IMG/VR virus record: IMGVR_UViG_3300045973_000169
Coordinates: 62,001-126,000 of that record
Length of the DNA stretch: 64,000 bases
Strand: one strand, 5' to 3'
In this document: one piece after another, positions 1 to 64,000 of the stretch
Layout: each line of letters starts with the position of its first letter
Position numbering within the stretch: position 1 is the stretch's first letter
Notes under the pieces: model-generated
Databases searched by the model: none
Told to the model about the DNA's origin: nothing
What the model saw: the letters and a program-made list of their open reading frames with translations, nothing else
Translations under genes and position numbers: made by a program

Positions 1-194
1 TCGAAACTTATCGTCCTAAACAATTGACTGAAGATGATATTAGGGGTAAAATTTATAGGCTTATAACTGCTGGGTCTATTGAACAGCCTAACCTTCTTAA
101 TCTTGGTGATATTATGAAATATTTTAAAACTAATTTTGAAGGTCAATATGATGGTGCATTAGTATCTAAATTAGCTAAAAAGATGCTAGTATGA
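1..194 (+). CDS. GatB/YqeY-domain protein, C-terminal part (5' truncated by window)
   Basis: Frame 3 reads ETYRPKQLTEDDI...LGDIMKYFKTNFEGQYDGALVSKLAKKMLV*, resembling the YqeY C-terminus (YLPKQL...MG.IM...G..DG..VS). Confidence 0.7.
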   Translation, partial: ETYRPKQLTEDDIRGKIYRLITAGSIEQPNLLNLGDIMKYFKTNFEGQYDGALVSKLAKKMLV

Positions 195-287
195 TTTATA
201 TAATTGTATGGAATATAGTTCTAACATGTGCTGTTGGAGTACTTCTATATAAGGAACTTACACGAAAAAGTATTGAGGTAGAGTAAT

Positions 288-725
288 ATGTATCCACCAG
301 ATTATAATACTGGTGATGATGATATGGCTCCAGATGATAGAGGTAAAGTAGGAATGGGTGAATTTGCTGATATGGCTATTGATTCTATTATCAATGGCCC
401 TTATGGTATGTGGTCTCCTAGTTATAATTCGAGATATAATTCAAGCTATAGTAGACCTAAAAAGAGAATTTCATGTAATAAGTGTAATTCTACTATGGTT
501 TATTGGGAACAACTTTCTAGTGGAAGATGGTGCCTATATGATAGTGTTACTGATAAACCACATGTATGTCGTAAAGGTGATAATAAGAAAGATATAATTA
601 AACATAGACAAATTTACAGTTGTTTTAATTGTATCTATATTAATCATAAAGATAAGAGTTGTGATGAACATAACTTTATAACTACTTATGATTCTATATG
701 TAATGATTATGAAAGTAGTATATGA
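288..725 (+). CDS. hypothetical Cys/His-rich protein
   Basis: ORF with SD (gagg); CNKC...HVC and CFNC motifs. Confidence 0.6.
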   Translation: MYPPDYNTGDDDMAPDDRGKVGMGEFADMAIDSIINGPYGMWSPSYNSRYNSSYSRPKKRISCNKCNSTMVYWEQLSSGRWCLYDSVTDKPHVCRKGDNKKDIIKHRQIYSCFNCIYINHKDKSCDEHNFITTYDSICNDYESSI

Positions 726-900
726 CTGATGGTAAATTTTTTAATCCTTTCTCTATCAAACTTATGCTAATAATAGGGATTGTTTTAACTGTATGTTGGC
801 TAGCAGAAAGTGAACCTAAGAAGAAAGATCCACAACAGACTATTGTAATAAAAAATTATATATATCCTAAAGATATTGTATACAAAAATGTGAGTACAAA

Positions 901-1167
901 ATGAAAAATGCTTTTGAAATATATAGTGATGCAGAGAAACTTGAAGAACAACTTAAACCATTTCAATACTTTATGGCTGGATGTGGGATAACTGGTTTTG
1001 CGAGTGCTTTTTTAGCAATAATATGGTCTCCATTTGTTTATGGGGTATTTGGTTTGTTTTTAGCTGGTATTATTGCTGGGTTTCTTGTCCAATACGAAAA
1101 TAAAATTGGGCGATGGAAAAGAGAAGCTATTAGACTCTATGGTAGAGATGAAGAGGAGTATTGGTAA
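901..1167 (+). CDS. small membrane protein (2 TM)
   Basis: Two hydrophobic segments; stop overlaps RT start (TAATG). Confidence 0.6.
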   Translation: MKNAFEIYSDAEKLEEQLKPFQYFMAGCGITGFASAFLAIIWSPFVYGVFGLFLAGIIAGFLVQYENKIGRWKREAIRLYGRDEEEYW

Positions 1168-1925
1168 TGCTTGATCTTACTGATAAAAGATCCTTTTATA
1201 ATATATATCCTATTAAGAAGGCTAATGGTAAGATTAGGATTATACATGCTCCTAAAAAAGAACTTAAAGATGAACAGAAAAAGCTTGCAGATGCATTAGA
1301 AAAATGGTATAATCCTCCTGATTGTGTATTCGGTTTTATCAAAGGTAAATCTCCTAAAGACTTAGCTCAACATCATATTAATAAAGATTGGATTGTTACT
1401 CTCGATATTAAAGATTTCTTTCCAAGTATAACTAAAGCTCTGTTAAAAGAGTTATTAAGATTAGATGACTATTGGATAGAAGTTGCAACTTATGAAGATA
1501 AACTTATACAAGGTAGTCCAGCGAGTCCTATATTAAGTAATCTTGTAATGCTATGGCAGGATAAGTTCTTTGAAATGTATGCTTTTGTAAATGGGTATAC
1601 TTATAGTAGATATGCAGATGATTTAGTGTTATCAGGGATGGGTAAGCCTAAATGGGATTATATCAATTATATAGAGAGCCATTTAAATGGATTAGGTTTT
1701 AGATTGAATAAATCTAAGATTAAATTTATGTTTAAGAATCAAGAGCAAAGAGTTCTTGGTATTACAGTAAATGATAAGGTTAGTCTAAACCATAAAGTTA
1801 GAAAGAAGCTTAAAAATACGATTAAATATAATCCTATGAGCAATGTATTACAAGGCTATATGGCTTATGTTAATAGTATCAATAAAGATCAATTTAATAA
1901 AATAAAAGAACAAACAAAAGGGTAA
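1167..1925 (+). CDS. retron-type reverse transcriptase (compact, ~252 aa)
   Basis: K..G..R.I.AP, GF..GKS, LAQHH (NAxxH-like), LDIKDFFPSI, QGSPASPILSN, YSRYADDL, VLGITVN (VTG-like); ATG at 1167 overlaps upstream TAA. Confidence 0.92.
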   Translation: MLDLTDKRSFYNIYPIKKANGKIRIIHAPKKELKDEQKKLADALEKWYNPPDCVFGFIKGKSPKDLAQHHINKDWIVTLDIKDFFPSITKALLKELLRLDDYWIEVATYEDKLIQGSPASPILSNLVMLWQDKFFEMYAFVNGYTYSRYADDLVLSGMGKPKWDYINYIESHLNGLGFRLNKSKIKFMFKNQEQRVLGITVNDKVSLNHKVRKKLKNTIKYNPMSNVLQGYMAYVNSINKDQFNKIKEQTKG

Positions 1926-1928
1926 CAA

Positions 1929-2807
1929 ATGGAAGGCAATATTGAACCTATTGGTCTTTATAATCCGGAAATTGTAGATGCTAAACTATTAAAATATATC
2001 ATTCCTAATGGGAATCCAATTGAAACTATCTTTGCTCCCTTTATGGCAAAGATGTTCAAAAAGAGTAATGTAATTATTAAATGTAAGTTAGAAAAATTTA
2101 AAAAGAAATTTAATATTACATCTGACGTATTAGAACCTATGGAAGATATATGGAAGAACTTTGATGTTATAGTAGCTGGTGGGAAACTTATTGACTTTTG
2201 TAATAACAAAACTAAAGAAGAATCTACTAATGACTATGATATGTTTTTTATTTCCTCTACTCCTAATAAACAAGGAGAATATGGAACTAGTATTCATACA
2301 TACTTAACGAAAGAGTTGAAGTTTAATACTACCGCTACATTAAGTTATGTAACTGAATATATAAATGATAATCAAATTAAACTTCAAACTATAAATAAAG
2401 TATATGTTAATGCTGACCATATTTTAGAAGAGTTTGATATCAGAGCTTGTGCTATCTGTACGGATGGCAAGTATGTCTATTGGGTTAAGGGTGCTATTAG
2501 GGACATTAGAGATAAGCAACTTGTTATATTAAATCCTAAAAATAGTCCTCGTGGGATGCATAGGATAGTTAAATATATACAAAAGGGATATGAACTTAAA
2601 TTGCCAGATATGGCTTTGATAAGTATTAGATTCCTTGATGCTTTCTTTGGTTCGTCAGTACAACCTGATATCCAGCAAGAACTTATTAATAGGAATTTTT
2701 CTATTACTCGTAGTTCTATTAATATGGAAATGTATGATGAAATGGTTAATGGAAATACCCATGAGCTAGGTGATGCTGGTATAGAAGCAGCCACTACACC
2801 GTTTTAA
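1929..2807 (+). CDS. Pol-beta-superfamily nucleotidyltransferase-like protein
   Basis: VAGG...NDYDMFF and FDIRAC motifs, R..KY..KGY; resembles phage CCA/poly(A) polymerase head-like proteins. Confidence 0.65.
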   Translation: MEGNIEPIGLYNPEIVDAKLLKYIIPNGNPIETIFAPFMAKMFKKSNVIIKCKLEKFKKKFNITSDVLEPMEDIWKNFDVIVAGGKLIDFCNNKTKEESTNDYDMFFISSTPNKQGEYGTSIHTYLTKELKFNTTATLSYVTEYINDNQIKLQTINKVYVNADHILEEFDIRACAICTDGKYVYWVKGAIRDIRDKQLVILNPKNSPRGMHRIVKYIQKGYELKLPDMALISIRFLDAFFGSSVQPDIQQELINRNFSITRSSINMEMYDEMVNGNTHELGDAGIEAATTPF

Positions 2808-2887
2808 ACAATTGAATATTGAGAAAACCCATACTGTGTGGGTATGTTGTAACATGTAGTAAAATAAAACATTAAAAGGAAAAACAA

Positions 2888-3100
2888 ATGGAAAACGTAA
2901 ACAGTACAGTAGTAGAGTTCGCAAATGTTGACTTCGTAGCAGAATTGATTGGGGACCTTGATGCAGAGCATGTCCGTGATATGCTTTCTGATACTTACCA
3001 GTTTCTTGAGAATGCAGTTTATACTGAGTCTTATGATCCTGAGCTGGAGCAGAAGCGTATTATCTTCTCTGAGAAACTTGGCGATAAAGGTCAGTTTTAA
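2888..3100 (+). CDS. ubiquitin-like modifier (PRTRC protein C-like)
   Basis: 70 aa; EHVRD....Y..L.NA...F....G.KG pattern with C-terminal GDKG-QF; strong SD; upstream of E2/JAB/E1 genes. Confidence 0.75.
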   Translation: MENVNSTVVEFANVDFVAELIGDLDAEHVRDMLSDTYQFLENAVYTESYDPELEQKRIIFSEKLGDKGQF

Positions 3101-3131
3101 TTCTTATTATTACTAAGATTTAATTTTATAT

Positions 3132-3166
3132 AGCGTCTATGATAGAGATATCATAGGCGCTTTTTT
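3132..3166 (+). terminator. intrinsic terminator after Ubl gene
   Basis: agcgtctatgata-gaga-tatcataggcgct followed by T-run. Confidence 0.85.
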
Positions 3167-3179
3167 ATCTGAGGTTAAT

Positions 3180-3482
3180 ATGGATTATGAAACAAGCAAT
3201 AAGATTGTAGTAGAGATTTTAAAGTTATCTAATGAAGAATCAAAAGTATATGATTTTGCTGAAATAAGTAAGTTTAGTGAATCATTGCCAAAAGAAATAA
3301 CGATTAATAAATTTGTTAATAGTATCCCTGGTATAGATGAAAAGTTAGAAGAATTATTAGATTCTTTATCTGAGTATTATAACTCACAAACTATCTTTAC
3401 TAATCTTGGTGTTATCTTTGGGAAACTTGTTACAAATACAAATTTCGATTATTATAAAGAGATGCAAAATGAACAGATATGA
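3180..3482 (+). CDS. hypothetical protein in Ubl operon
   Basis: ORF with SD gagg. Confidence 0.6.
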   Translation: MDYETSNKIVVEILKLSNEESKVYDFAEISKFSESLPKEITINKFVNSIPGIDEKLEELLDSLSEYYNSQTIFTNLGVIFGKLVTNTNFDYYKEMQNEQI

Positions 3483-4293
3483 AGTTGGTAATCACTCAAC
3501 AAAAATATGTCAATCTTATATTGTTGCTGGTTTATATAAAAAAGGATTTTTAAAATCTAAAGCATTTACTTTCACTAATAATACAGAGGATCTACAAAAT
3601 AAATTACATCATATAATTAAATCATCTGTAAACAAAGAGATTGATAAAGATTTTAGAGAAGTATTTACTGAAGTTAGATTTTCAAGATGGCAGGGGCTAA
3701 GAGTAAGTTTGCTTTTAACTAATCAATATGGTAAATGGGCTATGTTTAAGGCTAGGTCTAAAGCTATCCTAGATAATGCTGCTATAGGTTTATCTGGAGT
3801 TATGAAATTAACTTTAAATGGTAACCTATTATCGTATGCATTTGATGGTTTAAGTAGTAGTATTAATCCAAGTCAGTATTCCAATAGTACAACTTTAATT
3901 AATATAAGAGAGACTTTAGATAATGTTATTAGTTGTATTATGTATATTCCATCTAGTATAGCTGAATTTGGTAACCTGGCTAAAGAGATTAATAAGATAG
4001 ATATTAATTACAATTATTCTATTAAAGATATTAGAGATATTTTTAATTCATGTCATATTCATTCTACTAGTCAAAGAGGTCCTTTAACTAACTTACAATT
4101 ATCTCTTAATACATTTATTGGGAATGATCTAGATGGACTTGAAGATAGACTTGGTACTATTGTAGATATTGAACCTAAGTATAAAGATTTATTTGTACAA
4201 ATGGAAGGTATGAGTTATTATCCTTCTCCAGGACTTGTTGAGCTATTAGAGTATTTAAATGTAACTATAGGAAGATTAAATGGACATCCTTGA
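3469..4293 (+). CDS. hypothetical protein in Ubl operon
   Basis: Long ORF (ATG MNRYEV at 3469), overlapping neighbours. Confidence 0.6.
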   Translation: MNRYEVGNHSTKICQSYIVAGLYKKGFLKSKAFTFTNNTEDLQNKLHHIIKSSVNKEIDKDFREVFTEVRFSRWQGLRVSLLLTNQYGKWAMFKARSKAILDNAAIGLSGVMKLTLNGNLLSYAFDGLSSSINPSQYSNSTTLINIRETLDNVISCIMYIPSSIAEFGNLAKEINKIDINYNYSIKDIRDIFNSCHIHSTSQRGPLTNLQLSLNTFIGNDLDGLEDRLGTIVDIEPKYKDLFVQMEGMSYYPSPGLVELLEYLNVTIGRLNGHP

Positions 4294-5014
4294 ACTTGAA
4301 GAAACAGAAGAAGTAAAAGTAGACAAAAAGACAAAGCCTATGTTTTCAATAAAGGTTTATGGGAATAATTGTATTGTCGATATTAACAATAATAATGGGA
4401 AAGGTAATACTATAAAGACTGTTAAGTTAGAGTCTTTAGTTAAAGCTTTCCAGAATACAGATACAAAAATTGAATCACCAATTTTACCATTGAATTGTAT
4501 CAGATATCAGGAGCATGGCTCTAATATATCTGTTATCTTATATCATCCGCCTAAGAAGTTCAATGCAACATGTTTTAAAGATGTATTTGAAGATTGTATT
4601 AGACCAGGGATTGTTATCAAATATATCTTAGGGTATAAGAATGATCCTAACTATGGTAGGTCTTATAATATCCAAGACTCTAGATGTTTTGGAGTGGTAG
4701 ATGACTTTGGTTTGTTCTCTAATAAGACTCAGTTATTTGGATTACCGTTTCCTAATATTAGCTCTGAAGGTTGGGTATGTTGGGGCTCTAATAGTATAGG
4801 TGGAGAGATTAGAGCTTTAACTGGATTGTATGTTTATATTGATAGGATTTTTAATAGTCCTTTTAATAGTCATATTTTCCATAATGCTTTACTTAAGAAC
4901 TATGGCATTAATGAGCCTAGAGATTTGTTTAAGTATATCCAAGGAAGAGATAGATTCCCTAATGAATTACTTGAGAATCTAGGTGCTAAGAATTGGACTT
5001 TAGGTAAACTATAA
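4280..5014 (+). CDS. prokaryotic E2-like conjugating protein (Prok-E2_D / PRTRC protein B-like)
   Basis: LPFPNISSEGWVCWGSN catalytic-Cys motif, followed by FNSPFN. Confidence 0.8.
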   Translation: MDILELEETEEVKVDKKTKPMFSIKVYGNNCIVDINNNNGKGNTIKTVKLESLVKAFQNTDTKIESPILPLNCIRYQEHGSNISVILYHPPKKFNATCFKDVFEDCIRPGIVIKYILGYKNDPNYGRSYNIQDSRCFGVVDDFGLFSNKTQLFGLPFPNISSEGWVCWGSNSIGGEIRALTGLYVYIDRIFNSPFNSHIFHNALLKNYGINEPRDLFKYIQGRDRFPNELLENLGAKNWTLGKL

Positions 5015-5802
5015 TGGGACAAATGACACAATCTAAACAGATATTCCCTATTATTGAGGGACTCCCTGAAGGTGGAGCTAAGTCATTTGTTACTTATTCT
5101 GTTTGTTCTAATGGTATCTTTCAAACTAGATTAGTTTGTGGTAAAGGGTCTATTACTACAAAGGTAGAAGGAATTAAAGGATTACCTGAAGGGAAAGAAT
5201 CAATTGATATCTTGCCTAGGAAAATCCCTATTTCTTACTTCTGGAAGATAGTTGAATTCTTTAGGCATGTTAAGGAAACGTTTAATGAAAAGCTTGAAGC
5301 TTATATTTTATTAGGTTATAACTTTGATGAAGATAAGTTTATGTTATATGTCCCAAAACATTCAGTTGGAGCTGCTCATGTTAAATATGATATTGAATCT
5401 TTTTGGAAAGATTATCCAGGATACTATTTAGTATTAGATGCTCATTTACATTGTGACTTTGGAGCTTTCTGGTCTGGGACTGATAATGCTGATGATAAGC
5501 GTGATAGATTCAGTATGGTTATTGGACATCAAGATAATCCTATTCCAGATGTTAAGCTTAGATTTGCTAATGGAGCTAAACATATAGATTATGATTTACG
5601 TGAACTCTTTACTAAAGAAACTGAAGATATTGACTTTGACTTTAAGAAAGCTATTAAGAATATAAGTTATACAAAGCCTGAGTTTGTAAAGACTAATACA
5701 GGATATGTTGGAAGAAATGATGTTTCTTTCTATGATTCATTAAGATTCAGAATAAAACAAGAAAAACAATTCAGTCTTCAAGAATTGTTCCCAGGATGGT
5801 AA
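5014..5802 (+). CDS. JAB/MPN metallopeptidase (PRTRC protein A-like)
   Basis: E (KLEAY) plus DAHLH..FGAFWSGTDNADD = JAMM HxH...S..D motif. Confidence 0.85.
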   Translation: MGQMTQSKQIFPIIEGLPEGGAKSFVTYSVCSNGIFQTRLVCGKGSITTKVEGIKGLPEGKESIDILPRKIPISYFWKIVEFFRHVKETFNEKLEAYILLGYNFDEDKFMLYVPKHSVGAAHVKYDIESFWKDYPGYYLVLDAHLHCDFGAFWSGTDNADDKRDRFSMVIGHQDNPIPDVKLRFANGAKHIDYDLRELFTKETEDIDFDFKKAIKNISYTKPEFVKTNTGYVGRNDVSFYDSLRFRIKQEKQFSLQELFPGW

Positions 5803-5894
5803 TAAATGGCAACAGATAGTTTTGATGAATTATTTAAATAGTATGATAAACATTGTCGTTATTAACATATAGCTCAAATATTAAGGAGACCTAT

Positions 5895-6626
5895 ATGGCG
5901 TATACTACAAATACATGGATTAATAAAGCTAAAGAAATTCATAATGATAAATACGATTATTCATTAGTTAATTATTCTGGGAATAAAAATAAAGTTATCA
6001 TTATTTGTAAATTACATGGCGAGTTTTTACAAATACCAAATGATCATACGCAAGGGAGAGGATGTCGTTATTGTGGGAGTGAGTCAAAAGGGAACTATAA
6101 AAAGTTGACTATTGAAGAATTTATTCTACGGTCTAATGTAAAACATAATAATAAATATGATTATAGTAAGTCTAGTTATAATGATGGATATAAGACAAAA
6201 ATATGTATAATTTGTCCTGATCATGGAGAATTCTTTTCAACTGGGAATAATCATTTAAATGGGAGTGGTTGTCCAATTTGTAATGAGTCCAAAGGTGAAA
6301 ACATAATACGTGAATGGCTTATTTCTAATAATATAGAATTTAGAATGTCATATAGATTTAAAGACTGTAAATCAAAACAACCTTTACCTTTTGACTTCTA
6401 TCTTCCAAATTTAAATATTTGCATTGAATATGATGGTGAACAACATTTTAAGGCTACATGGCCTAGAAATGATAAGGATATTGCTACGAAAAATCTTATA
6501 ATGTTACAAGGTAGAGATAAAATTAAAGATTTATATTGTATTAATAATAAAATAAAACTAATAAGGATCCCTTATAATAAATTCAAAAATATTGGACTTA
6601 TTTTAGAGGATAAAATAAAAGGATAA
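5895..6626 (+). CDS. free-standing homing endonuclease, Zn-ribbon repeats + PD-(D/E)xK domain
   Basis: Repeated KYDYS...IC..HGEF...H..G.GC..C modules, PFDFYLP..CIEYDGEQHF; SD ggag before ATG 5895. Confidence 0.85.
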   Translation: MAYTTNTWINKAKEIHNDKYDYSLVNYSGNKNKVIIICKLHGEFLQIPNDHTQGRGCRYCGSESKGNYKKLTIEEFILRSNVKHNNKYDYSKSSYNDGYKTKICIICPDHGEFFSTGNNHLNGSGCPICNESKGENIIREWLISNNIEFRMSYRFKDCKSKQPLPFDFYLPNLNICIEYDGEQHFKATWPRNDKDIATKNLIMLQGRDKIKDLYCINNKIKLIRIPYNKFKNIGLILEDKIKG

Positions 6627-6628
6627 AT

Positions 6629-7756
6629 ATGGATTTATCAGAAATGTTTAAGTATGGAAAAGTTAAATGTGCTCCTACTATGAATACTGAACAGAGGTTT
6701 TCTACTAATGTTCATATAGTTGGATGTGGAGGGACTGGAAGTAGACTAATCCCTTTAGTTGCTCAAGCAATAGCTATACATAACCAGATAATTGCAACTC
6801 AGCCTAATCATAAGGAATATCTTAAAGGACCTATTAATTTAGTCCTCTATGATTGTGATGAAGGCGTTGAGTTGAAGAATCTTGAAAGACAAGGATTCAT
6901 TCCTAGTGATATTGGGAAAAGAAAAGAAGTAGTATTGGCTGAAAGATATGGTGCATGTTTTGGCATTGATATAACTTATGTATCTGATAAGATTAAGTAC
7001 GAGAATACTGTCTTCTCTGGAGCCAATAATATATTCTGTGATTGTACTGACAATCTAAGTGCTAGAAGAGCTATTGAGGATATCTATTATAGGTATTATT
7101 CTAATTGTGTTCTTATTTCTGGTGGTAATGGTGAAGACTTTGGTCAAGCAATGGTCTCATTTAAGTCTAATAATACTAACTTAAATATGAAAACAAAGCA
7201 TTTTACTGATGAAATATTCAGACTGAAATCTTTAATTGATCATCCAGATGTTAAGACTAATAAGACTATTAATATTCTTCCTACTCTATTAGAGCTATAT
7301 CCTGAATTTAAAGATACTGAAGGTCCTAGTTGTGATGAGGTTTTATTAAGGAATGAACAATCTATGCCTATTAATAACCTTGTAGCTACTCTTATGTATA
7401 ATATCTTTTATAGTGCTATCAATGGAGATCCATTTACTTATAATATGGTTAAATGTAATCTTAGTAATACATTTGATACTAAGAAGATAACACATCCTAA
7501 AGCTATGTTTGAACTTTTAGTAAGTGGGGTTACTGGCAGTAAGAATGGATATGCTGCTATTGAAGAATGGCGTAAATTGAATATTGCTCGTACTGGACAT
7601 TTTGTTCTTGTTGCTGATGTAGTTAAGTTTTTAGAACAGTATAAAAAGAAAGCACTTAATATTGTTAATGGATATATACTTGATAACTGGAAGTTAACAC
7701 CAGCAGATCATATAGTTCTTAACAATGCTATTAAGACTGTTAAGGAGGAGGATTAA
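6629..7756 (+). CDS. ThiF/E1-like activating enzyme (PRTRC ThiF-like)
   Basis: VGCGGTGS, D..VELKNLERQ, G..K..VLAERY, DCTDN..AR, PSC candidate catalytic Cys. Confidence 0.9.
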   Translation: MDLSEMFKYGKVKCAPTMNTEQRFSTNVHIVGCGGTGSRLIPLVAQAIAIHNQIIATQPNHKEYLKGPINLVLYDCDEGVELKNLERQGFIPSDIGKRKEVVLAERYGACFGIDITYVSDKIKYENTVFSGANNIFCDCTDNLSARRAIEDIYYRYYSNCVLISGGNGEDFGQAMVSFKSNNTNLNMKTKHFTDEIFRLKSLIDHPDVKTNKTINILPTLLELYPEFKDTEGPSCDEVLLRNEQSMPINNLVATLMYNIFYSAINGDPFTYNMVKCNLSNTFDTKKITHPKAMFELLVSGVTGSKNGYAAIEEWRKLNIARTGHFVLVADVVKFLEQYKKKALNIVNGYILDNWKLTPADHIVLNNAIKTVKEED

Positions 7757-7757
7757 T

Positions 7758-7985
7758 TTGCCTTTATATGTAATTAAATGTTCAAATGAAGAATGTGATA
7801 AATTTAATATCACTTCTGAAGTTAGAATGTCATTTGAAATGTTAGGGATAACAATGTGTCCATCTTGTGGAAGTAAAATGATTCAAGAGGTTAGTAAGGT
7901 TGGATTTAATATCCAGGGATTCTGTCATAAGAATGGCTGGGAAATTGAGCATATGAATTATGATGGAACTAAACCAGACTGGTAA
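7758..7985 (+). CDS. FmdB-like zinc-ribbon protein
   Basis: TTG start after ggagga; PLYVIKC...C...CPSCGS. Confidence 0.7.
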   Translation: MPLYVIKCSNEECDKFNITSEVRMSFEMLGITMCPSCGSKMIQEVSKVGFNIQGFCHKNGWEIEHMNYDGTKPDW

Positions 7986-8481
7986 TATATTATTACATAT
8001 AAGTGGACCTTGTTTTAGTGGAAAGACTTATTTATTATCTCATTTAATTGAAGATTTTGCTGGGTTTAATGTTATCACTTTTGAAAAACATTTTGATAGT
8101 GATAATAAAACATTAAAACAAATGTATGGTCATTTCTATCAGGATATATTTAATACACTTGAAACATCTAATGTTATAGGTGAAAGTATATATAGTTCTA
8201 GTAATAAGATTCTTTATTGTAAGTTTAAGAATTTAATTAATATAGTTACATATCCAGATTATGAACATCATAAAAAGAACTATGATAGGTTTGTTGAGAA
8301 ATTTGGGAGTAGGGTAGCTAATAAAAGAACTGGGGGTTCATCAATTAGCTTTCTAAGGAATGATTTTATAACGAAGGGCTGTCCTCCTAATAAGATCCTA
8401 TATGATGGAAAGAATTATAATACTGTTAAAGAAGAGATAAAAAATGTATTTAGAAAATATAACAATTATAAAGCAATCTGA
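7960..8481 (+). CDS. P-loop kinase-like protein
   Basis: ISGPCFSGKT Walker A. Confidence 0.6.
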   Translation: MMELNQTGNILLHISGPCFSGKTYLLSHLIEDFAGFNVITFEKHFDSDNKTLKQMYGHFYQDIFNTLETSNVIGESIYSSSNKILYCKFKNLINIVTYPDYEHHKKNYDRFVEKFGSRVANKRTGGSSISFLRNDFITKGCPPNKILYDGKNYNTVKEEIKNVFRKYNNYKAI

Positions 8482-8749
8482 ATATGAAGGTGAATGTTCT
8501 ATTAAGCTTACTGATGAAGATGGTATGACTTTAATACTCAATAAGTTAATTATTGACTTGACAAATGGGGCAGAACCTGTTAAAATAGTTAAATTCAATC
8601 AGACACCTGTTGTAACTGGAAGCTTTATTGAAGGCATCAAAACTCATATTTTGGAGCTATGGCAAGATTACTTTAAGACTAGTCTTGCAGTTGGAGCATA
8701 TGTCGTTGATGGAGAAGGAATAACAAAACTATAAAGAGGGTAACAAAGA

Positions 8750-9139
8750 ATGGAAATTACAAAAGTACAAGTATGGAAAAACAAAAGTGAAACATTTGTA
8801 GCAAATTGCAGCGTTGAATTTGATGATGTATTTTTTGTCAAATGTAAAGTAGTTAAGTCAAGCAAAGATGGGTCTTTATTCATTTCTTGGCCTAATACCA
8901 AGGGAAAAGATGCAGATGGAAATGATAAGTATTTCCCAGATGCAGGTTTTGTTTTAGGTGAAGATGAAGAAACGAAATATGACTTTAAGAATGCTATTGA
9001 TGATCAGATTATCAAAGAGTATAATAAAGTTGTAGGGATTGATTCTGGTACGAAGAATGGTAAGAAGGATGAAACTCCTCCTGCTGATCCGACTCCAACT
9101 AAGAAAACCCCTGATATTAAATTTGGGCCTAAGAAATAA
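8750..9139 (+). CDS. SpoVG-like nucleic-acid-binding protein
   Basis: MEITKVQV...VEFDDVFFV..KVV...G.LFISWP pattern of the SpoVG fold. Confidence 0.7.
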   Translation: MEITKVQVWKNKSETFVANCSVEFDDVFFVKCKVVKSSKDGSLFISWPNTKGKDADGNDKYFPDAGFVLGEDEETKYDFKNAIDDQIIKEYNKVVGIDSGTKNGKKDETPPADPTPTKKTPDIKFGPKK

Positions 9140-9156
9140 AAAGAAAAGGAAACATA

Positions 9157-9657
9157 ATGCTTAAATTTAAAGTATCTAAATTAAAATCTACAATGGAAAT
9201 GTCTGTTTGGGAAAAGAAAGTTACTGGAGATACAGTTGAAATTGTAAACAAAGCTATATTAGAGATTGCTCCTGCTCTTGTTGATGCCCCAAAGGGTCAG
9301 CCTAAAGCTGGAGAAAAACGTTATGATTATGCTAAGAAAGTTAAGATTTCTTTTAATCCTACTGATATGCTAAAAGTAGCCTATAATCTTATTATGATGT
9401 CTTATGGGAATGAGATTGAATATAAGAAAATGGGTGATGCATCTAGAGCCAATGCTAATAGTTCAGGTATTAAATCTCTATCTATTAAGTTGAATGATAA
9501 AGGTTCAATTGCTATTAGTTTAAATGAAGATAAAGATGGCGCTAAATCTAGTGTATTTATTTATCTTGAAAAAGACGAAGCTTATGCTTTGGCTAAATGG
9601 TTTGAAGTAACTTATACTAAACTTTATAATAATCCTGATGCAAGTGAGGATGAATAA
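9157..9657 (+). CDS. hypothetical protein (possible ssDNA-binding, Whirly/PC4-like)
   Basis: RYDY.KK.K.SF pattern, acidic tail; weak resemblance only. Confidence 0.4.
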   Translation: MLKFKVSKLKSTMEMSVWEKKVTGDTVEIVNKAILEIAPALVDAPKGQPKAGEKRYDYAKKVKISFNPTDMLKVAYNLIMMSYGNEIEYKKMGDASRANANSSGIKSLSIKLNDKGSIAISLNEDKDGAKSSVFIYLEKDEAYALAKWFEVTYTKLYNNPDASEDE

Positions 9658-10259
9658 TGTATGGACCAGATGATTTAATTATTCGTAAGCCAGTAATGTA
9701 TCTTTATAATATGTCTGGTATGGTTCAGTCTATGTCTGTTGATTTCAAAAACAATAAGGTTGTAGATTCTATCCCAACAGTTAGACAGGATAATAAACTT
9801 GTCTTTAACTTAGATACAGACTCTTTTATAAATGCTAAATATGATTATTTATATTATGAATTTCTTATTGATAAAGAGATTCCAAGAGCTACATATTATG
9901 CTTATGTAAGGAATGATAAAAATCTTATTGATGATTTAACTAAGTTAGCTAATATGTCTTCTATGTTTGGAAGAGAGTCTGCTGATTTCTCATCTTATTG
10001 GAATATGGAATTAAAGAGATCTGATACTAAGTTTTATAAAGTAGAAATCTATGATGAAGATAAGCTTAATAAGCTCTTCCCTATAGATGTATTCCCAGAG
10101 CCAGGATACTTTCTTAGAAGGTATTTTAAGTTCAGTGAGTGTGATAAGCCTGCTAAGTCTAATATAAGTCTCCTACAGGATAAATATAGGACTAGAACAG
10201 GTAGCATCCGTGTTGTTGAATGGGGTGGCTGGATTGAAGGAAATACTAAAATAAAGTAA
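9657..10259 (+). CDS. conserved hypothetical protein
   Basis: RKPVMYLY N-terminal and VVEWGG C-terminal motifs. Confidence 0.55.
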   Translation: MYGPDDLIIRKPVMYLYNMSGMVQSMSVDFKNNKVVDSIPTVRQDNKLVFNLDTDSFINAKYDYLYYEFLIDKEIPRATYYAYVRNDKNLIDDLTKLANMSSMFGRESADFSSYWNMELKRSDTKFYKVEIYDEDKLNKLFPIDVFPEPGYFLRRYFKFSECDKPAKSNISLLQDKYRTRTGSIRVVEWGGWIEGNTKIK

Positions 10260-10455
10260 GGTGGTGATTAGACTGAAGAGAATTCTCATTACAATTTTTA
10301 CTCTTATTGCTTTCGCTACATCTGCTTTAGCTGTAGAAGTAGTTAAACCAGAAGTTAAAAAACCTGTAATTGCGAAGAAAGTAAAGGTTGCAAAACCAGT
10401 ACTTAAAGCAGTTTCAAGTGTTAAGAAAACAAAAAAAAAGAAGTAAGTTAATAGG

Positions 10456-10480
10456 GCTCAGAAATGGGCCCTTAACTTTT
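10456..10480 (+). terminator. probable intrinsic terminator
   Basis: gggctca-gaaa-tgggccc followed by T-rich tail. Confidence 0.6.
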
Positions 10481-10499
10481 CTAAAACAAAAGGTGCTAA

Positions 10500-11147
10500 A
10501 TGGCGACTGAATGTAATAATAAAAATAAAGAACTTGTATCAAGGCCAGAACTTGCTAGGATAATTAACTATGAGTTTAGCAATAAAGCTATCTCTATGCT
10601 TGAACTATTAGGTGATGGAACTGGGTTAGACTATTATATTGATAAATGTAATATAAAAACAATGTATGCTATTGAACGTCATAAAGATAATTTTAATAAG
10701 TTTTGTTATAGGATGAAAGATTTTTGGTTATATCCTCCATTAGTTCTTCATAAATCAAATGCTGAAATAGTACCTTTGCGAATTCAGTTGAATAAATTTT
10801 TTAATAATTTTACATATATATCTTTTGATGTTGTAAATCTAGATTTTTGTTCTTATCTATATGATAATGGGACTGAGAAATCTACTGGTTTTGTTATACG
10901 CAATATGTTTAAAAATAAAGCTGTTAAAGATAATGGTTTAGTGTTATTTACTTTTATGGTGAAAGGGATGGGTATTAACTTTAGTAAAGTGAATCCTATA
11001 ACTGAAGATGAAGATATAATTGATACTATTACATCTATAGGGCTAGAGAATGGATATATAGTCCATGATGCTTATCCTTCATTACATTATAAATCAAGTA
11101 AAAGTACAGAGATGGCTAATTATATAGTTAGAGTTAATAAAATATAG
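10500..11147 (+). CDS. putative SAM-dependent methyltransferase-fold protein
   Basis: MLELLGDG.G, AIE, FDVVNLDFC motifs. Confidence 0.5.
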   Translation: MATECNNKNKELVSRPELARIINYEFSNKAISMLELLGDGTGLDYYIDKCNIKTMYAIERHKDNFNKFCYRMKDFWLYPPLVLHKSNAEIVPLRIQLNKFFNNFTYISFDVVNLDFCSYLYDNGTEKSTGFVIRNMFKNKAVKDNGLVLFTFMVKGMGINFSKVNPITEDEDIIDTITSIGLENGYIVHDAYPSLHYKSSKSTEMANYIVRVNKI

Positions 11148-11420
11148 GAGTTACAAATGGAATATTATGTATTAGAAAAAGGCGTAGACACAAAAAGATA
11201 TTTAAAAGATTTCTGTGAGTCTATAACTAATGGTAAGTCTGATGAAACATGGACTTTAGATTTGTCTAAAGCTATGCTTTTCAATAAATATAATCCTAGG
11301 AAATCAGAAGTTACTAATGATCAATGGACTGTTTCGTTTGATAAAGAAGAACGTGTACGTTTTGTAACTAAAAAGTGTGAAGTAAAGATAGTCAGATAAA
11401 CCGATAGTACTGGAGCTTCA

Positions 11421-11882
11421 ATGGGCAGTAAAGATAAAGTAGTTGTATATCTTGATATAAATAATTTATTTCATAGATATAAAAAATTAGATTTTATAAA
11501 GTTAAAAGAATATATATCTGGAGCATATGATATTGTCAAGATAACAGCTTTTAATAGTATAGATCATACGAATCAAAATCAAATTAAGTTTAATACTTAT
11601 TTAAGTAATAATGGATATCGGATAGAAGATCCTGATGTAAATGTAATGAGCAATGTTGATTTTATGATCATCACTCAAATGGGGATGGATTCTAATTGTT
11701 TATCTCATACAGTAGTAATTATAGTAGCTTGTGATGGAGGGTATTCTTATACACTTAATGAACTTTCTAAGGCAGGATATAGAATTGTCACTATTGGATG
11801 TAAAGAGAATACAAATTTAAATTTACTAAAAGTCTCTGATGAAGTTGTTTATCTAGAGAATCTAAATGGAGTTATACTGTGA
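11421..11882 (+). CDS. NYN/PIN-fold ribonuclease
   Basis: VYLDINNL, NVD, ACDGGY, L..VSD motifs of NYN domain. Confidence 0.75.
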   Translation: MGSKDKVVVYLDINNLFHRYKKLDFIKLKEYISGAYDIVKITAFNSIDHTNQNQIKFNTYLSNNGYRIEDPDVNVMSNVDFMIITQMGMDSNCLSHTVVIIVACDGGYSYTLNELSKAGYRIVTIGCKENTNLNLLKVSDEVVYLENLNGVIL

Positions 11883-12958
11883 AATTTTTAGATGCATTTG
11901 ATATGCTTAAAACAGGCAAATGTGATAAGATTATATCTGATGATGCTTGTTGGTATTTTGAGAAGCAACATATAAATGAAGACCCTTATCTAAAGTCTAT
12001 AACTAAAGCTATTGAAATTGTTCAAGCTGAAGATTGGCAAGCTATTAAGTTTAAATGTTCTGAAGTGGTTATAGCAAGATGAGAATCGGATATAGTGAAG
12101 AACCTACTCCTTGGGCTGTGACTTGTAGAGAACATGGTTTGGTCTATATGGTTCGTGAACTATATATGGATCAATTATTTGCTGTTAATAGTAAATGGGT
12201 ATGTCCTATTTGCTTTAGAGAAGCTTCTTGGTCAGATGAAAACTATGATGCACATTGTGAAAGAGAAATGGCTGAAAGAGATATGCCTGGAGGTTTTAAT
12301 TGAATTTAACAGACCGAATTAAAGATCTTAATAAAATAATTATAGACTTACAAATATGTCTTAAGACTTATCTTATCGATCAAACAAAAGATATTAATGA
12401 AAGATGGGAATGTTATAAATTAGCATGTGATAATAATATTGCTAATGAAGAAGATAATTGGGGTCCAAGTCTTAATACTTTAGAAGCTCTTGGTATCGAT
12501 TCTTCATATGATTATCTTTATATTGAAAGACATCAATCTCAAGACTATACTGTTATGATTGAAAATCTTGAAGAAAGACTTGAGTATCCAAGAGAAACAA
12601 CTGGCATTTGGAAGAATATTGATTTAACTCAAGAAGCAATTAATAAAATCAAGGAAGAGATTCTTACTAGATTCCCAGAAAGAGGATTTCGACATGATTG
12701 GTAAAATGGTTAGAGTCTTTGATTGTCAAGAGATGCCTAATGATGTTAAAGATTATTTCTTTAAACATTATGGTGAAGGCAAGTCTAATGATTGTTATAT
12801 AAATGTATGGATTGAAGGTGATTGTGAAATCTCTGATCAAGACTGTACTAATGATTATGATTGTGAAAAATGTATCCATAGAAAATATAATATAGTTGAT
12901 CAATGGCTTTTAGATAATGGAGCTGGAGATGAAACTATAGTGAAAAGATGATGGTAAA

Positions 12959-14356
12959 ATGATAAAAACGTTTATTGATATACTAGAACAATTAGAGACT
13001 ACTACTGGGACTAATGATAAAATTGCTCTTATCAAAGAGAATAAAGATAACCTAGAGTTAAAAGAGTTTCTTAGACTTGCATTAGACAAGAATGTTACGT
13101 TCGGAATAGCTGAAATTGATGAATCAGTTACAAAGTTAACTTATGAAAATAAATATACTAATGTTGAAAGATTTAAAGTTTTAACTCATATGTTATCTAC
13201 CAGAGGTTGGACTGGCGGAGATGCTATGATCCAAATTGTAGCCTTTTTGAATGGATGTATTCCGCTTGAACATAAATGGTACAAGAAGTGTCTTCAGAAA
13301 GATCTTGCATCTATCGGGATTGGACAACGTTTATTTGAAGAAGCATATGATGAAAAAGGTTTTAAGTTCCGTTTAATGCTTGCTGAATCAGAAGAAGAAC
13401 TTGATTCTATCGATGATGAAGAAGGCTGGTTAGATAAGAAGGCTAATGGTGTATGTACTATTATTAGAGTAGAAGATACTAAAGTTAGTGTTATCTATGG
13501 TGGAAGAAATGGCTTAGTAGCAGATAGCTTTTATTTCTTACAAGAAGAGACTGAGAAGCTATGCTCAGACTCACGTGTTATGTCTGATTGCGTGTTTCAT
13601 GGTGAGACCCATGTCAATGATTGTCTTGAGAATACAATGACCTTATATGGCTTTAAATTTCGTCCTATGGAGGATTTCATTGGAGCTAAAGGTAAGATTA
13701 AAGAAAAAGCATATGCCGATTACTTAGCTAAAGAAAAAGAAGTTCTTGCATTTAAGAAAGATGCTAAATTCTGTATCTTTGAACAGTTGACATTAGATGA
13801 ATGGGATACCCAAACATGTACTAGAGATTGTGATGAAAGAAAAGAAGCTTTAGCTGAATTACAAAAAGTAATTACTGAACTTGGTCTTAAAAGAATAGAG
13901 ATTATACCTACAGAGAAAGTACCTAATCAATCAGTTGCTATTGAGAAAGCTCAAGACTGGATTAAGCGTAAGTTTGAAGGTGGTATTTATAAGAGAAGTT
14001 CAGGTTTCTATGAATGGAAAAGGTCTAGAAATTCTATTAAGATTAAAGAAGTAGTAGATTTTGAAATTGAGTTTGATTCATTTGAAATCCAAAAGAAGAA
14101 GCATAACCCAGATGGTACTCTTAAACCTCCTATGGCTGGTAAGGTATGGGGACATGATTTAAATGGGAATCAATATAAGATTGGTACTGGTAAAGCTTTA
14201 TCTGAAGCAGTAAGAATTGATATGCTTAATAATTGGGATACTAATTATAAAGGTAAGATTGGTACTTGTTCTGCTCAAAGACCTAGTGAAAAAGGAAAGT
14301 ATATTTGTGCTCGATTGGACATTATCCGTCTTGATAGAAATAGCTTGGAGGATTAA
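12959..14356 (+). CDS. ATP-dependent DNA ligase (T4 gp30-like)
   Basis: N-terminal DBD, MLA, motif I KANG, III FHGE, IV EGGIYK, V KIK, OB-fold IGTG, R.D. Confidence 0.88.
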   Translation: MIKTFIDILEQLETTTGTNDKIALIKENKDNLELKEFLRLALDKNVTFGIAEIDESVTKLTYENKYTNVERFKVLTHMLSTRGWTGGDAMIQIVAFLNGCIPLEHKWYKKCLQKDLASIGIGQRLFEEAYDEKGFKFRLMLAESEEELDSIDDEEGWLDKKANGVCTIIRVEDTKVSVIYGGRNGLVADSFYFLQEETEKLCSDSRVMSDCVFHGETHVNDCLENTMTLYGFKFRPMEDFIGAKGKIKEKAYADYLAKEKEVLAFKKDAKFCIFEQLTLDEWDTQTCTRDCDERKEALAELQKVITELGLKRIEIIPTEKVPNQSVAIEKAQDWIKRKFEGGIYKRSSGFYEWKRSRNSIKIKEVVDFEIEFDSFEIQKKKHNPDGTLKPPMAGKVWGHDLNGNQYKIGTGKALSEAVRIDMLNNWDTNYKGKIGTCSAQRPSEKGKYICARLDIIRLDRNSLED

Positions 14357-14433
14357 TGGCAACTTACTTTACAGCAGATTTACAAAAGAGTTATTAACAT
14401 TGGTAGTTAGTTAATGTCCAAGGAGTAACTCTA

Positions 14434-14988
14434 ATGATAAATAATGCTGGTAAAAATAATCCAAATTATAAACATGGATTACATTGTGAAATAAATTATT
14501 GTGTTTGTGGTAAAGAGAAAGATTATAGATCTGAATTATGTAAATTCTGCTCTGGCAAAGAATTACAAATTACTAAAGAACAAATTTTGGAATATCTTAG
14601 TAAATCTAAATCATTGCTTGAGCTTTCTAAATATCTTAATATTTCTAGACAATCTGTAACTAGATATATCAAAAAATATGATCTTGATATTTCGCATTTT
14701 AGCCCTGGACGAAATAGACCATATAGACTTGATCAGATATTTTGTATATCAGATACAAGAATAAATGGAACTGTTAAAAAATTTCTTATTGAGAATAAAA
14801 TATTAGAATATATTTGCTCTGAATGTAAATGTAAACCAATATGGAATAATATACTATTAGTTCTTGAATTAGATCATATAAACGGAAATAGTTTAGACAA
14901 TAGAATTGAAAATTTAAGATTCTTATGTCCTAATTGTCATTCACAAACAGATACCAACAAAGGTAAAAATTCTAAAAAGAAAGAATAA
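14434..14988 (+). CDS. HNH homing endonuclease
   Basis: LELDHINGNSLDNRIENLRFLCPNCHSQT; NNPNYKHG. Confidence 0.92.
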   Translation: MINNAGKNNPNYKHGLHCEINYCVCGKEKDYRSELCKFCSGKELQITKEQILEYLSKSKSLLELSKYLNISRQSVTRYIKKYDLDISHFSPGRNRPYRLDQIFCISDTRINGTVKKFLIENKILEYICSECKCKPIWNNILLVLELDHINGNSLDNRIENLRFLCPNCHSQTDTNKGKNSKKKE

Positions 14989-14990
14989 TT

Positions 14991-15538
14991 ATGAATAGTG
15001 AGGGAAATGCAAGTCGTGGTAAGGTTTATTTTACTGCTGACTTGCATTAGTTAATTTAGGTCATAGTAACATTATCCGTTATTGCAATAGACCTTTTAAG
15101 AGTGCAGAAGAAATGGATGATACTATTATCAAAAATTTTAATGCTATTCTTAAACCTAATGATGAGTTATATATTCTAGGAGATACTTGCTTTACTGGAA
15201 GAGATCTTCGTGGATATATGGCTAATATACCAGGTCAAAAGTTTTGTATTCTTGGGAATCATGACCCTAAACAATTTGATAGTAATATCTTCGCTTGGGT
15301 TAAAGATGTTAAGATGATTAAAGTTGGAGAGCAACATATATTCTTATCTCATTATGCACATAGACAATGGCCTCAGTCTCATTATGGAGCTTGGCATTTA
15401 TATGGACATGATCATGGGACTCTAGAGGATTTTGGAATGTCAACAGATGTAGGTGTGGATTCTTGGGATTATAAGCCTGTGTCTTTTGATCAATTAAAAG
15501 AAAGATTTAAAGGGCGTGAGCCCCGCAAACATCACTAA
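14991..15538 (+). pseudogene. calcineurin-like metallophosphoesterase, interrupted by an 8-nt insertion (15048-15055)
   Basis: YFTADLH*, then in another frame LGHSNIIRYCNRPF...ILGD...LGNHD...LSHY...LYGHDH...DVGVD. Confidence 0.75.
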
Positions 15539-15553
15539 AGAAAGGGAATCGTA

Positions 15554-15733
15554 ATGCAAACATTTGATAAAATTAAAGAATTAATTGCTGATGCTGAAGC
15601 TGATGTAGCCAAGGTTGATAAAGGGCAGAAAGCTGCTGCTAAACGTGTAAGGAAATTTCTTCAAGCTTTGATTAAAGCTGCTAAAGAAGCACGAGTAGAA
15701 GCTCTAGCAACTTATCGTCCGCCAACAGCTTAA
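15554..15733 (+). CDS. histone H1-like (Hc1-type) small basic protein, absent from ORF track
   Basis: MQTFDKIKELIADAEADVAKVDKGQKAAAKRVRKFLQALIKAAKEARV... (G.KAA..R.RK pattern). Confidence 0.7.
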   Translation: MQTFDKIKELIADAEADVAKVDKGQKAAAKRVRKFLQALIKAAKEARVEALATYRPPTA

Positions 15734-15741
15734 GTAAATTA

Positions 15742-16162
15742 TGGGGAAGGTATATATATGGTCCGTAGGGTTTATACCGTGCTATTAAGTTGGTGTTAGG
15801 ATAGCAAACTGATTATTGTTTAGATAATCTTTTAAAAGAAAAGCAGGACATCAACGTGCTCTTTCCTGCAAATGGGTTTCGAAAAGCATAAAACCCAAAA
15901 GCAGGAATGATCCCATCGCTCTCCTGCTGGGCCCTGGTCCCTGGACAAAAGGACCTGGTAAGGACCTGGCTGCGGTGGATCTGCAGCTCAGGATCCTGAA
16001 ACCGGATCCGTCAAATACGGCGGATCCTCGAAGCACGAGCACTCGAGACCGGGTGCTGCAGCTGGCCGGCGCTAGCGCTCTCCGCCTGCTGCGACGTCCC
16101 CAGTCTCCTCTCTCGAATTATAGTCCTCTACTAGGAATTGGCCTAGTAGGGGCTCCTATAAT
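15742..16162 (+). ncRNA. GC-rich structured, palindrome-dense non-coding element (unassigned)
   Basis: 113/180 G+C over 15901-16080; several hairpins with G-U pairs on + strand; strong 3' hairpin 16117-16162. Confidence 0.55.
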
Positions 16163-16188
16163 TAACTAACAAAATAAAGGAAGTATTA

Positions 16189-16800
16189 ATGGATACTTTA
16201 AAGTTTGTTCTTATAGAAGATACTACTGAAATAAAAAATATTTTAACAATTCTTGAATCTCAAAGTGATATCCAAATTAGCTTTATTAGTTTGGAATCTT
16301 TTAATAATAATTTTCCTAGATTCAGTGATATATTATATGAATATGCTCATCAAATTAAATCATTATACTGTCCTGTTATTGGAAATGTATTTGAAGATAG
16401 TGTTACTATTCTTAGTACATTAGAAGATATACTAGAAATTCCTATTAATCATATTGTTGTAGAGTCGAAACTGTATGATGATATTAAACAGTTAGTTGAT
16501 TTTTATCATGATGATTTACAAGATGGAAGTCTGAATATAAGTATCTATTGCAGTGCTTGGAATGAATCTAATGATGAGCTACATGGACCTATTGATTGTA
16601 TAGCTTATATTGAACGTAATAAACTACAAGGTGTTTATGTAAGTTTAGATACAGATGATTTTAATGGAATGCATATGTCTGCTGCTTTTAAATATACAGA
16701 CATTATATATGTAAAAGGAAAAGATTATTATACTGAACCATATACGAAAGGCTATATTGAATATAGATTTAATAAATGGTTAGTGGAGACTTTTGTATGA
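16189..16800 (+). CDS. hypothetical protein
   Basis: 203-aa ORF with SD. Confidence 0.6.
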   Translation: MDTLKFVLIEDTTEIKNILTILESQSDIQISFISLESFNNNFPRFSDILYEYAHQIKSLYCPVIGNVFEDSVTILSTLEDILEIPINHIVVESKLYDDIKQLVDFYHDDLQDGSLNISIYCSAWNESNDELHGPIDCIAYIERNKLQGVYVSLDTDDFNGMHMSAAFKYTDIIYVKGKDYYTEPYTKGYIEYRFNKWLVETFV

Positions 16801-17191
16801 GTTGGTATGGATTAGTATCTGAAGATGGGAAAGATGTTTCAATCGGAAGATGTTCATTCTGGATAGTGTTAGGTTTGATGATTTGGTTTTGGTTATTTAG
16901 TGTTTCAGCTATACCACCAACATTAATTACAGCATTTGAATGGGTTATGAGTTATAATTTTGGGAAGAAAGTATTATCAACTGCATCTACAGTTGTAACA
17001 GCTATAAAAGGATAAAGAAATGAAACCACATAATAAGAAAAAAGTAGAACATGTAAAAGATGGAAATGAATTCTTTAGAGTTCGTATTGTTGAGCAGTGT
17101 TGTTCCGATGCAAGAAAATTAGTTAATTTAATGTTAGTTCTTAACAAGTATAATTTACAGTTAGCATCTTACGTCTAAAAAGGAGGGCCTT

Positions 17192-18430
17192 ATGGCTAGT
17201 GGTAAAATTGCTGCTCGTCAGGCAGCAGAAGCTGAACGAAATGAAAAGTTGAAAGCAATATTACAAAATGAAACAAGAAAAATTGAAGAAGCTAAAGCCG
17301 CTAAAGGCCCAAAGAAGAAAGATGGATTTGCTTTATTAAATAGACTTTCACATAAAGCTATGGGTAAAGCAATTAGAAGTATTGCTACATATAAGCCAAA
17401 GTCTTATAATCCTGATAAACAATTAATTGATTTTATTAAACATTTATTCGTGAAGTATCCTGTTCCATATTTTATGTTTCAATGTATGGTTGAACAAGGT
17501 CCTATCAAATATGGAGAACCTGCAACTCATCGTAGAGGAGATGTTTACTTTGGTAGAGGACAGAATTATAAACCTGATGAATTTCTTTATTTACATGATA
17601 TTTATAGAGATTGGTTTTTCTGTATTGCTCAAGGTGGATCTTTTCAGAAATTAACTAAGAGTGTCTTTACGAAGAAAGAAGCTGTGTTATTTTTGAAAGC
17701 TCCATTTAATGAGAAAGAAATCCATATAAATATCTGGTGGGCTAAAATGAAAGCTCTTGATATCCCTAATTATATGATTCCTAGTCTTATTGATAAACTA
17801 TTTAGGAATAGACATATCTTTAGTGATGATGGACGGTTTATGGAAATATTACATTTCTTTGCTAATCATCATGCTGAAATAGAGAAACAAGAGTTTGATG
17901 AGATTACTGATTTTATTGATTGGAAGCTTAGACATGAGCCAGAGTTCCGTTATAAAGGCAGAACTGTCTCTTCTATGATTAAGCTTTCAAATGAATGGCA
18001 TGCTGCTCTTCAAAAAGCTAAACTTGGAAGTAATGTATCTTGGGCTGGATTTATGCATGAAATTTGGAAGCATGATGAAAAAGATTTTACTTGTGAAGTT
18101 GTTGAGCTTACATCTAATAAGCTTCTTTATAGTGAAGGAAGGAAACAAAAGCATTGTGTTTACTCTTATGTAGATAGATGTGCTAATGGACATTGTTCTA
18201 TTTTTTCATTTCGTGTTTATAAGAAATTCCTTCAAGGTGTTGATGCAGATAATAAACCTATATGGGATAAAGGTGAAGAGATTAAGAGACTTACTATTGA
18301 AGTCAATATTAAAGATAGAAATATTGTTCAAGTTAGAGGATCATTAAACAGGTCTGCAGAGTCTGATGAAAAGAGAATACTTAATCTTTGGGCAGGAGCT
18401 AAAGGTTTTAGTTTTAGTAGATGGTTCTAA
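17192..18430 (+). CDS. PcfJ-domain protein
   Basis: EL.S...L..EG..QKHCVYSY...C..G.CSIFS, TIEV, IVQVRG..N; SD aggagg. Confidence 0.85.
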   Translation: MASGKIAARQAAEAERNEKLKAILQNETRKIEEAKAAKGPKKKDGFALLNRLSHKAMGKAIRSIATYKPKSYNPDKQLIDFIKHLFVKYPVPYFMFQCMVEQGPIKYGEPATHRRGDVYFGRGQNYKPDEFLYLHDIYRDWFFCIAQGGSFQKLTKSVFTKKEAVLFLKAPFNEKEIHINIWWAKMKALDIPNYMIPSLIDKLFRNRHIFSDDGRFMEILHFFANHHAEIEKQEFDEITDFIDWKLRHEPEFRYKGRTVSSMIKLSNEWHAALQKAKLGSNVSWAGFMHEIWKHDEKDFTCEVVELTSNKLLYSEGRKQKHCVYSYVDRCANGHCSIFSFRVYKKFLQGVDADNKPIWDKGEEIKRLTIEVNIKDRNIVQVRGSLNRSAESDEKRILNLWAGAKGFSFSRWF

Positions 18431-18431
18431 T

Positions 18432-18863
18432 ATGAAAGAGTTTCATTTTAAAAGTAAAGGTAGAATAGAGTATAATCCTGCTAGAGGGAATCTTAAGAAG
18501 AAACCTGATTGGTGGGCTATATTACATTGTAGTGAAGAGATAACTCGATATTATAGATATTGGGTCTATAAGAGATATCATATTCCTTTAAGTAAACCAT
18601 CATGGGGCTCTCATATTTCGATTATAAGAGGTGAGAAACCTTATGATGATCAGATGCATTTCTGGAAGAAGTATGATGGCTTAGAGGTTGAATTTGAGTA
18701 CTCTCATAACGTAAGACAGAGTGGTGATACTACTGGTTGGGATAGACCTGATAGTTATTGGTTTGTGGATGTTAAATGTGATTTTCTTATTGATATAAGG
18801 AAAGAGCTTAATTTAAAATATGATTATGGTTTACATATGACTATAGGGAGAACTTGGTTATGA
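18432..18863 (+). CDS. 2H phosphoesterase-like protein
   Basis: Two HxS/T motifs: HISIIRGE and HMTIG. Confidence 0.7.
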   Translation: MKEFHFKSKGRIEYNPARGNLKKKPDWWAILHCSEEITRYYRYWVYKRYHIPLSKPSWGSHISIIRGEKPYDDQMHFWKKYDGLEVEFEYSHNVRQSGDTTGWDRPDSYWFVDVKCDFLIDIRKELNLKYDYGLHMTIGRTWL

Positions 18864-19159
18864 AATGTCCTTATGGATATCACTTTGCTGTGGACTGGGG
18901 AATGTTTCCTGAGTGTGATAGCGTATGCCCTAATCCAGAGTACCATTACTGTAAGACTGTTAGAAGTGAATGTACTCATAAAGCTGATTTTGGATCAGAG
19001 ATTATAGCAAATAGAGAAGCTAGGCTTCTATCAAATGAAAAAAGAAATTTTAATGGCTATCAGTGCAGTTACTGTGGTGGGTGGCATATAGGTCGTGGTT
19101 AAAAGTTTTTCTAAGCGGAACTGAGTTATTAACATATGTGCTAATGGAGGGCATATGTT

Positions 19160-19759
19160 ATGATAGGAATATATTTTATAAAGAATAAAATAAATAATAA
19201 AATGTATATAGGGCTTAGTACTAATATAGAAAATCGTTTTTTATTTCATAAACGAAGACTTTTAAGTAATACTCATAAAAATTCTCATTTTCAGTCATCT
19301 TTTAATGAAAATGGAATTGAAAATTTTGAATTTGGAATATTAGAAGAATGCATTGAAGTTATTCTATCTGAACGTGAGAAATATTGGATTTCTTTTTATA
19401 GGAGCCACAATCGAGAGTTTGGATATAATAAAACTTTTGGTGGGGAGTTTGGTAAAATGTCTGATGAAATCAATGAAAGAAGAAGGCAAAAACTTAAATT
19501 GCAAACTATTCCACAAGAAATGCGTGATAGAATCAGTAAAACATTAACTGGCAGAAAACAACCTAAAGAAGTAGTTGATAATAGGGCAAAGTCTTGTAGA
19601 AAATGTAATGATGAAATTGAGCAAAAAATAATAGATTTATATATTAATAAAAAATTAAATACTAAACAAATTTCTGAATTGTTGAATATAAAAAGAACAA
19701 CAGTTATTAGTATAGTTAAAAGGAATAAAAATGCTAGCAGCCCTAATGGGAACGTGTAA
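19160..19759 (+). CDS. GIY-YIG homing endonuclease
   Basis: GIYFIKN...YIGLS..R...E..W...GYN; C-terminal HTH. Confidence 0.92.
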   Translation: MIGIYFIKNKINNKMYIGLSTNIENRFLFHKRRLLSNTHKNSHFQSSFNENGIENFEFGILEECIEVILSEREKYWISFYRSHNREFGYNKTFGGEFGKMSDEINERRRQKLKLQTIPQEMRDRISKTLTGRKQPKEVVDNRAKSCRKCNDEIEQKIIDLYINKKLNTKQISELLNIKRTTVISIVKRNKNASSPNGNV

Positions 19760-20144
19760 TGGTAGTCTTTGGAGAGATGAATTAATCCCCCAATTAGAAG
19801 TTGATTATTTTAATCCTGTGGTTGCAGATTGGACTCCAGAATGTCAAGATGTTGAGCTTCAAAAAAGAGAAGAAGCGGATTTTGTTATCTATGTTATTAC
19901 TCCTAAAATGAAAGGCTTCTACTCTATTGCAGAAGCTGTTCATGATAGCTGTGATCAACCTTGGAAAACTATCTTTTGCTTCTTAATTGAAGACGAAGGT
20001 GAAACTTTTGATAAACATCAGATTAAATCTTTGGAAGCAACTGCTGCTCTTATATTAAGAAACGGTGGATTTATTGCTAAAGATCTTGCTGAAATTGCTT
20101 TTTGTGTTAATGCGGTAGCTAAAGCCTATGTCCAAAACAGTTAA
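19731..20144 (+). CDS. nucleoside 2-deoxyribosyltransferase-like protein
   Basis: GTCNGSLWRDELI...YFNPVV.DW...E.....D...YVITP.M.G.YSIAE. Confidence 0.75.
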   Translation: MLAALMGTCNGSLWRDELIPQLEVDYFNPVVADWTPECQDVELQKREEADFVIYVITPKMKGFYSIAEAVHDSCDQPWKTIFCFLIEDEGETFDKHQIKSLEATAALILRNGGFIAKDLAEIAFCVNAVAKAYVQNS

Positions 20145-20228
20145 GCTAATAATGATCACACCAGAGAACAAACTATATTAACTATGTAGTTATTAACAGT
20201 TACCATAATTAATAATTGGAGAACTGTT

Positions 20229-20999
20229 ATGCAAGATAGAGAATATATAATTTATTGTTTTTTAGATGAGAATAATAAACCTTATTATGTTGGACAAACT
20301 TATAATCTTAAGATGAGATTAAATGCCCATAATCAATTTATTTTAGATATTGAAGAAAAAAGATTACCATCTAAATACCCATATTATCGTAAGGCTAGAG
20401 ATTTATTTAAAAATGGTATAGGATTAAAAGTAAATATATTAGAAAATAATCTTACCAAAAAAGAAGCAGACTTAAAAGAGTCTGAATATATTAGTAAGTT
20501 TAGAAATGATATTTCCTGTAAGTTATTAAATATTTTAGCTGGTGGTGAATTTAATCAAAGAAATAAATTTGTGTCTGATGAAACAAAAAAGAAAATAAGT
20601 GAATCTAAAAAAGGGAAAAAACTTACAGAAAAACATAAAGAGTCTTTAAGAAATTGTGATAGGAAACAAAGGAACTGGACAGAAGAAGATAAAATTAAAT
20701 ATGCTAAAATGGCAAAAATAAATTTATTGAATAAACAAACTCCAGAGAGTATTGAAAAGATGCGTCAGTCTAAAGTTGGGCAAAAACATTCTGAAGAAAC
20801 TAAAAGTAAAATAGCAAGATTTGGGAAAGATCATAAAAGAGCAAAGCACTATTTGATTATTGCCCCAGATGGGACTAATTACGATATTCATGGACTTTCT
20901 TCTTTTTGTAAAGAATTTGATTTAAACCAAAGTGGACTATGGCATGCTCTTAATAAAGGAAATGGTAAATATAAGGGATGGCAAATTCAAGAACTGTAA
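20229..20999 (+). CDS. GIY-YIG homing endonuclease with NUMOD3 repeats
   Basis: IIYCF...YYVGQT..R...E...LLN; SDETKKKIS / HSEETKSKI repeats. Confidence 0.9.
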   Translation: MQDREYIIYCFLDENNKPYYVGQTYNLKMRLNAHNQFILDIEEKRLPSKYPYYRKARDLFKNGIGLKVNILENNLTKKEADLKESEYISKFRNDISCKLLNILAGGEFNQRNKFVSDETKKKISESKKGKKLTEKHKESLRNCDRKQRNWTEEDKIKYAKMAKINLLNKQTPESIEKMRQSKVGQKHSEETKSKIARFGKDHKRAKHYLIIAPDGTNYDIHGLSSFCKEFDLNQSGLWHALNKGNGKYKGWQIQEL

Positions 21000-22168
21000 A
21001 GTTAATTTATGTAAATGGGATTGGGGCTAACAATAATAAGTTCTATGATATGATCGATACAGAAGACGGATATTTTACTATTAAATATGGTCGAGTAGGA
21101 TCTACTGAAACTGTAGATAAGAAAGCTATTGGTAAATGGGATTCTGTATATAGAGAGAAGACTCGTAAGGGTTATAAAGATATTACTAAGTTGTATATAG
21201 AAGAGAAAGTGGATGTAGTTGATTTTGCTGATATTAGTGATTATGCTATTAAAGAGATAATTGCTAAATTGCAAGCTTATTCTAAGAAACAAGTAACTAC
21301 ATTCTATACTATCTCTGCTGAAAAAGTAACTAAGAAACAAGTAGATGAAGCTCAAACTATTTTAGATGGATTGATCCCATGTAAAGATGTTGAGTGTGCC
21401 AATAAGCTACTTATTGATTTATACTCTGTTATACCTAGAGCTATGAGTCATGTTAAGCATCATTTACTTTCTAGTTTTGAACAGAAAACTCTTGATAATA
21501 TGATAGCTAGAGAACAATCTATTCTTGACTCAATGGCTTCTTCTGTTAAGCAGGTTGAACTTGTAAGAGAGAATATAGATTCTAGTAAGACTTTACTTGA
21601 TGCTCTTGGTGTAGAAGTATATCAAACAATGCCTAGTGATGTAGATCTTATTAAAATGAAATTAGATAACTTAGTTGATAGATATTTGAACTCATTTAGA
21701 GTAGTTAACAAAAAGACTCAGGTTAAGTTTGATAATTTTGTAAATAAAATTGATAACAAAAAGACAGAGTTATTCTGGCATGGGAGTAGAAATGAAAACT
21801 GGATTTCAATACTTGAAACTGGTTTGGTCTTACGTCCGACCAATGCTGTTATTTCTGGGAAGATGTTTGGGTATGGCACCTACTTCGCAGACAAGGCTCA
21901 AAAATCCCTAGGATATACCTCTTCTTATGGTTCACTGTGGGCTAAAGGAAGTTCTAATGAAGCCTATATGTCATTGTTTGATGTCCATGTTGGGAATCAA
22001 TATATAGTTGAACAGAGTGAATCTAACCTTGATGCACAAAAGTTAAAGGCTAAAGGTAACTTTCATTCTACTTTTGCTAAAGCTGGTAGATCATTAATGA
22101 ACAATGAATATATTGTTTATGATGAAGATCAATCTACAATTAAATATCTTGTACAATTAAAAGGATAA
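20978..22168 (+). CDS. WGR-domain PARP-like ADP-ribosyltransferase
   Basis: NKFY...YGRVG (WGR); LY..IP regulatory-like region; catalytic WHGS, GKMFGYGTYFAD..KS.GY, NEYIVY (H-Y-E triad). Confidence 0.9.
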   Translation: MANSRTVKLIYVNGIGANNNKFYDMIDTEDGYFTIKYGRVGSTETVDKKAIGKWDSVYREKTRKGYKDITKLYIEEKVDVVDFADISDYAIKEIIAKLQAYSKKQVTTFYTISAEKVTKKQVDEAQTILDGLIPCKDVECANKLLIDLYSVIPRAMSHVKHHLLSSFEQKTLDNMIAREQSILDSMASSVKQVELVRENIDSSKTLLDALGVEVYQTMPSDVDLIKMKLDNLVDRYLNSFRVVNKKTQVKFDNFVNKIDNKKTELFWHGSRNENWISILETGLVLRPTNAVISGKMFGYGTYFADKAQKSLGYTSSYGSLWAKGSSNEAYMSLFDVHVGNQYIVEQSESNLDAQKLKAKGNFHSTFAKAGRSLMNNEYIVYDEDQSTIKYLVQLKG

Positions 22169-22286
22169 TAAATGGCAATTAAAACTAAATCTATAAATAT
22201 AATTGAAGTACAAGATTGGGATGCTTTAGTTGAAGAGACTTATGGTAAGCCATACTCATTTCAACAACAAGATGATTGTAAACCTC

Positions 22287-22494
22287 GTGGGACGAAAAGT
22301 TGCTCAGAAACCTTTACTCTTCTGAATTTAATGGAGACCCAAACGAAGGATATGTTGTTAGAGTCAGAGATGGATTCTCTTATGGAGATTTCCGAAAAAG
22401 CGTAGCTAAATATGTTAGACCTGGACATGTACAAACAGTTAAGCACTGGATGCATGGACAAGCCGTAATTAAAAATGGATTAAAGGAAAAATAA
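22287..22494 (+). pseudogene. C-terminal fragment of an RNA-ligase-family gene
   Basis: EGYVVR...F...F..SVAKYVR..HVQT..HW; no motif I or N-terminal part upstream. Confidence 0.65.
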
Positions 22495-23517
22495 AATGAA
22501 GAAATTAAGTATTGATGTAGTAGCAATAGTTGCAAATTATCTGATCTTAGTGTATGGTTCAACTACTACATTAGATGTTAAAGACAATCTTAGAAACCTA
22601 GGATTTAAAGCTAATCAGGAAGAAGTCAGTTCTTTCCTAGCTGAATATCAGGAAGCTTTTGAAGCTCAGAACTTTGTATTTGAAAGTGATGAGAAAGACT
22701 TTACTCTTGTCTATGAAGTAATTGCTCAAGGACGTAAGTCTTTTAGACGTTATTCTTTTGAAGAAGTAGTTGAAGATGTAGTTGATGGAACAGATCTTGA
22801 TCCTAAAACTTATATTGCAGCTCATATGAATGATAATTCTGCTGATCTTGCAACTAAGCTTGGTATCTCTAAAGGTTCAGTTATTGCTTATAAAAGCAAC
22901 ATTACAATGGGCCGTTAATAACAATTAAAAATCCTAGAAATAGGTTGGTGCAGAAAGATTGGTAGTCAAAATGACTCCGAGATGGAAAGCAAAAGAAGTA
23001 AGGAAACTTGCAAAGAATAAACAATATAACTATACATATTCATGTTTTCACTGGTTTGAAACTGAAGACAATAGAAAATTTGTTTATGCTAAAAGTGGTG
23101 AATGGAATAAAGATACTAAATTTTATATTGTTAAAAGGACAAATGAGCCTAATGATGTAGACTTTAAGTATTGGATTTATCCTATTCCACAAGAGCAAGC
23201 AATTAATAACAAATATAGAGAACCATGCATTAATTGGTTTGGTGGTCCTCGATATGTTATTGTTGAATTAAATACTAGATAATTAAAACCATTCCAAACC
23301 AGAAAGCGAACTGGGACAGTGTGGGCACGAAATAGGAAACTATGGATACTTAGGATCGGGAAACAAAGCTATACGGGAGTTCAATGGTCTCCTAGCAATC
23401 TAGTATTAAAATGCTACACACGCATACTATTCTAGGTAGTGAATTGTGTTAGTTATAGTTTAGAATAAACTAAAATTGGTTGAGGAATCTAGAATACAAT
23501 TAAAAGGGAGATCACAA

Positions 23518-23742
23518 ATGAAAACTCTAATGATTACACTATTCTCGTTCCTCGCAACGACCACTCAAGCTCTGGCCGCTACGGGGTTACGAGAAGATAA
23601 CAGTGGTATTTTTGTATGGGTATTTTTGGGCTTTTGTTCATTAATAGTTTTAATGCAAATGGTACCTGCATTCATCCTTGGTTCAAGTATGTTGCGAGCT
23701 GCTATCTCAAGTACCAAAGAGCAAACTGTTAAAAATAGTTGA
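23518..23742 (+). CDS. small membrane protein resembling a Geobacterales/Desulfuromonadia hypothetical family
   Basis: Signal-like N-terminus, then G.REDNSGI.VWVFLGFC.LIV..Q.VPA; less AT-biased codons than neighbours; recognised from memory only. Confidence 0.55.
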   Translation: MKTLMITLFSFLATTTQALAATGLREDNSGIFVWVFLGFCSLIVLMQMVPAFILGSSMLRAAISSTKEQTVKNS

Positions 23743-23866
23743 TAAAACTTATAGCTTAGTTTCCTAGATAAACTAAGTTGTAATATTAAGAAACATAGGT
23801 TAATAAGTATTATAGTTATTAACATTTATAAAGGGTCAAACATACCCTAAACTAAAGGAATATATT

Positions 23867-23974
23867 ATGCAAGTCCTACGCCAGTTACATTGTGATTATA
23901 GTAAACAACTCATTAATAATGAGAATTGGACAACTGTATCCTATGTATTTGCAGGACCAGGTACAACCACATAA
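23867..23974 (+). CDS. 35-aa leader peptide containing all 20 amino acids
   Basis: SD aaagga; MQVLRQLHCDYSKQLINNENWTTVSYVFAGPGTTT*. Confidence 0.7.
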   Translation: MQVLRQLHCDYSKQLINNENWTTVSYVFAGPGTTT

Positions 23975-23980
23975 TATAAA

Positions 23981-24036
23981 TCCCGACATTTAAAAGATAC
24001 TTACAAAGGCTCTAACTAAATGTTGGGGCCTTTTTT
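23981..24036 (+). promoter_or_regulatory. terminator/antiterminator switch (attenuator) upstream of tRNA array
   Basis: Terminator aaaggctctaac/gttggggccttt + T6; competing helix cccgacattta (23982-23992) / taaatgttggg (24017-24027). Confidence 0.75.
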
Positions 24037-24062
24037 CGTTGCTGTTTCGGCAACATTTATTT

Positions 24063-24229
24063 TAGTAGTTTTTCGTGGCTCCATTAAGAAGGCACCGGAT
24101 ATTAGATTTTACAGACTCCACGCTATTGATTGAATCTGAATTCAATCATATCGCGTAGCCCTTAAAAATCTAAGATCCTAGCCTTATTAAAAGATCCCCG
24201 ATGTAAAGCCCAGTAGAGCTTATCTACTA
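24063..24229 (+). ncRNA. long hairpin RNA with central bubble (6S-like shape, unassigned)
   Basis: Nested helices aaggc/gcctt, ggat/atcc, ttagatttt/aaaatctaa, bubble, cgc/gcg, tgattgaat/attcaatca. Confidence 0.5.
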
Positions 24230-24235
24230 CTTTAC

Positions 24236-24318
24236 GGATCATGAGGAGCATAGGTGACTCTAGACGGCTGTAACCCGTTGCCTCACGGTACCCTGTTCGA
24301 ACCGGGGATGATCCACCA
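24236..24318 (+). tRNA. tRNA-Tyr(GTA)
   Basis: Cloverleaf, gacgg-ctGTAac-ccgtt, encoded CCA. Confidence 0.9.
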
Positions 24319-24328
24319 ATAATATTAA

Positions 24329-24402
24329 CAGTGTGTACCGGGAGTCTGGTCCCCGCCTTGCCTTGGACGCAAGAAACGCAGGTTCAAATCCTGCCGCACT
24401 GA
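24329..24402 (+). tRNA. tRNA-Pro(TGG)
   Basis: cttgc-ctTGGac-gcaag; T-arm gcagg-ttcaaat-cctgc. Confidence 0.88.
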
Positions 24403-24480
24403 CATTGCCTTTTGACCCAATCATAGGGTTTAGACCAAAGTAGTTATTAACAATTAGAAATAAATTCTAGGAGTTATATT

Positions 24481-25077
24481 ATGCTGTGTTACTATGGTTG
24501 TGGTCAAGAGGCCGGGTTTGAATTAAAGAATGGAAGACATATATGTTCTTCATCATCAAATCAATGTCCAGTACAAAAAAAGAAAAATTCAGAGAATAGT
24601 AATAATAGATATTTTAAAATTAATGCCTCTGCTATTAAAAGTAAATGTAAGTTCTGTAACAAAGAGATTTCATCTACTAGTATTAAAGTTCATGAATTAA
24701 ATTGTTTTCTTAATCCAGAAAATATTAAATTATGTCCTGTATGTAATAAGCCAATTAAAAATTTTAGAAAATCAAATACATGCTCTTATGGTTGTTCGAA
24801 TACATTTTTTAGAAGCGGTAAAGATCATCCAAATTGGAAAGAGGATATAGATTGTGGATATAGAAAAATATGTTTTAGTGTCCATAAAAAAGAATGTATT
24901 ATATGTGGAGAAGTTAAAATAGTTGCAGTACATCATTTTGATGAAAATAAAAATAATAATAATATTGATAATTTAATTCCTTTATGTCCTACACACCATG
25001 TATATTGGCATTCAGGATATAAAAATGAAATTGAACAAAAAGTAATTGATTATAGAAATAAATTTAAATCTGCTTAA
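24481..25077 (+). CDS. HNH homing endonuclease
   Basis: HPNWK, CIICG...VHH.DEN..NN...NLIPLCPTHH. Confidence 0.9.
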   Translation: MLCYYGCGQEAGFELKNGRHICSSSSNQCPVQKKKNSENSNNRYFKINASAIKSKCKFCNKEISSTSIKVHELNCFLNPENIKLCPVCNKPIKNFRKSNTCSYGCSNTFFRSGKDHPNWKEDIDCGYRKICFSVHKKECIICGEVKIVAVHHFDENKNNNNIDNLIPLCPTHHVYWHSGYKNEIEQKVIDYRNKFKSA

Positions 25078-25173
25078 GTTCCAGTACATTCAATTATGCT
25101 GGGGAACGAGCACTAAAGAAGTGTAAGCTGAGTCTAAGAATGAGAGGTAGGTTGGCAGATTTAATAATAATGT

Positions 25174-25246
25174 TGCGGATTGTAAGTAATGGTTAACGAA
25201 AAGGCTCATAACCTTCTTCTTGTGAGTTCGAGTCTCGCATCCGCTA
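25174..25246 (+). tRNA. tRNA-Met(CAT), initiator-like 1:72 mismatch
   Basis: aagg-ctCATaa-cctt; T-arm gtgag-ttcgagt-ctcgc. Confidence 0.8.
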
Positions 25247-25269
25247 CTATGTTATTTTAGAGGAGGAAT

Positions 25270-25602
25270 ATGGAAAAGGCTTGTAAACATCATGGATTAA
25301 CTAAGTTTAGTCTACAAAAGTCAAATGGCAGAGAAACTTATTATTGTGTTAAATGTTATATGGAAAGACAGAATCGTACAAGGAATAATAAGAAAGAACA
25401 AGCTTTAACCTATAAAGGTGGTAAATGTTCAATCTGTGGGTATGATAAATGCAGTGCTGCTTTAGATTTCCATCATCTTAATCCTCTAGAAAAAGAAAGT
25501 AAAAATGATTTAAGAAATCTATCATGGGATAGATTAAAGATTGAACTTGATAAATGCATTCTTGTATGTGCTAATTGTCATAGAGAAATACATTTTAAAT
25601 AA
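25270..25602 (+). CDS. HNH endonuclease
   Basis: GGKCSICGY...ALDFHH..P..K...LVCANCHREIH. Confidence 0.9.
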   Translation: MEKACKHHGLTKFSLQKSNGRETYYCVKCYMERQNRTRNNKKEQALTYKGGKCSICGYDKCSAALDFHHLNPLEKESKNDLRNLSWDRLKIELDKCILVCANCHREIHFK

Positions 25603-25607
25603 GATAT

Positions 25608-25682
25608 GCACCGTGGGACGGCAGGAGTGGTCAGTAGCCTTTCACGCTACTCAGATGGGTTCGATACCCATACGGTGTACCA
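25608..25682 (+). tRNA. tRNA-Glu(TTC)
   Basis: gtagc-ctTTCac-gctac; CCA. Confidence 0.9.
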
Positions 25683-25686
25683 ATAA

Positions 25687-25764
25687 GCGGATGTACAGGT
25701 GAAGGGGCCACCAGGAGCCTTCCAAGCTTCAGATCGCGGGGTTCGACTCCCCACATCCGCTCCA
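25687..25764 (+). tRNA. tRNA-Gly(TCC)
   Basis: ggagc-ctTCCaa-gcttc; CCA. Confidence 0.88.
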
Positions 25765-25768
25765 AATT

Positions 25769-25844
25769 GCCTTTATAGCTCAGTGTGTAGAGCGTAGCCC
25801 TGAAGAGGCTAGCGTCCGGGGTTCGAATCCCTGTGAAGGCACCA
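25769..25844 (+). tRNA. tRNA-Phe(GAA)
   Basis: tagcc-ctGAAga-ggcta; CCA. Confidence 0.92.
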
Positions 25845-25849
25845 TTAAT

Positions 25850-25930
25850 GCCCTAGTAGCCACCGAAACTACGAATTTCGAGTTAGGTAATGGACTGCAA
25901 ATGCTAGTTCGAATCTAGTCTGGGGCTCCA
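25850..25930 (+). tRNA. atypical tRNA-Arg(ACG), no canonical D-arm, long variable region
   Basis: Acceptor gccctag/ctggggc, cgaaa-ctACGaa-tttcg, T-arm gctag-ttcgaat-ctagt, CCA. Confidence 0.7.
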
Positions 25931-25936
25931 AAATAT

Positions 25937-26023
25937 AGTACGGTGTCCGAGTGGCTGAAGGAACTGGTCTCCAAAACCAGAGAGATGACTCCAACGTGGG
26001 TTCGAATCCTACCCGTACTGCCA
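25937..26023 (+). tRNA. tRNA-Trp(CCA) with long variable arm
   Basis: ctggt-ctCCAaa-accag; variable arm gag-atga-ctc; CCA. Confidence 0.85.
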
Positions 26024-26041
26024 AATTAAAAAGGAAATAAA

Positions 26042-26419
26042 ATGCAAAAATTGGTTAGTAGTAAAGAAGAATATGTAAATATGAATGACTTTGTTTATGA
26101 TAAAAAGAAAATTTATGTTTATAGGCAGATAACTCCTAAGTTTGATAACTCAAGTGAGAAAGAAGTAAAATGGGGAATATTCTCTGAACATGCTGGTGAG
26201 TATGGTGGATATGGATTCATCATGTTAGGTAATTGTTCTAATGGATGGACATCTAAGCCAGAATGGAATAAAGATGTTAAAGAATATTTTTCTAAGATGA
26301 TTAAAAATAGCGGTTGTACTATAAGTGATATTTTAATTTTTAAAGATCTTAAAGATTTTTTAGGTTGGATGTCATATGAAGTTGGTGGTACAATTGGTTA
26401 TTTAAAATATTGTGAATAG
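26042..26419 (+). CDS. hypothetical protein within tRNA array
   Basis: ORF with SD aagga. Confidence 0.6.
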   Translation: MQKLVSSKEEYVNMNDFVYDKKKIYVYRQITPKFDNSSEKEVKWGIFSEHAGEYGGYGFIMLGNCSNGWTSKPEWNKDVKEYFSKMIKNSGCTISDILIFKDLKDFLGWMSYEVGGTIGYLKYCE

Positions 26420-26424
26420 TAAAT

Positions 26425-26520
26425 GGAAGAGCTGACCTCAAAGGCAGCGGGGCCCAGTCTTGAAAACTGGTAGCCGTCAGCAATGGCGGCGTGAGGGTTC
26501 GAATCCCTACTCTTCCTCCA
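26425..26520 (+). tRNA. tRNA-Ser(TGA)
   Basis: ccagt-ctTGAaa-actgg; long variable arm; CCA. Confidence 0.9.
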
Positions 26521-26526
26521 TTAAAT

Positions 26527-26558
26527 AGAAGGTTACCCAAGAGGACAAAGAGAAGTTC
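26527..26558 (+). pseudogene. orphan 5' fragment of a tRNA-Ser-type gene
   Basis: agaaggttacccaagagg..aagagaag resembles a Ser tRNA 5' half; ends just before GTTATTAACA. Confidence 0.55.
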
Positions 26559-26596
26559 CGTTATTAACACTTAGGTATAATCTAAGGAGTTAATAT

Positions 26597-27115
26597 ATGA
26601 AAATCTGCTTAAAATGTAATAAAGAGTTTAAGTCTTCTGGTATTATAGATGGCACTAAAAAGAAATTTGGGAATAGAAAATATTGTCTTGAGTGTTCTCC
26701 ATGGGGAAAGCATAATACACAGCCTCTTATAGAAACTGGGAAAATTAAAGAAGAGATAAGTGAACGTAGATGTTCAAGGTGCAATGAGGCAAAAGATATA
26801 TCTAGTTTTTATAGAAGTGGAGAAAAGCTTCTATCTATTTGTAAAGAATGCCATAAGAAATTAAGTAAAAAACTCTATGATGCTAAGATTGCTTCAATGG
26901 ATGAGTATAAGGCTAATTTAGGATGCTCAAAATGTGGGGATAAGAGACCTTATGTTTTAGATTTTCATCACAAAGATCCTCAAGAAAAAGAATTTTCTAT
27001 TTCTGATAAAGCCAGAGCGTCATTAGTTGTATTGTCAAAAGAACTTGAGAAATGTGTTTGTTTGTGTGCTAATTGCCATAGAGAAGAACATTATTTACTA
27101 AAAATGGAAGGGTAG
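26597..27115 (+). CDS. HNH homing endonuclease; last codons overlap tRNA-Ser(GCT)
   Basis: CSKCG...VLDFHH.DP..K...CLCANCHREEH. Confidence 0.9.
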   Translation: MKICLKCNKEFKSSGIIDGTKKKFGNRKYCLECSPWGKHNTQPLIETGKIKEEISERRCSRCNEAKDISSFYRSGEKLLSICKECHKKLSKKLYDAKIASMDEYKANLGCSKCGDKRPYVLDFHHKDPQEKEFSISDKARASLVVLSKELEKCVCLCANCHREEHYLLKMEG

Positions 27116-27193
27116 CCTAATTGGTAGGGAAGCTGTTTGCTAAACAGTCGGGATGTAAAAGTTCTGCGGGTTCAAGTCCCGCTCCTTCCTCCA
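27106..27193 (+). tRNA. tRNA-Ser(GCT)
   Basis: gctgt-ttGCTaa-acagt; long variable arm; CCA. Confidence 0.88.
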
Positions 27194-27212
27194 GCCTTCT
27201 GCCAAAAGTTTT

Positions 27213-27291
27213 GGTCTGTTAGTTTAGTCTGGCCTAAAGCACCTGCCTGTCGAGCAGGTTATCATCGGTTCAAATCCGATACAGACCGCCA
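27213..27291 (+). tRNA. tRNA-Asp(GTC)
   Basis: cctgc-ctGTCga-gcagg; CCA. Confidence 0.9.
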
Positions 27292-27299
27292 TACATTTA

Positions 27300-27375
27300 G
27301 GGGAATTAGCTCATTTGGTAGAGCAGGGGCTTTGCAAGTCTCAGGTGATCAGTTCGACTCTGATATTCTCCACCA
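27300..27375 (+). tRNA. tRNA-Ala(TGC)
   Basis: G3-U70 pair, ggggc-ttTGCaa-gtctc; CCA. Confidence 0.92.
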
Positions 27376-27381
27376 TAATAA

Positions 27382-27579
27382 AAGGGGTTAGTCCAGCGTG
27401 GTCAAAATTGCTTTAACATAAGGAGACATCCTAGTTCTAGTAAGATTTGATATTTTGAAATATGAGAATATTAGTAACCTTGGATCGTATGCCAATGAAG
27501 TGCTAAAAAGGTAATAAAGTAGACTTAAGACATTTACATTAAATTGTAATGAACATTGGTTAGAGTCCAGTACCCTTTG
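27382..27579 (+). ncRNA. miniature tmRNA-like / tRNA-like RNA
   Basis: Acceptor aaggggt/acccttt with G3-U, T-arm attgg-ttagagt-ccagt, P2-like helix attgctttaa/ttaaattgtaat, ~120-nt interior. Confidence 0.5.
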
Positions 27580-27583
27580 TCGA

Positions 27584-27662
27584 ATTTGTTTGTCTGGCCT
27601 GATTGGGAAGCACCTCCCTTACAAGGAGGCATATATAGGTTCGAATCCTATGACAAATACCA
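27584..27662 (+). tRNA. tRNA-Val(TAC)
   Basis: cctcc-ctTACaa-ggagg; CCA. Confidence 0.85.
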
Positions 27663-27663
27663 T

Positions 27664-27739
27664 AGTCTCATAGCTCAATTGGTAGAGCACCGCCCTGATA
27701 AGGCGGAGGTCGACGGTTCGAATCCATCTGAGGCTACCA
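27664..27739 (+). tRNA. tRNA-Ile(GAT)
   Basis: ccgcc-ctGATaa-ggcgg; CCA. Confidence 0.92.
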
Positions 27740-27743
27740 TTAT

Positions 27744-27819
27744 TGCCTCTTAGCTCAGTTGGTAGAGCATCAGATTTTGATTCTGAGTGTCGTGTGTTCG
27801 AATCACACAGGGGCTTCCA
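27744..27819 (+). tRNA. tRNA-Gln(TTG)
   Basis: tcaga-ttTTGat-tctga; CCA. Confidence 0.9.
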
Positions 27820-27823
27820 AAAT

Positions 27824-27899
27824 GCCGGTGTAGCTCAGTCGTTAGAGCGCCTCCCTTGTAAGGAGGATGTCGCGGGTTAGATTCCTGTCTCCGGCTCCA
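27824..27899 (+). tRNA. tRNA-Thr(TGT)
   Basis: cctcc-ctTGTaa-ggagg; CCA. Confidence 0.9.
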
Positions 27900-27907
27900 A
27901 AATATGT

Positions 27908-27993
27908 GGTGACTTAACGCAACGTGGATAGCGGTTCGACTGTGACTCGAATGCCGAAAGGATTACCGAGTTCGAATCTCGGAGGTCACACCA
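27908..27993 (+). tRNA. tRNA-His(GTG) with extended variable arm
   Basis: ttcga-ctGTGac-tcgaa; G-1; variable cc-gaaa-gg; CCA. Confidence 0.85.
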
Positions 27994-28380
27994 AATTAAA
28001 AAGGAAATAAAATGAGAAATATTAAAATCTCACATATTGCAAGTAATCATGTTGACTTTACATGTTGGAATTGTTATACATCTTTTGACTTAGAAGTTGG
28101 AGATGAAGTTATATGTCCTAAATGTAAAAATGTTCCTAGGGGAAAATAAAATGAATTATAGAATTGAACCAGTAGAATTTGTTAGACCTCGAAGTTGGGG
28201 GGATGTAGATCCTGTTACAAAAGAATTAACTGGTAGATATAAAGGGAAAACTCCTGGAGCATGTCAACCTGATGAATCTGTTATAACAGAAGAAAATGGA
28301 TTTACTGATATAGTTGTGCTAGGGCCTGGATTTAGTCCTGCAGAATATATTAGAAATAAAGAATTAAATAAGTAGTTTGT

Positions 28381-28413
28381 GGCTGGGTGGCGGAATGGTA
28401 GACGCAGCAGCCT
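28381..28413 (+). pseudogene. orphan 5' half of a tRNA-Leu-type gene
   Basis: ggctggg-tg-gcg-gaatggtaga-cgc-a-gcagc-ct stops at the anticodon loop, 3 nt before GTTATTAACA. Confidence 0.75.
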
Positions 28414-28451
28414 ATGGTTATTAACATGTATCCCTAAATCAAGAGGTACAT

Positions 28452-28895
28452 GTGAGAATTGATATACTAGAAAGAAAAAATGAAATTTTAATATGGATTT
28501 CAGAAAATAAATCAAAAGAATTTATCGCTAGAAAACTTAATTGTAAAAATGAAACATTAACCTCATATCTTAAAAAAATGGGGATTGAATATTATGGGAA
28601 TAAATCTGGCAAAGGTATGGCAGATTTAAAGACTAGGAAAAGTGCATTAGAATATCTCAAAGGCACTTATATTAAATCCCATCTTCTTAAATTAAAATTA
28701 ATAGAAGACAAAATAAAAGAACATAAATGCGAAAGATGCTTAATTTCTACATGGTTTGAACAATTGATTCCTTTAGAATTACATCATAAAGATGGAAACC
28801 ATTATAACAATGAATTAATAAATCTTGAATTATTATGCCCAAATTGCCATGCACAGTGTGATAATAATTCAGGGAAAGCAGTAAGAAAGAAATAA
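28452..28895 (+). CDS. HNH homing endonuclease
   Basis: KCERC...PLELHHKDGNHYNNELINLELLCPNCH. Confidence 0.92.
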   Translation: MRIDILERKNEILIWISENKSKEFIARKLNCKNETLTSYLKKMGIEYYGNKSGKGMADLKTRKSALEYLKGTYIKSHLLKLKLIEDKIKEHKCERCLISTWFEQLIPLELHHKDGNHYNNELINLELLCPNCHAQCDNNSGKAVRKK

Positions 28896-28898
28896 TTT

Positions 28899-28984
28899 GC
28901 CGGAGTGGTGGAATGGCAGACACCCCAGACTTAGAATCTGGTGTCCGTAAGGGCGTACTGGTTCGAGTCCAGTCTTCGGTACCA
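28899..28984 (+). tRNA. tRNA-Leu(TAG)
   Basis: ccaga-ctTAGaa-tctgg; long variable arm; CCA. Confidence 0.92.
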
Positions 28985-28992
28985 AATAAATA

Positions 28993-29058
28993 AGAGAAGT
29001 TACAGCAAACATTATATAAACTTTGACTTTAACTCAAACATAAAATAAATACTTCTCT
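28993..29058 (+). ncRNA. small anticodon-stem-loop mimic (UUA loop)
   Basis: agagaagt/acttctct closing stem, ACAGCAA, tttga-ctTTAac-tcaaa; no D or T arm. Confidence 0.45.
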
Positions 29059-29224
29059 GTCTTTTTTAATGGATAATGTTTAGTTATCTAGTTTTTAACT
29101 CTGTGGAGTGCTCGGTAATCCGTTGAATTCTCAACCGCTTAAATCGCACTCCTTCCACCATAACAAGCCATGGTGGAAATAAGAGATAGGAGTAATCCTA
29201 TTTTTTTTATAATTTTTAAAATAT

Positions 29225-29311
29225 TCCTCAGTGGTGAAATTGGTAGCCACAGCACACTGTTAATGTGCCGACGAAAGTCAACTGCTCGTTCGAGTCGGGC
29301 CTGGGGAGCCA
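29225..29311 (+). tRNA. tRNA-Asn(GTT) with extended variable arm
   Basis: gcaca-ctGTTaa-tgtgc; variable gac-gaaa-gtc; CCA. Confidence 0.88.
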
Positions 29312-29456
29312 CATTGTTTCAAATAATACTGTTTTGGTATTATACATTAGACTAGCCTCCTCTTTTAGGAAAGGCTCGTCGGCTTACTGCCTTTGATCTG
29401 GACTGATCAAAGCGTGAATAATTTAGTGGGAGAACCTTTCTCCCCATTATATCTTT

Positions 29457-29495
29457 TAGAGTTATAGGGCCTTCCTATAGCTCTTTTTCTTTTTG
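29457..29495 (+). terminator. intrinsic terminator ending tRNA region
   Basis: agagttatagg-gcctt-cctatagctct + T-run. Confidence 0.8.
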
Positions 29496-30128
29496 TAATA
29501 TCCTCTTTTGTAGTCCCTCTTGTTTTAAAACCCACCTCTTAGTAGTACCCCTTTATTAACACAACCTCTCTTGCAGTACACTAAAAATTTAGTAGGTAAT
29601 ATGTATATAAAATTAATTTTAAATAAAGAAGATTTAACTGGAACTTGTAAAGACTATCCTATAGACCAAATAACCTGTTCAAGTTTCAAATCCAGAGTAT
29701 GCTTAAAGATATTAGAAGCTAACTATGTAGTATATCTCCCTGGAGATTTTGACGGAGATGAAGTTAAGATACTTAAGGATAGACCATGATAGCATATAAA
29801 TTGTTCCGTCAACTTAAAAACGGTGAGATAGCTCCATTATTTATAAATAAAAAACTTAGACTTTCTCAGAATGTATGGTATAATGCTGAATCTCATCGTA
29901 CTAAAGGATTTGCTTTTAGACCAGGATTCCATGTAACATCTAAACCAGTAGCTCCTCATCTATCTGAAAAGGATAGAGTATGGAAACAAGTAGAAATAGA
30001 AGATTATGTAGAAATTAAACGTCCAGATTCACAAGGTGGATTATGGATGCTTGCACAACGTATGAAAGTACTAGACTCCACAATCTAACTATGGTTATTA
30101 ACAGATAGAGCAATGGGGGCTCTGTCTT

Positions 30129-30893
30129 ATGAATAAATTAACACAAGAACAATGGATTGATAAAGCTAATAAAATCCACAATTATAAATATGATTATTCT
30201 AAATTAAAATATACTCATAATAAAAATAAAGTTTCTATTACATGTAAAAAACATGGGATATTTCAACAGCTTGCTAGAAATCATATTTTAGGTTCTGGTT
30301 GTAAAGAATGTATGAAAGATTCTCTTTCTGATAAATTTGCATTATCAAAAGAAGAATTTATTAATAAATCAAATAAATTGCATAATAATAAATATGATTA
30401 TAGTAAAGTTAAATATAAAAATTATAATAGTATAATTTGTATCATTTGTCCTGAGCATGAAGAATTTTGGCAAGAAGCCAGTAATCATTTATGTGGCAAT
30501 GGTTGTCCAGCATGCAATGAATCTAAAGGTGAAGTGAAAATTAGATTATTTTTAAATAAATATAAATTTAATTATACTGTTCAAGAATGGTTTAAGAATT
30601 CTAATATTCAATGTAAAAATCCACAAACAAATACTAAGATGCCTTTTGATTTCTATCTCCCAGACTGCAATACTTGTATTGAATATGATGGTGAACAACA
30701 TTATAAACCACATTCTTTTGGAGCTGATAAATCAATTGAAACAAAAGAAAAAAATTTAAAAATAATGCAATATAGGGATAGTATTAAGACCTTATATTGT
30801 TTAGAAAATAAAATAAAATTAATTAGAATACCATATGTTATGTTTAATAATATAGATATTATTTTAATGAAAGAATTATTAAATGAGAAATAA
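30129..30893 (+). CDS. homing endonuclease, Zn-ribbon + PD-(D/E)xK (paralog of 5895-6626)
   Basis: KYDYS repeats, GCPACNESKGE, PFDFYLP..CIEYDGEQHY. Confidence 0.87.
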   Translation: MNKLTQEQWIDKANKIHNYKYDYSKLKYTHNKNKVSITCKKHGIFQQLARNHILGSGCKECMKDSLSDKFALSKEEFINKSNKLHNNKYDYSKVKYKNYNSIICIICPEHEEFWQEASNHLCGNGCPACNESKGEVKIRLFLNKYKFNYTVQEWFKNSNIQCKNPQTNTKMPFDFYLPDCNTCIEYDGEQHYKPHSFGADKSIETKEKNLKIMQYRDSIKTLYCLENKIKLIRIPYVMFNNIDIILMKELLNEK

Positions 30894-31583
30894 ATGTACT
30901 AAAGAAATTCCAATGATAAAAGATGCTATGGGTCAATGGGAACATGAAGGGGCTAAATGTATTGGTTCTAACTTTGATGATACTAAAGAGTATTGGGAAT
31001 GTTCTGATTGTGGTACTAAATGGAATATATATTATGAAAATTAAAGCTTATGGACTATGGTACTTAGCTAATAGAATGAAGGTATTATAATGGAAACTAT
31101 AATTGAGTTTGAACGTATTGGATATAAATGTAAAACAATTTCTTCAATCCAAACAATATATAAAACAAAAAAAGAATTTAGTGATAATTATACTATAGAA
31201 GAAGCTTTATCTGGAGAAGAGAAGGTTGGCTATCATTATAAATTTTATCTTGAAGATAATATTAAATATACATCGTCAATCGAAATTACATCATTAGAAA
31301 AAATTATATTTAAAGAAGATGCTAAGTATGAAATTAAAATACTTATTAAAGAGTTGGGATAAATAATGATAGTAGTTTATGAAGATACAATACTCGAGAA
31401 AATTAATAAAATAATTGTTGATAATAAGAGACCAATTTCATATATAGAATTAACTGATGTGGAATTTCTTCAATTTAGTGTTTTCTCTGGGCTTGGGACT
31501 CCAAAAATTATTAAAGATAAAAATGGAGATAACCATATTGGTCTATTTTATAAAGGTACAATTATCCGAAAGGAAAGAGTCTA

Positions 31584-32045
31584 ATGATTAATTACGATCA
31601 ATGTAAGAAGGAAACTGAAGATCATATTAGGAATGTAACTTTTTGGATTAATAAGCTTAATAAGATTATTGAACAGAGAGGACCTAATCATGATAGGAGT
31701 AAATTATATTCTCCAGAGATAGATGGTTTTGCTGCTATTGATAGACATACATTAGATACTAAGTTTGGAACTGCTGAATATCAGGAGAACTTAGATAAAC
31801 TTAAACCAGTATTAGCTAATCACTACGCTAAAAATAGACATCATCCTGAACATTATCCTAATGGGATTAAAGGTATGAATCTAATAGATATAGTTGAAAT
31901 GCTATGTGATTGGAAAGCTTCTACTCAGAGATATAAAGAAGGAAATATTTTGACTAGTATTGATATTAATGTTAAGAGATTTGGTATCTCAGATGATTTA
32001 GCTCAGATACTTAGAAATACAGCAGAACTATTTGAATTAGTATGA
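31584..32045 (+). CDS. HD-like phosphohydrolase (DUF5662-like)
   Basis: H...HDRSK...NRHHPEHY...EMLCDW. Confidence 0.7.
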   Translation: MINYDQCKKETEDHIRNVTFWINKLNKIIEQRGPNHDRSKLYSPEIDGFAAIDRHTLDTKFGTAEYQENLDKLKPVLANHYAKNRHHPEHYPNGIKGMNLIDIVEMLCDWKASTQRYKEGNILTSIDINVKRFGISDDLAQILRNTAELFELV

Positions 32046-32052
32046 GGGATTA

Positions 32053-32403
32053 ATGAAAGAAAAGAAAATTGAAAAAGATCCACATGGCAAAGATGCTCAT
32101 GAGGTAGGTAGTAAATTAGATCATGGTAAAGTTAAAGTGAGATTATTGTTTAATGATTTTCCAAGAGCCCTTTTAGCAGTCTCTAGGATTGCTACTTTTG
32201 GAGCTAATAAGTATACTGAACATGGTTGGCTTGAGGTTCCTAATGGAATTGAGAGATATGATGATGCTAAGGATAGACATATTCTTTATGGAGCTATTGA
32301 TCCAGTTGACCCTGATAGTGGGGAACTACATGCTGCACATGAAGCCTGGAATGCTTTAGCCAAGCTTGAACTTATGCTAAGGGAGATGGAAAAGAATGGA
32401 TGA
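32053..32403 (+). CDS. dATP/dGTP diphosphohydrolase-like protein (DUF5664-like)
   Basis: K.D.GK...TFGA.KY...W...RY.DA..RH...DPDSG.LH.AH.AWN. Confidence 0.8.
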   Translation: MKEKKIEKDPHGKDAHEVGSKLDHGKVKVRLLFNDFPRALLAVSRIATFGANKYTEHGWLEVPNGIERYDDAKDRHILYGAIDPVDPDSGELHAAHEAWNALAKLELMLREMEKNG

Positions 32404-32723
32404 TATTAGCGTCTATTGGGACCCACAACTAAGGAAATGGATAGCTGAATATGATGATGGAAAGTTTAATATTAAAGTTTCTAATGATGAGATTGAAAAA
32501 GCTCAGAAATCAATGACTAGATTAGTTAAAGCAGCTAAAGAAATAAATGGAGTTTTAAAATGAATATAACAACGTGTGCCCCACCTTCTTGCTCTTGCTT
32601 TGGTCTTGAGACTTATGATGATATTGATGGTAACAAGATGGTTGCTATTACAGATTCAACAGGTGGAGTAGTAATTGATACAGTAGAAGCTTTCCATAAA
32701 CTTGTTGGGCTTTATATGATTGA

Positions 32724-33119
32724 GTGTGTAAAATAATGGGATTAGCAGATATACTTAATTTTGCTATATCTTACATTATATTTACATTAACAGTATTTGC
32801 TATTTCAAGTGGATTGCTTTATAGCGAAGGTCCTAGAACTATTAGAGATTGGTGGTTAAGGAAATTTAAAGGGAAGAAGATTGAACATTTATTTATATGT
32901 CAGCTATGCCAAAGCTTTTGGATAGCAATGGCTTTACATTCTTTCTTTTTACCTTTTAGATTTATTATCCATTATATCTTAGTTTGTTTCTCTGTTGCAG
33001 GATGTAGTTGGTTGTTAGGAGGAGCTACTTTATTCTTCTTGAATGGAAAGTATGCATTTGAGCAATATGCTAAGTATAGACAAATGGAATTCAAAAGGAG
33101 ACAAGATGATCTTCGATAA
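32724..33119 (+). CDS. membrane protein (DUF1360-like)
   Basis: TM segments with CQLCQSFW. Confidence 0.55.
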   Translation: MCKIMGLADILNFAISYIIFTLTVFAISSGLLYSEGPRTIRDWWLRKFKGKKIEHLFICQLCQSFWIAMALHSFFLPFRFIIHYILVCFSVAGCSWLLGGATLFFLNGKYAFEQYAKYRQMEFKRRQDDLR

Positions 33120-34083
33120 GAAACTTTTCTTCACCGCTGGTGATAATGATGGATGTGCTTATTATAGGGCTAAATTACCTGCAGAGTTTCTAGGATATGA
33201 TTATAATTATGGGTTTCCAGTTCAGGATACAACAAAATTAGATGAAGCAGATATTATATTTATCCAAAGAGCTACACATGAAGAGTTCTTAAATATAATT
33301 CCTAGTTTAAAAAAAGCAGGGAAGAAAGTAGTTTATGAAGTAGATGATAACTTATGGGAGATCCCAGCATCTAATTCTGCTCATAGAGGATTTAATACTA
33401 AGGTATTAAAACTTATGGTCAAGATTATTAGATTATGTGATGCTGTTACTGTATCTACAATTCCATTAAGAAATTATTTTATTAATAATCTATTTCATGA
33501 TAATGTACATGTAATCCCTAACTTTATTCCTGATGTATTTCCTAAGAGAACTAACTTTAATGCTAAGACAACTATTGGATTTTGTGGTACTCCTACACAT
33601 AGATGGGACTTTGATAACCATTTAGTAAAAGCTTTAAGGTCTCTTAAAGAGAAATGTAGATTAGTTTTTGTTGGATATAATCCTATCCAAAATGATGCTG
33701 ATGAATTCATTAAATGGATTCCTTCTAATGAATACCATGAAACTATCAATAATCTGAACTTTGATATTACAGTTGCTCCTTTATTAGATAATGAATTTAA
33801 TAGATGTAAGAGTAATATTAAGTTTCTTGAGTTTGGAGCCATGGGAACTTGTTTTATTGGATCAAAAGTATATCCTTATAGTGAGACTGTTAAACCTGAT
33901 AATGGGTTTCTCATAAATTATAATAAAGATTGGTTTGAATTACTAGATACTTTAGTAGAAAATTTTGGAGCTACTTTACAAGTTGGCGAAAATGCTAGAG
34001 AATTTGTTAAAGACAATTTCACATATAAATATAATGGTCAATTTATAATTGACAAATATAAAGAACTATTGGATACATTATGA
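33106..34083 (+). CDS. glycosyltransferase (GT-B)
   Basis: GCAYYR..LP, FIQR, YEVDDNLW, VTVST, APL.DNEFNRCKSNIKFLE. Confidence 0.85.
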   Translation: MIFDKKLFFTAGDNDGCAYYRAKLPAEFLGYDYNYGFPVQDTTKLDEADIIFIQRATHEEFLNIIPSLKKAGKKVVYEVDDNLWEIPASNSAHRGFNTKVLKLMVKIIRLCDAVTVSTIPLRNYFINNLFHDNVHVIPNFIPDVFPKRTNFNAKTTIGFCGTPTHRWDFDNHLVKALRSLKEKCRLVFVGYNPIQNDADEFIKWIPSNEYHETINNLNFDITVAPLLDNEFNRCKSNIKFLEFGAMGTCFIGSKVYPYSETVKPDNGFLINYNKDWFELLDTLVENFGATLQVGENAREFVKDNFTYKYNGQFIIDKYKELLDTL

Positions 34084-34706
34084 GTTTAATGCAATACCAA
34101 GGTGTAAAAACATACAAAGGATCAAAAGTGCCGAATTCATTAGAATTGTTTATAAATTATTGTACTACGATTGAATTGCCAAGAGTGTTAGAGCTTGGTG
34201 TATATCAATCAATGCCTGGTAGAAGTACTATGCATAAGACATGGGTACCACATGCAACTGTATTCCATGGGACAGATATTGAAGCTGGAGAAGATGTAGA
34301 CTTTGTTGCTGATGTCCATAAACTTTCTGAGGTATGTGGAGAAAAGTCATATGATGTTATCATTAGTTGTTCTACTTTTGAACATTTTAAATATCCACAT
34401 ATTGCTGCTCTTGAGATATCAAAAGTATTAAGTGATAAAGGGGCTATATTTATTCAGACACATTCTACATTTCCTATTCATGCTTATCCATATGATTATT
34501 TCAGATTTACTGAAGAAGCTCTATCTGGATGTTTTGGTACATTAAATGGGATACAAGTTAAGAATACAGATTATACTTTCCCTGCCACAATTAGTTCTGC
34601 TGCAGATGGTGGTCCTCATCCAGCTTGGCTTAATGTTAATTTATTTGGGATTAAAACACATGAGACTCCAAAAGATTATTTATATGAATTGGATACAGAA
34701 CTATGA
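34080..34706 (+). CDS. class I SAM-dependent methyltransferase
   Basis: VLELG, GTDI..G.DVD.V.D, STFEH, H.YP.DYFRFT. Confidence 0.85.
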   Translation: MSLMQYQGVKTYKGSKVPNSLELFINYCTTIELPRVLELGVYQSMPGRSTMHKTWVPHATVFHGTDIEAGEDVDFVADVHKLSEVCGEKSYDVIISCSTFEHFKYPHIAALEISKVLSDKGAIFIQTHSTFPIHAYPYDYFRFTEEALSGCFGTLNGIQVKNTDYTFPATISSAADGGPHPAWLNVNLFGIKTHETPKDYLYELDTEL

Positions 34707-35431
34707 GCTTTGTGTTAGTTGATGATTCTGGAAAAGGACAGCTTTGTTGTTCTAAGAGTATAGATCTAGAACGTGGATGTAAGAATAAATGTATTGGCTG
34801 TTATGGGACTAAGACTAGTCTTATGGGAGCTGATAAATACTATAATCATATAGTACCAAAGGAATTTGATGAAAAGAAATTTAGAACCTCTGTCAAGAAT
34901 ACGGTTAGAAAAGGTTTCAAATTTGCTAGACTCGGGAAGCATAGCGATGCAGCAAATATCGAAAACTATGATACACTTAAGTCAGTTCTTAAGATTACTG
35001 GTGAAGGAGGTTTAAGACTAGTATTTGTATCAAAAAGTTTAAAATTTGATAAAGAAATAGCTAGACTTTTAAGAGACAAAGAGCATATATTACATATGAG
35101 TTTAGGTATGATTTCTGATGCTCAAAGTAATGAACAGAGAATAAAAGTATATAAACAGTATAGAGATTTTGATATTCGTGCACATTTAAGAATCACAGAA
35201 GATGTAACTAAGCCAGTCCCATTATATTTTAAAGGATATTCTGGTATTATTACTCCAATGAGATTTAGTTCTTTGTTTATTGCAAACTTATATGATGTAG
35301 ATATGAGTAAATATGAATTTGTCCATGGATATTATAAACCTAAAGTTATAGATCCTTCTTGGTCGACACATACTAATTGGTGTGGAGAAATCAATGGTGA
35401 AATTAAATGTTGTAAATGTATGGGAGAATAG
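34703..35431 (+). CDS. radical-SAM-like protein
   Basis: GCKNKCIGCY (CxxxCxxC). Confidence 0.65.
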   Translation: MSFVLVDDSGKGQLCCSKSIDLERGCKNKCIGCYGTKTSLMGADKYYNHIVPKEFDEKKFRTSVKNTVRKGFKFARLGKHSDAANIENYDTLKSVLKITGEGGLRLVFVSKSLKFDKEIARLLRDKEHILHMSLGMISDAQSNEQRIKVYKQYRDFDIRAHLRITEDVTKPVPLYFKGYSGIITPMRFSSLFIANLYDVDMSKYEFVHGYYKPKVIDPSWSTHTNWCGEINGEIKCCKCMGE

Positions 35432-38400
35432 AAAGTGATTGAGTTTACTAAACCTAAACTAGAGATTAAAGCCTATTATGAATGGGAAGAAGTAGAAAAT
35501 TGGTTAGATAGTTCCTTTAATGATGCTATGTATGTTGTGGCTGATATTAAAGCTATGCTATTTACTGATGAGAAACTAGGACCACAAACAGGGTTTAGGC
35601 TTATTAGTTTAGATAAAGAATATACACATGAAGATAAAAGAGTAATCAATGTCTATAGACATATGATGAAACATCTTCCTATTAATGATGAATCATTCTG
35701 GATTTATGTTGAACCGGAGAAAAGTAAATGAGTTGTGAAAAACACAAACTAAGAAAAAGAAAAGATTGTCCAGATTGCTTCCCTAATGGAGACACTGTAT
35801 TTCGTGTTGGGGCTACATTACCTGAAAATTTAAGTGAAAAAGCTATTGAGCAATTAACTACTGGAACTTGCCCACAGGTTGCTATTGATCTTGCTGAGAA
35901 GGTTTCCGACCATCTACTTAAAAACAAACTTGAGAAGAAAGGATTGAAGATAGTTCCTATCGAAGATCCTATTGCTGAGAAATTAACAGAGATTCTGATT
36001 GAAGGATTTGACCCTGGTCTTCCTATAGGTCATGATGGATTAATACAGCAAGTACCTAATCTAGATGACTATTATGCTTTTAAAACAGATGAGATTAAGA
36101 AACAATTAGATGAGATATTAGCATCTAAAGTTAAGTCTCTTACTAAGGAAATCAATAGTATTGTTTCTATTAAGTATGAAGCTCTTGATATTCCATTGAC
36201 TAGATTTAGTTTAAAGGTATTAGACTCTTTGCTTAATGATGGTTGGAAGATGATTAGTATTCTTACTAAGGAAGTAGCTAAAGTATCTGGACTTAAAGAG
36301 GATGGAGTTATATTCCAAAGAATAAGATGTACTTCTTGGAAGAAGACTCTTGAACAATGTAAGGAATTGTATAAGGGAACTAAATGAAATTGTTTAGTTT
36401 AGACAATATCAAAAAACTGCTTGAAGAAAAAAGGAAAAATGAAATGGCAATTGGAATCATTGGTAATATTACCACAAAGAAAATTTTAAGTGTTGAAAAA
36501 GGGAATGTTGATAAGCCAGGTGTTACTGGACAGAGAGTTGTTGCTTTTACTCTTGATGGAGATAATGATGTTAAAATCAAAATCTTACTTAAAGATAAAA
36601 TAGCAGTGACTGTCTATAATATGTTTCTTAAAGATACAAAGACTAAACATGCAACTATTGATCATGATGGAGTGATTGTTGACAAAGAAGTTTATGTTTC
36701 ATTTACAGAAGCTGACATTAGAGAAGTTCGTGCTAATAAAGAAATAGTATGTCAGAATCCTAAGAACCTACAATTTACATTTGACTATTTGGTACTTGGT
36801 TAATATGTATGATGTACTTGATTTAATCAAACCAAAGAGATTAGCTGAGGATAAAAGAGCTATATTATCGAAAGATTTTATAGCTCTAGATTTCTCTGAT
36901 ACACTTATTTATAAGCCATGTGAGACTAAGTTCCCTTTATGTGAGATATCTATAAAGGATTTATATTCAAGTAATTTTGATGAAGCTAATGAGATCAATG
37001 ATTTCACTTTCAAATTACCTGAACTAGAGTATACTGAAATAAGTATTAATGCTGGAGACGTTGCAGTTTTAAGTTCGATAAGCGCTGCTGGAGAAGATAT
37101 ATTCTTTTGTGGTTATATTGGATTTAGAATGAATTTATTATCATTCCTTACTTCTGGTTTAGTTTACTATAATGAATATAGAATTACTAAAGAAATTATC
37201 CCAATGCGTAATATAGATAATCAATGGATAGATTATTCTGTATATTACTATTTGTTTCAAATGTTTAAGAATCTCTCTGGAAAGAAAACTGACTTATTAT
37301 TAGTAGCTAAAAAAGATGATAAGCTTTATTTAACTAATAAAGATAAAGACTTTTATATTATAAGTAAAGAGCCAAGTAAATTTAAAACAGATAGTTTTGC
37401 TTCTATTAATAAGTTTTATACAGAACAAAAGTTCGGTAAAGAAACTGCAATTATAAAGAAAGAATGGATAGAAGGTAAAGATTCTTTTATAAAGCATCTT
37501 ATTAGACCATTAGATGATGTTTGCATGACTAAAGATTCTCCTAGTGTAATTAAATTAAGTAGTAATGGATATGAATTATTTATAAATAAGGAAAAACAAT
37601 GAGTGAAGAAGTACAAGAAGTCATTGAAGACATAGAGCTTGAAGAAATTGAAGGACTAGATACTATTGAGTATCATGGTAAAAGCTTAGATGAATGGGTT
37701 ACTATATTAACTATAGATCTTCCAAAATTGCCCTGTGGAGCACATGAAATGGGGAATGCAGTTATCTCTATTACTAATGCTTATGGGAAGGCTTATAATG
37801 CCTTTAATACTCTTCTGGTACTATGTTCTAAAGCAGAGAATCAATATAAAGCTGAGAAGTTTAGATTGATAGATGTATATCTTGTTGATTGTAAGAAAAA
37901 GAATCTTAAGCCTCCATCAAAAGAGAATGTTGAGATTATTGTTATAAATCAAGATAAAAATAAAAAAGTAAGAATGCTTATGGAAAGATATAAGATCTAT
38001 GATATGATAAAAAGCTTCTTTGAAAATAATACAAAAAAACTTGAGAAGACTCTATCTGCTGCAAAGGAACTCCTTTATATAAGTGGAGCCCATAGTAGAG
38101 TAGAACATAAAGGTAATATATGATATCGATTGGTGTTATTGGACGGAATTTAAACCATCTTAATTTTAAAAGTATCTTTGATATATTAGACCAAGGAGTT
38201 GAAGCTAATTTTTGGACATATAATAGATATTCGTTAGACAATGGGAAAACATATAATGGGTCTGATGATAAATATCTTATATTTCTAGCAACGACCCCTA
38301 AAGCTGAGAATGATAAAGACTTTGTAAAGTTCTCTGGAAAACCAAGTGAAGAAGAGATTGCAGAAGTAATGCAAGATTTCGTATATAGGATATGTAATGA

Positions 38401-40149
38401 AAATGATAATACTGAAAATACTGACGACTCTAATCCTATTACCATCACTGATTCAGTTGTGGATATTCAGGAAGTGGAAGAAGAAAAATTAAATGATGAC
38501 GTGGTTAGCAATTATGCTCCTGATTTATCTGATACTAACGATGTAGATGAAGAATATATGATCTCTGCTATAGAAGAAGGATTAGTAGAAAAGCCTACTG
38601 AAACTTGGTGGGAGCCATCATTAGTTGAGACTAAGAATCTTAATGGGATCATTGTTGAGTTTAATAATAAGACTGCTTATCTTGGGCTAGAAGATGCTGC
38701 AAGATTAAATGAATTACTTGTCCATATGAATACTAATGGATTAAAAATTGTTGATATTGTATGCGGGTAACAATCCCTAAAGGACATGAATTGTTTGTTG
38801 TCTTCTGGTATAATAAGAGTACATCTTACCAGTTTGTTCCTATTGAAGATTTCCCTAAACTTGAATCACGACTTCCAGTTGGATGTAGATTCCATGTTCT
38901 AAGTGAATCATATGATAAATTAAGGTGGAGTCCTTGTAAGTTGAATAGTAATTCTGAACAAGAGATTAAACTACATAGGCATAAATATTCTCTTACTAAT
39001 GAATCAATTCTTACTAATGTTGAATATGGGATAGAAAAGAAATCTTCTGATTTTGGTAAATTCTTTTGGAGAATTACTAATAGAAAAAACTTTATTAAGA
39101 ATATTGCTATTAGTTGTTTGGCACTAGGATATAATGTTAAAGTTACACAGAAGCAATTATATGTGAATGAATTCAAAATTAGTAGGGCTTTTGTAAGAGA
39201 TTTTATTAATGATATTAAAAGTTATATAATTTATAATAATCTATTCCCTTATGACTATATGTTATTTGAGAAAATGCTAAGTAATAAAATACTTACTACT
39301 TTAATTATCAGTAAGCAACTTGATTTAAATGATCTTGCAAAAGATGGGATTCTAGAAGTTCCTGTATTGTTAAATAAACTATTATTTTTCTTATATGGTA
39401 AGACATATAAGATTCAAAGTTTTGCTGATAATAATGGGAAGAAAGAAAGATGGGGCCTTGATCATCTTATTAAGTTAGCCCCAAGACGACAAAAGAAAAA
39501 GATTATGTATGCTGGTGTTGGTTATGATTTTTGTTCATTCAAAGGTACTCCTATACTATTTGTAAATGGGATTACAATAACATATCATCGACGGAGTAAA
39601 GGAATTAATAATGGTGAAAACAAAATTAGCAATAGTATCAGTCCCTGATAAGAATAAACACTTTGTTGTTCAGAGTACTGAAGAAGAAAGATGGATTATG
39701 GTTGGGGCAATTAGTATATCTGGTTCTATTGTTGGGATTGGTAGTACATATGAAGAAGCAGTTAAAGTTCTTGATAACTTAAAGGATTAAAAATGAAAAG
39801 ATATATGGTAGTAAAAGAAGTTAAACTTATCGCAGTAGATCAATATATGCTTAGAGATAATCTCTATGCTCTGACACATGCAATATCAACAGAGAATTTA
39901 TCCTGGTCTATAAGGAAAGTAGCAGAAGAAAAAGTAAGACAAATAATTTTAAATTTAAGGACATACTAAAATGGCAAAAAATAAAACTGAATTAACTCCA
40001 AAAGATATTCTTATTGTATTAAGTGAAGTTGGAGCTGTTGTTAACAATAATGCTTTAAGCACATACTTCTCTAAAAAAGGTGTTGTTATTAGCGCCAATT
40101 CAATTAGAGCTATTAAATCACATATCACGAGAAATGCATAAGGATTAAT

Positions 40150-40422
40150 ATGATAGGGATTTTAGCAACTATACTAACAATTGGATCTATATTACCCCAA
40201 ATAAAAAAGACATGGGAATCAAAATCAGTTGATGATTTATCTCTATGGCAAATGGTAATCCTTACAATAGGAATATTGTTTTGGTTACTATATGGTATTC
40301 AGATTCATGATACTGTTGTTATAGTTGCTAACTCTATTAGCTTATTGCTTCAGTTATTTATGATTGGAATGAAACAAATATATGGAAGTAAGGAATACAA
40401 ATGTCTAAAACACTTAAGATGA
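40150..40422 (+). CDS. SemiSWEET / PQ-loop small transporter
   Basis: LPQIKK..SKSV.DLS, WLLYG, VIVAN; 3 TM. Confidence 0.85.
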   Translation: MIGILATILTIGSILPQIKKTWESKSVDDLSLWQMVILTIGILFWLLYGIQIHDTVVIVANSISLLLQLFMIGMKQIYGSKEYKCLKHLR

Positions 40423-40492
40423 TTAACCTATACGACTCGGTATGCAATAACAAGTTAATAACATATATCTGAATTAAGTTGAGGTAAATGTT

Positions 40493-41032
40493 ATGAAAAT
40501 TTGTGGGAAATGTAAAGAAGAGAAAGATAGTTGTGAGTTTGCTAGTAATGTGTCAGCCAAAGATAAGCTTTCTAATTGGTGTAAAAAATGCATAAAAGAT
40601 AATGTGAAAAGAATTAAATTAGAAAAAGAAAAAGGGATTTATATACCAAAGGTTAGAAAGCCAAGACTAACAGAAGAAGATAGAATTAAAAGAAATGAAG
40701 AATTAAAAAGATATCATAGTAACTATAGATTAGATAATTTTGAACGTATACAAAAAGTTAAAAAAGAATATAGAGATAATATAAAAATAGAAGGAATTAT
40801 TGCTTATGGCGGGAAATGTTCTTGCTGTGGAGAGTCTGCCTATGAATTTTTAACTATTGAACATTTAAAAGGAAGAGACCCAAACGAGAAGAGACTCACT
40901 GGAAAGAAAATGTGGGCTAAGGCAAAAGCTGAAAATTACCCTGATAAATATACTGTTCTTTGTTTTAATTGTAATTGTGCTAAAGGAGCATTTGGAATAT
41001 GTCCACACCAGAATATAGTAACAAAAAATTAA
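40493..41032 (+). CDS. HNH-type homing endonuclease
   Basis: YGGKCSCCGE...LTIEH...LCFNCNCAKG. Confidence 0.85.
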   Translation: MKICGKCKEEKDSCEFASNVSAKDKLSNWCKKCIKDNVKRIKLEKEKGIYIPKVRKPRLTEEDRIKRNEELKRYHSNYRLDNFERIQKVKKEYRDNIKIEGIIAYGGKCSCCGESAYEFLTIEHLKGRDPNEKRLTGKKMWAKAKAENYPDKYTVLCFNCNCAKGAFGICPHQNIVTKN

Positions 41033-41541
41033 AGATCGTAAATTTATTTGCGGGGCCAGGCGCTGGCAAATCTACAACTGCTGCTGGTCTATTCTACCTT
41101 ATGAAAATTGAAGGGTTTAGTGTTGAACTAATTACTGAATATGCTAAAGAAAAAGTTTATGAAGGGCATTTTGGAACCTTATCAGACCAAATTTATATAT
41201 TTGGGAAACAACAAAGACGTGCGAAGAAGCTAATTGGTCATGTAGAATATGCTATAACCGATAGTCCACTTATGCTGTCTACCCTTTACAACAAAGACCT
41301 TAGTGACTCTTTTGAAGACCTAGTTTATGAAACATATAGTTCATATGAAAATATTAACTTCTTTATTAATAGATGTAAGCCTTATGTTAAAATAGGGAGA
41401 GAACAAGATGAATCAGAAGCTATTGCATTAGATAATAAACTAATTAGGCTACTATCTAATTGGGCTATTGACTATGAGAAGATAGATGGTTTATCTACAG
41501 CACCACAAACAATACTTGACCATATTAAAGGGATTAGATAA
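40999..41541 (+). CDS. P-loop nucleoside/nucleotide kinase-like (NadR/AAA-type) protein
   Basis: NLFAGPGAGKST, TEYAKE, ITDSP, GR.Q. Confidence 0.8.
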   Translation: MSTPEYSNKKLKIVNLFAGPGAGKSTTAAGLFYLMKIEGFSVELITEYAKEKVYEGHFGTLSDQIYIFGKQQRRAKKLIGHVEYAITDSPLMLSTLYNKDLSDSFEDLVYETYSSYENINFFINRCKPYVKIGREQDESEAIALDNKLIRLLSNWAIDYEKIDGLSTAPQTILDHIKGIR

Positions 41542-41932
41542 TGATTAAATTTTTAGCTAGATTTTTTAGCAATATATTAACAAGCAAATGGTTCTTCCCT
41601 TGCTTACAACTTTTGGCTCTTTTAATTGGAGCATTAGGGATTTAATGTGAGAATTGAAAGATGTAATGTATGTAATAGATGGATGGAAATAGATGAGAAT
41701 AATGAACTGTTTTGTCCATATTGTCTTGATGAGACTGATATTTGGAATACACTATAGAGGGAATAATGTTAGATAAATTAAAGAAAATTAAAAGTGATAT
41801 TGAGAAATTGATATTAAAAATGGACTCAGAAGGGATCTATGGACCTATTGGGTTCCTTGAAAGTTGCCTTGATGAGATTGAAATGGCAGTAGAAGAAGTT
41901 AATCTATTCTTTGCTGATGAGGAAGCAGAGTA

Positions 41933-42721
41933 ATGAAAGTTAAGTTAATTCATGCTACTCCATTAGATATCTTAGTTCAGGCTATCCGTAAATGCTATGA
42001 TAGTGGAAGTAAAAGTGATTCTGGATACTTTGAAAAGAATGAACAACTATTAGTTAATGAGAAGTATAAGTATAGATTAGGCGAGAAAGATGAAGCTCTC
42101 ATTAAGAGAGTAATTGAAGCTGGACATACATCTACTCTTGAACATATTAATTTTACATTTGACCTAGGTGGATACAGCAGAGCTTTATTGCAAGAGAAAT
42201 CACGTCATCGTCATGCTGCTGTAAGTGAACGTTCAACTAGATATTGTTTAAAGAAGCTCAAGGATATTAAGTCTTTAGTTACTGTACAAAGATTTCCATC
42301 TGGACAAGAAATCTTTATGTGTAATAAGCAAGAAGCTGCAAAGTATCTTGTTCTTACTGGAGATGAGGATGTAGACAATCTTTCTATTGAGGCTCTTGAT
42401 AGACTAAGACAATTGCTTGTTCGTAAACCTGAGCTTCGTAATGATGTAGCTAAATATCCTATTCCTGATTCATTGAGAACAGAATGTATCTTTACTATTA
42501 ATGCTAGGAGTCTAAGGAATTTATTTAGTCTTAGGATCAGTAAACAGGCTTTATGGGAATTCCAAAAGTTATGTTGCTATATGTATGAATCAATCCCTTT
42601 CCCATATAAATTTCTAGTTGATGATTTAGTTAATAAAGAGATATATGAATTCTGGATGGGTAGTGACAAACCAGCAGATGGTGGTCATGCTAACTTGTTT
42701 GAGAGGTATTATAGAGTATGA
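41933..42721 (+). CDS. thyX: flavin-dependent thymidylate synthase
   Basis: GHTSTLEH, SRALLQE.SRHR...SERSTRY, NARSLRN..SLR....A.WE. Confidence 0.93.
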   Translation: MKVKLIHATPLDILVQAIRKCYDSGSKSDSGYFEKNEQLLVNEKYKYRLGEKDEALIKRVIEAGHTSTLEHINFTFDLGGYSRALLQEKSRHRHAAVSERSTRYCLKKLKDIKSLVTVQRFPSGQEIFMCNKQEAAKYLVLTGDEDVDNLSIEALDRLRQLLVRKPELRNDVAKYPIPDSLRTECIFTINARSLRNLFSLRISKQALWEFQKLCCYMYESIPFPYKFLVDDLVNKEIYEFWMGSDKPADGGHANLFERYYRV

Positions 42722-43890
42722 GTACTTGTGTCCCGCTTCATGTTCATTCTGAAGGTTCAGTAAGAGATAGCATTAATAAAATATCAAATTATGTACAAAA
42801 ATGTGTTGAACTAAAATATACTGCTGCTAGTATTTCAGATCATGGATTCATGGGATATAATTATAAGTTCTATAAAGAATGTAAAAAGTATAATATAAAA
42901 CCTATTCTTGGACAAGAATTCTATTATACCCATGATAGAGCTGATAAGGGGTTAAATTATCATTTAGTCTTATACGCCATGAATGAGAAAGGGTATCAGA
43001 ACCTATGTAAATTAAGTTCTGACGCGTTTATTAATGGATTCTATAGGAAGGCTAGGACAGATAAAACAATCCTTGCAGAGTACTCTGAAGGCTTAATTTG
43101 CACTCCTGCTTGCTGCTTTGGTATGGCACAACAATATATTGTAAATGGTGAGATGGATAATGCAATCCAAGAAGTAAAAGATTTACAATCTATCTTTAAA
43201 GAGAATTTCTATCTTGAGATTCATGATCATGGGATTGAAGATGAAATTAAAATTAAGGATGAGTTTCGTAATATAGGGAATGACTTAAATATTAAAGTAG
43301 TCCCTGGAATTGATGTCCATTATACTAATAAAGAAGATCAGAAGATTCATGGTATCTTTAAGAATATTGCTTATGCTTCTGGAGGAGAAAAGGATAGTTC
43401 CTTTAATGGGACTGATTTCCATGTTCTATCTCCTGAAGAGATGGCAGTTAAATTTACTAAAGAAGAATTAGATAATACTCTTGAAATAGCAGATAAGTGT
43501 AATGTAGATTTTAAATTTACTGGTTACTTCTTACCTACATATGATATTCCTGAAAAAGAGTTTGATACATATGAATATCTTAGAACTATATGCTTCAGAG
43601 AACTTAAAAAGAAAGGTTTAGATTCTAACCCTCTATATGTAGAGAGATTAGAGTTTGAACTTAATATGCTCCATCTGGCTGACTTAGAGAACTATCTTCT
43701 TATAGTGTCTGACTATTGTAATTGGGCTAAGAATAATGATGTCCCTGTTGGACCTGGACGAGGATCTATGGGTGGTTCTATTGTAAGTTGGTTAACCAAT
43801 ATTACAGGAGTTGATCCTTTGAAATATGACTTACTTTTTGCAAGAGCTATCAACCCAGGTAGAAGTTTACAATTTGATTTTGGAGTCTAA
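42718..43890 (+). CDS. dnaE: DNA polymerase III alpha, N-terminal piece (PHP + start of palm)
   Basis: LHVHS..S..D, SDHG, KPILGQE, HL, DVHY, GPGRGS, ITGVDPLKYDLLFARAINPGR, then stop. Confidence 0.9.
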   Translation: MSTCVPLHVHSEGSVRDSINKISNYVQKCVELKYTAASISDHGFMGYNYKFYKECKKYNIKPILGQEFYYTHDRADKGLNYHLVLYAMNEKGYQNLCKLSSDAFINGFYRKARTDKTILAEYSEGLICTPACCFGMAQQYIVNGEMDNAIQEVKDLQSIFKENFYLEIHDHGIEDEIKIKDEFRNIGNDLNIKVVPGIDVHYTNKEDQKIHGIFKNIAYASGGEKDSSFNGTDFHVLSPEEMAVKFTKEELDNTLEIADKCNVDFKFTGYFLPTYDIPEKEFDTYEYLRTICFRELKKKGLDSNPLYVERLEFELNMLHLADLENYLLIVSDYCNWAKNNDVPVGPGRGSMGGSIVSWLTNITGVDPLKYDLLFARAINPGRSLQFDFGV

Positions 43891-44593
43891 TTATGTCTAA
43901 TAATCATAAATATTATGGTTGGTCTGGAAACGTTAGTTATAGAACAAATGTAATTAAAGCAACAAAAGAATGTGTATGTAATATTTGTAATACTACTATA
44001 AGAGAAGATGATCCAATGATTAAGTCTAATTTGTGGGTTAAATTCATGCCAACTTATCAAAAGAGTATTAAATCTTGTATTAAATGTGCTTCTGATCCCG
44101 TGGGCTTTATTTTTACTATAACTACTTTAATGAGAGAATTTATGGAAAAAGATAATATCCCAGATAAAAAACCGAAAAAGGTAAATAAAAATGGTAACAA
44201 TTAAAGATTTTACTAACCAAGAGTTAATTAATGCAATAGCAAAATGGTTAAACGAAGAATCTATATTAGAAGATAATAAATTTATTTCTTTTATATACAA
44301 TGATATTGCAGATAGACTTAAGTCTAATGAATGGTTAGAAAATATAAATGATAAATTAAAAAAGGAAAATAAATAATGGCAAGTCAAAAATATTGTAAGG
44401 TACAAGTAACGCTAGGAATTGGAAATCGTAAATCACAGGTAACTGATCCCATTGAAGTAGATGATGCAGTAAATACATTTGATGGAGAACTTAACACTCT
44501 GTTGCTCAATGTAGAAGATGCAATTAAAGCTCTCCCATGTAGTGATGGTAATTATACAAAAGTAAATATTGTAGATGCATTATGTACACTATA

Positions 44594-45295
44594 TGGTCTA
44601 CAAAGGGTTCCAGCATAATGAAAGATAATTACACTCATATACATTTTGTATTAGACCGTTCTGGTTCTATGGAGTCTGTTTGGAATGATACAATCGGTGG
44701 ATTTAATACATTTCTAAAGACACAAAAAGAAGCTGTTGGAGAAGCTACATTCTCATTAATTCAATTTGACCATGAAGTTATTACTGACTATTCATTTATC
44801 AATATCCAAGAGGTAAAAGAACTTGATAGAGAATCATTTGTTCCTCGTGGAATGACTGCTATGAATGATGCTATTGGGGTTGCTATTAATGATTGTGGTA
44901 AAGCTCTTGCTCTATTAGATGAGAGTGAAAGACCTGATAAAGTTATTTTTGTTATCTTAACTGATGGCGGAGAGAATGCTTCTAAAACATTTAGCCGTAG
45001 TAAAATTAAAGAAATGATTGAACATCAGAATCTTGTTTACAGTTGGGCTTTTATGTTCTTAGGTGCTAATATTGATGCATCTAAAGTTGGAGCTACACTT
45101 GGTGTTGATGCTGATTTTACTTCAGGGTTTGAAGCGAGTACTCGTGGTGTTTCCAATACATTTGGAACATTAGGGAATAAACTAGGAAATATGCGTAGTT
45201 CTGCTGGTCCATTATATTGTATGGGCGTAAAGTCTCCTATTGCTAAAGCTTCTTCTTATACTGTTGCTGAACGTGAAGAGATGAATCAAAAATGA
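44594..45295 (+). CDS. vWA-domain protein
   Basis: VLDRSGSM, G.TA..DA, ILTDG.ENAS MIDAS motifs. Confidence 0.85.
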   Translation, partial: WSTKGSSIMKDNYTHIHFVLDRSGSMESVWNDTIGGFNTFLKTQKEAVGEATFSLIQFDHEVITDYSFINIQEVKELDRESFVPRGMTAMNDAIGVAINDCGKALALLDESERPDKVIFVILTDGGENASKTFSRSKIKEMIEHQNLVYSWAFMFLGANIDASKVGATLGVDADFTSGFEASTRGVSNTFGTLGNKLGNMRSSAGPLYCMGVKSPIAKASSYTVAEREEMNQK

Positions 45296-45538
45296 TTAAA
45301 TGTCTAGACTGTGACTGGATGGAAATTAATTCTGGTTATCATGGATGCTATCATAATTGTACTCATGAATCATGTTTTGAAAATAGAGAATATGAAGGAT
45401 CTTGTTCTGAAAAAGCATTGAGTGGAGTAGACTCATTCTTTAGAGTAGTGCGTATAACTAACTTTGAAGTTAAGAATTGCAATCATGATTGTGTAGATTT
45501 TAAAAAGAAAAGATCAATATTAGATAGGATATTTTTAC

Positions 45539-47893
45539 GTGATTAAATACCATATAGATAGACCTATAGTTGAATATGTACAAGCTAATGAACGTTTTTT
45601 AGAATTAGATGATAATGAACATATTACACTATATAATGAAATTAAAAATGCTGTTCTTCAAGGAATAGACGATAAAATATTAAGTAAAGTATTTGATGAA
45701 GCTCCCTATATGAATGATAGCAGTATTAATTCCTATCTATTATGGGTACTCCATTTGACAAAAGATAAGCCTACTGGATTACAGAAGATTAAATCTCCTG
45801 GATCTTATTGTGATATCGACTTAGACTTCTCTCAAGAGAAGAGAGAAAAAGTATTTGATTATCTTGCTGAGAAATATGGCTCTACTAGAGTAAGTCATAT
45901 TGCTACATTTGGAACTATGGGAGCCAAGGCTGCTATCAGAAACTCTGCTAGGGCCTTGAGCTACCCAACTGAACTCCAGAATAAAGTAGCTAAATTTATA
46001 TCAGATGAACCTAAAGCAACTATTCAAGGGAGTATTGATGCTTCTAAAGAATTCCAAGATATGATTAAGAAATCTGAACAAGTTCAACATATTATATCTG
46101 TTGCAAAGAAGCTGGAAGGATTACCTAATTCACTTAGTGTCCATGCTTCTGCTGGTATTATATCTGATGTTGCAACTACTGATAGAGTTCCGATGATGGT
46201 ATCTGCTAAGAAGAATGATCCTATCACTGGGATTAGTGGATCTAAAGTTGTTTCTCAATTTGATATGAAAGATGTTGAAAATGCTGGTTTATTAAAATAT
46301 GATATTCTTGGTCTTAAGACTCTTGATATTATAAATGAAACAGTTAAGATAATTAAAAGGAATAAGGATATAGATATCGATATTGAATCGATTGATATGA
46401 ATGATCCTGGAATCTATAAACTTCTTAATGCTGGACATGTAACTATAGTATTCCAATTTGATGGAACTGCTGCTGCATATCTACCTAAGATTAAACCTCA
46501 AAATATAGATGAAATATCAGACTTAACTTCAATACTCCGTCCCGGACCGATGAGCATGGGAATGGTTGAGAGGTATGCTGAAGCTAAATTTGAGAATAAG
46601 AAATATGAATATGAATTGAAAGATCAAGCTCTTATTGCTAAAGTTTGGGAAATATGTTATCGTTCATATGGATTAATGATATACCAAGAACAAACAATTA
46701 AATGTTTTGTTGAGATAGCAGGATTCAATGAAATCGCTGCTGATAATGCTAGAAGAGCTATGGGTAAAAAGTTACCTGAAGAGATGGCTAAATTAGAAGG
46801 AGCGTTTGTTGAAGGTGGAATTAAAAAAGGCTATAACGAGAATGACCTTAAGACTTTATTTAAAGGGATCGCTGGATTTGCAGAATATGGGTTTAATGCA
46901 TCGCATGCAGTATGTTATTCTTTTATTACTTGTCAAACTGCTTGGTTATCCCATTATTATCCGTTAGAGTTCTTTACTGCTGCTATGACTATTGATGCAG
47001 GGAATACTGATGATATTAGACGTTATATCAAATCAGCTAAAGAAAGAAATATAATTCTTTCACCTCCTGATATTAATAAATCTGATAGTATGTTTACTAT
47101 TAAAGACGAATCTATTGTTTTTGGACTTAATGCTATTAAAGGTGTTGGTCCATCTACATCGAAAAAGATTATGGCTCGTAGACCTAAAAAAGGATATACT
47201 TCTCTTGGTCATTTTATTAGGCGTAATCTCGATTTGATTAATTCAAAGATACTTGAATCATATACGAAAGCTGGATGTTTTAAATCATTTGGTTATAATA
47301 AGCAATCTGTTTTAAATAGTATCCAGAATATATTGGATTTTATTAGTGTCTTGAAAGAGTATGATAAGTACAATACTTTCTTTGATCTTTGTAACATCTC
47401 ACTTGACAATTTTATAGATTCATGTATAATGAAAGATTCCCAAAAAGAAGACACATTATCTTATGAGATTGATTCTTTAGGTCTTTATATTAGTAAACAT
47501 CCTATGGATGTATATGATCTTAAAGGAATGAATGATCCTTCTTTTGTAGAATATTATGAGAATGAAGATGAATTTATCACTATAGGGTGTCTATCTGGAA
47601 TAGAAGTTAGAAAGACTAAAGCCAAACTAAATATGTGTAAGTTTAATATTGCATCTAGCATGTATAATCTTCCATGTATTATATTTCCTAAAGCATATTC
47701 TAAATATGTTAATGACCCTACTATCGCTGAAGGTAGAATGGTATGTGTCCAAGGAAGAATAAAAATTTCTGATACTGGTAGAGAATTAATTGTGAATGAT
47801 ATTCATGATAATATCGATAGGTATCTTGTTAGAAAAGTAATTAATAAAAATGAGTTTCCAATAAACTCCAAATTAACATTTATATTAGGATAA
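45539..47893 (+). CDS. dnaE: DNA polymerase III alpha, C-terminal piece (palm/fingers/HhH/OB)
   Basis: CDIDLDF, HAS.G, KYDILGL.TL, RPGP, IYQEQ, RRAMGKK, YGFNASHA, PDIN.S, GL..IKGVG, OB fold. Confidence 0.92.
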   Translation: MIKYHIDRPIVEYVQANERFLELDDNEHITLYNEIKNAVLQGIDDKILSKVFDEAPYMNDSSINSYLLWVLHLTKDKPTGLQKIKSPGSYCDIDLDFSQEKREKVFDYLAEKYGSTRVSHIATFGTMGAKAAIRNSARALSYPTELQNKVAKFISDEPKATIQGSIDASKEFQDMIKKSEQVQHIISVAKKLEGLPNSLSVHASAGIISDVATTDRVPMMVSAKKNDPITGISGSKVVSQFDMKDVENAGLLKYDILGLKTLDIINETVKIIKRNKDIDIDIESIDMNDPGIYKLLNAGHVTIVFQFDGTAAAYLPKIKPQNIDEISDLTSILRPGPMSMGMVERYAEAKFENKKYEYELKDQALIAKVWEICYRSYGLMIYQEQTIKCFVEIAGFNEIAADNARRAMGKKLPEEMAKLEGAFVEGGIKKGYNENDLKTLFKGIAGFAEYGFNASHAVCYSFITCQTAWLSHYYPLEFFTAAMTIDAGNTDDIRRYIKSAKERNIILSPPDINKSDSMFTIKDESIVFGLNAIKGVGPSTSKKIMARRPKKGYTSLGHFIRRNLDLINSKILESYTKAGCFKSFGYNKQSVLNSIQNILDFISVLKEYDKYNTFFDLCNISLDNFIDSCIMKDSQKEDTLSYEIDSLGLYISKHPMDVYDLKGMNDPSFVEYYENEDEFITIGCLSGIEVRKTKAKLNMCKFNIASSMYNLPCIIFPKAYSKYVNDPTIAEGRMVCVQGRIKISDTGRELIVNDIHDNIDRYLVRKVINKNEFPINSKLTFILG

Positions 47894-48123
47894 ACAATGT
47901 CATATAATCTTGCACGTAGAGTATTAAGAGCAGAAAAGAAAGAATTTGTAACATCTTGGAAAAAGAAAAATAAAGTTAGTGATCAAAGCATAGCTAAATA
48001 TATCTCGAATAAAAATAAGAAAATGAGTCTTGAAAATCAATATGAAGCGATTCTTGAGATTACATTTAATGCCTTGCAGAAGCAGGCAGAAGCAGCTAAA
48101 ACTCCTAGTGAAGAGGTAATTTA

Positions 48124-49242
48124 ATGGCTCCAAAAAAAGAGAAAGCAACTGTAAAAACATCTGGATTAACTTACGAAGAAGCAGTCAAGGTTGTTAAAGC
48201 AGCAAAAGGGTCACAAAGTATTATTGGATCTGAAATCCCTGAGTATTGTTCTGTTAGGAAAATTAGGACTGGTATCCCAACCCTAGATTATGAATTAGGT
48301 GGTGGTATCAGTGAAGGTCGTATTACTATTATGGGTGGTAAACCTAGTTCTGCTAAGACTACCACTACCCTACAAGGTCCGGTTTCAGCTCTTATTAATG
48401 AGATCAAAGCTAGTGGCGAAACAAAATTTGGACTTATTGTAGATTCAGAAGGCGGATATGATTCTCCTTATGCTAGAGCATTAGGTGTAGATGAAAAGTA
48501 TCTTATTATTAAACGTAAGAAAGTTATTGAAGATGCATTCCAAGAGATAGATGATCTGATTTCTATGGGACTTATTAAGTTTCTTGTTATAGATTCATTG
48601 GATACAATGGTTTCGAAGAAAGGTGATGATAATAAGTATGCTGCTACAATGGGTGGTACTGCTGGAGCTTTGGCTCAACATCTCCCTGTTTTATATGAAA
48701 AGATTATGGAATGGAATGTTACAACAATTATTATTAAACAAGCTCGTGTTAAGATTGGTGGTTTTAATCCAACTGGGAATGAGATAATTCAACTATCTGG
48801 TGGTTATGCACTAAAGCATCTAGCTGATAGTATTTTCATTGTAAACAGATTATCTAACAAGAATCTATCTTATACTCCTATCCAATTAAAAGCAGTTAAG
48901 ACTAGAAGCTCTAGACTTGGACTTATTATGGATATGCCTTTAGGCTCATGTGGGATTGATGTTGTTCATGATGCTATTGCTCTTGCTATTGGACATGGAT
49001 TGATTACTACGGGTGGCGGTGGTTGGACTCAGTTAGATGATGACCAAGGAAAGATCCTAGTCAGAGAACAAGGACTTGATAAATTTGTTGCTAAGATTAA
49101 AGATAGTGCTACATTAACCCAATCACTTATAGATAGTGTTTATCTTAATATTATTGATACTGCACTTGTTGGTAGGAATACTACTGAAGGTGGAGATCTT
49201 ATTTCCGATATTGAAAATGAGAAAGAAAAAGTAGAAGAATAA
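48124..49242 (+). CDS. recA: RecA/UvsX-like recombinase
   Basis: TG...LD..LGGG...GR, Walker A GKPSSAKTT, DSE, VIDS, Q.R..IG, SGG.AL.H. Confidence 0.85.
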   Translation: MAPKKEKATVKTSGLTYEEAVKVVKAAKGSQSIIGSEIPEYCSVRKIRTGIPTLDYELGGGISEGRITIMGGKPSSAKTTTTLQGPVSALINEIKASGETKFGLIVDSEGGYDSPYARALGVDEKYLIIKRKKVIEDAFQEIDDLISMGLIKFLVIDSLDTMVSKKGDDNKYAATMGGTAGALAQHLPVLYEKIMEWNVTTIIIKQARVKIGGFNPTGNEIIQLSGGYALKHLADSIFIVNRLSNKNLSYTPIQLKAVKTRSSRLGLIMDMPLGSCGIDVVHDAIALAIGHGLITTGGGGWTQLDDDQGKILVREQGLDKFVAKIKDSATLTQSLIDSVYLNIIDTALVGRNTTEGGDLISDIENEKEKVEE

Positions 49243-49321
49243 TGGCTATCGCAAAGCAATATGCAACACGTAATAAAAATTAGTTATTAACATATGTAAT
49301 TAACTATTTATGGAGTTACAT

Positions 49322-50074
49322 ATGAAACAAAAAATTAATTTATTAAATATAAGATTTGGCAGACTCCTGGTAATACAGGAGTCTGAAAAAACATCTTATA
49401 ATAGAACACAATGGCTTTGTAAGTGTGATTGTGGGAATGAAGTTAAAGTTGCTACAACAAGCTTACAATCGGGAGCTACTGTATCATGTGGTTGCTTTAG
49501 GATAGAGCAATGCAGTAAAAAACTTTCATTAGATTTAATTGGTAAAAAATTTGGGAAATTACTTGTTTTGGAAAGAAAAGGATCTCAAAAACTTAATGGA
49601 GAAAATTATAAATATGCAAGGTCAGTATGGCTTTGTTTGTGTGATTGTGGGAAAACTTATGAAGTTACAGGGCAATTACTTATATTAAATAAAGTTTGTT
49701 CATGTGGCTGTGCTTCAGTTATAAGTGGCGAAAAACATCATAATTGGAATCCAAATAAAACGGATGAAGAAAGGTTACAACATCGAGATACCAAAGAGTA
49801 TTTTAAATGGCGTAAATCTATATTCAATAAATTTAATTGGACATGCCAATGTTGTAAAGTTAAGAGACATTTAGGACTAAATGCACATCATATCCAAAAT
49901 TACTCAAATCATAAAGAATTAAGATTTAATATTGATAATGGTTTACTATTATGTAGATATTGTCATAGAAAATTTCATAAAGAATATGGTAGAAAAAATA
50001 ATAATATTTCTCAATTAAAGGAATTTTTACAAAATAATGAAAAAGAAACAGTACTGCACAAGGATGCTTCTTAA
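49322..50074 (+). CDS. HNH homing endonuclease
   Basis: FG.L.V...W.C.CDCG repeats, HHNW, AHHI...NG..LC..CH..FH. Confidence 0.9.
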   Translation: MKQKINLLNIRFGRLLVIQESEKTSYNRTQWLCKCDCGNEVKVATTSLQSGATVSCGCFRIEQCSKKLSLDLIGKKFGKLLVLERKGSQKLNGENYKYARSVWLCLCDCGKTYEVTGQLLILNKVCSCGCASVISGEKHHNWNPNKTDEERLQHRDTKEYFKWRKSIFNKFNWTCQCCKVKRHLGLNAHHIQNYSNHKELRFNIDNGLLLCRYCHRKFHKEYGRKNNNISQLKEFLQNNEKETVLHKDAS

Positions 50075-50957
50075 TAATGCTTGCTATATGGCTAAAGATT
50101 ATAGCTATTTTATAAATGGAAAGTGTTCTAATTGCCATTGGTGTTATAGGTATTGTTATAACTATAAACCAAAGACTTATCTTTCAAGATGGATACATGA
50201 AGAATTAAAATATAATGATGACTTGTATATGGCTCCAATATTTATTAGTAGGTATTGTGAGCCATTCTTGTCACCAAATTATAGAAAACATTCCTTATAT
50301 GTAGCTAATAACTTTATAGAAAATGGTAGTCAAGTTATATTTAATACTTTAGGTGGAGAGCATTTTGATAACATAGAGGTTATAGATTTCATAAAGAAAA
50401 ATAACTCAAAGATTATGTTACAGTTTAAGATGTTTAATACTGATAATACTGAAGCTGGTAAGATTATAAGAAATTCTTTTTCTCCTAATATGGAGAATAG
50501 ATTTGATACAATTAAGAAATTTGATTTTGTTGATAGAGTAATAGTCATTGATCCATTAATCTTAGGGGTTAATGATATTGATTTTAAAAATATAATAATT
50601 AAAGTAAATGAAATTGGAATAAAAAAAGTTATTATAAAACAACTATTCTCAACTGATTACTTTAAACATTACCTTGAATTACATACTGGGAAAAGTAGTT
50701 TCTTATCTGAACAAGTAGGGAAGTTTTGGACTTATAATAATCATGGACTCTTAAAATCATTGCTTGATGGATTAGAATTATGCTATAAGTATAATATAGA
50801 TGTTCAATTCTGTAATAATAGAGAATTAAATAAAGTATTAAATAATAAAAAATACAATAACTGCTGTATGCTAGAAAATCCTATTGGACTATACGATATA
50901 GATAAACCCAAAATGGATAGAAAAGGCAGTAGTATAATTAGGTTTAATAATGAATGA
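50037..50957 (+). CDS. radical-SAM-like protein (SPL-like)
   Basis: CSNCHWCY Cys cluster, S..CEPF, IDP. Confidence 0.55.
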   Translation: MKKKQYCTRMLLNNACYMAKDYSYFINGKCSNCHWCYRYCYNYKPKTYLSRWIHEELKYNDDLYMAPIFISRYCEPFLSPNYRKHSLYVANNFIENGSQVIFNTLGGEHFDNIEVIDFIKKNNSKIMLQFKMFNTDNTEAGKIIRNSFSPNMENRFDTIKKFDFVDRVIVIDPLILGVNDIDFKNIIIKVNEIGIKKVIIKQLFSTDYFKHYLELHTGKSSFLSEQVGKFWTYNNHGLLKSLLDGLELCYKYNIDVQFCNNRELNKVLNNKKYNNCCMLENPIGLYDIDKPKMDRKGSSIIRFNNE

Positions 50958-51876
50958 AAAAAAATGCTATATAATGGATTATAGTTTTTATATATATAAT
51001 GGGGCTTTTGCTTACCCTGATTTACAAAATAAAGCAGGATTTAAAACAGGAGCCTTGTATCATGTATCTAATTATTTAGTACCTAAATTACGTGAGAACT
51101 ATGAGACTATCCTTATATTTGATCCTCCAAAAGCAGACTTAGATAGAACACAAATGCTTGCTGATTATAAAGGTAATAGACCTCCTACTCCTGAGTATAT
51201 AAAGAATCAGATGTTGTTAGGGCAAGAACTATTCCCTCTGACAGATAAAGTATTATGCTATGCATCTGAAACAGAAGAGTCTGATGATGTAATGGCTACT
51301 ATTGCTATTAGTAAAGCAAGGGATGGATATAAAGTTGTTGTTGGGTCTGATGATAAAGATATGTTTCCATTATTAGGATACAAGAATATAACCCTATTTA
51401 GACAAAAACAATACTTTACAAAAGAACATTTTGGCCCTTACATGAAAAAGAAACACAATATTGATTTCACTGACCCTTCTAGGTTTGATGAATTCTTAGC
51501 TATAATTGGAGATTCAGCCGATAACTATAATGTTATAAAAGGACTTGGACCAAAAGCTGCTGAGTATTTTCTTACTAAGTATAATCATATACTTGACCTA
51601 TGGGATGACTGGGATAATGTCGAAGAAAAATATAGAAAAAAACTATTGAAAAGTTGTAGTGGTTATAATTGTAAGAAATGTAAATCATGCGATATTAAAG
51701 GTACTGATTTAATTAAACTAAAAGATGAATTGAATCTTAGTTTACAATTAGCACAATTAAACACTAAAGCAAAATATAAATTATTAAATGTAAAGTCTGA
51801 TAAATCAGCTTTTATTGATAAGATATATGAATTAGAATTAAGGCATTTAATGAATAATGCCCAACTGTTTTTCTGA
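50950..51876 (+). CDS. 5'-3' exonuclease / flap endonuclease (PolI N-terminal-like)
   Basis: FD, YKGNR, ESDDVMA, SDDKD, GDSADN...IKGLGPK.A. Confidence 0.9.
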   Translation: MNEKKCYIMDYSFYIYNGAFAYPDLQNKAGFKTGALYHVSNYLVPKLRENYETILIFDPPKADLDRTQMLADYKGNRPPTPEYIKNQMLLGQELFPLTDKVLCYASETEESDDVMATIAISKARDGYKVVVGSDDKDMFPLLGYKNITLFRQKQYFTKEHFGPYMKKKHNIDFTDPSRFDEFLAIIGDSADNYNVIKGLGPKAAEYFLTKYNHILDLWDDWDNVEEKYRKKLLKSCSGYNCKKCKSCDIKGTDLIKLKDELNLSLQLAQLNTKAKYKLLNVKSDKSAFIDKIYELELRHLMNNAQLFF

Positions 51877-52347
51877 GGAATAAATGAATTTTTTTAAAAA
51901 TAAGACTAACCTACAAAAGATTAGTGTATGTCTAGGTATTATAAAAGGCTGTATCTCTTTAGCTCTTTTAACTAATCTTGGCAACCCTGATTTTAAACAA
52001 TACGATCAAAAAGTACAAGACAACAATAGATTTGGAAGGAAGTTTTAATGGAAATTAATAAAGATAATATTGAATTATTTATAACAAATCAAGGACTTAT
52101 AATTGGAGAAAGACAACGTGCTTTTTCTGAAGTTGTTAGATTAATAAATCCTTTACTTCTTATTAAGAATAATTCTGGTATTTATTTAACTGATCTCTTT
52201 ATGGGAGAGCAATGGATTATAATCCCACACTCTTACTGTATGCAGATTTCAGTAAATGAAACAATTAAAGATGAATATATAAAAGAAGTAGAGAAAAATA
52301 ATAGCTCTATCATTCTTCCAAATGCAGATAAAAGGATCATTCTATAA

Positions 52348-54801
52348 ATGATAACAGATATTCATGAGTTAATCGCTCAGTTAAAACTACGACTCCCAGA
52401 CTATTTAGCATTACATGGAGTAAGTGAACCAAATAAAAAGTTTCTCTGTTTATTCCCTGGACATACTGATCAGAACCCGTCTATGCAAATGCATAAATGT
52501 GGGACATTTGTTAATTGTTTTTCTGGCGGTCACCATGGAGATATCTTTACAGTAGCTAATTGGCTAGAAGATAAACCTCTTGACGGAGAAGACTTTATCA
52601 AAGATAATGTTTATTATCTAGCTGATCTACTTGGTATTAAATATAGTATCTGCTCTACTAATTCAGAGAAGATTGCATTAAAGAATAATTATCTTAGAGC
52701 ATATAAGACTGTTGCATCTTATATTGAATTTACTGCTGATAAAACTCCAACTCCAGCTTTTGAAAAAGAGATGGTTAAAAGAGGCTGGGCAGTTAAGAAA
52801 TCAATAGGACTTGGACTAGGATGTGTCCATTCGTTTAAAGATGTATTGAACTTATTAAAAGCAAATGATTTTACTAATGAGTTTATTGATCTATGTGGAT
52901 TAATGAGAGCTGATTTGTTTAATCCAGATAATGTTCTCTTTACAATCTATGATGCTTATGGTAGACCAATTGCCTTTTATGCTAGAGATACAAAATTTGA
53001 AGAAAAGAAAAAGGCTTATGAAGCAAGAGACAAGATGGATATGTCTCATTCTAAAGTCCCAATGAAATTTAATTCAACTGCTAACTTTACTGGGATATAT
53101 GAAAAATCATTGAATCCATATGGTATTCATGATATTAAGAATTCACATACAGTAATTGTAGTTGAAGGACATGGATGTAAACATTCCCTTAGATTAGCTG
53201 AGATTGATAATGTTATAGCTCTTGGTGGCTTGGCTTTCAATGAACAGTTAGTTTCTAAGCTTTCTAGTTTAGGTGTAACTAAATTAGTCCTTACATTAGA
53301 TAATGATGATAAAGGAAAAGAAAAGCTTAAGTCTATTATTAGACAATATTATGGTAAACTCCCATTAGACTTATCTGTGTTAGATATGGCATCTGTTTAT
53401 AATGATGTTAAAGACCCAGATGAATTTTTAAGAAAATATAATGTTGAAGCCTTTAAACAAATACCTGAAAAGAATGCACTCGAATGGATTGCTATTACAG
53501 AGTTATTTGAAAAGGGTGATGCTTATGTAGTATTACAAGATCTACTTCCTTTGATTGCACTTGAAAGATCTCCTATTAATCGTAGGAGAATTGAAGGTTT
53601 AATCTCTGATATTACTGGAATTGATAAGAATGATATTCATGATGAGGTAGAACAAAAGATTACTCTTTCTAAAGACCGTAAAGGTGAGGTAGCACTCAAG
53701 ATATTAGATGAGGCTAGAGAGCTTCTTATATCTAATCCTAGTGCCATTGATGCAGTAACTAATCTTATATCAAGTCGTCTTGGTAATATTAATAAAACAG
53801 ATACAGATGAGGATCTATACTCTAGCAATGAAGTTCTAAGAAGTTTAGCTCTTCAGGAAGAAAGAGAAGACTCTGGAGTTATAGATCCTATTATTAGAAC
53901 TGGTTGGGAAGAGTTTGATTCTAAGATCCAACTTCCACAAGAAGAAGCATTCTGTTTAATTCCTGGTGCTCCTAATACTGGGAAGTCAAGTTTATGTTTG
54001 TGTGCTGCAAATGGTATTCTTGATAATGATCCTGATGCTATTGTTATCATTCATAGTACTGATGATAGTAGAGCTGTTTATTTTAATCGTCTTGTAGCTA
54101 ATAAAGCTAAGATTAATATGAACTGGATTAAACGTCCTAATCATTATTTAGATGAGACTCTTGCTAGAAGAAGAAAAGATGCATATAAAGAATTGACAGA
54201 ACATATTAGAAGTGGTAGACTTATCATTAAAGATGTTATGCATGGTGATACGGTAGAGTATCATGGTAAGTTAGTTCAGTATATAAGAGATAAGAATCCT
54301 AGCAAAAAGATATTTAGTGTATGTGATAACTTTCATAGACTAGGTACTGAAATTGGGTATGATGATAGTCGTGTAAAATATAAATATACATCTGGCTTAA
54401 TGAAATCATATACTACAAAATATGGGATTGTTGAATTTTGTACTGTTGAAATGAATAAGATGAGAATGTATGAGAGACATACAACTGCTGAAACTATTGC
54501 AGAAGCTGCAAGTTTACAGTTTGATGCTAACTTAATTATATTTTTATATAATGAAATTAATGCTTTAAGAGAAAATGCTAAAATGGTATTCCCTTCTACA
54601 ACAATGGACTATCATCCAGTTGCTGGATATTTACATAAGCCAACAACAAAACCTCTTATCGAAGCTTTAGTCCTAAAGAATAAAGTATCAGAATTCAAAG
54701 GTAGTTTATGGTTTAAGTTCCATCCAGAGCTAGCTAATTATGATCCTATCTCTTATGAGGAAGTTAAACAAATTACTGCTGATGGAGAAGAACAAGGCTA
54801 A
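52348..54801 (+). CDS. DnaG-type primase fused to DnaB-like helicase
   Basis: CLFPGH.D..PS Zn finger, TOPRIM VVEG / LDNDDKG / KDPDE, Walker A GAPNTGKS, LKNK. Confidence 0.9.
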   Translation: MITDIHELIAQLKLRLPDYLALHGVSEPNKKFLCLFPGHTDQNPSMQMHKCGTFVNCFSGGHHGDIFTVANWLEDKPLDGEDFIKDNVYYLADLLGIKYSICSTNSEKIALKNNYLRAYKTVASYIEFTADKTPTPAFEKEMVKRGWAVKKSIGLGLGCVHSFKDVLNLLKANDFTNEFIDLCGLMRADLFNPDNVLFTIYDAYGRPIAFYARDTKFEEKKKAYEARDKMDMSHSKVPMKFNSTANFTGIYEKSLNPYGIHDIKNSHTVIVVEGHGCKHSLRLAEIDNVIALGGLAFNEQLVSKLSSLGVTKLVLTLDNDDKGKEKLKSIIRQYYGKLPLDLSVLDMASVYNDVKDPDEFLRKYNVEAFKQIPEKNALEWIAITELFEKGDAYVVLQDLLPLIALERSPINRRRIEGLISDITGIDKNDIHDEVEQKITLSKDRKGEVALKILDEARELLISNPSAIDAVTNLISSRLGNINKTDTDEDLYSSNEVLRSLALQEEREDSGVIDPIIRTGWEEFDSKIQLPQEEAFCLIPGAPNTGKSSLCLCAANGILDNDPDAIVIIHSTDDSRAVYFNRLVANKAKINMNWIKRPNHYLDETLARRRKDAYKELTEHIRSGRLIIKDVMHGDTVEYHGKLVQYIRDKNPSKKIFSVCDNFHRLGTEIGYDDSRVKYKYTSGLMKSYTTKYGIVEFCTVEMNKMRMYERHTTAETIAEAASLQFDANLIIFLYNEINALRENAKMVFPSTTMDYHPVAGYLHKPTTKPLIEALVLKNKVSEFKGSLWFKFHPELANYDPISYEEVKQITADGEEQG

Positions 54802-55505
54802 TGAACTTAATATATAAACAACATATAAATAACTATATCTTTTGTCCTTACTTGTATGCTAAGAATATTTTAGCAAATAAGTATGGGCAGAAGTCTGAAG
54901 GTGATTATAAAAAGTTTAAAGACTTTTTAAATGATACAGCTTCTTATGAAATGAAAAATAATACAAAAATGAATTTATCTGAATATAGAACTGGGTATAC
55001 AAATAGGTTCTATAGTAGTAAGTCTGATTTATTCAATAAAGATCTAACTGGATTAGTGTCTAAGTTAAATAATATCTTTTCTCCATTTTCTGATAATCTT
55101 TTTATTGGGTATAATCTTCCTGTTGAAATTGTTATTCCTGGAACTCAAAATGTCTATAAAGATACAATATCATATCTTATGACTGATCTTGAAGATACTA
55201 AGATTATAGCAATTGAGATAGAAGATCTATCAGGAGATAAATTCAATTTTTATAAAAAAATGCTAAAAGATTGGCCTCAGTATTATACATTATATTCTTA
55301 CTTAGCATATAAGTTTGATAGAATGGTTGAGGTTATTATTTTAGACCCTATCCTTAATGAGAAGATTGAAATGGTCTTTTTAAAAGATAGACATAAAGAT
55401 GACCTAAAAGAACTAGGTGATATCATAATGCCAATTGAAAAGAATATACTCTATAAGAATTTCTTTGCCTGTGGTAATTGTGAATTAATAGGAGATTGTA
55501 AATAA
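54801..55505 (+). CDS. degenerate Cas4/AddB-like Fe-S PD-(D/E)xK protein
   Basis: N-terminal Y..CP and C-terminal CGNC....C. Confidence 0.45.
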   Translation: MNLIYKQHINNYIFCPYLYAKNILANKYGQKSEGDYKKFKDFLNDTASYEMKNNTKMNLSEYRTGYTNRFYSSKSDLFNKDLTGLVSKLNNIFSPFSDNLFIGYNLPVEIVIPGTQNVYKDTISYLMTDLEDTKIIAIEIEDLSGDKFNFYKKMLKDWPQYYTLYSYLAYKFDRMVEVIILDPILNEKIEMVFLKDRHKDDLKELGDIIMPIEKNILYKNFFACGNCELIGDCK

Positions 55506-55961
55506 TGGATTTAGTTACATGTAGTTGTGGTAGTACATTGTTTGAAAATATAATTACAATGGAGTTTGATAAAACAGACTTTAGGGTATGGAGCTATGCT
55601 TCAAAGTTAGTCCCTGCTGTTAGTTGTATCCCTGTTGCTAAGTGTCTTGCATGTGGTAGAATTACTATTCCTTCTACATCTATGATGGGCAAGCATAATG
55701 GAGACCCAGAAGTTAAAGCTTATGCACAATTAATTGATATTGCAGATAAGATCAACAAAGCTATTAGTGATAGAGAATTAAATGTTGCAATTGATTTAGC
55801 TTTCTTTGCTAATATATCAAATAGACTAGATACACTTGAGAATAAAGTATGTGGCTGTAAAGCTCCTGAAATTACTCAAGAGCTTAAAGATCTACGTTCA
55901 GAAAAGGCGTCTAAATCTGCTGTTTCAAATGATACTCCTAAACCTAAAAGGTCTAAAAAAG

Positions 55962-56333
55962 GTGTCTAAACAACAAGTTGAAGTAGAAAGACTTTTATCT
56001 CTGTTATATAATGACTTAGAATCAGAGATAGATTTAAGTAAAATAACAAATGTTAAATTACATAAAGGGATTCGAGTTGATATTTGGATCCCTTCTATTA
56101 GATGTATTGTTGAAATACATGGTATACAACATCATAAACCAAGTGGATTTGGTAAAGATAAAGTTGAAACTCTTAATGTATTCAATAGACAGCTAGATAG
56201 AGACTCCAAATTAATTACTATATGTAATCGATTTGATATTAATTATGAACAAATAGACTATAACGAGAAAGTAGATTTTACTAGTCTTGTTAGGAGATTT
56301 AATAAATATGATGAGAGCAAAGTTGAAAGTTGA
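55962..56333 (+). CDS. PD-(D/E)xK (Vsr-like) nuclease
   Basis: RVDIWIP...IVEIHGIQH...RD..L. Confidence 0.65.
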   Translation: MSKQQVEVERLLSLLYNDLESEIDLSKITNVKLHKGIRVDIWIPSIRCIVEIHGIQHHKPSGFGKDKVETLNVFNRQLDRDSKLITICNRFDINYEQIDYNEKVDFTSLVRRFNKYDESKVES

Positions 56334-56543
56334 ATCTGTCACTAAAACAGAAGGCAACGAGATTTTAAAAATGAGAGCAGTATGTAAACTAGGTGGCTAT
56401 CCAAATGATGGAACAGATGAGGATAATACATTTGCTTTATGGACTCCTGGAGCAACATTAGAAATGTTTATCACTAATCCTGCTCTATATGGTAAGATTA
56501 AGCCAGGCCAGAAATTTTATGTTGATTTTACTTTGGCAGAATA

Positions 56544-57164
56544 ATGTATATAGGAATCGATCTTGCTCTTCGTAATATAGGAGTTGTGGCACTTAGTAAA
56601 ACTGGTAATCTTATTAACTTTAGATTAATTACATCTGATCCTAAGAAGATTAATGGTGAAGATCTACTTATGTCAAATAAGATTAGTTTAAATGGAGCTA
56701 TTTATTCATGCATTAATGCTAATAAAAGTGAAGTTTTAAATATAGGACTTGAAGGACTTGCCTTTGGTAGTCCAAGCGCACTAATAGATTTGATAGCAGC
56801 TAACCATTGGATAACTAGAATTGAAATAAAGAAAGATGGATTTCCATTAACTGTTATCCCTCCTAGGGCTTGGCTTAAAGAGTTTGTCACAAAAGATGTT
56901 CTAGCAGATTGGGCTAAACGATTCCCAGTAGTTAGAGCTAAAAAGAAAATGAAATTAACAAAAGAAGAAAAGGCTGCTAATACTAAATCAAAAGCTGCGA
57001 TTCGTAAAGAATCAAAAGAGATGATTTACAATAAGGTGCCTGCTAAGATAAGAGAGCAGTTCGAAGCTTATCTTGAAAAAAATAAATTACCTAAAGATGG
57101 GAAATTAGATTTATCTGATGCTTATCATTTAGCTAATTATATTAGGAAGAAAAATGGAACCTGA
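56544..57164 (+). CDS. RuvC-like Holliday junction resolvase
   Basis: YIGIDL...G, GLEG, P..W.K, D.SDAY. Confidence 0.8.
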   Translation: MYIGIDLALRNIGVVALSKTGNLINFRLITSDPKKINGEDLLMSNKISLNGAIYSCINANKSEVLNIGLEGLAFGSPSALIDLIAANHWITRIEIKKDGFPLTVIPPRAWLKEFVTKDVLADWAKRFPVVRAKKKMKLTKEEKAANTKSKAAIRKESKEMIYNKVPAKIREQFEAYLEKNKLPKDGKLDLSDAYHLANYIRKKNGT

Positions 57165-58008
57165 GATATTAGAAGATGAAATTATAAATGAAATCTCTTT
57201 GACCAATATTCCATCTAACAAGACACGTAAAAAAGTAAGACAATTTAATGAGTTTAGTGTAGTAACTAAGCTTATTAAGAAGTATAAGCAAAAAGAAGAT
57301 GAGAAAGTATTATTAGAGATAATAAAAGCGTTAGAGGGAATCATAAATACATTTACTATCATAGTATGTCCAGGTGACCCTTCTCAACAGATATACCTTA
57401 ACCCTTATATGAAAAAGTTTATTGGAATGTTCTTAACTAAAGAAGAACAGAACAGTACGACATATATGACTTATATGCAAGCTGTATATAGGATTAGATG
57501 GGTTATGAGATATTGGACTTATGAAGATCTATATGCAGAATTAATTAAACTACTTGTTGATATAGTTAAGAAGATTAGAATCATTGGTGATTGTGATTGT
57601 ATCTATTATATTCAGTTTGTTATGAAGTTTAAGATGCATGGGCTTGTAGTTAAAACTGCAAAGGATATTATGGTAGACATTAAAGAAATGCCTACTGATT
57701 TCAATGCTACATCACAGAATGATGGCTATGAAGATACACTTGAAAGATTAACACTTGGACCAGATAATTATAAATATGAAGATAGACTTATTGAAAGTTT
57801 ATATGATGAGATTGATTTAGATATTCTCACCAATAAAGAAGATGTATTTAAATATTTTTGTTCTTATGAAAAATATATTATTTATCTACATGAATATTTA
57901 CTATTGACACCTCAGAAGATTTCGTCTATACTTAAAGAATCTCTTGAGGAAGTAACCGACCGATTAGATGACATTAAATACAAGCTTGAACAATTCACAA
58001 GCAACTAA
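57154..58008 (+). CDS. divergent sigma-70-like transcription factor
   Basis: Region-2-like YEDLYAE..., C-terminal HTH EKYII.L.....T.QKIS.IL..S...V. Confidence 0.55.
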   Translation: MEPEILEDEIINEISLTNIPSNKTRKKVRQFNEFSVVTKLIKKYKQKEDEKVLLEIIKALEGIINTFTIIVCPGDPSQQIYLNPYMKKFIGMFLTKEEQNSTTYMTYMQAVYRIRWVMRYWTYEDLYAELIKLLVDIVKKIRIIGDCDCIYYIQFVMKFKMHGLVVKTAKDIMVDIKEMPTDFNATSQNDGYEDTLERLTLGPDNYKYEDRLIESLYDEIDLDILTNKEDVFKYFCSYEKYIIYLHEYLLLTPQKISSILKESLEEVTDRLDDIKYKLEQFTSN

Positions 58009-58237
58009 AGGAAGAATAACACATGAGCGTACAATTAGAAGACAAAGTAGTAAATCTTGAAAATCAGGCTTATATCACTTACTTACAAATCAATTCACTA
58101 ATTAAACAACTAGCTGAATTAAAAGTAATTGAGACAGAAGCTCTGATCAAAGACATGGATGACCTTAACAGTAAGCTAGTTGAGGCTGTCGAAGCTGAGA
58201 TCGAGAAAAGCAAGACAGAAGAAACTGTAGAAGAAGT

Positions 58238-58264
58238 AGCGGCTTATTAAGCCGCTTTTCTTTT
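58238..58264 (+). terminator. intrinsic terminator
   Basis: agcggctt-att-aagccgct + T-run. Confidence 0.75.
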
Positions 58265-58273
58265 GGAGAAAAG

Positions 58274-58723
58274 ATGACTGATAATTTTATGATTGTAAAA
58301 TTTAAGAAGTTATCACCAGAGGCTATTATCCCCCAGCAGACCATTGGGAATGCTGGGATGGATATGACTGCCATCTCTTTTAAAGAGACTGATGATTACA
58401 CTGAATATGACACTGGCATTGCTGCAGAAATTCCTGAAGGATATGTAGGATTATTATTCCCAAGATCAAGTAACTCTAATATGGACTTACTGCTTTGTAA
58501 TAGCGTTGGTGTTGTGGATTCTGCTTATAGAGGGAGTATCCGTTTTAGATATAAACTTGTTGCAAATGATGAGAAAAAGAAAGTTTTCTATACTGTTTAT
58601 AATGTTGGCGATAGAGTAGGCCAACTAATAATTATGCCATATCCTACAATTAGATCATTAGAAGTAGATGAACTCTCTCCTACAGATCGTAATAATGGTG
58701 GCTTTGGGAGTACTGGTAAATGA
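58274..58723 (+). CDS. dut: trimeric dUTPase
   Basis: AGMD, PRSS, GVVDSAYRG, GDRVGQ, R..GGFGSTG. Confidence 0.95.
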   Translation: MTDNFMIVKFKKLSPEAIIPQQTIGNAGMDMTAISFKETDDYTEYDTGIAAEIPEGYVGLLFPRSSNSNMDLLLCNSVGVVDSAYRGSIRFRYKLVANDEKKKVFYTVYNVGDRVGQLIIMPYPTIRSLEVDELSPTDRNNGGFGSTGK

Positions 58724-59082
58724 AACTAAGAGTTACTAAAGTAAGATATGATGCTGTTGTTACAAAAGGAGCTTTATTCTTTTGTGATGAAGAAGATACA
58801 GTTGTTGCCCCTAATAGTGTTGTGCTATTAAAGACCGGAGTTAAAATTGCTGTTCCTTGTGAATATAAACTTGACATTAAGCTAATTGAAGATTTTATAG
58901 ATAGTGATATCGTCCTTCTTGGAGATACTGTTGCTCCATTAAAAATGGGGGCTGAGTTAGGGCTTATTGTTTCTAATGTAGGTCGTAAACAATTAAGAAT
59001 AGATACAGGTACAAAGATCGCTACATATAATATAATCAAATATGAAGATTATGAATTAGAGGATTTAGATGGCGTTGACTGA
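58720..59082 (+). CDS. dUTPase-fold paralog lacking catalytic motifs
   Basis: V.P...LLKTGVKIAVP, V.N....I..G.KIA; no RSS, GxxDxxY or motif V. Confidence 0.55.
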   Translation: MKLRVTKVRYDAVVTKGALFFCDEEDTVVAPNSVVLLKTGVKIAVPCEYKLDIKLIEDFIDSDIVLLGDTVAPLKMGAELGLIVSNVGRKQLRIDTGTKIATYNIIKYEDYELEDLDGVD

Positions 59083-59665
59083 TAACATTAGAGAAGAGTT
59101 TGTTAAACATTGCTTAGAAGATAGAGTTCTTTTAATAAATGGACCTATAGAGGATAGCATAGTAGAAGATACTATTATGCAAATTATCCATTGGAATAAA
59201 GAAGATACTATCGAAGAAGTTGATTCGAAGACTTACAATCGTAAAGACTTCCCTATTAAATTATATATTAATTCTAATGGTGGAAGTGCAACTGAATGTT
59301 TCTCGTTGATAAATGCAATGCAATCTAGCAAGACACCTGTACTTACCTTTGCTTTAGGTAAAGTGTATTCTGCTGGATTCCTTATTTTTATTGCTGGACA
59401 TCTTAGATTTGCTCAGAAATACAGTTCAATGATGTATCACCAGACCTCTTACATCAGAGGTGGAGAACAACAGTATCATGAAGAAATGCTTGAGTATGAT
59501 AAGCATGTTCAAAAAGTTGCAGAGGATATCGTTATGCAACATACTAAGTTCCCTAAAAAGAAGTTAGATGAGATTAAGAAATCTAAACAAGATTTCTATT
59601 TCCTTGCTAGTCAAGAAGAAGATCTTTATAGATCAAAATATAAAGTATTTGATTTTTATTACTAA
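59069..59665 (+). CDS. clpP: ClpP-like serine protease
   Basis: LYINSNGG, YSAG (Ser), MYHQ (His), D.Y. Confidence 0.85.
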   Translation: MALTDNIREEFVKHCLEDRVLLINGPIEDSIVEDTIMQIIHWNKEDTIEEVDSKTYNRKDFPIKLYINSNGGSATECFSLINAMQSSKTPVLTFALGKVYSAGFLIFIAGHLRFAQKYSSMMYHQTSYIRGGEQQYHEEMLEYDKHVQKVAEDIVMQHTKFPKKKLDEIKKSKQDFYFLASQEEDLYRSKYKVFDFYY

Positions 59666-59701
59666 ACCAACAATATAATGTTATGGAGTATTTAATATAG
59701 T

Positions 59702-61912
59702 ATGAATGAATATAAATTAAAAGGTATTCAAAAAGAAATTTGGATTAAAAAGTATAAAGCCGATACAGATTTATGTATAGAAGATACTTGGAGACGTGTA
59801 GCTAAATGGGCTGCATCTGCTGAAGAGCCTTTACTTAGAGCTGAATGGGAAGAAAAGTTCTATAGTATACTCTATGACTTTGTATTTATCCCTGGTGGAA
59901 GAATTACTGAAGCTGCTGGTACAAAAAATAGTTATGCAAATAATTGTTTTGTATTAGACATTGAAGATAATTTAGAAGAAATATTTGAAACAGTTAAACG
60001 TACTGCTATGATCTCTAAGAAGAATGGTGGCACAGGGATTTGTTTTGATAAGATTAGACCAGCCAATGCCCCATTATCTGGTGGTGGCGTTGGTTCTGGT
60101 GTTGTATCATTCATGAGAGTCTTTGATGTATCATGTGATGTAATTAAAACTGGTAGTAAAAATAGACGTGCTGCTCTTATGGGAATTCTTGGAGTACAAC
60201 ATCCTGAGATCTTTGAGTTTATTGATGCTAAGAGACAGCAAGGTGTTCTTACTAACTTTAATATCAGTGTTTCAATTACTGATGATTTCATTGAAGCTGT
60301 TAAGAATGATGCTGATTGGGATTTAGTATTTGGTGGAGTTGTTTACAGGACAGTTAAAGCTAAAGACCTATGGAATAAACTTTGTTATTCAGGTTGGATG
60401 TTTAATGACCCAGGTATCTTCTTTAAAGATACAACAAATAAGTATAATAATCTTTATTACATAATGGATTTTAGTTGTACTAATCCTTGTGGAGAGTTAC
60501 CTTTATTCCCTTGGGGAGCTTGCTGTTTAGGCAATGTTAATATGACTAAGTTTATCATTAACCCATTTTCAGATAATCCTGAATTTGATTTAGGTAAATA
60601 TTATGGTGTATTGGCTATTGCTACTAGATTCTTGGATAATATCTTAGATGTCACTCAGTATCCATATGAACAAAATAAAGAAATAGCTTTACGTGATAGA
60701 CGTATTGGACTTAATCCTTTTGCTGGATTGGGTGATACATTAGCAATGATGAAGCTTCCTTATGATAGTAGCAAAGCAAGACAATTTGCTAAACAAATAG
60801 CTAAACAAGCTTGTGAAACAGTTTATTTAGCAAGCATTGATTTGGCTAAAGAGAAAGGTGTATTCCCTTCTTTTGATAAAGAAAAGTATTTAAATTCTAA
60901 TTTCATATTTAATCGCTTTGGAGAAAACTCTAAAGTCCTTTATGGTCTTGAGAATGTTGGTCCACGTAACTCTGCAGCACTTACATTGCCTCCAGTTGGG
61001 ACAGGATCTATCTTAGCTTATAATATATCATCTGGTATGGAACCTATCTTTGCTAGAGAATATTGGAGAGATTTCTTGCAGCCAGATGGAACTAAAGACA
61101 AAGAACTAATGGAAGATTATGCTTGGGGGCTTTGGAAGAAATTAAATCCAAATTCATATGTCCAAGAGGATCTAAACTCTACTGATAAAAAATGGAATGT
61201 TCCTGATTACTTTAAGACTTCTATGGAAATCGATCCTAAAGATCATATCTTGATGCAAGCTACTCTTCAGACTTATGTAGATGGCTCTATCAGTAAGACT
61301 GCTAATCTGCCTGCTGAGTATACATTAGAGGACTATAAAGAACTCTTAATGTTTGCTTGGGATAATGGATTGAAAGGCTTCACAACATTCCGTGATGGAA
61401 CTCGTGAAGGTGTCTTATCAACTACAAATGATAAGGCTAAAGAAACCCCTGTAAGAGAAACATCTATTAAGCCTAAGAGACCACGTAAGCTTAAAGGCGA
61501 AACATATCAGATCCCTGAGCATGATGGTAATAATACTTACTGTACTATTAATCAGAATGAAGGTAAGCCTTGGGAAATATTCTTTAACTCTAGTGGACAG
61601 AACTATGAATGGTTTGCTGCTATTGGAAGATTAGCTTCTAGGATTATGCGTAAGACTGGAGATATTGATTCTGTTATTGGTGAATTAAAACAAATCAAGG
61701 GTGAAGGATTCTTTACTCAAGATTATGGTTTTGTAGAATCGAGACCACAACTGGTTGGGCTTATGTTAGAAGAATATTACAAAGGTCTCACTGGTGAAAT
61801 TAAAACTGAATCTATCATAGGTCAGTGTGAAATCTGTGGTGGTAATCTAGTTAAACGTGGTGGTTGTGTTCAATGTGAAGCTGGCTGTGTAGAATCATAT
61901 AAGTGTGGATAA
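59702..61912 (+). CDS. nrdJ: class II (adenosylcobalamin) ribonucleotide reductase
   Basis: PGGRI, NCF, GGTG, RRAA.M, TNPCGE, CCLG, PPVGT, SSGMEP, SISKT.N, C-terminal Cys cluster. Confidence 0.92.
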   Translation: MNEYKLKGIQKEIWIKKYKADTDLCIEDTWRRVAKWAASAEEPLLRAEWEEKFYSILYDFVFIPGGRITEAAGTKNSYANNCFVLDIEDNLEEIFETVKRTAMISKKNGGTGICFDKIRPANAPLSGGGVGSGVVSFMRVFDVSCDVIKTGSKNRRAALMGILGVQHPEIFEFIDAKRQQGVLTNFNISVSITDDFIEAVKNDADWDLVFGGVVYRTVKAKDLWNKLCYSGWMFNDPGIFFKDTTNKYNNLYYIMDFSCTNPCGELPLFPWGACCLGNVNMTKFIINPFSDNPEFDLGKYYGVLAIATRFLDNILDVTQYPYEQNKEIALRDRRIGLNPFAGLGDTLAMMKLPYDSSKARQFAKQIAKQACETVYLASIDLAKEKGVFPSFDKEKYLNSNFIFNRFGENSKVLYGLENVGPRNSAALTLPPVGTGSILAYNISSGMEPIFAREYWRDFLQPDGTKDKELMEDYAWGLWKKLNPNSYVQEDLNSTDKKWNVPDYFKTSMEIDPKDHILMQATLQTYVDGSISKTANLPAEYTLEDYKELLMFAWDNGLKGFTTFRDGTREGVLSTTNDKAKETPVRETSIKPKRPRKLKGETYQIPEHDGNNTYCTINQNEGKPWEIFFNSSGQNYEWFAAIGRLASRIMRKTGDIDSVIGELKQIKGEGFFTQDYGFVESRPQLVGLMLEEYYKGLTGEIKTESIIGQCEICGGNLVKRGGCVQCEAGCVESYKCG

Positions 61913-62708
61913 AAATATGAAATTTTTAATACAAAAAGACTTCCCTACACAAAAAGATGCTGAAGAGATATTAGATATTGTTAGCCATTATCCTTATGAG
62001 ATATTAGATGTTGATCCATTTTCAAATGATACTTTATTTAATCTTAATGATAAAAACTATATTCCTTACTGTTCTACTTTTTTATTTGAAACATTATTCA
62101 AGTTAAATGTAATTGGATTAAACTACAATTTAAATACAGCAAGTTATGAAGTATTTACTTCTAATAGAAATGATATGCTTAATAATAATGTTTATAATAT
62201 TAAAGATGCTATTGAATTTTTATCTATTCAGCAAAAAGGAAAACTCTGGTTCTGTAAACCAGCTGAAAAAGCTAAGATCTTTACTGGTTCAGTTGAAGCT
62301 TCTGAAGAATGGGTTGAGTTTTTACAAGATAAAGTTGAATGCAAAAGCTCTGGATCATATAAATTAGAACTAGATACTAAACTAGTCTTAGATACTCCAA
62401 AAGTAATTTATTCTGAATACAGATGGTTTATCGTAGATAAAAAGATTATTTCTGGGAGTATGTATAAGAAGAATGGACAGTTGTTTTCTGAAGAAATTCT
62501 AGATCGAGATATGACTAAAGAGGCTCAAGAATTTGCAAACAAATGGTTGCCTAATGATAATTGTGTTATGGATTTAGCTTTAACTAAAGAAGGATTAAAA
62601 GTAGTAGAATTCAATTGTATAAATAGTTCAGGTTTTTATAAATGCAGTAAGTACAAAGTATTTAAAGCCTTATGGGGATACTTTAGTACTGGAGAAAATA
62701 ATGGTTAA
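61905..62708 (+). CDS. ATP-grasp (R2K-like) protein
   Basis: F.KP....K.FTG, EYRWFIV, VMD, VVEFNCINSSGFY. Confidence 0.8.
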   Translation: MDKNMKFLIQKDFPTQKDAEEILDIVSHYPYEILDVDPFSNDTLFNLNDKNYIPYCSTFLFETLFKLNVIGLNYNLNTASYEVFTSNRNDMLNNNVYNIKDAIEFLSIQQKGKLWFCKPAEKAKIFTGSVEASEEWVEFLQDKVECKSSGSYKLELDTKLVLDTPKVIYSEYRWFIVDKKIISGSMYKKNGQLFSEEILDRDMTKEAQEFANKWLPNDNCVMDLALTKEGLKVVEFNCINSSGFYKCSKYKVFKALWGYFSTGENNG

Positions 62709-64000
62709 AAAATTTGTATTAGATACATCGGTTCTATTACATGAACCAAATAGTATTTTTAAATTTGGGAACAATGAAGTTATTCTTCCTATAACAGTTA
62801 TCGAAGAACTAGATAACTTTAAAAAAGATCAACGTGAGGTGGGCAGAAATGCCCGCCAGATCGCTCGAATATTAAATAAGCACCTAGATGACGGTAGCAT
62901 TAAGAATGGCGTTGTAATCAATGATGAAGGCGGAATTCTTCGTGTTGATATTAGATACTCACTTGAAGCACACAATGTAGATTTACCTTTAGACTATTCA
63001 GTTAATGACAATAGAATTATTAACTGTGCTTATATCAATGATGCTATAATCGTTTCAAGAGATGTTAATTTGAGAATTAAAGCTTCTGCTTATAACATTC
63101 CATCTGAAGATTATAAGAATGATAAGTTAGATGTAGATGATTCATTTACTGGGCATGGAATATTAGATGTGTCACAGGCAATGATTGATCAAATCTATGA
63201 AACTAATTTCTTACCTTTAAATGATCCTAATGTTGAAGTCTATCCTAATAAGTGTTTCTTATTAAGAAGTACAAGTAACAGTAAACAATCTGCTTTAGCT
63301 AGATACTATGCTCCTCTTAAAGAGCTTAGATTACTAGCTCAAGATCAGAAGACTATGGGACTACTGCCTAGAAACAAAGAGCAGCAATATGCATTAGACG
63401 TATTGACAGATCCTGATATTAAATTAGTCACTTTGGTTGGTAAAGCTGGATGTGGTAAGTCCCTTATGGCTTTAGCTGCAGGTCTTGAATGTGTAGCTGG
63501 TCAGAAGCTATATAAGAAACTATTAGTATATCGTCCAATCGTTCCTATGGGAAATGATATCGGTTTCCTTCCAGGAGACATGGATGAGAAACTAGGTCCT
63601 TGGATGCAACCTATCGCTGATAATATTGATTTTATTATGGGAGATATTACACCAGAGGATAAGCCTAAGATTAAGAAACCAAAAGTTAATAAAGCTGATG
63701 GTATCCCTAATCTAGATAAAGGTGAGAAAGCAGCAGGGAAAATCTCTCCTACACAAGAGTTAAAGCAATGGGGTCTATTAGAACTCGGAGCTGGTACATA
63801 TATAAGAGGGAGAAGTATCCCTGGACAATTTATTATCTTAGATGATGCACAGAACTTTTCTATTCATGAGATTAAGACTTTTATTACTCGTGTTGGAGAA
63901 GGAACTAAGATTATTCTAACTGGAGACCCAGCTCAGATTGATGCACCTTATTTAGATGCAACAAACAATGGGCTTACTTATGTAGCTGAAAGAGCTAAAC
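62701..64000 (+). CDS. phoH: PIN-PhoH protein (3' truncated by window)
   Basis: MVKKFVLDTSVLLH (PIN), G.AGCGKS, GFLPG, RGRS, DDAQN, TR.GEG.K..LTGD..QID. Confidence 0.92.
   Translation, partial: MVKKFVLDTSVLLHEPNSIFKFGNNEVILPITVIEELDNFKKDQREVGRNARQIARILNKHLDDGSIKNGVVINDEGGILRVDIRYSLEAHNVDLPLDYSVNDNRIINCAYINDAIIVSRDVNLRIKASAYNIPSEDYKNDKLDVDDSFTGHGILDVSQAMIDQIYETNFLPLNDPNVEVYPNKCFLLRSTSNSKQSALARYYAPLKELRLLAQDQKTMGLLPRNKEQQYALDVLTDPDIKLVTLVGKAGCGKSLMALAAGLECVAGQKLYKKLLVYRPIVPMGNDIGFLPGDMDEKLGPWMQPIADNIDFIMGDITPEDKPKIKKPKVNKADGIPNLDKGEKAAGKISPTQELKQWGLLELGAGTYIRGRSIPGQFIILDDAQNFSIHEIKTFITRVGEGTKIILTGDPAQIDAPYLDATNNGLTYVAERAK

What the first reader, a model, noticed from the sequence alone, without database searches (positions are those of the whole stretch)
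15742..16162. GC-rich, polylinker-like structured element in an AT-rich phage
Seen: 63% GC over 15901-16080 and twelve 6-bp palindromes in ~220 nt, against about 4 expected at this composition: TTCGAA 15878, GGGCCC 15929, CTGCAG 15981/16056, GGATCC 15991/16004/16022, CTCGAG 16042, CAGCTG 16059, GCCGGC 16065, GCTAGC 16071, AGCGCT 16074, GACGTC 16093 (13 occurrences counting all copies). There are also 4x CCTGG, several GGWCC and GCWGC sites, and the longer palindromes TCAGGATCCTGA and GCGCTAGCGC. Twin AAAAGCAGGA...TCCTGC hairpins, hairpins with G-U pairs (ggatccgtc/ggcggatcc, gcactcg/cgggtgc), tgggga/tcccca end pairing and a strong 3' hairpin suggest a ~360-420 nt + strand RNA following an Hc1-like gene. 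Inference, as alternatives: a novel structured ncRNA; a template for the orphan retron-type RT that yields a multi-site DNA decoy against restriction-modification enzymes; a GGA-rich (about 12 copies) CsrA sponge; or a replication origin.
Basis: partly seen in the sequence, partly recalled or inferred. Interest (0 to 1): 0.78.

Follow-up and report, generated by a model that had tools for sequence, protein, structure and literature searches.

The report
New structured RNA in aquatic jumbo phages
The GC-rich, restriction-site-laden stretch is a natural, strongly folded RNA element of about 420 nt, conserved in shape in a handful of uncultivated freshwater jumbo phages and matching no described RNA family; the "polylinker" look comes from a variable GC-rich extension, not from a vector or a proven anti-restriction device.

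Summary
Window 15742-16162 is the GC peak (63%) and the palindrome peak of a 31% GC phage contig: 12 six-bp palindromes in 189 nt against 2.9 expected. It is not an artefact. An independently assembled 55-kb contig spans it without differences, and five other metagenomic phage contigs carry a homologous 240-390 nt non-coding element at the same place, between an Hc1-like histone gene and a conserved TIM-barrel ORF. The homologues share seven helices (A, B, C, D-outer, D-inner, F-lower, F-upper) that keep pairing while their sequences change. In the 5' domain 14 of 21 pairs show compensatory changes. Across all helices there are 18 G-U and no A-C pairs, so the + strand folds. Loop motifs are conserved. 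There is no Rfam, tmRNA or tRNA match. The palindrome-rich part (E, 15929-16117) is a variable expansion segment, 30 to 189 nt long. Its sites are not conserved, and three of the six homologues show no excess. My best reading is a new family of structured phage RNA, transcribed inside an operon and probably acting as a folded protein-binding RNA. Its function is unknown. The ideas of an RT template or decoy, a CsrA sponge and an origin found no support.

The parts
14390..14399 (+). Nearest upstream copy of the intergenic motif GTTATTAACA, a promoter-like signal of this phage. It is the likely start of the transcription unit HNH - phosphoesterase - Hc1 - RNA - ORF5.
   Evidence: The motif has 10 exact copies, all on the + strand, typically 25-45 nt before start codons. 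None lies between Hc1 and the RNA or between the RNA and ORF5. That it is a promoter is inferred.
15554..15733 (+). Hc1-like (histone H1-like) gene, 59 aa. It is the invariable upstream neighbour of the RNA.
   Evidence: Pfam PF07432, 3e-14. Hc1 precedes the RNA in L004, L005, L098 and L097/L006.
15742..16162 (+). The whole structured RNA element, 421 nt.
   Evidence: MFE -170.6 kcal/mol, z -6.4. Covariance models built from other members find its 5' domain (R1) and 3' hairpin (R2) at the expected places. No Rfam or tmRNA match.
15742..15748 (+). Conserved 5' motif: UGGGGAA in the window and L004, UUGGAAU in L005 and L098. It marks the start of conservation.
   Evidence: Alignments.
15749..15778 (+). 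Hairpin A. Stem GGUAUA/UAUACC; conserved loop core GGNNC.U.GGG.
   Evidence: All 6 pairs of this helix show compensatory changes among 4 sequences.
15781..15805 (+). Hairpin B. Stem GCUAUU/GAUAGC; G-rich loop of the type UGNGGGUU.
   Evidence: 4 of 8 pairs show compensatory changes.
15811..15829 (+). Hairpin C. 7-bp AU-rich stem, invariant GUUUA loop, closing U-G pair.
   Evidence: 4 of 7 pairs show compensatory changes and 100% of cells are paired. The same hairpin type recurs at 29070-29090 and at L004 4756-4778, on the + strand only.
15842..15928 (+). Domain D, one long hairpin. Outer stem 15842-15848/15922-15928. Symmetric 14/14-nt internal loop (15849-15862 and 15908-15921) carrying the twin pyrimidine-rich motif (consensus AAAUCGCUUCU). 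Inner stem 15863-15869/15901-15907. Apical hairpin 15873-15897.
   Evidence: The outer and inner stems are fully paired in W, L004, L005, L006 and L098 with unrelated sequences. The twin motif is present on both strands of the loop in each (sequences).
15929..16117 (+). Region E, the GC-rich (64%) expansion segment of stacked hairpins. This is the 'polylinker-like' part, with 12 six-bp palindromes.
   Evidence: Its length is 189 nt here, 169 in L098, 71-82 in L004, L005 and L006, and 30 in L007. Only a core of about 60 nt aligns. The palindromes lie in helices, for example GGAUCC 16004 pairs with GGAUCC 22 (16022), and GCGCUAGCGC and UCAGGAUCCUGA are perfect-palindrome hairpins.
16118..16161 (+). 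Hairpin F. Lower stem UUAUAG/CUAUAA, small internal loop, 11-bp upper stem, loop AAUUGG. This is the 3' boundary of the element, 27 nt before the ORF5 start.
   Evidence: Model R2, built from L005 and L006 only, finds it with E = 3e-6, and finds L098 with E = 2.5e-4. All pairs are standard in 6 sequences. No U-tract follows and no terminator is predicted.
16189..16800 (+). ORF5, 203 aa, the invariable downstream neighbour. Predicted (beta/alpha)8 TIM barrel of unknown function.
   Evidence: Six homologues are known, and each is preceded by the RNA where upstream DNA is available. AlphaFold2 pLDDT 83. The nearest folds are xylose-isomerase-like sugar epimerases, TM about 0.6.

Best explanation
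Window 15742-16162 encodes a member of a previously undescribed family of highly structured phage RNAs.

Shown. The fold is conserved, it is made by the + strand, and it sits between the Hc1-like gene and ORF5 in a small clade of uncultivated freshwater jumbo phages. It consists of a 5' three-hairpin domain (A, B, C) with conserved loops, a long hairpin (D) whose symmetric internal loop carries the same pyrimidine-rich motif on both strands, a GC-rich expansion segment (E) of variable length, and a long 3' hairpin (F).

Inferred. It is transcribed as part of a polycistronic transcript from a phage promoter-like motif upstream. It is probably released or stabilised by its long terminal hairpin, which has the geometry of an RNase III-type substrate. 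It then acts as a stable folded RNA that binds one or more proteins through its conserved loops and twin motif. The symmetry of D suggests a dimeric partner; candidates are the products of the two flanking genes.

The restriction-site palindromes are a by-product of how region E is built. Its helices are made of repeated self-complementary words and perfect-palindrome hairpins, in a lineage-specific extension that tolerates change. They are not a conserved functional feature.
For: Synteny. Every homologue of ORF5 with upstream DNA, and every close Hc1 homologue with downstream DNA, has a 240-390 nt non-coding gap here.

Structure. Fold z-scores are -6.4, -5.0, -5.0, -5.0 and -4.2 for W, L004, L005, L098 and L007. 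In seven helices, 293 of 294 cells are standard pairs, against 35-48% when the partner is slid. In the 5' domain, aligned by a model built from only two members, 96% of cells are paired, 14 of 21 pairs show compensatory changes, no shuffle of 500 reaches this, and slid controls give 1-3 such pairs. Model R1 (from W and L004) finds L005 at 3e-5 and L098 at 6e-5. Model R2 (from L005 and L006) finds W at 3e-6 and L098 at 2.5e-4.

Strand. There are 18 G-U and 0 A-C pairs.

Not coding. ORFs in the region differ in strand, length and sequence among homologues.

Not an artefact. A 55,203-bp Logan contig spans 14000-18000 with 0 differences.

Inside an operon. There is no GTTATTAACA motif and no terminator between Hc1 and ORF5.

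Expansion segment. E is 30-189 nt long and only a core of about 60 nt aligns. The palindrome excess is strong in W and present in L006, marginal in L098 (P = 0.05), and absent in L004, L005 and L007.

Trans-acting hint. A second small structured RNA with its own terminator (about 29060-29215) shares the GUUUA hairpin and an AAAUCGC-type motif.
Against: There is no transcript evidence at all: no RNA run was listed, so the ends, processing and stability are inferred. The family has only six members, some partial, so covariation statistics rest on few sequences and on alignments fitted to the structure. No promoter or terminator of its own was found, which fits a cis-acting leader or intercistronic element equally well. 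No protein partner was identified. ORF5 looks like an enzyme, not an RNA-binding protein. The palindrome excess in W (12 against 2.9) is larger than ordinary helices explain, and its cause is inferred, not shown.
Confidence: 0.5

Rival explanations
1. The element is a cis-acting RNA: a long structured 5' leader or intercistronic element that controls translation, stability or processing of the ORF5 message (riboswitch-like or protein-responsive) rather than a free RNA.
For: It always lies directly upstream of ORF5, in the same orientation, 20-30 nt from its ribosome-binding site. It has no promoter-like motif and no terminator of its own, so ORF5 must be transcribed through it. ORF5 is enzyme-like, with a TIM barrel related to sugar-phosphate isomerases, which is the sort of gene riboswitches control.
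Against: No structure sequesters the ribosome-binding site. The spacer after hairpin F is AU-rich, variable and unpaired. There is no significant complementarity between the RNA and the translation-initiation regions of ORF5 or Hc1 (z from -0.3 to +1.0). No terminator/antiterminator alternative was found. A variable GC-rich insertion of 30-189 nt is unusual for an aptamer.
Confidence: 0.3
2. The RNA is the partner or antagonist of the adjacent Hc1-like histone protein, for example a decoy that titrates it or an RNP with it. This is a special case of the protein-binding reading.
For: Hc1 immediately precedes the RNA in all five cases where upstream DNA is known. Chlamydial Hc1 is reported to bind RNA as well as DNA (reference cited in PMC12619734). 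The two-fold symmetric loop of D would suit a dimer.
Against: Other phages have Hc1-like genes without this RNA: L100 has Hc1 followed by a plain terminator. No binding data exist. The window's Hc1 is only 59 aa and lacks a lysine-rich tail.
Confidence: 0.1
3. The RNA is the template of the retron-type RT at 1161-1925, which copies the GC-rich part into DNA carrying many restriction sites that acts as a decoy for restriction enzymes.
For: The RT is retron-type (PADLOC RT_III-A 6e-54; NCBIfam retron St85 family at 170 bits, below its cut-off of 235). It has no structured RNA next to it (z 0.17). An RT orthologue (54% identity) lies on the same 161-kb contig as the L004 copy of the RNA. The palindrome excess in W is real.
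Against: The RT is 13.8 kb away, whereas retron RNAs adjoin their RT (established knowledge). Terminal pairing of the a1/a2 type is not conserved: a 6-bp pairing in W and a 9-bp one in L005, with none found in L004 or L098. The sites are not conserved. The L004 phage has the RT but only 1 palindrome in E, and L005 and L007 have 1 and 0. The closest RT relative (57% identity, on a 166,941-bp contig) comes from a contig from which no ORF5 or Hc1 homologue was returned. Co-occurrence in two related phages is explained by shared descent.
Confidence: 0.03
4. The element works at the DNA level, as a replication origin, a packaging site or a protein-binding array, and the hairpins are incidental.
For: It stands out in composition and palindrome density from a genome that otherwise avoids GC-rich palindromes.
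Against: Compensatory changes preserve pairing, with 18 G-U and 0 A-C pairs, which is a single-strand constraint on the + strand. There are no iterons or repeats beyond short ones. The cumulative GC skew shows no inflection. The palindromic sites are not conserved among homologues.
Confidence: 0.03
5. The RNA is a CsrA/RsmA-type sponge that titrates a GGA-binding protein.
For: There are 12 GGA in 421 nt.
Against: The expected number is 8 (P = 0.04), and UCC shows an equal excess, so the GGA are halves of helices. 9 of the 12 are paired in the fold. L098, L004, L005 and L007 show no excess. GGA is not conserved in the hairpin loops.
Confidence: 0.02
6. The stretch is a cloning-vector fragment, an assembly chimera, or a small GC-rich protein-coding gene.
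For: It looks superficially like a polylinker, and 62-63 codon ORFs are present.
Against: A separate assembly covers it seamlessly. Homologues occur in four other samples. The ORFs are not conserved in strand, length or sequence.
Confidence: 0.01

Closest known systems
GOLLD and ROOL: large ornate structured RNAs found in phages and prophages (Rfam; cryo-EM in PMC12286853)
   Same: All are large, multi-helix, GC-enriched non-coding RNAs encoded by phages, known from metagenomes, of unknown function and with variable peripheral helices.
   Different: No covariance-model match. This element is smaller (240-420 nt against roughly 580-800 nt). It sits between protein genes inside an operon rather than beside tRNAs. 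Self-assembly is untested.
Retron msr-msd RNA
   Same: Both are structured RNAs with a long GC-rich hairpin region, and a retron-type RT is present in the same genome.
   Different: The element is not adjacent to the RT (13.8 kb away). It has no conserved terminal inverted repeats. The putative template part is hypervariable and almost absent in L007.
RNase III processing hairpins of phage T7 early mRNA (R1.1 type; from established knowledge)
   Same: Hairpin F is a stem of about 18-20 bp, interrupted by a small asymmetric internal loop, lying between two cistrons.
   Different: This covers only the 3' hairpin of the element. Cleavage is untested, and it cannot explain the conserved 5' domain and D.
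6S RNA
   Same: Domain D is a long helix with a large symmetric internal bubble.
   Different: There is no Rfam 6S match. The bubble carries a repeated pyrimidine motif, and it is only one domain of a larger RNA.
tmRNA and other housekeeping RNAs carried by tRNA-rich jumbo phages
   Same: Similar size, GC enrichment in an AT-rich genome, and a 5' GGGG start.
   Different: ARAGORN and the Rfam tmRNA, RNase P and SRP models find nothing. There is no tRNA-like end and no T-arm, and the 5'/3' end pairing is not conserved.

Membership tests
Any Rfam 15 family (4227 models) | A covariance-model match at or above the family's gathering score | tested here: not met
   No match in the element at the gathering threshold. 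The best sub-threshold hits are unrelated miRNA and snoRNA models with E of 0.14 or worse. No consistent hit appears in the homologues L005, L006, L007 and L098.
tmRNA | A tRNA-like acceptor/T-arm domain plus a tag reading frame, as detected by ARAGORN or the Rfam tmRNA models | tested here: not met
   ARAGORN finds 17 tRNAs but no tmRNA. No tmRNA-clan hit even at E <= 10.
Retron non-coding RNA (msr-msd) | Located next to its RT gene | tested here: not met
   The RT is at 1161-1925 and the element at 15742-16162, with a dozen or more ORFs of at least 70 aa between them.
Retron non-coding RNA (msr-msd) | Conserved terminal inverted repeats (a1/a2) closing the RNA | tested here: not met
   W has a 6-bp pairing (UGGGGA/UCCCCA) and L005 a 9-bp one. 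No equivalent appears in the folds of L004 or L098.
Retron non-coding RNA (msr-msd) | Reverse transcription into multicopy single-stranded DNA | not testable with these tools
   This needs co-expression with the RT and sequencing of the RT-DNA.
CsrB/RsmZ-type protein sponge | Many GGA motifs exposed in hairpin loops, conserved among homologues | tested here: not met
   GGA is 12 against 8 expected and 9 of the 12 are paired. There is no excess in four of the five homologues.
Cloning-vector polylinker or contamination | Absent from independent data, with junctions unsupported | tested here: not met
   A 55,203-bp independent contig spans the locus with 0 differences. Natural homologues occur in four other samples.
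Riboswitch or cis-regulatory leader | An expression platform: a terminator/antiterminator, or a helix occluding the ribosome-binding site of the downstream gene | tested here: inconclusive
   No terminator was found, and no pairing with the ORF5 initiation region above chance. However, the element is necessarily part of the ORF5 transcript. Ligand or protein response cannot be tested here.
GOLLD/ROOL-type ornate RNA | Homo-oligomeric RNA-only assembly | not testable with these tools
   Self-complementary words and loops (GAUC, CUAG) exist in E of the window but are not conserved. This needs native gels or cryo-EM.
New family proposed here (Hc1-ORF5 intergenic RNA) | Helices A, B, C, D and F in the same order, with covariation and conserved loop motifs, at the syntenic site | tested here: met
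   Members are W, L004, L005 (= L009), L006, L098 and, more divergent, L007.

The most novel reading that the evidence does not exclude
The element is the founding member of a new class of ornate phage RNA that works as a particle. On this reading the conserved core binds the flanking Hc1-like histone and/or the TIM-barrel protein. The palindrome-rich GC helices, with their self-complementary words and GAUC/CUAG loops, mediate RNA-RNA self-association, as in the RNA-only assemblies of ROOL and GOLLD. The still more exotic reading, a template for the orphan retron-type RT giving restriction-site decoy DNA, is not strictly excluded, but the evidence is against it.
Probability: 0.1. Interest if true: 0.8.

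Novelty: new variant of a known kind. Interest (0 to 1): 0.55.

Why it matters
Large, intricately folded RNAs of unknown function are rare, and several of those known (GOLLD, ROOL) are phage-borne and have turned out to form unexpected RNA-only assemblies. This element adds an undescribed family with clear covariation, a symmetric twin-motif domain, and a fixed partnership with a phage histone-like gene and an uncharacterised TIM-barrel gene. It is small enough (240-420 nt) to synthesise and probe. It also shows a structured RNA gene overriding a phage's genome-wide avoidance of restriction-type palindromes, which is a useful caution for scans that read palindrome density as engineering or as anti-restriction function. 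If the RNA binds the Hc1-like protein, it would be a first case of a phage RNA working with a histone-like protein.

Tried and rejected
1. Rfam at gathering and permissive thresholds on the window and on the homologues, and ARAGORN: nothing.
2. INPHARED phages by blastn with the element and by tblastn with ORF5 and the ligase: no match.
3. IMG/VR scans with the phosphoesterase, ORF5, the ligase and Hc1: these returned only the source contig or unrelated phages. The metagenome scan returned only the L005 contig again.
4. IMG/VR pattern scan for hairpin C: 84 hits, all chance by nhmmer and inspection. The genome-collection pattern scan gave 5 chance hits, rejected by both covariance models.
5. 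MAFFT plus RNAalifold on raw segments gave inconsistent registers and no usable consensus. I replaced this with hand-mapped helices and covariance-model alignments.
6. No paralogue or repeat of the element in the window, so it is not a DGR template/variable-repeat pair and not a mobile GC cluster.
7. No antisense pairing of the RNA with the Hc1 or ORF5 start regions above chance.
8. The idea that the window's E region is inverted relative to the others (CCUGG against CCAGG): local alignments do not favour the reverse complement.
9. A putative promoter TAAGTAAAT at the Hc1 stop codon is not enriched.
10. A structured RNA next to the RT: none.
11. RNA-seq: no run was listed.
12. ORF5 function: only a generic TIM-barrel resemblance.

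Full report
**Observation.** The stretch is as described. Window 15901-16080 is 62.8% GC in a 31.5% GC window, the highest 180-nt value in the 64 kb. There are 13 six-bp palindromes in 15875-16100 against 3.9 expected (0 of 5000 shuffles), and this is the densest palindrome window of the 64 kb. With dinucleotide-preserving shuffles, the GC-rich core 15929-16117 has 12 against 2.9 expected (0 of 2000). The rest of the window avoids such sites: palindromic hexamers with 4 or 6 G/C are at 0.44 and 0.30 of expectation. About a fifth of all GC-rich palindromes of the 64 kb therefore sit in 189 nt.

**Not an artefact.** The window comes from IMG/VR contig UViG_3300045973_000169, 206,638 bp. One DNA run, a pond metagenome that may be the source sample, holds it. 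A separately assembled 55,203-bp Logan contig covers 14000-18000 with no differences, joints or loose ends at the element.

**Homologues.** The downstream ORF (16189-16800, 203 aa) has five relatives among 5.8 billion proteins. Their contigs are L004 (Logan SRR22388251, also on a 161-kb contig), L005 (JGI 3300002027 = JFJP01052855), L006 (SRR11449212) and L007 (JGI 3300030838). Each carries a non-coding gap of roughly 270-345 nt in front of that ORF, preceded by an Hc1-like gene where the contig reaches that far. A search with the Hc1 proteins added L098 (JGI 3300045970), where Hc1 is followed by 390 nt of the same element up to the contig end. It also added L097, the upstream part of the L006 phage. 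Hc1-like genes of more distant phages lack the element: L100 has a plain terminator and L102 a different leader. No member was found in INPHARED, elsewhere in IMG/VR, or in the GTDB genome collection.

**Anatomy.** Reading the six sequences side by side gives one architecture:
- A 5' motif, UGGGGAA or UUGGAAU.
- Hairpin A, with loop core GGNNC.U.GGG.
- Hairpin B, with a G-rich loop of the type UGNGGGUU.
- Hairpin C, with a 7-bp AU stem, an invariant GUUUA loop and a closing U-G pair.
- Domain D, a long hairpin whose outer and inner stems enclose a symmetric internal loop. The loop carries the same pyrimidine-rich motif (about AAAUCGCUUCU) on both strands.
- Region E, a run of GC-rich hairpins.
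- Hairpin F, with lower stem UAUAG/CUAUA, a small internal loop, an 11-13 bp upper stem and, in four members, a loop containing AAUUGG.

**Covariation.** Window coordinates are in the parts list. Across these seven helices, 293 of 294 sequence-by-pair cells are standard pairs although the stem sequences differ. Sliding the partner by 1-3 nt gives 35-48%. There are 18 G-U and no A-C pairs, so the + strand is the folded one. The helices were chosen by eye, so I tested them independently.

A covariance model built only from the window and L004 (5' domain, 21 pairs) finds L005 (E = 3e-5), L098 (6e-5) and the partial L006 (0.02) at the expected places, with filters off. On the resulting alignment 96% of cells pair and 14 of 21 pairs show changes on both sides. 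No shuffle of 500 reaches these values, and slid controls give 37-50% pairing and 1-3 such pairs. That alignment is fitted to the structure, and five sequences are few.

A model of hairpin F built only from L005 and L006 finds the window (3e-6) and L098 (2.5e-4), and weakly L004 (0.37). All members fold far better than shuffles, with z between -4.2 and -6.4. ORFs within the element are not conserved in strand, length or sequence.

**The 'polylinker' part.** Region E is 189 nt in the window, 169 in L098, 71-82 in L004, L005 and L006, and about 30 (a single hairpin) in L007. Only a core of roughly 60 nt aligns between members. The palindrome excess is strong in the window (12 against 2.9), present in L006 (4 against 0.9), marginal in L098 (6 against 2.7), and absent in L004, L005 and L007. 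The particular sites differ.

In the fold, the palindromes lie in helices. Some helices pair two copies of the same self-complementary word: GGAUCC 16004 with 16022 here, AGAUCU twice in L098, and GGAUCC twice in L006. Others are perfect palindromes that fold on themselves, namely UCAGGAUCCUGA and GCGCUAGCGC. There is also a direct tandem repeat, AAGGACCUGG twice. I infer that E is an expansion segment that grows by duplicating self-complementary words. The restriction sites would then be a by-product that the RNA's structural needs impose on a genome that otherwise avoids them. This inference is not proven, and the size of the excess in the window remains somewhat unexplained.

**Transcription context.** An intergenic motif, GTTATTAACA, occurs 10 times exactly in the window, always on the + strand and typically 25-45 nt before start codons. 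It also occurs in L098. I take it to be a phage promoter. The nearest copies are at 14390 (before the HNH gene) and, as a variant, at 17137. None lies between Hc1, the RNA and ORF5 in any member, and no intrinsic terminator is predicted in 15000-17000. The phage does use a classic terminator after another small RNA (below). So the element is most probably transcribed within a polycistronic RNA and is, at least at first, the leader of the ORF5 message. Hairpin F has the geometry of phage RNase III sites, based on established knowledge of T7 R1.1, and could define a processed end. No RNA-seq run was listed, so all of this is inferred.

**Neighbours.** ORF5 models confidently (pLDDT 83) as a (beta/alpha)8 barrel. 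Its nearest folds are xylose-isomerase-like sugar epimerases (TM about 0.6, identity about 12%), with no family match. The Hc1-like protein is 59 aa. Hc1-like genes were noted in a lineage of aquatic jumbo phages ('moraphages', PMC12619734), which may or may not include this phage. The RNA shows no above-chance complementarity to the start regions of Hc1 or ORF5.

The RT at 1161-1925 is retron-type, has no structured RNA beside it, and has an orthologue on the 161-kb contig of the L004 phage. But it is 13.8 kb away, the element has no conserved terminal pairing, and the L004 phage has the RT yet only one palindrome in E. The closest RT relative sits on a 167-kb contig from which no ORF5 or Hc1 homologue was returned. 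Co-occurrence in two related phages is what common descent predicts.

GGA is barely enriched (12 against 8), is mirrored by UCC, is mostly paired, and is not enriched in four of the five homologues, so the element is not a CsrA sponge. There is no skew inflection, no iterons, and the constraint is on single-strand pairing, so it is not an origin.

**Verdict.** This is a real, natural, conserved structured RNA element of a new family. Its conserved core is A-D plus F. The eye-catching restriction-site cluster is a lineage-specific GC-rich extension. My committed reading, at about 0.5, is a stable protein-binding RNA excised or stabilised from an operon transcript. The main rival, at about 0.3, is a cis-acting leader of ORF5. 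A shared module supports the trans-acting reading but does not prove it: a GUUUA hairpin and an AAAUCGC-type motif also occur in a second, terminator-bearing small RNA at about 29060-29215. The function remains unknown.

Noticed in passing
window 29060-29215 (+): A second candidate structured small RNA lies between tRNA-Leu and tRNA-Asn. It has a GUUUA-loop hairpin (29070-29090). A stem GGAGUGC/GCACUCC then encloses a 10/10 internal loop with CGCUUAAAUC, followed by the hairpin CCACCAU/AUGGUGG. An intrinsic terminator follows (AUAGGA-GUAA-UCCUAU plus U8). MFE z = -5.3 and no Rfam match. It shares modules with hairpin C and domain D of the main element.
   Followed up: partly
window 15811-15829, 29070-29090, 30834-30854; L004 4756-4778: Hairpins with a GUUUA loop and 7-9 bp AU-rich stems recur on the + strand only. 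By my rough estimate about 0.1-0.2 are expected among the 127 GTTTA on the + strand, and none occur on the - strand. They may be a shared protein-binding or processing signal. The one at 30834 is inside an ORF and may be chance.
   Followed up: partly
window 5858, 14390, 19125, 20189, 23815, 24443, 26560, 28417, 30094, 49283 (+); L098 1754: The motif GTTATTAACA has ten exact copies, all on the + strand, typically 25-45 nt upstream of start codons. It is probably the promoter of an early or middle gene class in this phage lineage.
   Followed up: partly
window 1161-1925 (+): A short (about 252 aa) retron-type reverse transcriptase with no adjacent structured RNA. It belongs to a clade of 240-260 aa RTs (46-57% identity), several of which lie on contigs of 100-167 kb (probably phage). 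An 88-aa ORF (901-1167) precedes it; from its sequence I take it to be a small membrane protein, though this was not tested.
   Followed up: partly
window 20978-22168 (+); L004 8165-9352: A phage gene with a WGR domain plus a poly(ADP-ribose) polymerase catalytic domain (Pfam PARP 7e-24). It is conserved in the related phage L004.
   Followed up: no
whole window outside 15742-16162: GC-rich six-bp palindromes are under-represented: 0.44 of expectation for hexamers with 4 G/C and 0.30 for those with 6 G/C. GGATCC occurs 2 times against about 7 expected from a Markov model. This is consistent with restriction avoidance.
   Followed up: partly
window 14434-14988, 19160-19759, 20229-20999, 25270-25602 (+): Several homing-endonuclease-like genes (HNH, GIY-YIG with NUMOD3) are scattered among the early genes and the tRNA cluster. 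The HNH at 14434 is absent from the syntenic region of L004 and L005.
   Followed up: no
window 26425-26520 (+): One of the 17 tRNAs scores just above the Rfam tRNA-Sec threshold (48.9 against 47 bits), but ARAGORN calls it tRNA-Ser (anticodon UGA). It is probably a long-arm tRNA-Ser.
   Followed up: no
L097 (end) and L006 (start), run SRR11449212: In this sample the assembly breaks inside the RNA, between the Hc1 stop and hairpin B, so the 5' part of that member is missing. This may reflect strain variation or low coverage at the element.
   Followed up: no
L102 1650-1850: A more distant phage has, after its Hc1-like gene, a different 190-nt non-coding stretch closed by GGGGGUCU...AGACCCCC. 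It may be an unrelated structured leader.
   Followed up: no
L004 4746-4938: A 190-nt gap after the DNA ligase gene of the related phage begins with a GUUUA hairpin and contains further hairpins (for example CCAAUGGU/ACCAUUGA). The window has an HNH gene near this position instead.
   Followed up: no

Follow-up and report, generated by a model that had tools for sequence, protein, structure and literature searches.

A candidate leader-peptide attenuator in front of a phage tRNA array

A short ORF of 35 codons lies at the head of a tRNA gene array in an uncultured phage, and it uses all 20 amino acids. Why would so short an ORF be so diverse, and why does it sit just there, in front of a terminator that has an alternative fold? 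The original prediction held that the ORF is a leader peptide sensing all amino acids, in which stalling of a ribosome at any codon would prevent termination and switch on the array as a defence against tRNA destruction or starvation. We examined this locus in a stretch of 64,000 nucleotides (hereafter the window; positions 62,001 to 126,000 of IMG/VR record IMGVR_UViG_3300045973_000169), and then in related phages. We find that the leader holds at least one codon for each tRNA of the array, and that related phages carry unrelated leaders with the same property. The phage therefore probably turns on its tRNA genes when decoding of those codons slows down.

The locus

The window is part of a 206,638-bp viral contig from a pond metagenome. 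It has about 30% G+C, and all but one of its 64 ORFs of at least 120 aa lie on the + strand. The neighbourhood encodes replication and nucleotide-metabolism proteins, a PARP-like protein, and several GIY-YIG and HNH endonucleases. Every sequence element on which the original prediction rested was recovered at its place, so the observation is confirmed, with two corrections: ARAGORN finds 17 tRNAs rather than the 19 proposed (two further candidates are weak), and the putative ncRNA at 24040-24235 matches no Rfam family (nor does the leader). The features are collected in Table 1.

Table 1. Features at the head of the tRNA array (positions in the window)
Position	Strand	Feature	Description
20978-22168		PARP-like protein gene	
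23753-23780	+	Hairpin after the upstream gene (stop at 23740-42)	8-bp inverted repeat, CTTAGTTT with AAACTAAG, read directly from the sequence; marks the likely end of the preceding transcription unit
23786-23824	+	Promoter region (promoter scan)	Sigma-70-like hexamers TTAAGA, 16 nt, TATTAT (23786-23813), followed directly by the phage motif GTTATTAACA (23815-23824)
23833-23859	+	5' untranslated region	Small hairpin (GGGT 23833-36 with ACCC 23844-47) and Shine-Dalgarno site AAAGGA (23854-59), 7 nt before the ATG
23867-23974	+	Leader ORF	35 codons, 28 different codons, all 20 amino acids; ATG at 23867, stop TAA at 23972-74; 262 nt upstream of the first tRNA
23861-23978	+	Start/stop closing stem	TATATTATG (23861-69, including the ATG) with CATAATATA (23970-78, including the TAA), 9 Watson-Crick pairs enclosing the whole ORF in one hairpin
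23982-23992	+	5' strand of the antiterminator	cccgacattta, starting 7 nt after the stop codon; pairs with taaatgttggg (24017-24027), the terminator loop plus the first 6 nt of its 3' arm
24005-24036	+	Intrinsic terminator	12-bp stem (24005-16 with 24022-33), 5-nt loop and T-run
24038-24054	+	Second, weaker hairpin with a T-rich tail	Could be a back-up terminator
24060-24235	+	Strongly structured stretch	Unknown identity, between the terminator and the first tRNA
24236-29311	+	tRNA array	17 tRNAs: Tyr, Pro, Glu, Gly, Phe, Trp, Ser (two), Asp, Ala, Val, Ile, Gln, Thr, His, Leu and Asn; HNH-type ORFs interspersed
24443, 26560, 28417	+	Further GTTATTAACA motifs	Inside the array, upstream of ORFs; may be internal promoters
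25176-25244		Weak tRNA candidate	
27506-27579		Weak tRNA candidate	

The motif GTTATTAACA has ten exact copies, all on the + strand and each 16-42 nt upstream of a start codon; several of these start codons belong to GIY-YIG or HNH endonuclease genes. It is probably a phage promoter element. The leader would then have its own transcription start, but the three copies inside the array may drive the downstream tRNAs independently.

Chance expectation of the codon content and the alternative helices

How often a 35-codon ORF drawn from genome codon usage would contain all 20 amino acids had been put forward with the prediction as a check on it. Drawing 34 codons from the coding usage of this genome gives all 20 with P=0.0014, and the leader is the only such ORF among 195 ATG-started ORFs (367 with any start codon) of 25-45 aa in the window. 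Taken alone this is suggestive but not decisive for a finding picked by eye, and the composition statistics are modest once this post-hoc selection is allowed for. Coverage of 16 out of 16 array amino acids has P=0.006 (joint P 0.0016). All 17 tRNAs can read at least one leader codon, and 30 of 34 codons are readable by array tRNAs; the window encodes both Ser tRNAs and the leader has both AGT and TCC. The four codons without a matching tRNA in the window are CGC, TTA, TGT and AAA (related phages keep Lys, Arg, Met and Leu(UAA) tRNAs in a second region; the rest of the present contig was not covered by this analysis).

The terminator scores -16.9 kcal/mol (z-score -3.5 against shuffles). The alternative helix, which is mutually exclusive with it, scores -12.4 kcal/mol alone and -16.5 with its extension, making the two almost isoenergetic, and it is the minimum-energy fold while only bases up to 24027-24030 are available (i.e. 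until the last 3 nt of the terminator stem are included). As a duplex between 23975-24004 and 24017-24033 it scores -15.6 kcal/mol, a value reached by none of 3000 shuffles and by 0.34% of random genomic 30-mers from the window (P of about 0.003). The start/stop stem, which was not used to select the finding, is the longest among 616 ATG-ORFs of 12-60 codons in the window. Two other small ORFs have 8-bp start/stop stems (8069-8116 and 51928-51975), but they show no promoter motif, terminator or tRNA context, and 8069-8116 lies inside a longer ORF, so they were dismissed.

No homologue of the window leader was found by blastn in GenBank phages or by blastn and tblastn in the PARP-linked relatives L003-L010 (L numbers denote loci fetched from related phages; only chance matches were seen), and in IMG/VR only the source contig was found. 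The neighbouring 107-aa protein found only itself among 5.8 billion proteins (the 35-aa peptide was not part of that search). The codons and helices of the window leader were consequently not tested by covariation. The 74-aa membrane protein encoded upstream has homologues of about 50% identity in Desulfuromonadales MAGs, which are not phage contexts.

Related phages carry non-homologous leaders that match their arrays

We then looked for phages related through the PARP gene (distant relatives, 42-46% identity), and in several of them a tRNA array follows PARP within 1-3.5 kb, as it does in the window. In L029/L030 and L031, a sigma-70-type promoter is followed by a leader of about 200 nt that ends in a hairpin with a U-run just before the first tRNA, and that leader contains a short ORF whose core residues are exactly the nine amino acids of the ten downstream tRNAs (joint P 1-2e-6 for L029 and L031). 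Homologues of the gene upstream of that leader were collected together with their DNA contexts, giving nine distinct leaders in uncultured phages: MFTFEHQDWYQENSL (L029), MFNFEHQENWYQEDSL (L031/L070), MFTFEHQNWYQEDSL (L069), MFTFEHQENWYQEDSL (L071), MFTFEHQHFEHQNWYQEDSL (L072), MFSFEHQNWYQEDSR (L073), MASFEHQNWYQEDSL (L094), MLFSFQHQNWYEEDTG (L093) and MYPYCSQHYFSNSQYWEHEEDPL (L074). The last two have a different residue order but the same composition. Direct alignment of the window leader with those of L029 and L031 showed no homology, and the upstream genes are also unrelated, so the relationship is one of architecture only.

Each of the nine has a host-type, sigma-70-type promoter (TTGACA in eight of nine) instead of the GTTATTAACA motif, a Shine-Dalgarno site that varies in sequence (GGTGG, AAGGA, GAGGG, AAGGAG, GGAGG, GGGAG) but keeps its place 5-8 nt before the ATG, and an ORF of 15-23 codons. 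The ORFs consist almost entirely of the 9-10 amino acids of the array's tRNAs (Ser, Tyr, Gln, Phe, Trp, Asn, Glu, His, Asp), and in every locus each distinct tRNA of the array can read at least one leader codon. L074 alone has tRNA-Cys in its array and alone has a Cys codon in its leader (joint P below 1e-6 for this divergent leader). Codon-level details agree: Ser codons are all UCN where only Ser(UGA) is encoded, and Gln and Glu appear with both the A-ending and the G-ending codon, with several arrays carrying both isoacceptors. In a scan of every ORF upstream of every tRNA sub-cluster in all loci fetched by then, only the window ORF (0.91) and these leaders (0.86-0.93) scored above 0.65.

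The prediction had also named two properties to look for upstream of arrays in related phages, an all-20 composition conserved despite divergent sequence and covariation in both helices. The first was not seen in these leaders, which use only 9-10 amino acids, matching arrays that cover 9-10; the second was. Segment A lies directly after the stop codon (or within the last three codons in L074) and is complementary to B, and B is complementary to C, which is followed by a U-rich tail and then the array; the three segments derive from one near-palindrome. On an alignment of the nine leaders, A:B is 93% paired, with three positions changed on both sides, and B:C is 97% paired, with four positions and ten cells changed on both sides (none of 500 shuffles reaches its covariation score), while slid controls give 19-61% pairing. 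This is the textbook anatomy of an attenuator. Most of these leaders also have a start/stop stem, and in L073 the change of stop codon from TAA to TAG is matched by TTA to CTA upstream of the ATG.

Not every relative has such a leader. Loci L019, L020 and L075 lack one, and nothing convincing was found at the second, scattered tRNA region of the L070 phage or at the tRNA groups of phage T5, so the device is limited to certain lineages. The L029-type leader was searched for in IMG/VR, in GenBank phages and in 185,579 genomes; the 15 hits in the genome search were chance 19-mers. The tRNAs of the window and its relatives share no long exact words, and pattern searches based on tRNA sequence were for that reason not attempted.

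A probable ribosome-mediated attenuator matched to the array

We conclude, with moderate confidence for the window element and with higher confidence for the family in the relatives, that this is a ribosome-mediated transcription attenuator that gates entry of RNA polymerase into the tRNA array. The interpretation offered with the original prediction is thus partly supported: a translated leader choosing between antiterminator and terminator, with its unusual codon content as the sensor, gains independent support from the relatives, but the leader is better described as a mirror of the array than as a sensor of all amino acids. The array in the window covers 16 amino acids, so a leader that mirrors it must be long and diverse, which explains the all-20 observation without requiring a design that senses every amino acid. 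Like the leaders of the relatives, the window leader sits at the head of the array with its own promoter and Shine-Dalgarno site, its ORF is closed by a start/stop stem, its antiterminator strand begins a few nucleotides after the stop, and a terminator follows.

In the working we propose, a transcript starts at the promoter and a ribosome loads at the Shine-Dalgarno site. If every codon is decoded quickly, the ribosome would reach the stop and cover the 7-nt spacer and the G+C-rich first bases of the antiterminator strand; the terminator would form and transcription would end. If the ribosome stalls earlier, at any codon whose charged tRNA is scarce, or if no ribosome loads, the strand would stay free, start pairing on the terminator loop before the terminator's 3' arm is available (a kinetic head start) and hold that arm, and polymerase would run on into the ncRNA and tRNA genes. 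Because the products are the tRNAs that read the leader, the circuit would be a negative feedback on decoding capacity. The sequence elements, their energies, their rarity by chance and the comparative pattern come from the analysis itself, whereas translation of the leader, the geometry of the ribosome, the kinetics and the biological purpose are our inference. No experiment or RNA data exist for this element (among public reads only DNA runs hold the sequence, one being the source pond metagenome and two others not covering the leader, so there are no variants and no transcripts), and the response of read-through to stalling was not measured. The link to anticodon nucleases and counter-defence is likewise only an inference, with circumstantial support from RtcB ligase genes inside or beside related arrays.

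Several details bear on this model. A footprint reaching 12 nt past the first base of the stop codon (an assumed size) would cover only the first three bases, CCC, of the antiterminator strand; masking it raises the equilibrium probability of the terminator from 0.74 to 0.97. Whether a terminating ribosome occludes the strand was left undecided. No upstream partner for 23982-92 (an anti-antiterminator or pause hairpin of the trp 1:2 type) appears in the folds of the window, so an untranslated leader would read through; L074 does have such a partner, GGCGGAT upstream of its Shine-Dalgarno site. In the relatives (L069 is not counted in this folding) the terminator always wins at equilibrium and is far more stable, as it also is in trp, so antitermination there must be kinetic, which was not shown. 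The second hairpin after the terminator and the internal promoter-like motifs complicate the question of how much of the array is controlled: the switch may directly control only the ncRNA, tRNA-Tyr and tRNA-Pro.

Alternative explanations

The best surviving alternative, though still unlikely, is that the leader senses translation but has a narrower or different output, being either a general gauge of transcription-translation coupling or of overall translation shutdown, or a switch for only the ncRNA, tRNA-Tyr and tRNA-Pro with the rest of the array driven by internal promoters. The motifs inside the array agree with the latter, and since the antiterminator strand is free without a ribosome, any block of translation would give read-through. 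But a general gauge would not need a leader that covers every tRNA of the array, the restriction of the relatives' leaders to the array's amino acids argues for sensing of specific codons, and the HNH-type genes that carry the motifs look like later mobile insertions.

It is also unlikely that this is an ordinary small phage gene with its own promoter motif and an ordinary terminator, with the amino-acid diversity and the alternative helix being coincidences picked out by a reader looking for oddities. The same motif precedes nine ordinary genes, the ORF has a normal Shine-Dalgarno site, no homologue shows conservation, and the P value for all 20 amino acids is not extreme for a scan covering many windows. 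Against this stand the rank of the start/stop stem (first of 616), the rarity of the alternative helix, the position of the ORF exactly at the head of the array, and the unrelated leaders at the same position in related phages, with a composition match of P about 1e-6 and covarying switch helices.

The least likely reading, a structured non-coding 5' leader of the tRNA precursor (a processing, stability or pausing element) with an incidental ORF that is not decoded, draws on the folding of the whole ORF into one hairpin, on almost invariant third codon positions and a further conserved hairpin with a CCUCCC loop in the relatives (constraint at the nucleotide level) and on the stable RNAs of unknown function among the tRNAs of phage T5, but the match between codons and array tRNAs is specific to one reading frame, survives a complete reshuffling of residue order in L074 and L093 and includes Cys only where the array encodes tRNA-Cys, a Shine-Dalgarno site is kept at the right distance although its sequence varies, and invariant third positions are expected if codon identity is what is being sensed.

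Comparison with known systems

The leader-peptide attenuators of amino-acid operons (trpL, hisL, thrL, ilvL, leuL, pheL; review-type sources are PMC1183508 and PMC3082878) likewise have a short translated ORF in the 5' leader, regulatory codons tied to the product of the operon, a terminator competing with an antiterminator, and a stop codon placed so that a terminating ribosome blocks the antiterminator (here both the translation of the ORF and this role of the stop codon are only proposed). The thr and ilv leaders already sense two or three amino acids at once. In our case the regulated genes are tRNAs rather than biosynthetic enzymes, the leaders hold single codons for 9-20 different amino acids rather than runs of one, the antiterminator strand pairs with the terminator loop and 3' arm rather than the 5' arm, and a stem joining the start and stop codons is present instead of a 1:2 anti-antiterminator. 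The pheM leader of the pheST operon is a ribosome-mediated attenuator that controls a component of the translation machinery (an aminoacyl-tRNA synthetase) according to decoding of cognate codons, but it senses one amino acid and controls a protein gene.

T-box riboswitches also link tRNA status to an antiterminator/terminator choice upstream of translation-related genes, but they bind one uncharged tRNA directly and need no ribosome; no T-box hit appeared here in Rfam scans run at a permissive E-value. In the tRNA region of phage T5, tRNAs are interspersed with HNH endonuclease genes, small ORFs, many internal promoters and stable RNAs of unknown function, but no ORF matched to the array was found upstream of any T5 tRNA group.

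Implications for phage tRNA arrays

Leader-peptide attenuation is a known mechanism, and what is new here is the target (tRNA genes), the sensor (single codons listing the tRNAs of the array) and the geometry (an antiterminator that invades the terminator loop, and a start/stop stem). Literature searches and one full-text check found no earlier description of leader peptides before phage tRNA arrays, although most subscription journals fell outside what was searched and the absence is not proof of novelty. It is about as likely as not that these leaders represent a previously undescribed class of phage regulatory element, in which tRNA arrays are autoregulated by leader peptides acting as codon-by-codon mirrors of the array. 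A shortage of any one of the tRNAs the phage can supply, whether from codon demand, from decay of the host tRNA pool during infection or from anticodon nucleases (the RtcB ligase genes hint that tRNA damage is a relevant signal), would stall the pioneer ribosome and open the array. The window element would be the largest version, with 17 tRNAs, 16 amino acids sensed and all 20 present.

Why phages carry tRNA arrays is still debated, the proposals being codon compensation, replacement of a decaying host tRNA pool, and escape from tRNA-cleaving defences (PMC10264068, PMC11464382, PMC11555353), and how the arrays are regulated is largely unknown. A leader whose codons list the array's own tRNAs would supply a compact natural sensor of tRNA availability, and would extend classical attenuation from one to three amino acids up to 9-20, and from enzyme genes to tRNA genes. 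It would show that the phage measures decoding of exactly those codons and expresses the array on demand.

Other features of the window

The motif GTTATTAACA is found in ten exact copies in the window, each of them 16-42 nt upstream of a start codon, with no further conservation visible in the flanking sequence. Several of these copies precede GIY-YIG or HNH homing-endonuclease genes, and the motif is probably a phage-specific promoter element.

Between the terminator and tRNA-Tyr lies a strongly structured stretch of about 175 nt (a long imperfect hairpin plus a second hairpin), which matches no Rfam family; it recalls the stable RNAs of unknown function in the tRNA region of phage T5. Two weak tRNA-like candidates were also observed: the first has anticodon CAT and an Rfam tRNA score of 23 bits, whereas the second has an abnormal anticodon loop and a score of 14.8 bits. 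With these two, the number of tRNAs would reach the 19 of the original prediction.

The DNA polymerase III alpha subunit is split into two ORFs (PHP plus the start of the NTPase domain in one, the rest in the other), which are about 1.6 kb apart with other ORFs between them, perhaps due to the insertion of a mobile element. The 74-aa membrane protein encoded just upstream of the leader shares about 50% identity with homologues in Desulfuromonadales MAGs, a weak hint about the host or about the origin of the gene.

Coordinates of additional features in the window and in related phages (L-numbers denote loci of related phages)
Sequence	Position	Strand	Feature
Window	5858, 14390, 19125, 20189, 23815, 24443, 26560, 28417, 30094, 49283	+	Exact copies of GTTATTAACA
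Window	24060-24235		Structured stretch
Window	25176-25244		Weak tRNA-like candidate (first)
Window	27506-27579		Weak tRNA-like candidate (second)
Window	42718-43890 and 45539-47893		Split DNA polymerase III alpha subunit
Window	23518-23742		74-aa membrane protein
L029	9318-9352		Hairpin upstream of the leader ORF (equivalents in L031, L069, L071, L072, L073 and L094)
L074; L075; L092	11372-12592; 830-1990; 4697-6598		RtcB RNA ligase and TROVE (Ro-like) protein
L024	18891-18964		tRNA with anticodon CTA
L074; L092	749-821; 8631-8705		tRNA-Ile with anticodon AAT
L092	8592-8621		Nine-codon mini-ORF

Other features of related phages

In seven of the related phage loci, a conserved hairpin upstream of the leader ORF shows covarying stems and an invariant loop containing CCUCCC, which resembles an anti-Shine-Dalgarno sequence, and a conserved UUUAAGGAG follows the terminator. 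The two could pair across the whole leader, or the loop could mask the ribosome-binding site of the leader.

ARAGORN calls a tRNA that is a possible amber suppressor (anticodon CTA) in one relative, and tRNA-Ile with the unusual anticodon AAT in two others. In one of the latter (L092), a mini-ORF (MLTMIRKHL) ends 10 nt before tRNA-Ile(AAT) and covers six of the seven amino acids of the downstream tRNAs; however, it is too short, and too many ORFs were tested, for this to be significant, and no terminator follows it. Related phages carry an RtcB RNA ligase inside or near the tRNA array, and also a TROVE (Ro-like) protein among the tRNAs of a second region, which together suggest an RNA repair and quality-control module.

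What the first reader, a model, noticed from the sequence alone, without database searches (positions are those of the whole stretch)
26527..28984. HNH genes inserted into tRNA genes, leaving orphan 5' halves
Seen: a Leu-type 5' half (28381-28413) stops exactly at the anticodon loop, followed by motif + HNH and then a complete tRNA-Leu(TAG). A Ser-type 5' fragment (26527-58) precedes an HNH whose last codons and stop lie inside the 5' end of tRNA-Ser(GCT) (27106-27115). A possible third stub, gccttttgacccaatcataggg (24407-28), precedes the HNH at 24481. The Leu stub does not pair with the downstream 3' half, so the alleles have diverged. Inference: the same insert-and-replace logic applied to tRNA genes, with anticodon arms as homing targets.
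Basis: partly seen in the sequence, partly recalled or inferred. Interest (0 to 1): 0.6.

Follow-up and report, generated by a model that had tools for sequence, protein, structure and literature searches.

The report
HNH-tRNA cassettes split phage tRNA genes
In the tRNA gene cluster of a 207-kb pond phage, selfish HNH nuclease genes that sit next to an intact tRNA lie inside older tRNA genes and have left dead half-genes behind; nucleases in phage tRNA clusters are known, but this nested "cut and replace" layout appears not to have been described.

Summary
The Leu-type 5' half (28381-28413) is clearly tRNA-derived: a truncated Rfam tRNA hit, 3rd best hit genome-wide for a 5'-half HMM, and alignment p<1/2000. 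The Ser-type fragment (26527-26559) fails the covariance model. However, it has a class-II D-arm (p=0.011). Its missing 3' acceptor strand plus G73-CCA lies at 27194-27204, directly behind the intact tRNA-Ser(GCT), with compensatory changes. The third stub (24407-28) is not supported.

The strongest evidence comes from other phages. Homologues of the Leu-linked HNH always sit beside a tRNA-Leu(TAG). Two contigs that are 99% identical differ only at this site. One (L130) has an intact tRNA-Leu(TAG). The other (L024) has 548 nt, made of a spare tRNA-Leu(TAG) plus the HNH gene, in place of 8 nt of the anticodon stem-loop (tRNA positions 30-37). A third, divergent phage (L026) carries the same cassette at 97% identity with a broken HNH.

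So "insert and replace at the anticodon loop" is supported as a recurrent homing process. Cleavage specificity is inferred, not shown. No empty site was found for the window's own loci.

Verdict: a new variant of a known kind (T4 SegB and T5 F-Tfl type nucleases in tRNA clusters).

The parts
26527..26559 (+). 5' part of a broken class-II (Ser-type) tRNA gene: acceptor strand, decayed D-arm, 5' strand of the anticodon stem
   Evidence: It starts 6 nt after tRNA-Ser(TGA), the usual spacing in this array. In-register D-arm similarity to relatives' Tyr/Ser tRNAs, p=0.011. It pairs 7/7 with 27194-27200. The Rfam truncated test was negative.
26560..26569 (+). Leader motif GTTATTAACA of the HNH gene
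   Evidence: 10 copies in the window vs 0.42 expected, all on the + strand. 14 of 19 genomic copies precede homing-endonuclease ORFs.
26562..26595 (+). Leader hairpin that pairs the end of the motif with the ribosome-site region
   Evidence: MFE -10.6 kcal/mol, z = -3.09.
26597..27115 (+). HNH homing endonuclease gene (172 aa); its last codons and stop lie inside tRNA-Ser(GCT)
   Evidence: phrog_2255 HNH endonuclease, E=1.3e-39. ORF coordinates. Homologues in 16 of 17 loci lie in tRNA arrays, often overlapping the downstream tRNA.
27106..27193 (+). Intact inner tRNA-Ser(GCT), the only gene for this anticodon in the genome
   Evidence: ARAGORN. Rfam 50.4 bits. Genome-wide tRNA list.
27194..27204 (+). 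3' acceptor strand + G73 + CCA of the broken outer tRNA-Ser
   Evidence: It pairs 7/7 (one G-U) with 26527-26533. It differs from the inner tRNA at positions 66 and 72, exactly opposite the stub's differences at positions 7 and 1. Only 9 such strings occur in 413,276 positions (sequence).
28381..28413 (+). 5' half of a broken tRNA-Leu gene (positions 1-33, ending in the anticodon loop)
   Evidence: Rfam tRNA model 1-32, 14.8 bits, cut at the 3' side. nhmmer rank 3 genome-wide. Alignment p<1/2000. 9 of the 10 best matches are Leu. No 3' partner anywhere in the genome.
28417..28426 (+). Leader motif GTTATTAACA
28424..28453 (+). Leader hairpin covering the ribosome site and the GTG start
   Evidence: MFE -11.4 kcal/mol, z = -3.05, 0 of 200 shuffles as stable.
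28452..28895 (+). HNH homing endonuclease gene (147 aa) with an N-terminal helix-turn-helix-like region
   Evidence: phrog_14736 / phrog_10822 HNH, E=4.9e-24. Weak GerE/HTH and HNH Pfam hits. Homologues are always next to tRNA-Leu(TAG).
28899..28984 (+). Intact inner tRNA-Leu(TAG), the only gene for this anticodon in the genome
   Evidence: ARAGORN. Rfam 52.9 bits. Genome-wide list.
24443..25077 (+). Motif plus a 198-aa HNH gene directly downstream of tRNA-Pro(TGG); no convincing tRNA stub in front of it
   Evidence: phrog_1271 HNH. Homologues L047-L049 also follow tRNA-Pro(TGG). The stub tests were negative.
25270..25602 (+). 110-aa HNH gene between a Met-like tRNA (25176-25244) and tRNA-Glu (25608); intergenic, no stub
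   Evidence: phrog_2255, E=8.4e-30. Rfam 23.3 bits for the Met-like tRNA; ARAGORN with relaxed settings.

Best explanation
The array holds free-standing HNH homing-endonuclease genes, each linked to an intact tRNA gene.

Two units sit inside the wreck of an older tRNA gene of the same amino-acid family. Each unit consists of leader motif, hairpin, HNH ORF and abutting tRNA, and these are 26560-27193 (Ser) and 28417-28984 (Leu).

Likely mechanism (inferred):
1. The HNH enzyme cuts or nicks a cassette-free tRNA gene in the anticodon arm during mixed infection.
2. Repair copies the HNH gene together with its neighbouring tRNA from the donor genome.
3. The crossover points fall inside the target tRNA gene, or are made by illegitimate joining. 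The target's 5' part, and sometimes its 3' part, therefore stay behind as dead fragments and can travel on with the cassette.
4. The carried tRNA restores decoding. Its different anticodon stem would protect it from recutting.

Expression control (inferred from layout). A conserved leader hairpin hides the ribosome site. The ORF's stop lies at or inside the downstream tRNA, so RNase P processing would cut the message, as proposed for T4 segB.

Shown: the anatomy; tRNA origin of the Leu stub; both ends of the Ser outer gene; linkage of an HNH lineage to one tRNA; an empty/filled site pair and horizontal spread in the homologous lineage.

Inferred: the cleavage site, the immunity of the inner tRNA, the repair route and the regulation.
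For: Anatomy. HNH identity.

Leu stub is tRNA-derived.

Ser outer gene: 5' fragment plus a 3' acceptor-G73-CCA remnant with compensatory differences.

Lineage-to-tRNA linkage:
- The 147-aa HNH lineage is linked to tRNA-Leu(TAG) in L023-L027.
- The 198-aa lineage is linked to tRNA-Pro(TGG) in L047-L049 and in the window.

Nested architecture with both halves present:
- L023: acceptor strands 7/7 complementary; orphan 3' half at nhmmer E=1.3e-4.
- L024: orphan 3' half = Rfam model 36-71 at 14.3 bits, nhmmer E=1e-3.

Empty versus filled site:
- L130 has an intact tRNA-Leu(TAG) at 3967-4048.
- Its flanks are 99.17% and 99.65% identical to L024.
- L024 carries 548 nt in place of 8 nt at tRNA positions 30-37.

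Horizontal transfer and decay:
- The L024 and L026 cassettes are 97.4% identical over 618 nt, while the flanks are 70-84% identical or unalignable.
- The L026 HNH is frameshifted and carries a stop.

The inner tRNAs are the genome's only Leu(TAG) and Ser(GCT) genes.

The ORF end abuts or overlaps the downstream tRNA in the window (-10, +3, +5 nt) and in many homologues (-55 to +36 nt). This matches the segB/tRNA-Arg arrangement described in PMC2330249.

Leader hairpins have z <= -2.7 in 6 of 9 leaders.
Against: - No empty-site allele or close relative of this phage was found. Support for the window's own two loci therefore rests on anatomy and analogy.
- The Ser fragment is not recognised by the covariance model and its D-stem no longer pairs.
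- The Leu locus has no 3' remnant.
- The Leu stub's best matches are CAA/TAA isoacceptors. It may be a destroyed paralogue rather than a replaced allele.
- Fragments can be imported with the cassette. The break may therefore have happened in another genome.
- The third stub fails every test.
- No enzymology: the cut site and the immunity of the inner tRNA are untested.
- In L024 the inner and target anticodon loops are identical. Discrimination would have to rest on the stems.
Confidence: 0.75

Rival explanations
1. Insert and destroy, not replace. The array once had tandem isoacceptor genes (for example Leu-CAA next to Leu-TAG, and a third Ser gene). The HNH gene landed in one of them, and the intact neighbour is simply the next resident gene, not cargo.
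For: The Leu stub's three best matches are CAA, TAA and CAA isoacceptors. The genome has no Leu(CAA) gene. Leu-Leu and Ser-Ser neighbours are common in relatives' arrays.
Against: The HNH lineage is tied to Leu(TAG) across phages. In L024 versus L130 the spare tRNA is clearly part of the inserted 548 nt, and the target is itself a Leu(TAG) gene. For Ser, the outer 3' remnant lies beyond the inner tRNA, so the inner tRNA is nested inside the broken gene.
Confidence: 0.15
2. The stubs are ordinary tRNA pseudogenes from duplication and decay. Their position next to HNH genes is coincidence.
For: Orphan tRNA halves and odd tRNA-like genes are frequent in these arrays.
Against: Both supported stubs end within 0-3 nt of the HNH leader motif. 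Upstream 40-mers of the other 17 motif copies show no significant tRNA similarity. The same nested layout recurs with the homologous HNH in L023 and L024, and is absent from the 99%-identical L130.
Confidence: 0.05
3. The halves belong to a functional split or intron-containing tRNA. The HNH gene sits in an intervening sequence that is removed from the RNA.
For: L023 has 14-15-nt inverted repeats at both junctions that could bring the halves together. Group I introns with endonuclease genes are known in bacterial tRNA anticodon loops (from memory).
Against: No ribozyme family matches at E<=10. Only about 35 nt lie before the ORFs and 3 nt or less after them. The Leu stub has no 3' partner in the genome. 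The Ser outer gene lacks its anticodon 3' strand, variable arm and T arm. ARAGORN with introns allowed finds no such gene.
Confidence: 0.03
4. The resemblance of the stubs to tRNA is chance.
For: The Ser fragment and the third stub are not recognised by Rfam. The sequences are short.
Against: Leu stub: p<1/2000, rank 3 genome-wide, and a compensated D-stem pair relative to the inner tRNA. Ser: an acceptor complement plus GCCA at exactly the expected place.
Confidence: 0.02

Closest known systems
T4 SegB (GIY-YIG homing endonuclease in the T4 tRNA cluster; PMC2330249, PMC13096335)
   Same: A free-standing endonuclease gene inside a phage tRNA cluster. It recognises tRNA-gene sequence. Homing carries neighbouring tRNA genes along. 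The ORF's end abuts a tRNA, so tRNA processing cuts the message.
   Different: SegB belongs to a different nuclease family. It recognises the T-arm motif shared by many tRNAs and shows no isotype preference. Broken target halves flanking a nuclease-plus-tRNA unit are not mentioned in the parts of the two papers I read.
T5 F-TflI, F-TflII, F-TflIV (HNH endonucleases encoded in the T5 tRNA gene region; Akulenko et al. 2004, cited in PMC2330249)
   Same: HNH-family ORFs interspersed among phage tRNA genes. Expression is proposed to be limited by tRNA processing of the primary transcript.
   Different: I could not read the original paper. No nested broken tRNA gene or cargo tRNA is mentioned in the text available. 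Sequence relationship to the window's HNH genes was not tested.
Endonuclease genes in group I introns of tRNA anticodon loops (e.g. cyanobacterial tRNA-fMet intron; from memory)
   Same: The insertion point is the anticodon loop of a tRNA gene, and an endonuclease is the cargo.
   Different: There the intron splices out and the host tRNA stays functional. Here there is no ribozyme, the target gene is killed, and function is supplied by a second, complete tRNA gene.
Genes-in-pieces created by free-standing endonuclease genes (e.g. MobE splitting nrdA in phage Aeh1; from memory), and synthetic cleave-and-rescue gene drives (from memory)
   Same: A selfish nuclease gene interrupts or cuts a needed gene. 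In cleave-and-rescue, the element carries a resistant copy of that gene.
   Different: In Aeh1 the two pieces remain functional. Cleave-and-rescue is an engineered design in animals. Here the arrangement is natural, in phages, and the rescued gene is a tRNA.

Membership tests
Free-standing HNH homing endonuclease gene | HNH / His-Me finger nuclease domain with catalytic residues | tested here: met
   PHROG HNH families, E from 3.6e-12 to 1.3e-39 for all four ORFs. Pfam HNH above its cut-off for 25270; the others give only sub-threshold hits to HNH-type families (HNH or HNH_2). HH...N...CxxCH motifs are visible in the translations.
Free-standing HNH homing endonuclease gene | Not embedded in an intron or intein | tested here: met
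   No intron family at E<=10. Only about 35 nt of leader, and 3 nt or less (or an overlap) after the ORF.
Free-standing HNH homing endonuclease gene | Presence/absence polymorphism at one site between otherwise near-identical genomes | tested here: met
   Met for the homologous lineage: L130 (empty) versus L024 (filled), flanks 99.2-99.7% identical. Not found for the window's own loci.
Free-standing HNH homing endonuclease gene | Horizontal spread and degeneration (homing cycle) | tested here: met
   The L024 and L026 cassettes are 97.4% identical in divergent genomes. The L026 ORF is frameshifted and carries a stop.
Free-standing HNH homing endonuclease gene | Site-specific cleavage of the cassette-free allele and biased inheritance in mixed infection | not testable with these tools
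   Needs protein and phage isolates.
tRNA (Rfam RF00005), as the origin of the stubs | Aligns to the covariance model as a truncated tRNA | tested here: inconclusive
   Leu stub: the only family hit, model positions 1-32, 14.8 bits, below the 29-bit gathering score as expected for a half. Ser stub: no hit. Third stub: no hit. Candidate at G000 33880-33910: no hit.
tRNA (Rfam RF00005), as the origin of the stubs | A complementary 3' acceptor strand with discriminator and CCA exists | tested here: met
   Met for Ser (27194-27204). Not met for Leu.
Group I intron in a tRNA gene | Ribozyme core, and both exons able to form a full tRNA | tested here: not met
   No intron match. ARAGORN with introns up to 3 kb finds no such gene at these sites. 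Exon parts are missing.
Integrase-mediated island at a tRNA gene | Integrase gene, and a direct repeat of the tRNA 3' end | tested here: not met
   Neighbouring ORFs are HNH genes or small unknowns with no recombinase domain. 5' parts are left behind rather than duplicated 3' ends.
Split tRNA genes (Nanoarchaeum type) | A separate 3' half elsewhere whose acceptor strand pairs with the 5' half | tested here: not met
   No T-arm-preceded complement of the Leu stub's acceptor strand anywhere in the genome.

The most novel reading that the evidence does not exclude
HNH-plus-tRNA units are a distinct, widespread class of natural 'cleave and rescue' elements in large phages. Each nuclease lineage is specialised on one tRNA isoacceptor gene. 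It cuts that gene in the anticodon arm and carries a resistant copy. This makes its own loss costly and continually overwrites and reshuffles phage tRNA repertoires. The many duplicated, fragmentary and odd tRNA genes in these arrays would then be its footprints.
Probability: 0.4. Interest if true: 0.7.

Novelty: new variant of a known kind. Interest (0 to 1): 0.6.

Why it matters
Phage tRNA arrays are now seen as tools against host tRNA-cutting defences and for codon supply. How they turn over is poorly understood.

An endonuclease that kills one tRNA gene while delivering a replacement would explain several features:
- why nuclease genes and tRNA genes are so tightly interleaved;
- why arrays hold duplicates and dead halves;
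- how tRNA alleles sweep between unrelated phages.

The L130/L024 pair gives a ready-made natural substrate and product for testing an HNH enzyme with a tRNA-gene target. The shared leader motif points to common control of all selfish nuclease genes in one genome.

Tried and rejected
- Near-identical relatives: none found. Megablast against phages, neighbouring ORFs and a stub 24-mer in viral contigs, a stub 21-mer in metagenome contigs, and exact-protein look-ups that return only the source sample.
- Sequencing runs: only one pond metagenome holds the window, probably the source. The 'joints' are other organisms' tRNAs at 80% likeness. No RNA run exists, so expression of the halves is untested.
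- Split tRNA: no 3' partner for the Leu stub.
- Intron: no ribozyme. ARAGORN in intron mode finds nothing at the HNH sites.
- My first Rfam test of the L024 5' stub used a range that cut off the acceptor strand and gave nothing. The HMM and L130 settle that stub instead.
- A fourth candidate stub outside the window (G000 33880-33910) stays weak: p=0.10 and no Rfam hit.
- The word search for close homologues of the 172-aa HNH gave nothing above 45% full-length identity, so no Ser-specific comparison was possible.
- No remnant of endonuclease coding sequence in the ORF-free gaps of the array.
- Sigma-70-like promoters are not enriched in the array.

Only genetic code 11 was used.
Full report
CONTEXT
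The window is bases 62001-126000 of a 206,638-bp IMG/VR virus record from a pond metagenome, 33.8% G+C. It encodes a split DnaE-like polymerase, a primase-helicase, ribonucleotide reductase, a UvsX-like recombinase and a PARP-like protein. It has no near relative among deposited phages.

Window 24236-29311 is a tRNA array.
- It holds 17 ARAGORN genes plus sub-threshold ones.
- Terminator-like hairpins bracket it at 24005-24033 and 29458-29484.
- Four ORFs in it are HNH endonucleases of three PHROG groups: 24481-25077, 25270-25602, 26597-27115 and 28452-28895.

THE OBSERVATION
The Leu-type half at 28381-28413 is real.
- Given only that stretch, Rfam returns a single family: tRNA, model positions 1-32, cut at the 3' side, 14.8 bits.
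- An HMM of 5' halves built only from class-II tRNAs of related phages ranks it third in the whole genome, between genuine tRNA-Leu and tRNA-Ser genes.
- Its best local alignment to relatives' 5' halves (score 17) exceeds all 2000 random genome 40-mers.
- Nine of its ten best matches among 283 phage tRNAs are tRNA-Leu.
- Compared with the intact tRNA-Leu(TAG) downstream, it shows a compensated D-stem pair (read).
- Its acceptor strand does not pair with that tRNA's 3' strand, and no 3' partner exists anywhere in the genome.

The Ser-type fragment at 26527-26559 is weaker by itself.
- The covariance model does not see it and its D-stem no longer pairs.
- It starts 6 nt after tRNA-Ser(TGA), the normal spacing in the array.
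- It has an in-register class-II D-arm match (p=0.011), and its five best matches are all Tyr or Ser.

The decisive point for Ser is new.
- Directly behind the intact tRNA-Ser(GCT), at 27194-27204, lies a second 3' acceptor strand followed by G and CCA.
- It pairs 7/7 (one G-U) with the fragment's first seven bases.
- It differs from the inner tRNA's 3' strand at positions 66 and 72, exactly opposite the two positions (7 and 1) where the fragment differs from the inner tRNA.
- Only 9 strings in 413,276 positions could pair like this and carry NCCA, and only 3 with G73.
- So the leader, the HNH gene and tRNA-Ser(GCT) are nested between the two ends of a broken Ser-type gene.

The third stub (24407-24428) fails every test. 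It is not conserved in the homologous locus L047.

COMPARATIVE EVIDENCE
Homologues of the 147-aa HNH (52-59% identity) were found in five other viral contigs. All lie next to a tRNA-Leu(TAG).
- In L023 and L025 the order is HNH then tRNA, as in the window.
- In L024 and L026 the order is tRNA then HNH.

L023 keeps both halves of a broken outer tRNA-Leu around the unit.
- The acceptor strands are 7/7 complementary.
- The orphan 3' part scores nhmmer E=1.3e-4.

L024 likewise has an outer 5' half, then 22 nt, an inner tRNA-Leu(TAG), the HNH gene, and an outer 3' half. The 3' half matches Rfam model 36-71 at 14.3 bits, with nhmmer E=1e-3.

A 24-mer from that 3' half retrieved L130, a piece of a 187-kb metagenome contig. 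The comparison with L024 is the key result.
- L130 1112-3995 is 99.17% identical to L024 1-2885.
- L130 4004-5732 is 99.65% identical to L024 3434-5162.
- Between these blocks, L130 has 8 nt that complete an intact tRNA-Leu(TAG) (3967-4048).
- L024 has 548 nt there instead.
- The replaced 8 nt are tRNA positions 30-37: the last two bases of the anticodon stem's 5' strand and six of the seven loop bases, including the anticodon.
- This is an empty site and a filled site of one locus.

The cassette has also moved and decayed.
- L024 and L026 share the cassette, including the adjoining remnants of the outer halves, at 97.4% over 618 nt.
- Their flanks are 70-84% identical or unalignable.
- The L026 HNH carries a frameshift and a stop.
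- L025 looks like a decayed version of the L023 arrangement.

Together these give presence/absence polymorphism, horizontal transfer and degeneration, the expected signs of a homing element. They also show that stub fragments can be carried along into new genomes.

The other HNH lineages behave similarly.
- Homologues of the 198-aa HNH follow tRNA-Pro(TGG) in all three loci found, as in the window.
- Relatives of the 172-aa HNH (phrog_2255 type) lie in tRNA arrays in 16 of 17 loci.
- The genome itself holds four paralogues of the 172-aa type, 33-40% identical, all beside tRNA genes.

EXPRESSION FEATURES
Across the homologues, the HNH stop lies from 55 nt inside to 36 nt before the downstream tRNA. 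In the window the values are -10, +3 and +5 nt. For T4 segB, the stop abuts tRNA-Arg and tRNA processing cuts between the last codon and the stop. The same kind of control was proposed for the T5 endonuclease ORFs in its tRNA cluster (PMC2330249).

Three of the four HNH genes are preceded by GTTATTAACA, an interrupted palindrome.
- It occurs 10 times in the window against 0.42 expected and 19 times in the genome.
- It is always in the orientation of the gene downstream.
- 14 of the 19 copies precede endonuclease ORFs of HNH, GIY-YIG and Vsr-like families.
- The closest relative, L002, has it too.
- The last bases of the motif pair with the ribosome-site and start region, with z <= -2.7 in six of nine leaders.

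This resembles the T4 scheme in which a late promoter inside a ribosome-site hairpin limits translation to late transcripts. That comparison is from memory and is an inference. The motif could equally be an operator.

WHAT IT MOST LIKELY IS
These are free-standing HNH homing-endonuclease genes that move as a unit with an intact tRNA gene. They enter cognate tRNA genes at the anticodon stem-loop. The target is destroyed and the cargo tRNA replaces it. Consistent with this, the inner Leu(TAG) and Ser(GCT) are the genome's only genes for those anticodons.

The leftover halves are scars. They were made either in this genome or in an earlier host of the cassette.

Steps not shown:
- that the enzyme cuts there;
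- that the inner tRNA is resistant. Its anticodon stem differs from the target's, but in L024 the loops are identical;
- which repair route produces the junctions.

RIVALS
'Insert and destroy a neighbouring isoacceptor' is the serious rival for the window's Leu locus, since the stub resembles CAA/TAA genes most. Unrelated pseudogenes, a spliced split tRNA and chance are each poorly supported (see the Rival explanations section).

COMPARISON WITH KNOWN SYSTEMS
Endonuclease genes in phage tRNA clusters are established.
- T4 SegB recognises the T-arm motif and drags neighbouring tRNA genes along.
- SegB homologues are widely associated with tRNAs, without isotype preference.
- T5 encodes HNH enzymes in its tRNA region.

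Four full-text searches found no description of a nuclease-plus-tRNA unit nested in a broken tRNA gene. The held library is incomplete, so this is not proof of novelty. I rate the finding a new variant of a known kind.

LIMITS
- No close relative of this phage exists in the collections searched.
- Only one DNA run holds it and no RNA run does.
- The Ser case rests on short sequences.

Noticed in passing
window 5858, 14390, 19125, 20189, 23815, 24443, 26560, 28417, 30094, 49283 (+ strand); 9 more sites elsewhere in G000: GTTATTAACA (interrupted palindrome GTTAnTAAC) lies 25-40 nt upstream of 14 homing-endonuclease ORFs from unrelated families (HNH, GIY-YIG, Vsr-like/DUF723). A hairpin pairs its 3' end with the ribosome-site and start region. 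It looks like a genome-wide control element for selfish nuclease genes, and the closest relative L002 also has it.
   Followed up: partly
window 25937-26023, 27909-27993, 29225-29311; also L009, L010, L019, L022: tRNAs with a long variable arm (class-II shape) carry anticodons of class-I amino acids: CCA (Trp, on a Ser-like body with G73), GTG (His), and GTT (Asn, on a Leu-like D-arm). Relatives have similar long Asn, Lys, Thr and Ile tRNAs. Their charging identity is unclear.
   Followed up: no
window 27382-27579: A tRNA-like gene whose 5' part and 3' part are separated by about 113-120 nt with no ORF and no endonuclease remnant. The 3' part matches Rfam model 25-71 at 13.2 bits, and the acceptor strands pair 7/7. 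It may be another interrupted tRNA gene.
   Followed up: partly
G000 33762-33884 and 31399-31530 (outside the window; L016 11763-11885 and 9400-9531): tRNA-like genes that ARAGORN only fits with inserts of about 40 nt at positions 31-33 of the anticodon loop. Relatives have Rfam tRNA hits of 119 and 133 nt (G005 46199-46317, G002 55064-55196).
   Followed up: no
G000 33880-33910 plus the HNH ORF at 33961-34461 (L016 11880-12461): A further phrog_2255 HNH gene with the leader motif is preceded by a weak tRNA-like 5' fragment with a good D-arm (p=0.10, no Rfam hit). It starts 3-4 nt after a tRNA-like gene, and no tRNA follows the ORF.
   Followed up: partly
window 42718-43890 and 45539-47893: A DnaE-like DNA polymerase is split into two ORFs that match consecutive parts of one PHROG profile, with 1.65 kb between them.
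   Followed up: no
L023 about 2921-2935 and 3544-3559: The junctions of the HNH-tRNA unit with the broken outer tRNA-Leu carry a 14-15-nt A/T-rich inverted repeat. Its meaning is unknown: helix in the RNA, recombination site or chance.
   Followed up: no
L041 2878-3542: A phrog_2255-type HNH gene is flanked on both sides by complete tRNA-Phe(GAA) genes. The same array has Glu-Glu and Asp-Asp pairs in which one member is unusually long.
   Followed up: no
window 28985-29224: A 240-nt ORF-free stretch after tRNA-Leu(TAG) holds several long hairpins and a terminator-like end. No Rfam family matches it.
   Followed up: no
window 20978-22168: A 396-aa WGR/PARP-like protein (phrog_23333). It is conserved at 31-57% identity in eight large viral contigs and served as the handle to find relatives.
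   Followed up: partly

What the first reader, a model, noticed from the sequence alone, without database searches (positions are those of the whole stretch)
42718..47893. DnaE split into two ORFs without inteins, with a degenerate duplicated junction
Seen: piece 1 ends ..GRGSMGGSIVSWLTNITGVDP..ARAINPGR-SLQFDFGV*, just before the catalytic DxD. Piece 2 begins 1.65 kb and five genes later with ~85 aa that echo the same segment (LYNEIKNAVLQG..NDSSINSYLLWVLHLTKDKP vs RLEFELNMLHLAD..GRGSMGGSIVSWLTNITGVDP) but lack GRGS, followed by CDIDLDF. No intein N-terminal Cys block or HN terminus is visible. Inference: partial duplication and subfunctionalisation gave a two-subunit polymerase in which GRGS and the catalytic aspartates come from different chains.
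Basis: partly seen in the sequence, partly recalled or inferred. Interest (0 to 1): 0.65.

Follow-up and report, generated by a model that had tools for sequence, protein, structure and literature searches.

The report
Two-gene DnaE polymerase in jumbo phages
This jumbo phage, like at least 40 related uncultured phages, encodes its only recognisable DNA polymerase as two separate proteins cut through the catalytic core, and each protein keeps a decayed copy of the part the other supplies, which points to an internal duplication followed by splitting.

Summary
Piece 1 (42718-43890, 390 aa) holds the PHP domain and the N-terminal palm subdomain with an invariant GPGRGS. Piece 2 (45539-47893, 784 aa) holds the catalytic DxD, a third Asp, fingers, HhH and a weak OB match. 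Five ORFs lie between them. No intron, intein or homing-endonuclease signal is found in the window.

The split is not an artefact. About 46 protein clusters of piece 1 and about 28 of piece 2 (44-66% identity) come from independent metagenomes, on contigs up to 401 kb. All break at the same residue, with 0 to 6 genes in the gap. The 24 piece-2 sequences tested group together (SH-aLRT 100).

Piece 2's 88-aa N-extension is as conserved as the catalytic core. Its fold model matches only C-family polymerases (top 7 of 48,161 PDB chains), from the start of the palm. A distant relative bridges it to the canonical palm segment, with GRGS exactly deleted (hhalign probability 81%). Piece 1 in turn ends in a decayed copy of the DxD strand.

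Best reading: tandem duplication of about 118 aa, complementary decay, then fission into an obligate heterodimer with a composite active site. A complex model supports binding (0.85 against 0.01 for controls). I rate it a new variant of a known kind. Biochemistry is untested.

The parts
42718..43890 (+). DnaE piece 1 (390 aa): PHP domain plus the N-terminal palm subdomain
   Evidence: Pfam PHP E 2e-43 and DNA_pol3_alpha positions 1-101. Aligns to E. coli alpha 7-403. About 46 homologous clusters of 378-403 aa. PHP ligand positions H8, H10, D17, H42, E67, H82, C132, D199 and H201 are invariant in 20 family members.
43750..43767 (+). GPGRGS loop (aa 345-350), the G-S nucleotide-binding motif of the Pol-beta-like palm
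   Evidence: G345, G347, R348, G349 and S350 are invariant and P346 nearly so in the family. In the complex model residues 347-351 touch piece 2.
43864..43890 (+). Conserved C-terminal tail SLQFDFGV plus TAA: a decayed copy of the DxD strand
   Evidence: Aligns to E. coli 397-403. The family consensus is SLQYDFGV or LLQYKFFED. The majority-residue fraction is 0.68. All of residues 375-390 lie in the predicted interface.
43893..44204 (+). Gap ORF 1 (103 aa, Cys-rich), function unknown
   Evidence: No Pfam or PHROG hit. No homologue in the gaps of L005, L006 or L087.
44191..44376 (+). Gap ORF 2 (61 aa), function unknown
   Evidence: No hits.
44376..44618 (+). Gap ORF 3 (80 aa), conserved small protein
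   Evidence: 58% identical to the 78-aa ORF that lies directly before piece 2 in L006.
44582..45295 (+). Gap ORF 4 (237 aa), VWA-domain protein
   Evidence: Pfam VWA at E 7e-5, just under the cut-off, and phrog_7371 at E 3e-56. Its homologues in L005 and L087 lie downstream of piece 2, so the gene has moved relative to the polymerase pieces.
45292..45546 (+). Gap ORF 5 (84 aa, Cys/His-rich); its stop overlaps the GTG start of piece 2 by 8 nt
   Evidence: No family hit.
45539..47893 (+). DnaE piece 2 (784 aa): N-extension, catalytic palm strand, thumb, fingers, HhH and a weak OB match
   Evidence: Pfam DNA_pol3_alpha positions 100-260, finger and HHH_6; OB at E 0.009, below the cut-off. Aligns to Taq 460-1088. 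About 28 family clusters at 45-66% identity.
45539..45802 (+). N-extension (aa 1-88): degenerate duplicate of the palm N-subdomain without GRGS; predicted docking module
   Evidence: Residues 2-6, 33-50 and 58-68 touch piece 1 in the complex model. In 1.84 billion representatives it occurs only at the N-terminus of piece-2-like proteins.
45812..45826 (+). DIDLD (D92, D94, D96): catalytic DxD strand
   Evidence: Invariant in 27 family members. D92 and D94 align with E. coli D401/D403 and Taq D463/D465.
46301..46303 (+). D255, the third catalytic Asp, in LLKYDILGL
   Evidence: Invariant in the family. Aligns with Taq LLKMDFLGL.

Best explanation
The phage's replicative C-family polymerase (DnaE, Pol III alpha) is an obligate heterodimer encoded by two genes. 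Piece 1 supplies the PHP domain, which is a likely 3'-5' proofreader because all nine metal-ligand positions are kept. It also supplies the N-terminal palm subdomain with the GPGRGS triphosphate-binding loop. Piece 2 supplies the strand with the catalytic DxD, the third Asp, and the thumb, fingers, HhH and OB parts. The active site is therefore assembled from two chains.

An ancestral DnaE most likely underwent an internal tandem duplication of about 118 aa, covering the palm N-subdomain plus the DxD strand (E. coli roughly 287-404). The first copy kept GRGS and lost DxD; its remnant is the tail SLQYDFGV. The second copy lost GRGS and kept DxD; its remnant is the 88-aa N-extension. A stop and a start codon arose at the copy boundary. 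This adjacent state is still seen in a relative (L087), where TAA is followed directly by ATG.

The decayed second copy is retained as a helical module that packs against piece 1 and probably holds the two chains together. The inter-piece boundary later became a landing site for small genes, five of them in this window.

Shown here: the anatomy, the conservation, the homology of the extension, and the predicted binding. Inferred: the order of events, the docking role, the activity, and PHP proofreading.
For: Same break point in about 46 piece-1 clusters and about 28 piece-2 clusters from JGI, ENA, Logan and NCBI assemblies, on contigs up to 401 kb.

Synteny is ThyX, piece 1, 0-6 variable genes, piece 2, RecA, 5'-3' exonuclease, primase-helicase.

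The 24 piece-2 sequences form one group with SH-aLRT 100 and a stem of 1.25.

GRGS is invariant only in piece 1, and D92, D94 and D255 only in piece 2.

The N-extension is as conserved as the palm (0.62 against 0.62) and the tail scores 0.68.

hhalign hits fall only on the GRGS-helix segment. The bridging sequence P0250 gives 81% probability.

The N-extension model (pLDDT 83) has C-family polymerases as its top 7 of 48,161 chains, Z 7.4-4.4, with the next unrelated chain at Z 3.1; it aligns to Mtb DnaE1 316-416.

Complex model: ipSAE 0.85 in each of 3 runs, best control 0.01. That mark was reached by 58 of 80 solved complexes and 2 of 110 mismatched pairs. The runs agree in at least 90% of contacts and partner pLDDT is at least 80. 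My own alignments were used, so these counts are rough.

Piece 2 folded alone has pLDDT below 50 at residues 84-95, which include the DxD strand.

No PolA, PolB or DnaQ-type exonuclease was found in the 206.6-kb genome.

Stop codons differ among relatives (TAA, TAG) and further in-frame stops follow them.
Against: No experiment supports any of this.

The complex score may simply reflect the model's memory of intact DnaE structures.

The family-level profile hits are weak (probability 5-16%). Z scores of 4-7 would be unremarkable for a small helical model if the hits were not all one family at the expected segment.

AlphaFold may have been steered to a DnaE-like fold by faint sequence similarity, which would still imply homology.

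The polarity of adjacent versus gapped arrangements is not resolved.

P0250 sits on a long, unplaced branch, so one or two origins cannot be told apart.
Confidence: 0.75

Rival explanations
1. The split arose by insertion of a mobile gene or cassette (free-standing homing endonuclease, intron or moron) into an intact dnaE, without any duplication. On this view the N-extension is a newly acquired or de novo docking domain that only resembles the palm subdomain by convergence.
For: The DxD site is a hot spot for mobile elements. There is a probable LAGLIDADG intron at ...GSYPD|IDSD in L087, and group I introns sit at ...PDVDTD| in Bacillus phage WH1. Gap content is highly variable. BLASTP, Pfam and a PDB sequence-profile search see no similarity for the extension.
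Against: The structural hits are exclusively C-family polymerases, at the exact segment and in the right order before DxD. P0250 bridges to the canonical sequence with GRGS precisely deleted. Invariant E34 and S65 align with invariant E and S of intact DnaE. Piece 1 also carries a decayed DxD strand, which simple insertion does not predict. No endonuclease lies in the window's gap.
Confidence: 0.12
2. Piece 2 is a self-sufficient polymerase in which the N-extension occupies the canonical palm-N position. Piece 1 acts only as a separate PHP proofreading subunit, playing the role of epsilon.
For: The N-extension has the palm-N fold and is covalently joined to the DxD strand. PHP ligand positions are conserved in piece 1. 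No DnaQ is encoded in the genome.
Against: GPGRGS is invariant in piece 1 and absent from the extension. The complex model puts piece 1 residues 342-351 against piece 2 residues 97-105, next to the DxD strand. Piece 2 alone folds with low confidence around DxD, with pTM 0.41.
Confidence: 0.08
3. The two ORFs are joined into one chain after transcription or translation, by cis- or trans-splicing intron, split intein, ribosomal bypass or stop read-through.
For: Relatives do carry introns and an intein-like insert elsewhere in piece 2. In L087 the ATG of piece 2 follows the TAA of piece 1 in frame.
Against: No Rfam hit at E <= 1 across 42000-48500. No Hint or intein domain. The gap holds 0-6 unrelated protein genes in different relatives. 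The conserved Met-[IV]-K-[YW]-H start and the conserved tail argue for separate proteins. Further in-frame stops follow piece 1's stop in the window, L005 and L006.
Confidence: 0.03
4. Assembly artefact or a decaying pseudogene.
For: Only one sequencing run, probably the source sample, holds this exact DNA.
Against: A Logan contig of 41.7 kb covers the whole stretch with 0 differences. The split recurs in dozens of independent assemblies with strong purifying conservation of both pieces. No other DNA polymerase was found in a genome that CheckV rates 100% complete.
Confidence: 0.01

Closest known systems
Minimal split Pol III alpha of group 2.2 (T4-like) jumbo phages (Iyer et al. 2021, Viruses 13:63, PMC7824862)
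   Same: A C-family catalytic module is split into separate proteins between the N-terminal NTP-binding (G-S) subdomain and the Mg-binding (DxD) subdomain, in jumbo phages. It is presumed to be reconstituted as a complex.
   Different: That version is a minimal core without PHP or the other DnaE domains. It is encoded by distantly located genes and accompanies a family B polymerase. Here the enzyme is a full-size DnaE (PHP to OB) and the only polymerase found. The pieces lie 0-3 kb apart, and each carries a decayed duplicate of the other's half. I did not compare the sequences directly because no accession was to hand.
Cyanobacterial split DnaE joined by a naturally split intein (Ssp/Npu DnaE; from my own knowledge)
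   Same: dnaE is encoded as two genes.
   Different: There the halves are ligated by protein trans-splicing, at a different site (after about residue 774). Here there are no intein blocks and the break is inside the palm at about residue 390.
Group I intron-interrupted DnaE of Bacillus jumbo phages such as vB_BceM_WH1
   Same: The dnaE reading frame is broken at the DxD motif (...PDVDTD|) and annotated as several 'DNA polymerase III alpha' CDS.
   Different: There RF00028 group I intron signals fill the ORF-free gaps (E 9e-5 and 8e-6), so the mRNA is presumably spliced into one ORF. The window has protein genes in the gap, no intron signal, and extra conserved protein sequence on both sides of the break.
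Genes in pieces in T4-like phages: Aeh1 nrdA split by mobE, and gene 43 split into 43A/43B (Friedrich 2007 and Petrov 2006; from my own knowledge)
   Same: An essential phage replication or nucleotide-metabolism enzyme is encoded as two polypeptides that reassemble without splicing.
   Different: Those are a different enzyme family (RNR, family B polymerase). The nrdA split is caused by a homing-endonuclease gene that is still present. No duplicated, complementary-decayed junction has been described for them.
Rossellomorea phage phiT1 DnaE (PV767480)
   Same: A phage DnaE annotated as two CDS with a small ORF between them.
   Different: The break is at about residue 573, with a 49-aa ORF between the parts. 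I did not analyse it further, and it is unrelated to the clade described here (about 32-36% identity).

Membership tests
C-family replicative polymerase DnaE (Pol III alpha) | N-terminal PHP domain | tested here: met
   PF02811 at E 2e-43 in piece 1. Nine metal-ligand positions are invariant in the family; their assignment to ligands rests on the alignment to Taq and on my own knowledge.
C-family replicative polymerase DnaE (Pol III alpha) | Pol-beta-like palm with the G-S loop, DxD and a third Asp | tested here: met
   GPGRGS is in piece 1, and D92, D94 and D255 are in piece 2, all invariant, with alignments to E. coli and Taq. The motifs are present but distributed over two chains.
C-family replicative polymerase DnaE (Pol III alpha) | Fingers, HhH and OB domains | tested here: met
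   PF17657 at E 2e-40 and PF14579 at E 3e-20. The OB match (PF01336) is only E 0.009, below the cut-off, so OB is inconclusive.
C-family replicative polymerase DnaE (Pol III alpha) | Single polypeptide | tested here: not met
   There are two ORFs 1648 nt apart. The split is conserved across the clade.
Intein-split DnaE | Hint/intein splicing blocks flanking the break | tested here: not met
   No intein or Hint Pfam hit in either piece or in the gap ORFs. Piece 1 ends ...DFGV, with no intein N-block. Piece 2 starts MIKYHI and its extension has the palm-N fold, not a Hint fold.
Group I intron-interrupted gene | Group I ribozyme between the exons | tested here: not met
   No Rfam match at E <= 1 in 42000-48500. 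As a positive comparison, RF00028 is found in Bacillus phage WH1 dnaE. Rfam can miss divergent introns: L087's probable intron gave no hit at the gathering threshold.
Homing-endonuclease 'genes in pieces' (mobE type) | Free-standing endonuclease gene between the two halves | tested here: not met
   The five gap ORFs have no HNH, GIY-YIG, LAGLIDADG or PD-(D/E)xK hit in Pfam or PHROGs. One relative has no gap at all.
Minimal split Pol III alpha of group 2.2 jumbo phages | Break between the NTP-binding and Mg-binding palm subdomains | tested here: met
   The break falls between GRGS (aa 347-350 of piece 1) and DxD (aa 92-94 of piece 2). The family is described in PMC7824862.
Minimal split Pol III alpha of group 2.2 jumbo phages | Minimal core only, co-occurring with a family B polymerase | tested here: not met
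   PHP, fingers and HhH are all present. No PF00136 hit in the genome.

The most novel reading that the evidence does not exclude
A natural replicative polymerase has its catalytic centre built from two polypeptides, with the G-S loop on one chain and the DxD strand on the other. It arose by duplication of a sub-domain followed by complementary decay. The dead copy was re-used as the glue between the subunits. The arrangement has been stably inherited across a deep, habitat-spanning clade of jumbo phages, in which the inter-subunit boundary became a gene-insertion hot spot.
Probability: 0.6. Interest if true: 0.7.

Novelty: new variant of a known kind. Interest (0 to 1): 0.62.

Why it matters
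Split polymerases are known, but they are usually explained by inteins, introns or endonuclease insertion.

This case preserves the molecular fossil of another route: a sub-domain duplication, complementary degeneration of the two copies, and then fission. It cuts between the two halves of the nucleotidyl-transferase active site of a replicative enzyme.

It offers three things. It is a natural test bed for how a Pol-beta-like palm can be assembled in trans. It is a ready-made split point, with a natural docking module, for engineering split C-family polymerases. It is also a synapomorphy that marks an uncultured clade of jumbo phages.

There is an annotation consequence too. Piece 1 is currently labelled only 'PHP domain-containing protein' in at least one public record.

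Tried and rejected
BLASTP of the N-extension against the C-terminal 140 aa of piece 1 gave no alignment.

Pfam scans of 27 N-extensions gave only scattered chance hits. A PDB sequence-profile search gave nothing meaningful.

Megablast of the locus against 50,697 phage records found no match.

The search for related loci in IMG/VR found no relative with the single protein. With the family alignment it found only relatives at 38% identity or less, presumably intact DnaE; I did not inspect them. All clade members therefore came from the protein collection and its contigs.

Rfam gave nothing in the window, or at gathering threshold in L003, L005 or L087.

The promoter and terminator scan was at chance level, with no + strand terminator between thyX and recA.

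The sequencing-run search found one DNA run, probably the source pond metagenome, and no RNA run. Laying it showed only that an independent contig agrees.

Piece 2 folded alone gave pTM 0.41, so I did not use it to place the extension.

The supplement of the Jug-phage paper, which reports DNA polymerase genes split by endonucleases, is not held. Whether Jug phages belong to this clade is untested.

The careful tree search did not finish, so the quick IQ-TREE result is reported.

Full report
CONTEXT. The window is bases 62001-126000 of a 206,638-bp IMG/VR virus record that CheckV rates 100% complete. GC content is about 31%, and the genes in and around the region lie on the + strand. The only sequencing run holding this exact DNA is a pond metagenome, probably the source sample. 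A Logan contig of 41.7 kb from that run covers 42718-47893 with no difference.

OBSERVATION.

Piece 1 (42718-43890, 390 aa) has a PHP domain and the first 101 positions of Pfam DNA_pol3_alpha. It aligns with E. coli alpha 7-403 and Taq 9-460.

Piece 2 (45539-47893, 784 aa, GTG start overlapping the previous stop by 8 nt) matches DNA_pol3_alpha positions 100-260 from residue 89. It also has the finger and HhH domains and a sub-threshold OB match. It aligns with Taq 460-1088. D92 and D94 therefore correspond to Taq D463/D465 and E. coli D401/D403, and D255 lies in the LLKxDxLGL strand that carries the third catalytic Asp.

Five ORFs of 103, 61, 80, 237 and 84 aa fill the 1648-nt gap. Only the 237-aa one has a family, VWA and phrog_7371.

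No intein, Hint or homing-endonuclease domain was found. No Rfam family matches 42000-48500 at E <= 1.

THE SPLIT IS CONSERVED. A word-index search with piece 1 returned about 46 clusters of 378-403 aa (a few shorter fragments among them) at 44-64% identity. They come from JGI, ENA, Logan and NCBI assemblies, on contigs up to 401 kb.
- Their C-termini are conserved...NPGRSLQYDFGV or ...GRLLQYKFFED.
- A search with piece 2 returned about 28 clusters, mostly 776-809 aa, at 45-66% identity. There is then a sharp drop to intact DnaE of about 1150 aa at 37% identity or less.
- In a quick IQ-TREE of the shared region, the 24 family members form one group with SH-aLRT 100 and a stem of 1.25 changes per site.

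Contexts are syntenic: ThyX, piece 1, variable genes, piece 2, a small ORF, RecA, 5'-3' exonuclease, primase-helicase. The gap content differs in each contig examined:

| Contig | Genes between the pieces |
|---|---|
| L087 | none (TAA directly followed by ATG) |
| P0045 contig | one 58-aa gene |
| L005 | two |
| P0020 contig | two |
| L006 | three |
| This window | five |
| P0014 contig | six |
| P0024 contig | six, including ClpP and ThyX |

The window's VWA gene has homologues downstream of piece 2 in L005 and L087, and gap ORF 3 matches the ORF before piece 2 in L006. Stop codons differ among relatives (TAA, TAG), and further in-frame stops follow them. The closest deposited phage sequences (gut 'Bacteriophage sp.' contigs, 36-40% identity) include at least one with an intact 1153-aa DnaE, L001. 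The split is therefore a derived, inherited and selected state. It is neither an artefact nor a pseudogene.

IT IS THE ONLY POLYMERASE FOUND. The genome has no Pfam match to family A or family B polymerases, to DnaQ-type exonucleases, or to the beta clamp. The nine PHP metal-ligand positions (H8, H10, D17, H42, E67, H82, C132, D199, H201) are invariant in 20 family members. From what is known of PHP proofreading in Taq and M. tuberculosis DnaE1, piece 1 probably carries the proofreading exonuclease. This is an inference.

THE 'ECHO' IS REAL. All family members of piece 2 begin with a conserved extension of about 85 aa: MIKYHI.N.LT...RF..LT.EEH.RLY.EIKNATLQGI..KL...N.VNSLLLWVL.ITD.KPTG.QKIKS.GSY, followed by DIDxDF. 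Its column conservation (0.62) equals that of the palm and thumb (0.62), and piece 1's tail scores 0.68. BLASTP, Pfam and PDB sequence-profile searches see nothing in it. Four other tests converge.

(a) hhalign of the extension profile gives a single hit on RGSxxGSLVSYLTGITxVDP, with E 0.0016 against the piece-1 C-terminal profile. Against a 1173-column profile of 25 intact DnaEs the single hit is again GRGSgAGSLVaYxLxITDiDP, with E 0.008.

(b) An exhaustive HMMER search of 1.84 billion representatives found the extension only at the N-terminus of piece-2-like proteins or their intron-cut first exons, 12 hits in all. One hit is a distant 855-aa protein, P0250, from a soil contig.

(c) P0250's extension aligns to intact-DnaE columns 326-393 at 81% probability, E 1.3e-5. 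It has two deletions, and one of them removes exactly GRGS. Adding P0250 to the family profile lengthens the family hit to 56 columns (residues 24-81 against columns 326-392, E 0.0022). That places invariant E34 and S65 on invariant E and S of intact DnaE.

(d) AlphaFold folds the extension alone with pLDDT 83 and pTM 0.75 as a small helical module. In an exhaustive structural comparison with 48,161 PDB representatives, the top seven chains are all C-family polymerases: Mtb DnaE1, two PolC, E. coli alpha twice, and Taq. Their Z scores are 7.4-4.4, rmsd 2.8-3.4 A, over 78-82 of 86 residues. The next unrelated chain has Z 3.1. The aligned range in Mtb DnaE1 is 316-416, which runs from the start of the palm to the DxD strand.

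Taken one at a time these scores are modest. What carries the argument is that every method points to the same family, the same segment and the same order.

Piece 1 mirrors this. Its last eight residues align with E. coli 397-403, the DxD strand, but the Asp residues are not kept. The two genes therefore overlap by one duplicated unit, equivalent to about E. coli 287-404. Copy 1 has GRGS intact and DxD decayed. Copy 2 has GRGS lost and DxD intact.

PREDICTED ASSEMBLY. I folded piece 1 with piece 2 residues 1-440, each with its family alignment.
- The score (ipSAE) was 0.85 in each of three runs, and the best of three controls scored 0.01.
- That mark was reached by 58 of 80 solved complexes and 2 of 110 mismatched pairs.
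- The runs agree in at least 90% of contacts, and partner pLDDT is at least 80.
- My own alignments were used, so the calibration counts hold only roughly. The pass may reflect the model's memory of intact DnaE structures.

The interface includes piece 1 residues 342-351 (around GRGS) against piece 2 residues 97-105, next to DxD. It also includes PHP against palm and thumb, as in intact enzymes; all of tail residues 375-390; and extension residues 2-6, 33-50 and 58-68 against the piece 1 helix at 316-337. One such contact is 1:320 with 2:36, which by the hhalign mapping is a contact between homologous helices.

Piece 2 folded alone has pLDDT below 50 at residues 84-95, around DxD, and pTM 0.41.

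MECHANISM (inferred). The enzyme is an obligate heterodimer with a composite active site. The decayed palm-N copy acts as a docking module. Proofreading is done by PHP. The clamp is probably the host's, because the place of the internal clamp motif GQxSLF reads NTFFDL and no dnaN is encoded. With no + strand terminator between thyX and recA, the module is probably co-transcribed.

ORIGIN (inferred). The steps were tandem duplication, complementary degeneration, and then stop and start codons at the copy boundary. The adjacent state survives in L087. The boundary later accreted genes.

WHAT IT IS NOT. It is not the cyanobacterial intein-split DnaE, which has a different site and intein blocks that are absent here.

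It is not an intron-broken gene like the dnaE of Bacillus phage WH1. There, group I intron signals fill ORF-free gaps right after ...PDVDTD.

It is not a mobE-type endonuclease insertion.

The nearest published parallel is the 'minimal' Pol III alpha of group 2.2 jumbo phages. That enzyme is split between the NTP-binding and Mg-binding subdomains (PMC7824862). However, it is a bare core, its pieces are encoded at distant loci, and it sits beside a family B polymerase.

Three literature searches found no description of a full-length, intein-free DnaE split with a duplicated junction. A 2026 paper on 360-402-kb gut 'Jug' phages notes DNA polymerase genes split by endonuclease genes (PMC12880540). 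Whether those phages belong to this clade could not be checked.

VERDICT. This is a new variant of a known kind, namely split polymerases. Its interest lies in the preserved evidence for the duplication-decay-fission route and in a trans-assembled catalytic centre. Biochemistry has not been done.

Noticed in passing
L087:8177-9660: In this relative, piece 2 is cut after ...KSEGSYPD by a 273-aa LAGLIDADG ORF plus roughly 300 nt, and resumes at IDSDYSKLQREKV. This is probably a group I intron inside the DxD codons. A second LAGLIDADG ORF (10671-11330) cuts the fingers. Rfam gave no hit at the gathering threshold.
   Followed up: partly
L005:11632-16231 (401.7-kb contig) and the P0024 contig: Piece 2 is further broken into 2-4 ORFs by LAGLIDADG ORFs. 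The clade seems prone to invasion by mobile elements in piece 2, separately from the conserved break between piece 1 and piece 2.
   Followed up: no
P0247 (555 aa, fragment of a family piece 2): It carries an intein-like insert, ...GVHA|CSAGEGNLL ... GILVHN|CAFVISD, in the conserved HA..ISD motif of the palm.
   Followed up: no
L088:7193-7806 and 8891-9215 (Bacillus phage vB_BceM_WH1): The dnaE of this phage is annotated as three CDS, and the two ORF-free gaps match Rfam group I intron RF00028 below the gathering score (E 9e-5 and 8e-6). The first intron sits right after ...NPERNAMPDVDTD, the same catalytic hot spot.
   Followed up: partly
L089:2575-5142 (P0250, soil metagenome contig): This is a distant piece-2-like DnaE with a less decayed N-extension. 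It has no piece 1 next to it; its neighbours are a baseplate-J-like gene and an NT5C gene. It could be a second lineage with the pieces far apart, or an independent fission. Its branch in the tree is long and unplaced.
   Followed up: partly
window 44582-45295: The VWA-domain gene (phrog_7371) lies between the polymerase pieces here but downstream of piece 2 in L005 and L087, so there has been a local gene rearrangement within the replication module.
   Followed up: partly
window 40150-40422: A 90-aa PQ-loop/MtN3 (SWEET-like half-transporter) membrane protein is encoded in the phage replication module. The P0014 contig carries the same family of gene in its replication module.
   Followed up: no
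window 49310-50074: A 254-aa Cys-rich ORF with a C-terminal HNH endonuclease domain lies directly after recA. It may be a free-standing homing endonuclease. Relatives carry DUF723 or HNH ORFs at varying places in the module.
   Followed up: no
L002:1921-5203 (Rossellomorea phage phiT1): This DnaE is annotated as 573 aa plus 469 aa, with a 49-aa ORF between them. The break is at a different site, and its cause was not examined.
   Followed up: no
window 47330-47350 (about aa 598-604 of piece 2): The position of the internal beta-clamp-binding motif, GQxSLF in intact DnaE, reads NTFFDL here. The genome has no dnaN match, which suggests the phage uses the host clamp or a different processivity factor.
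   Followed up: partly
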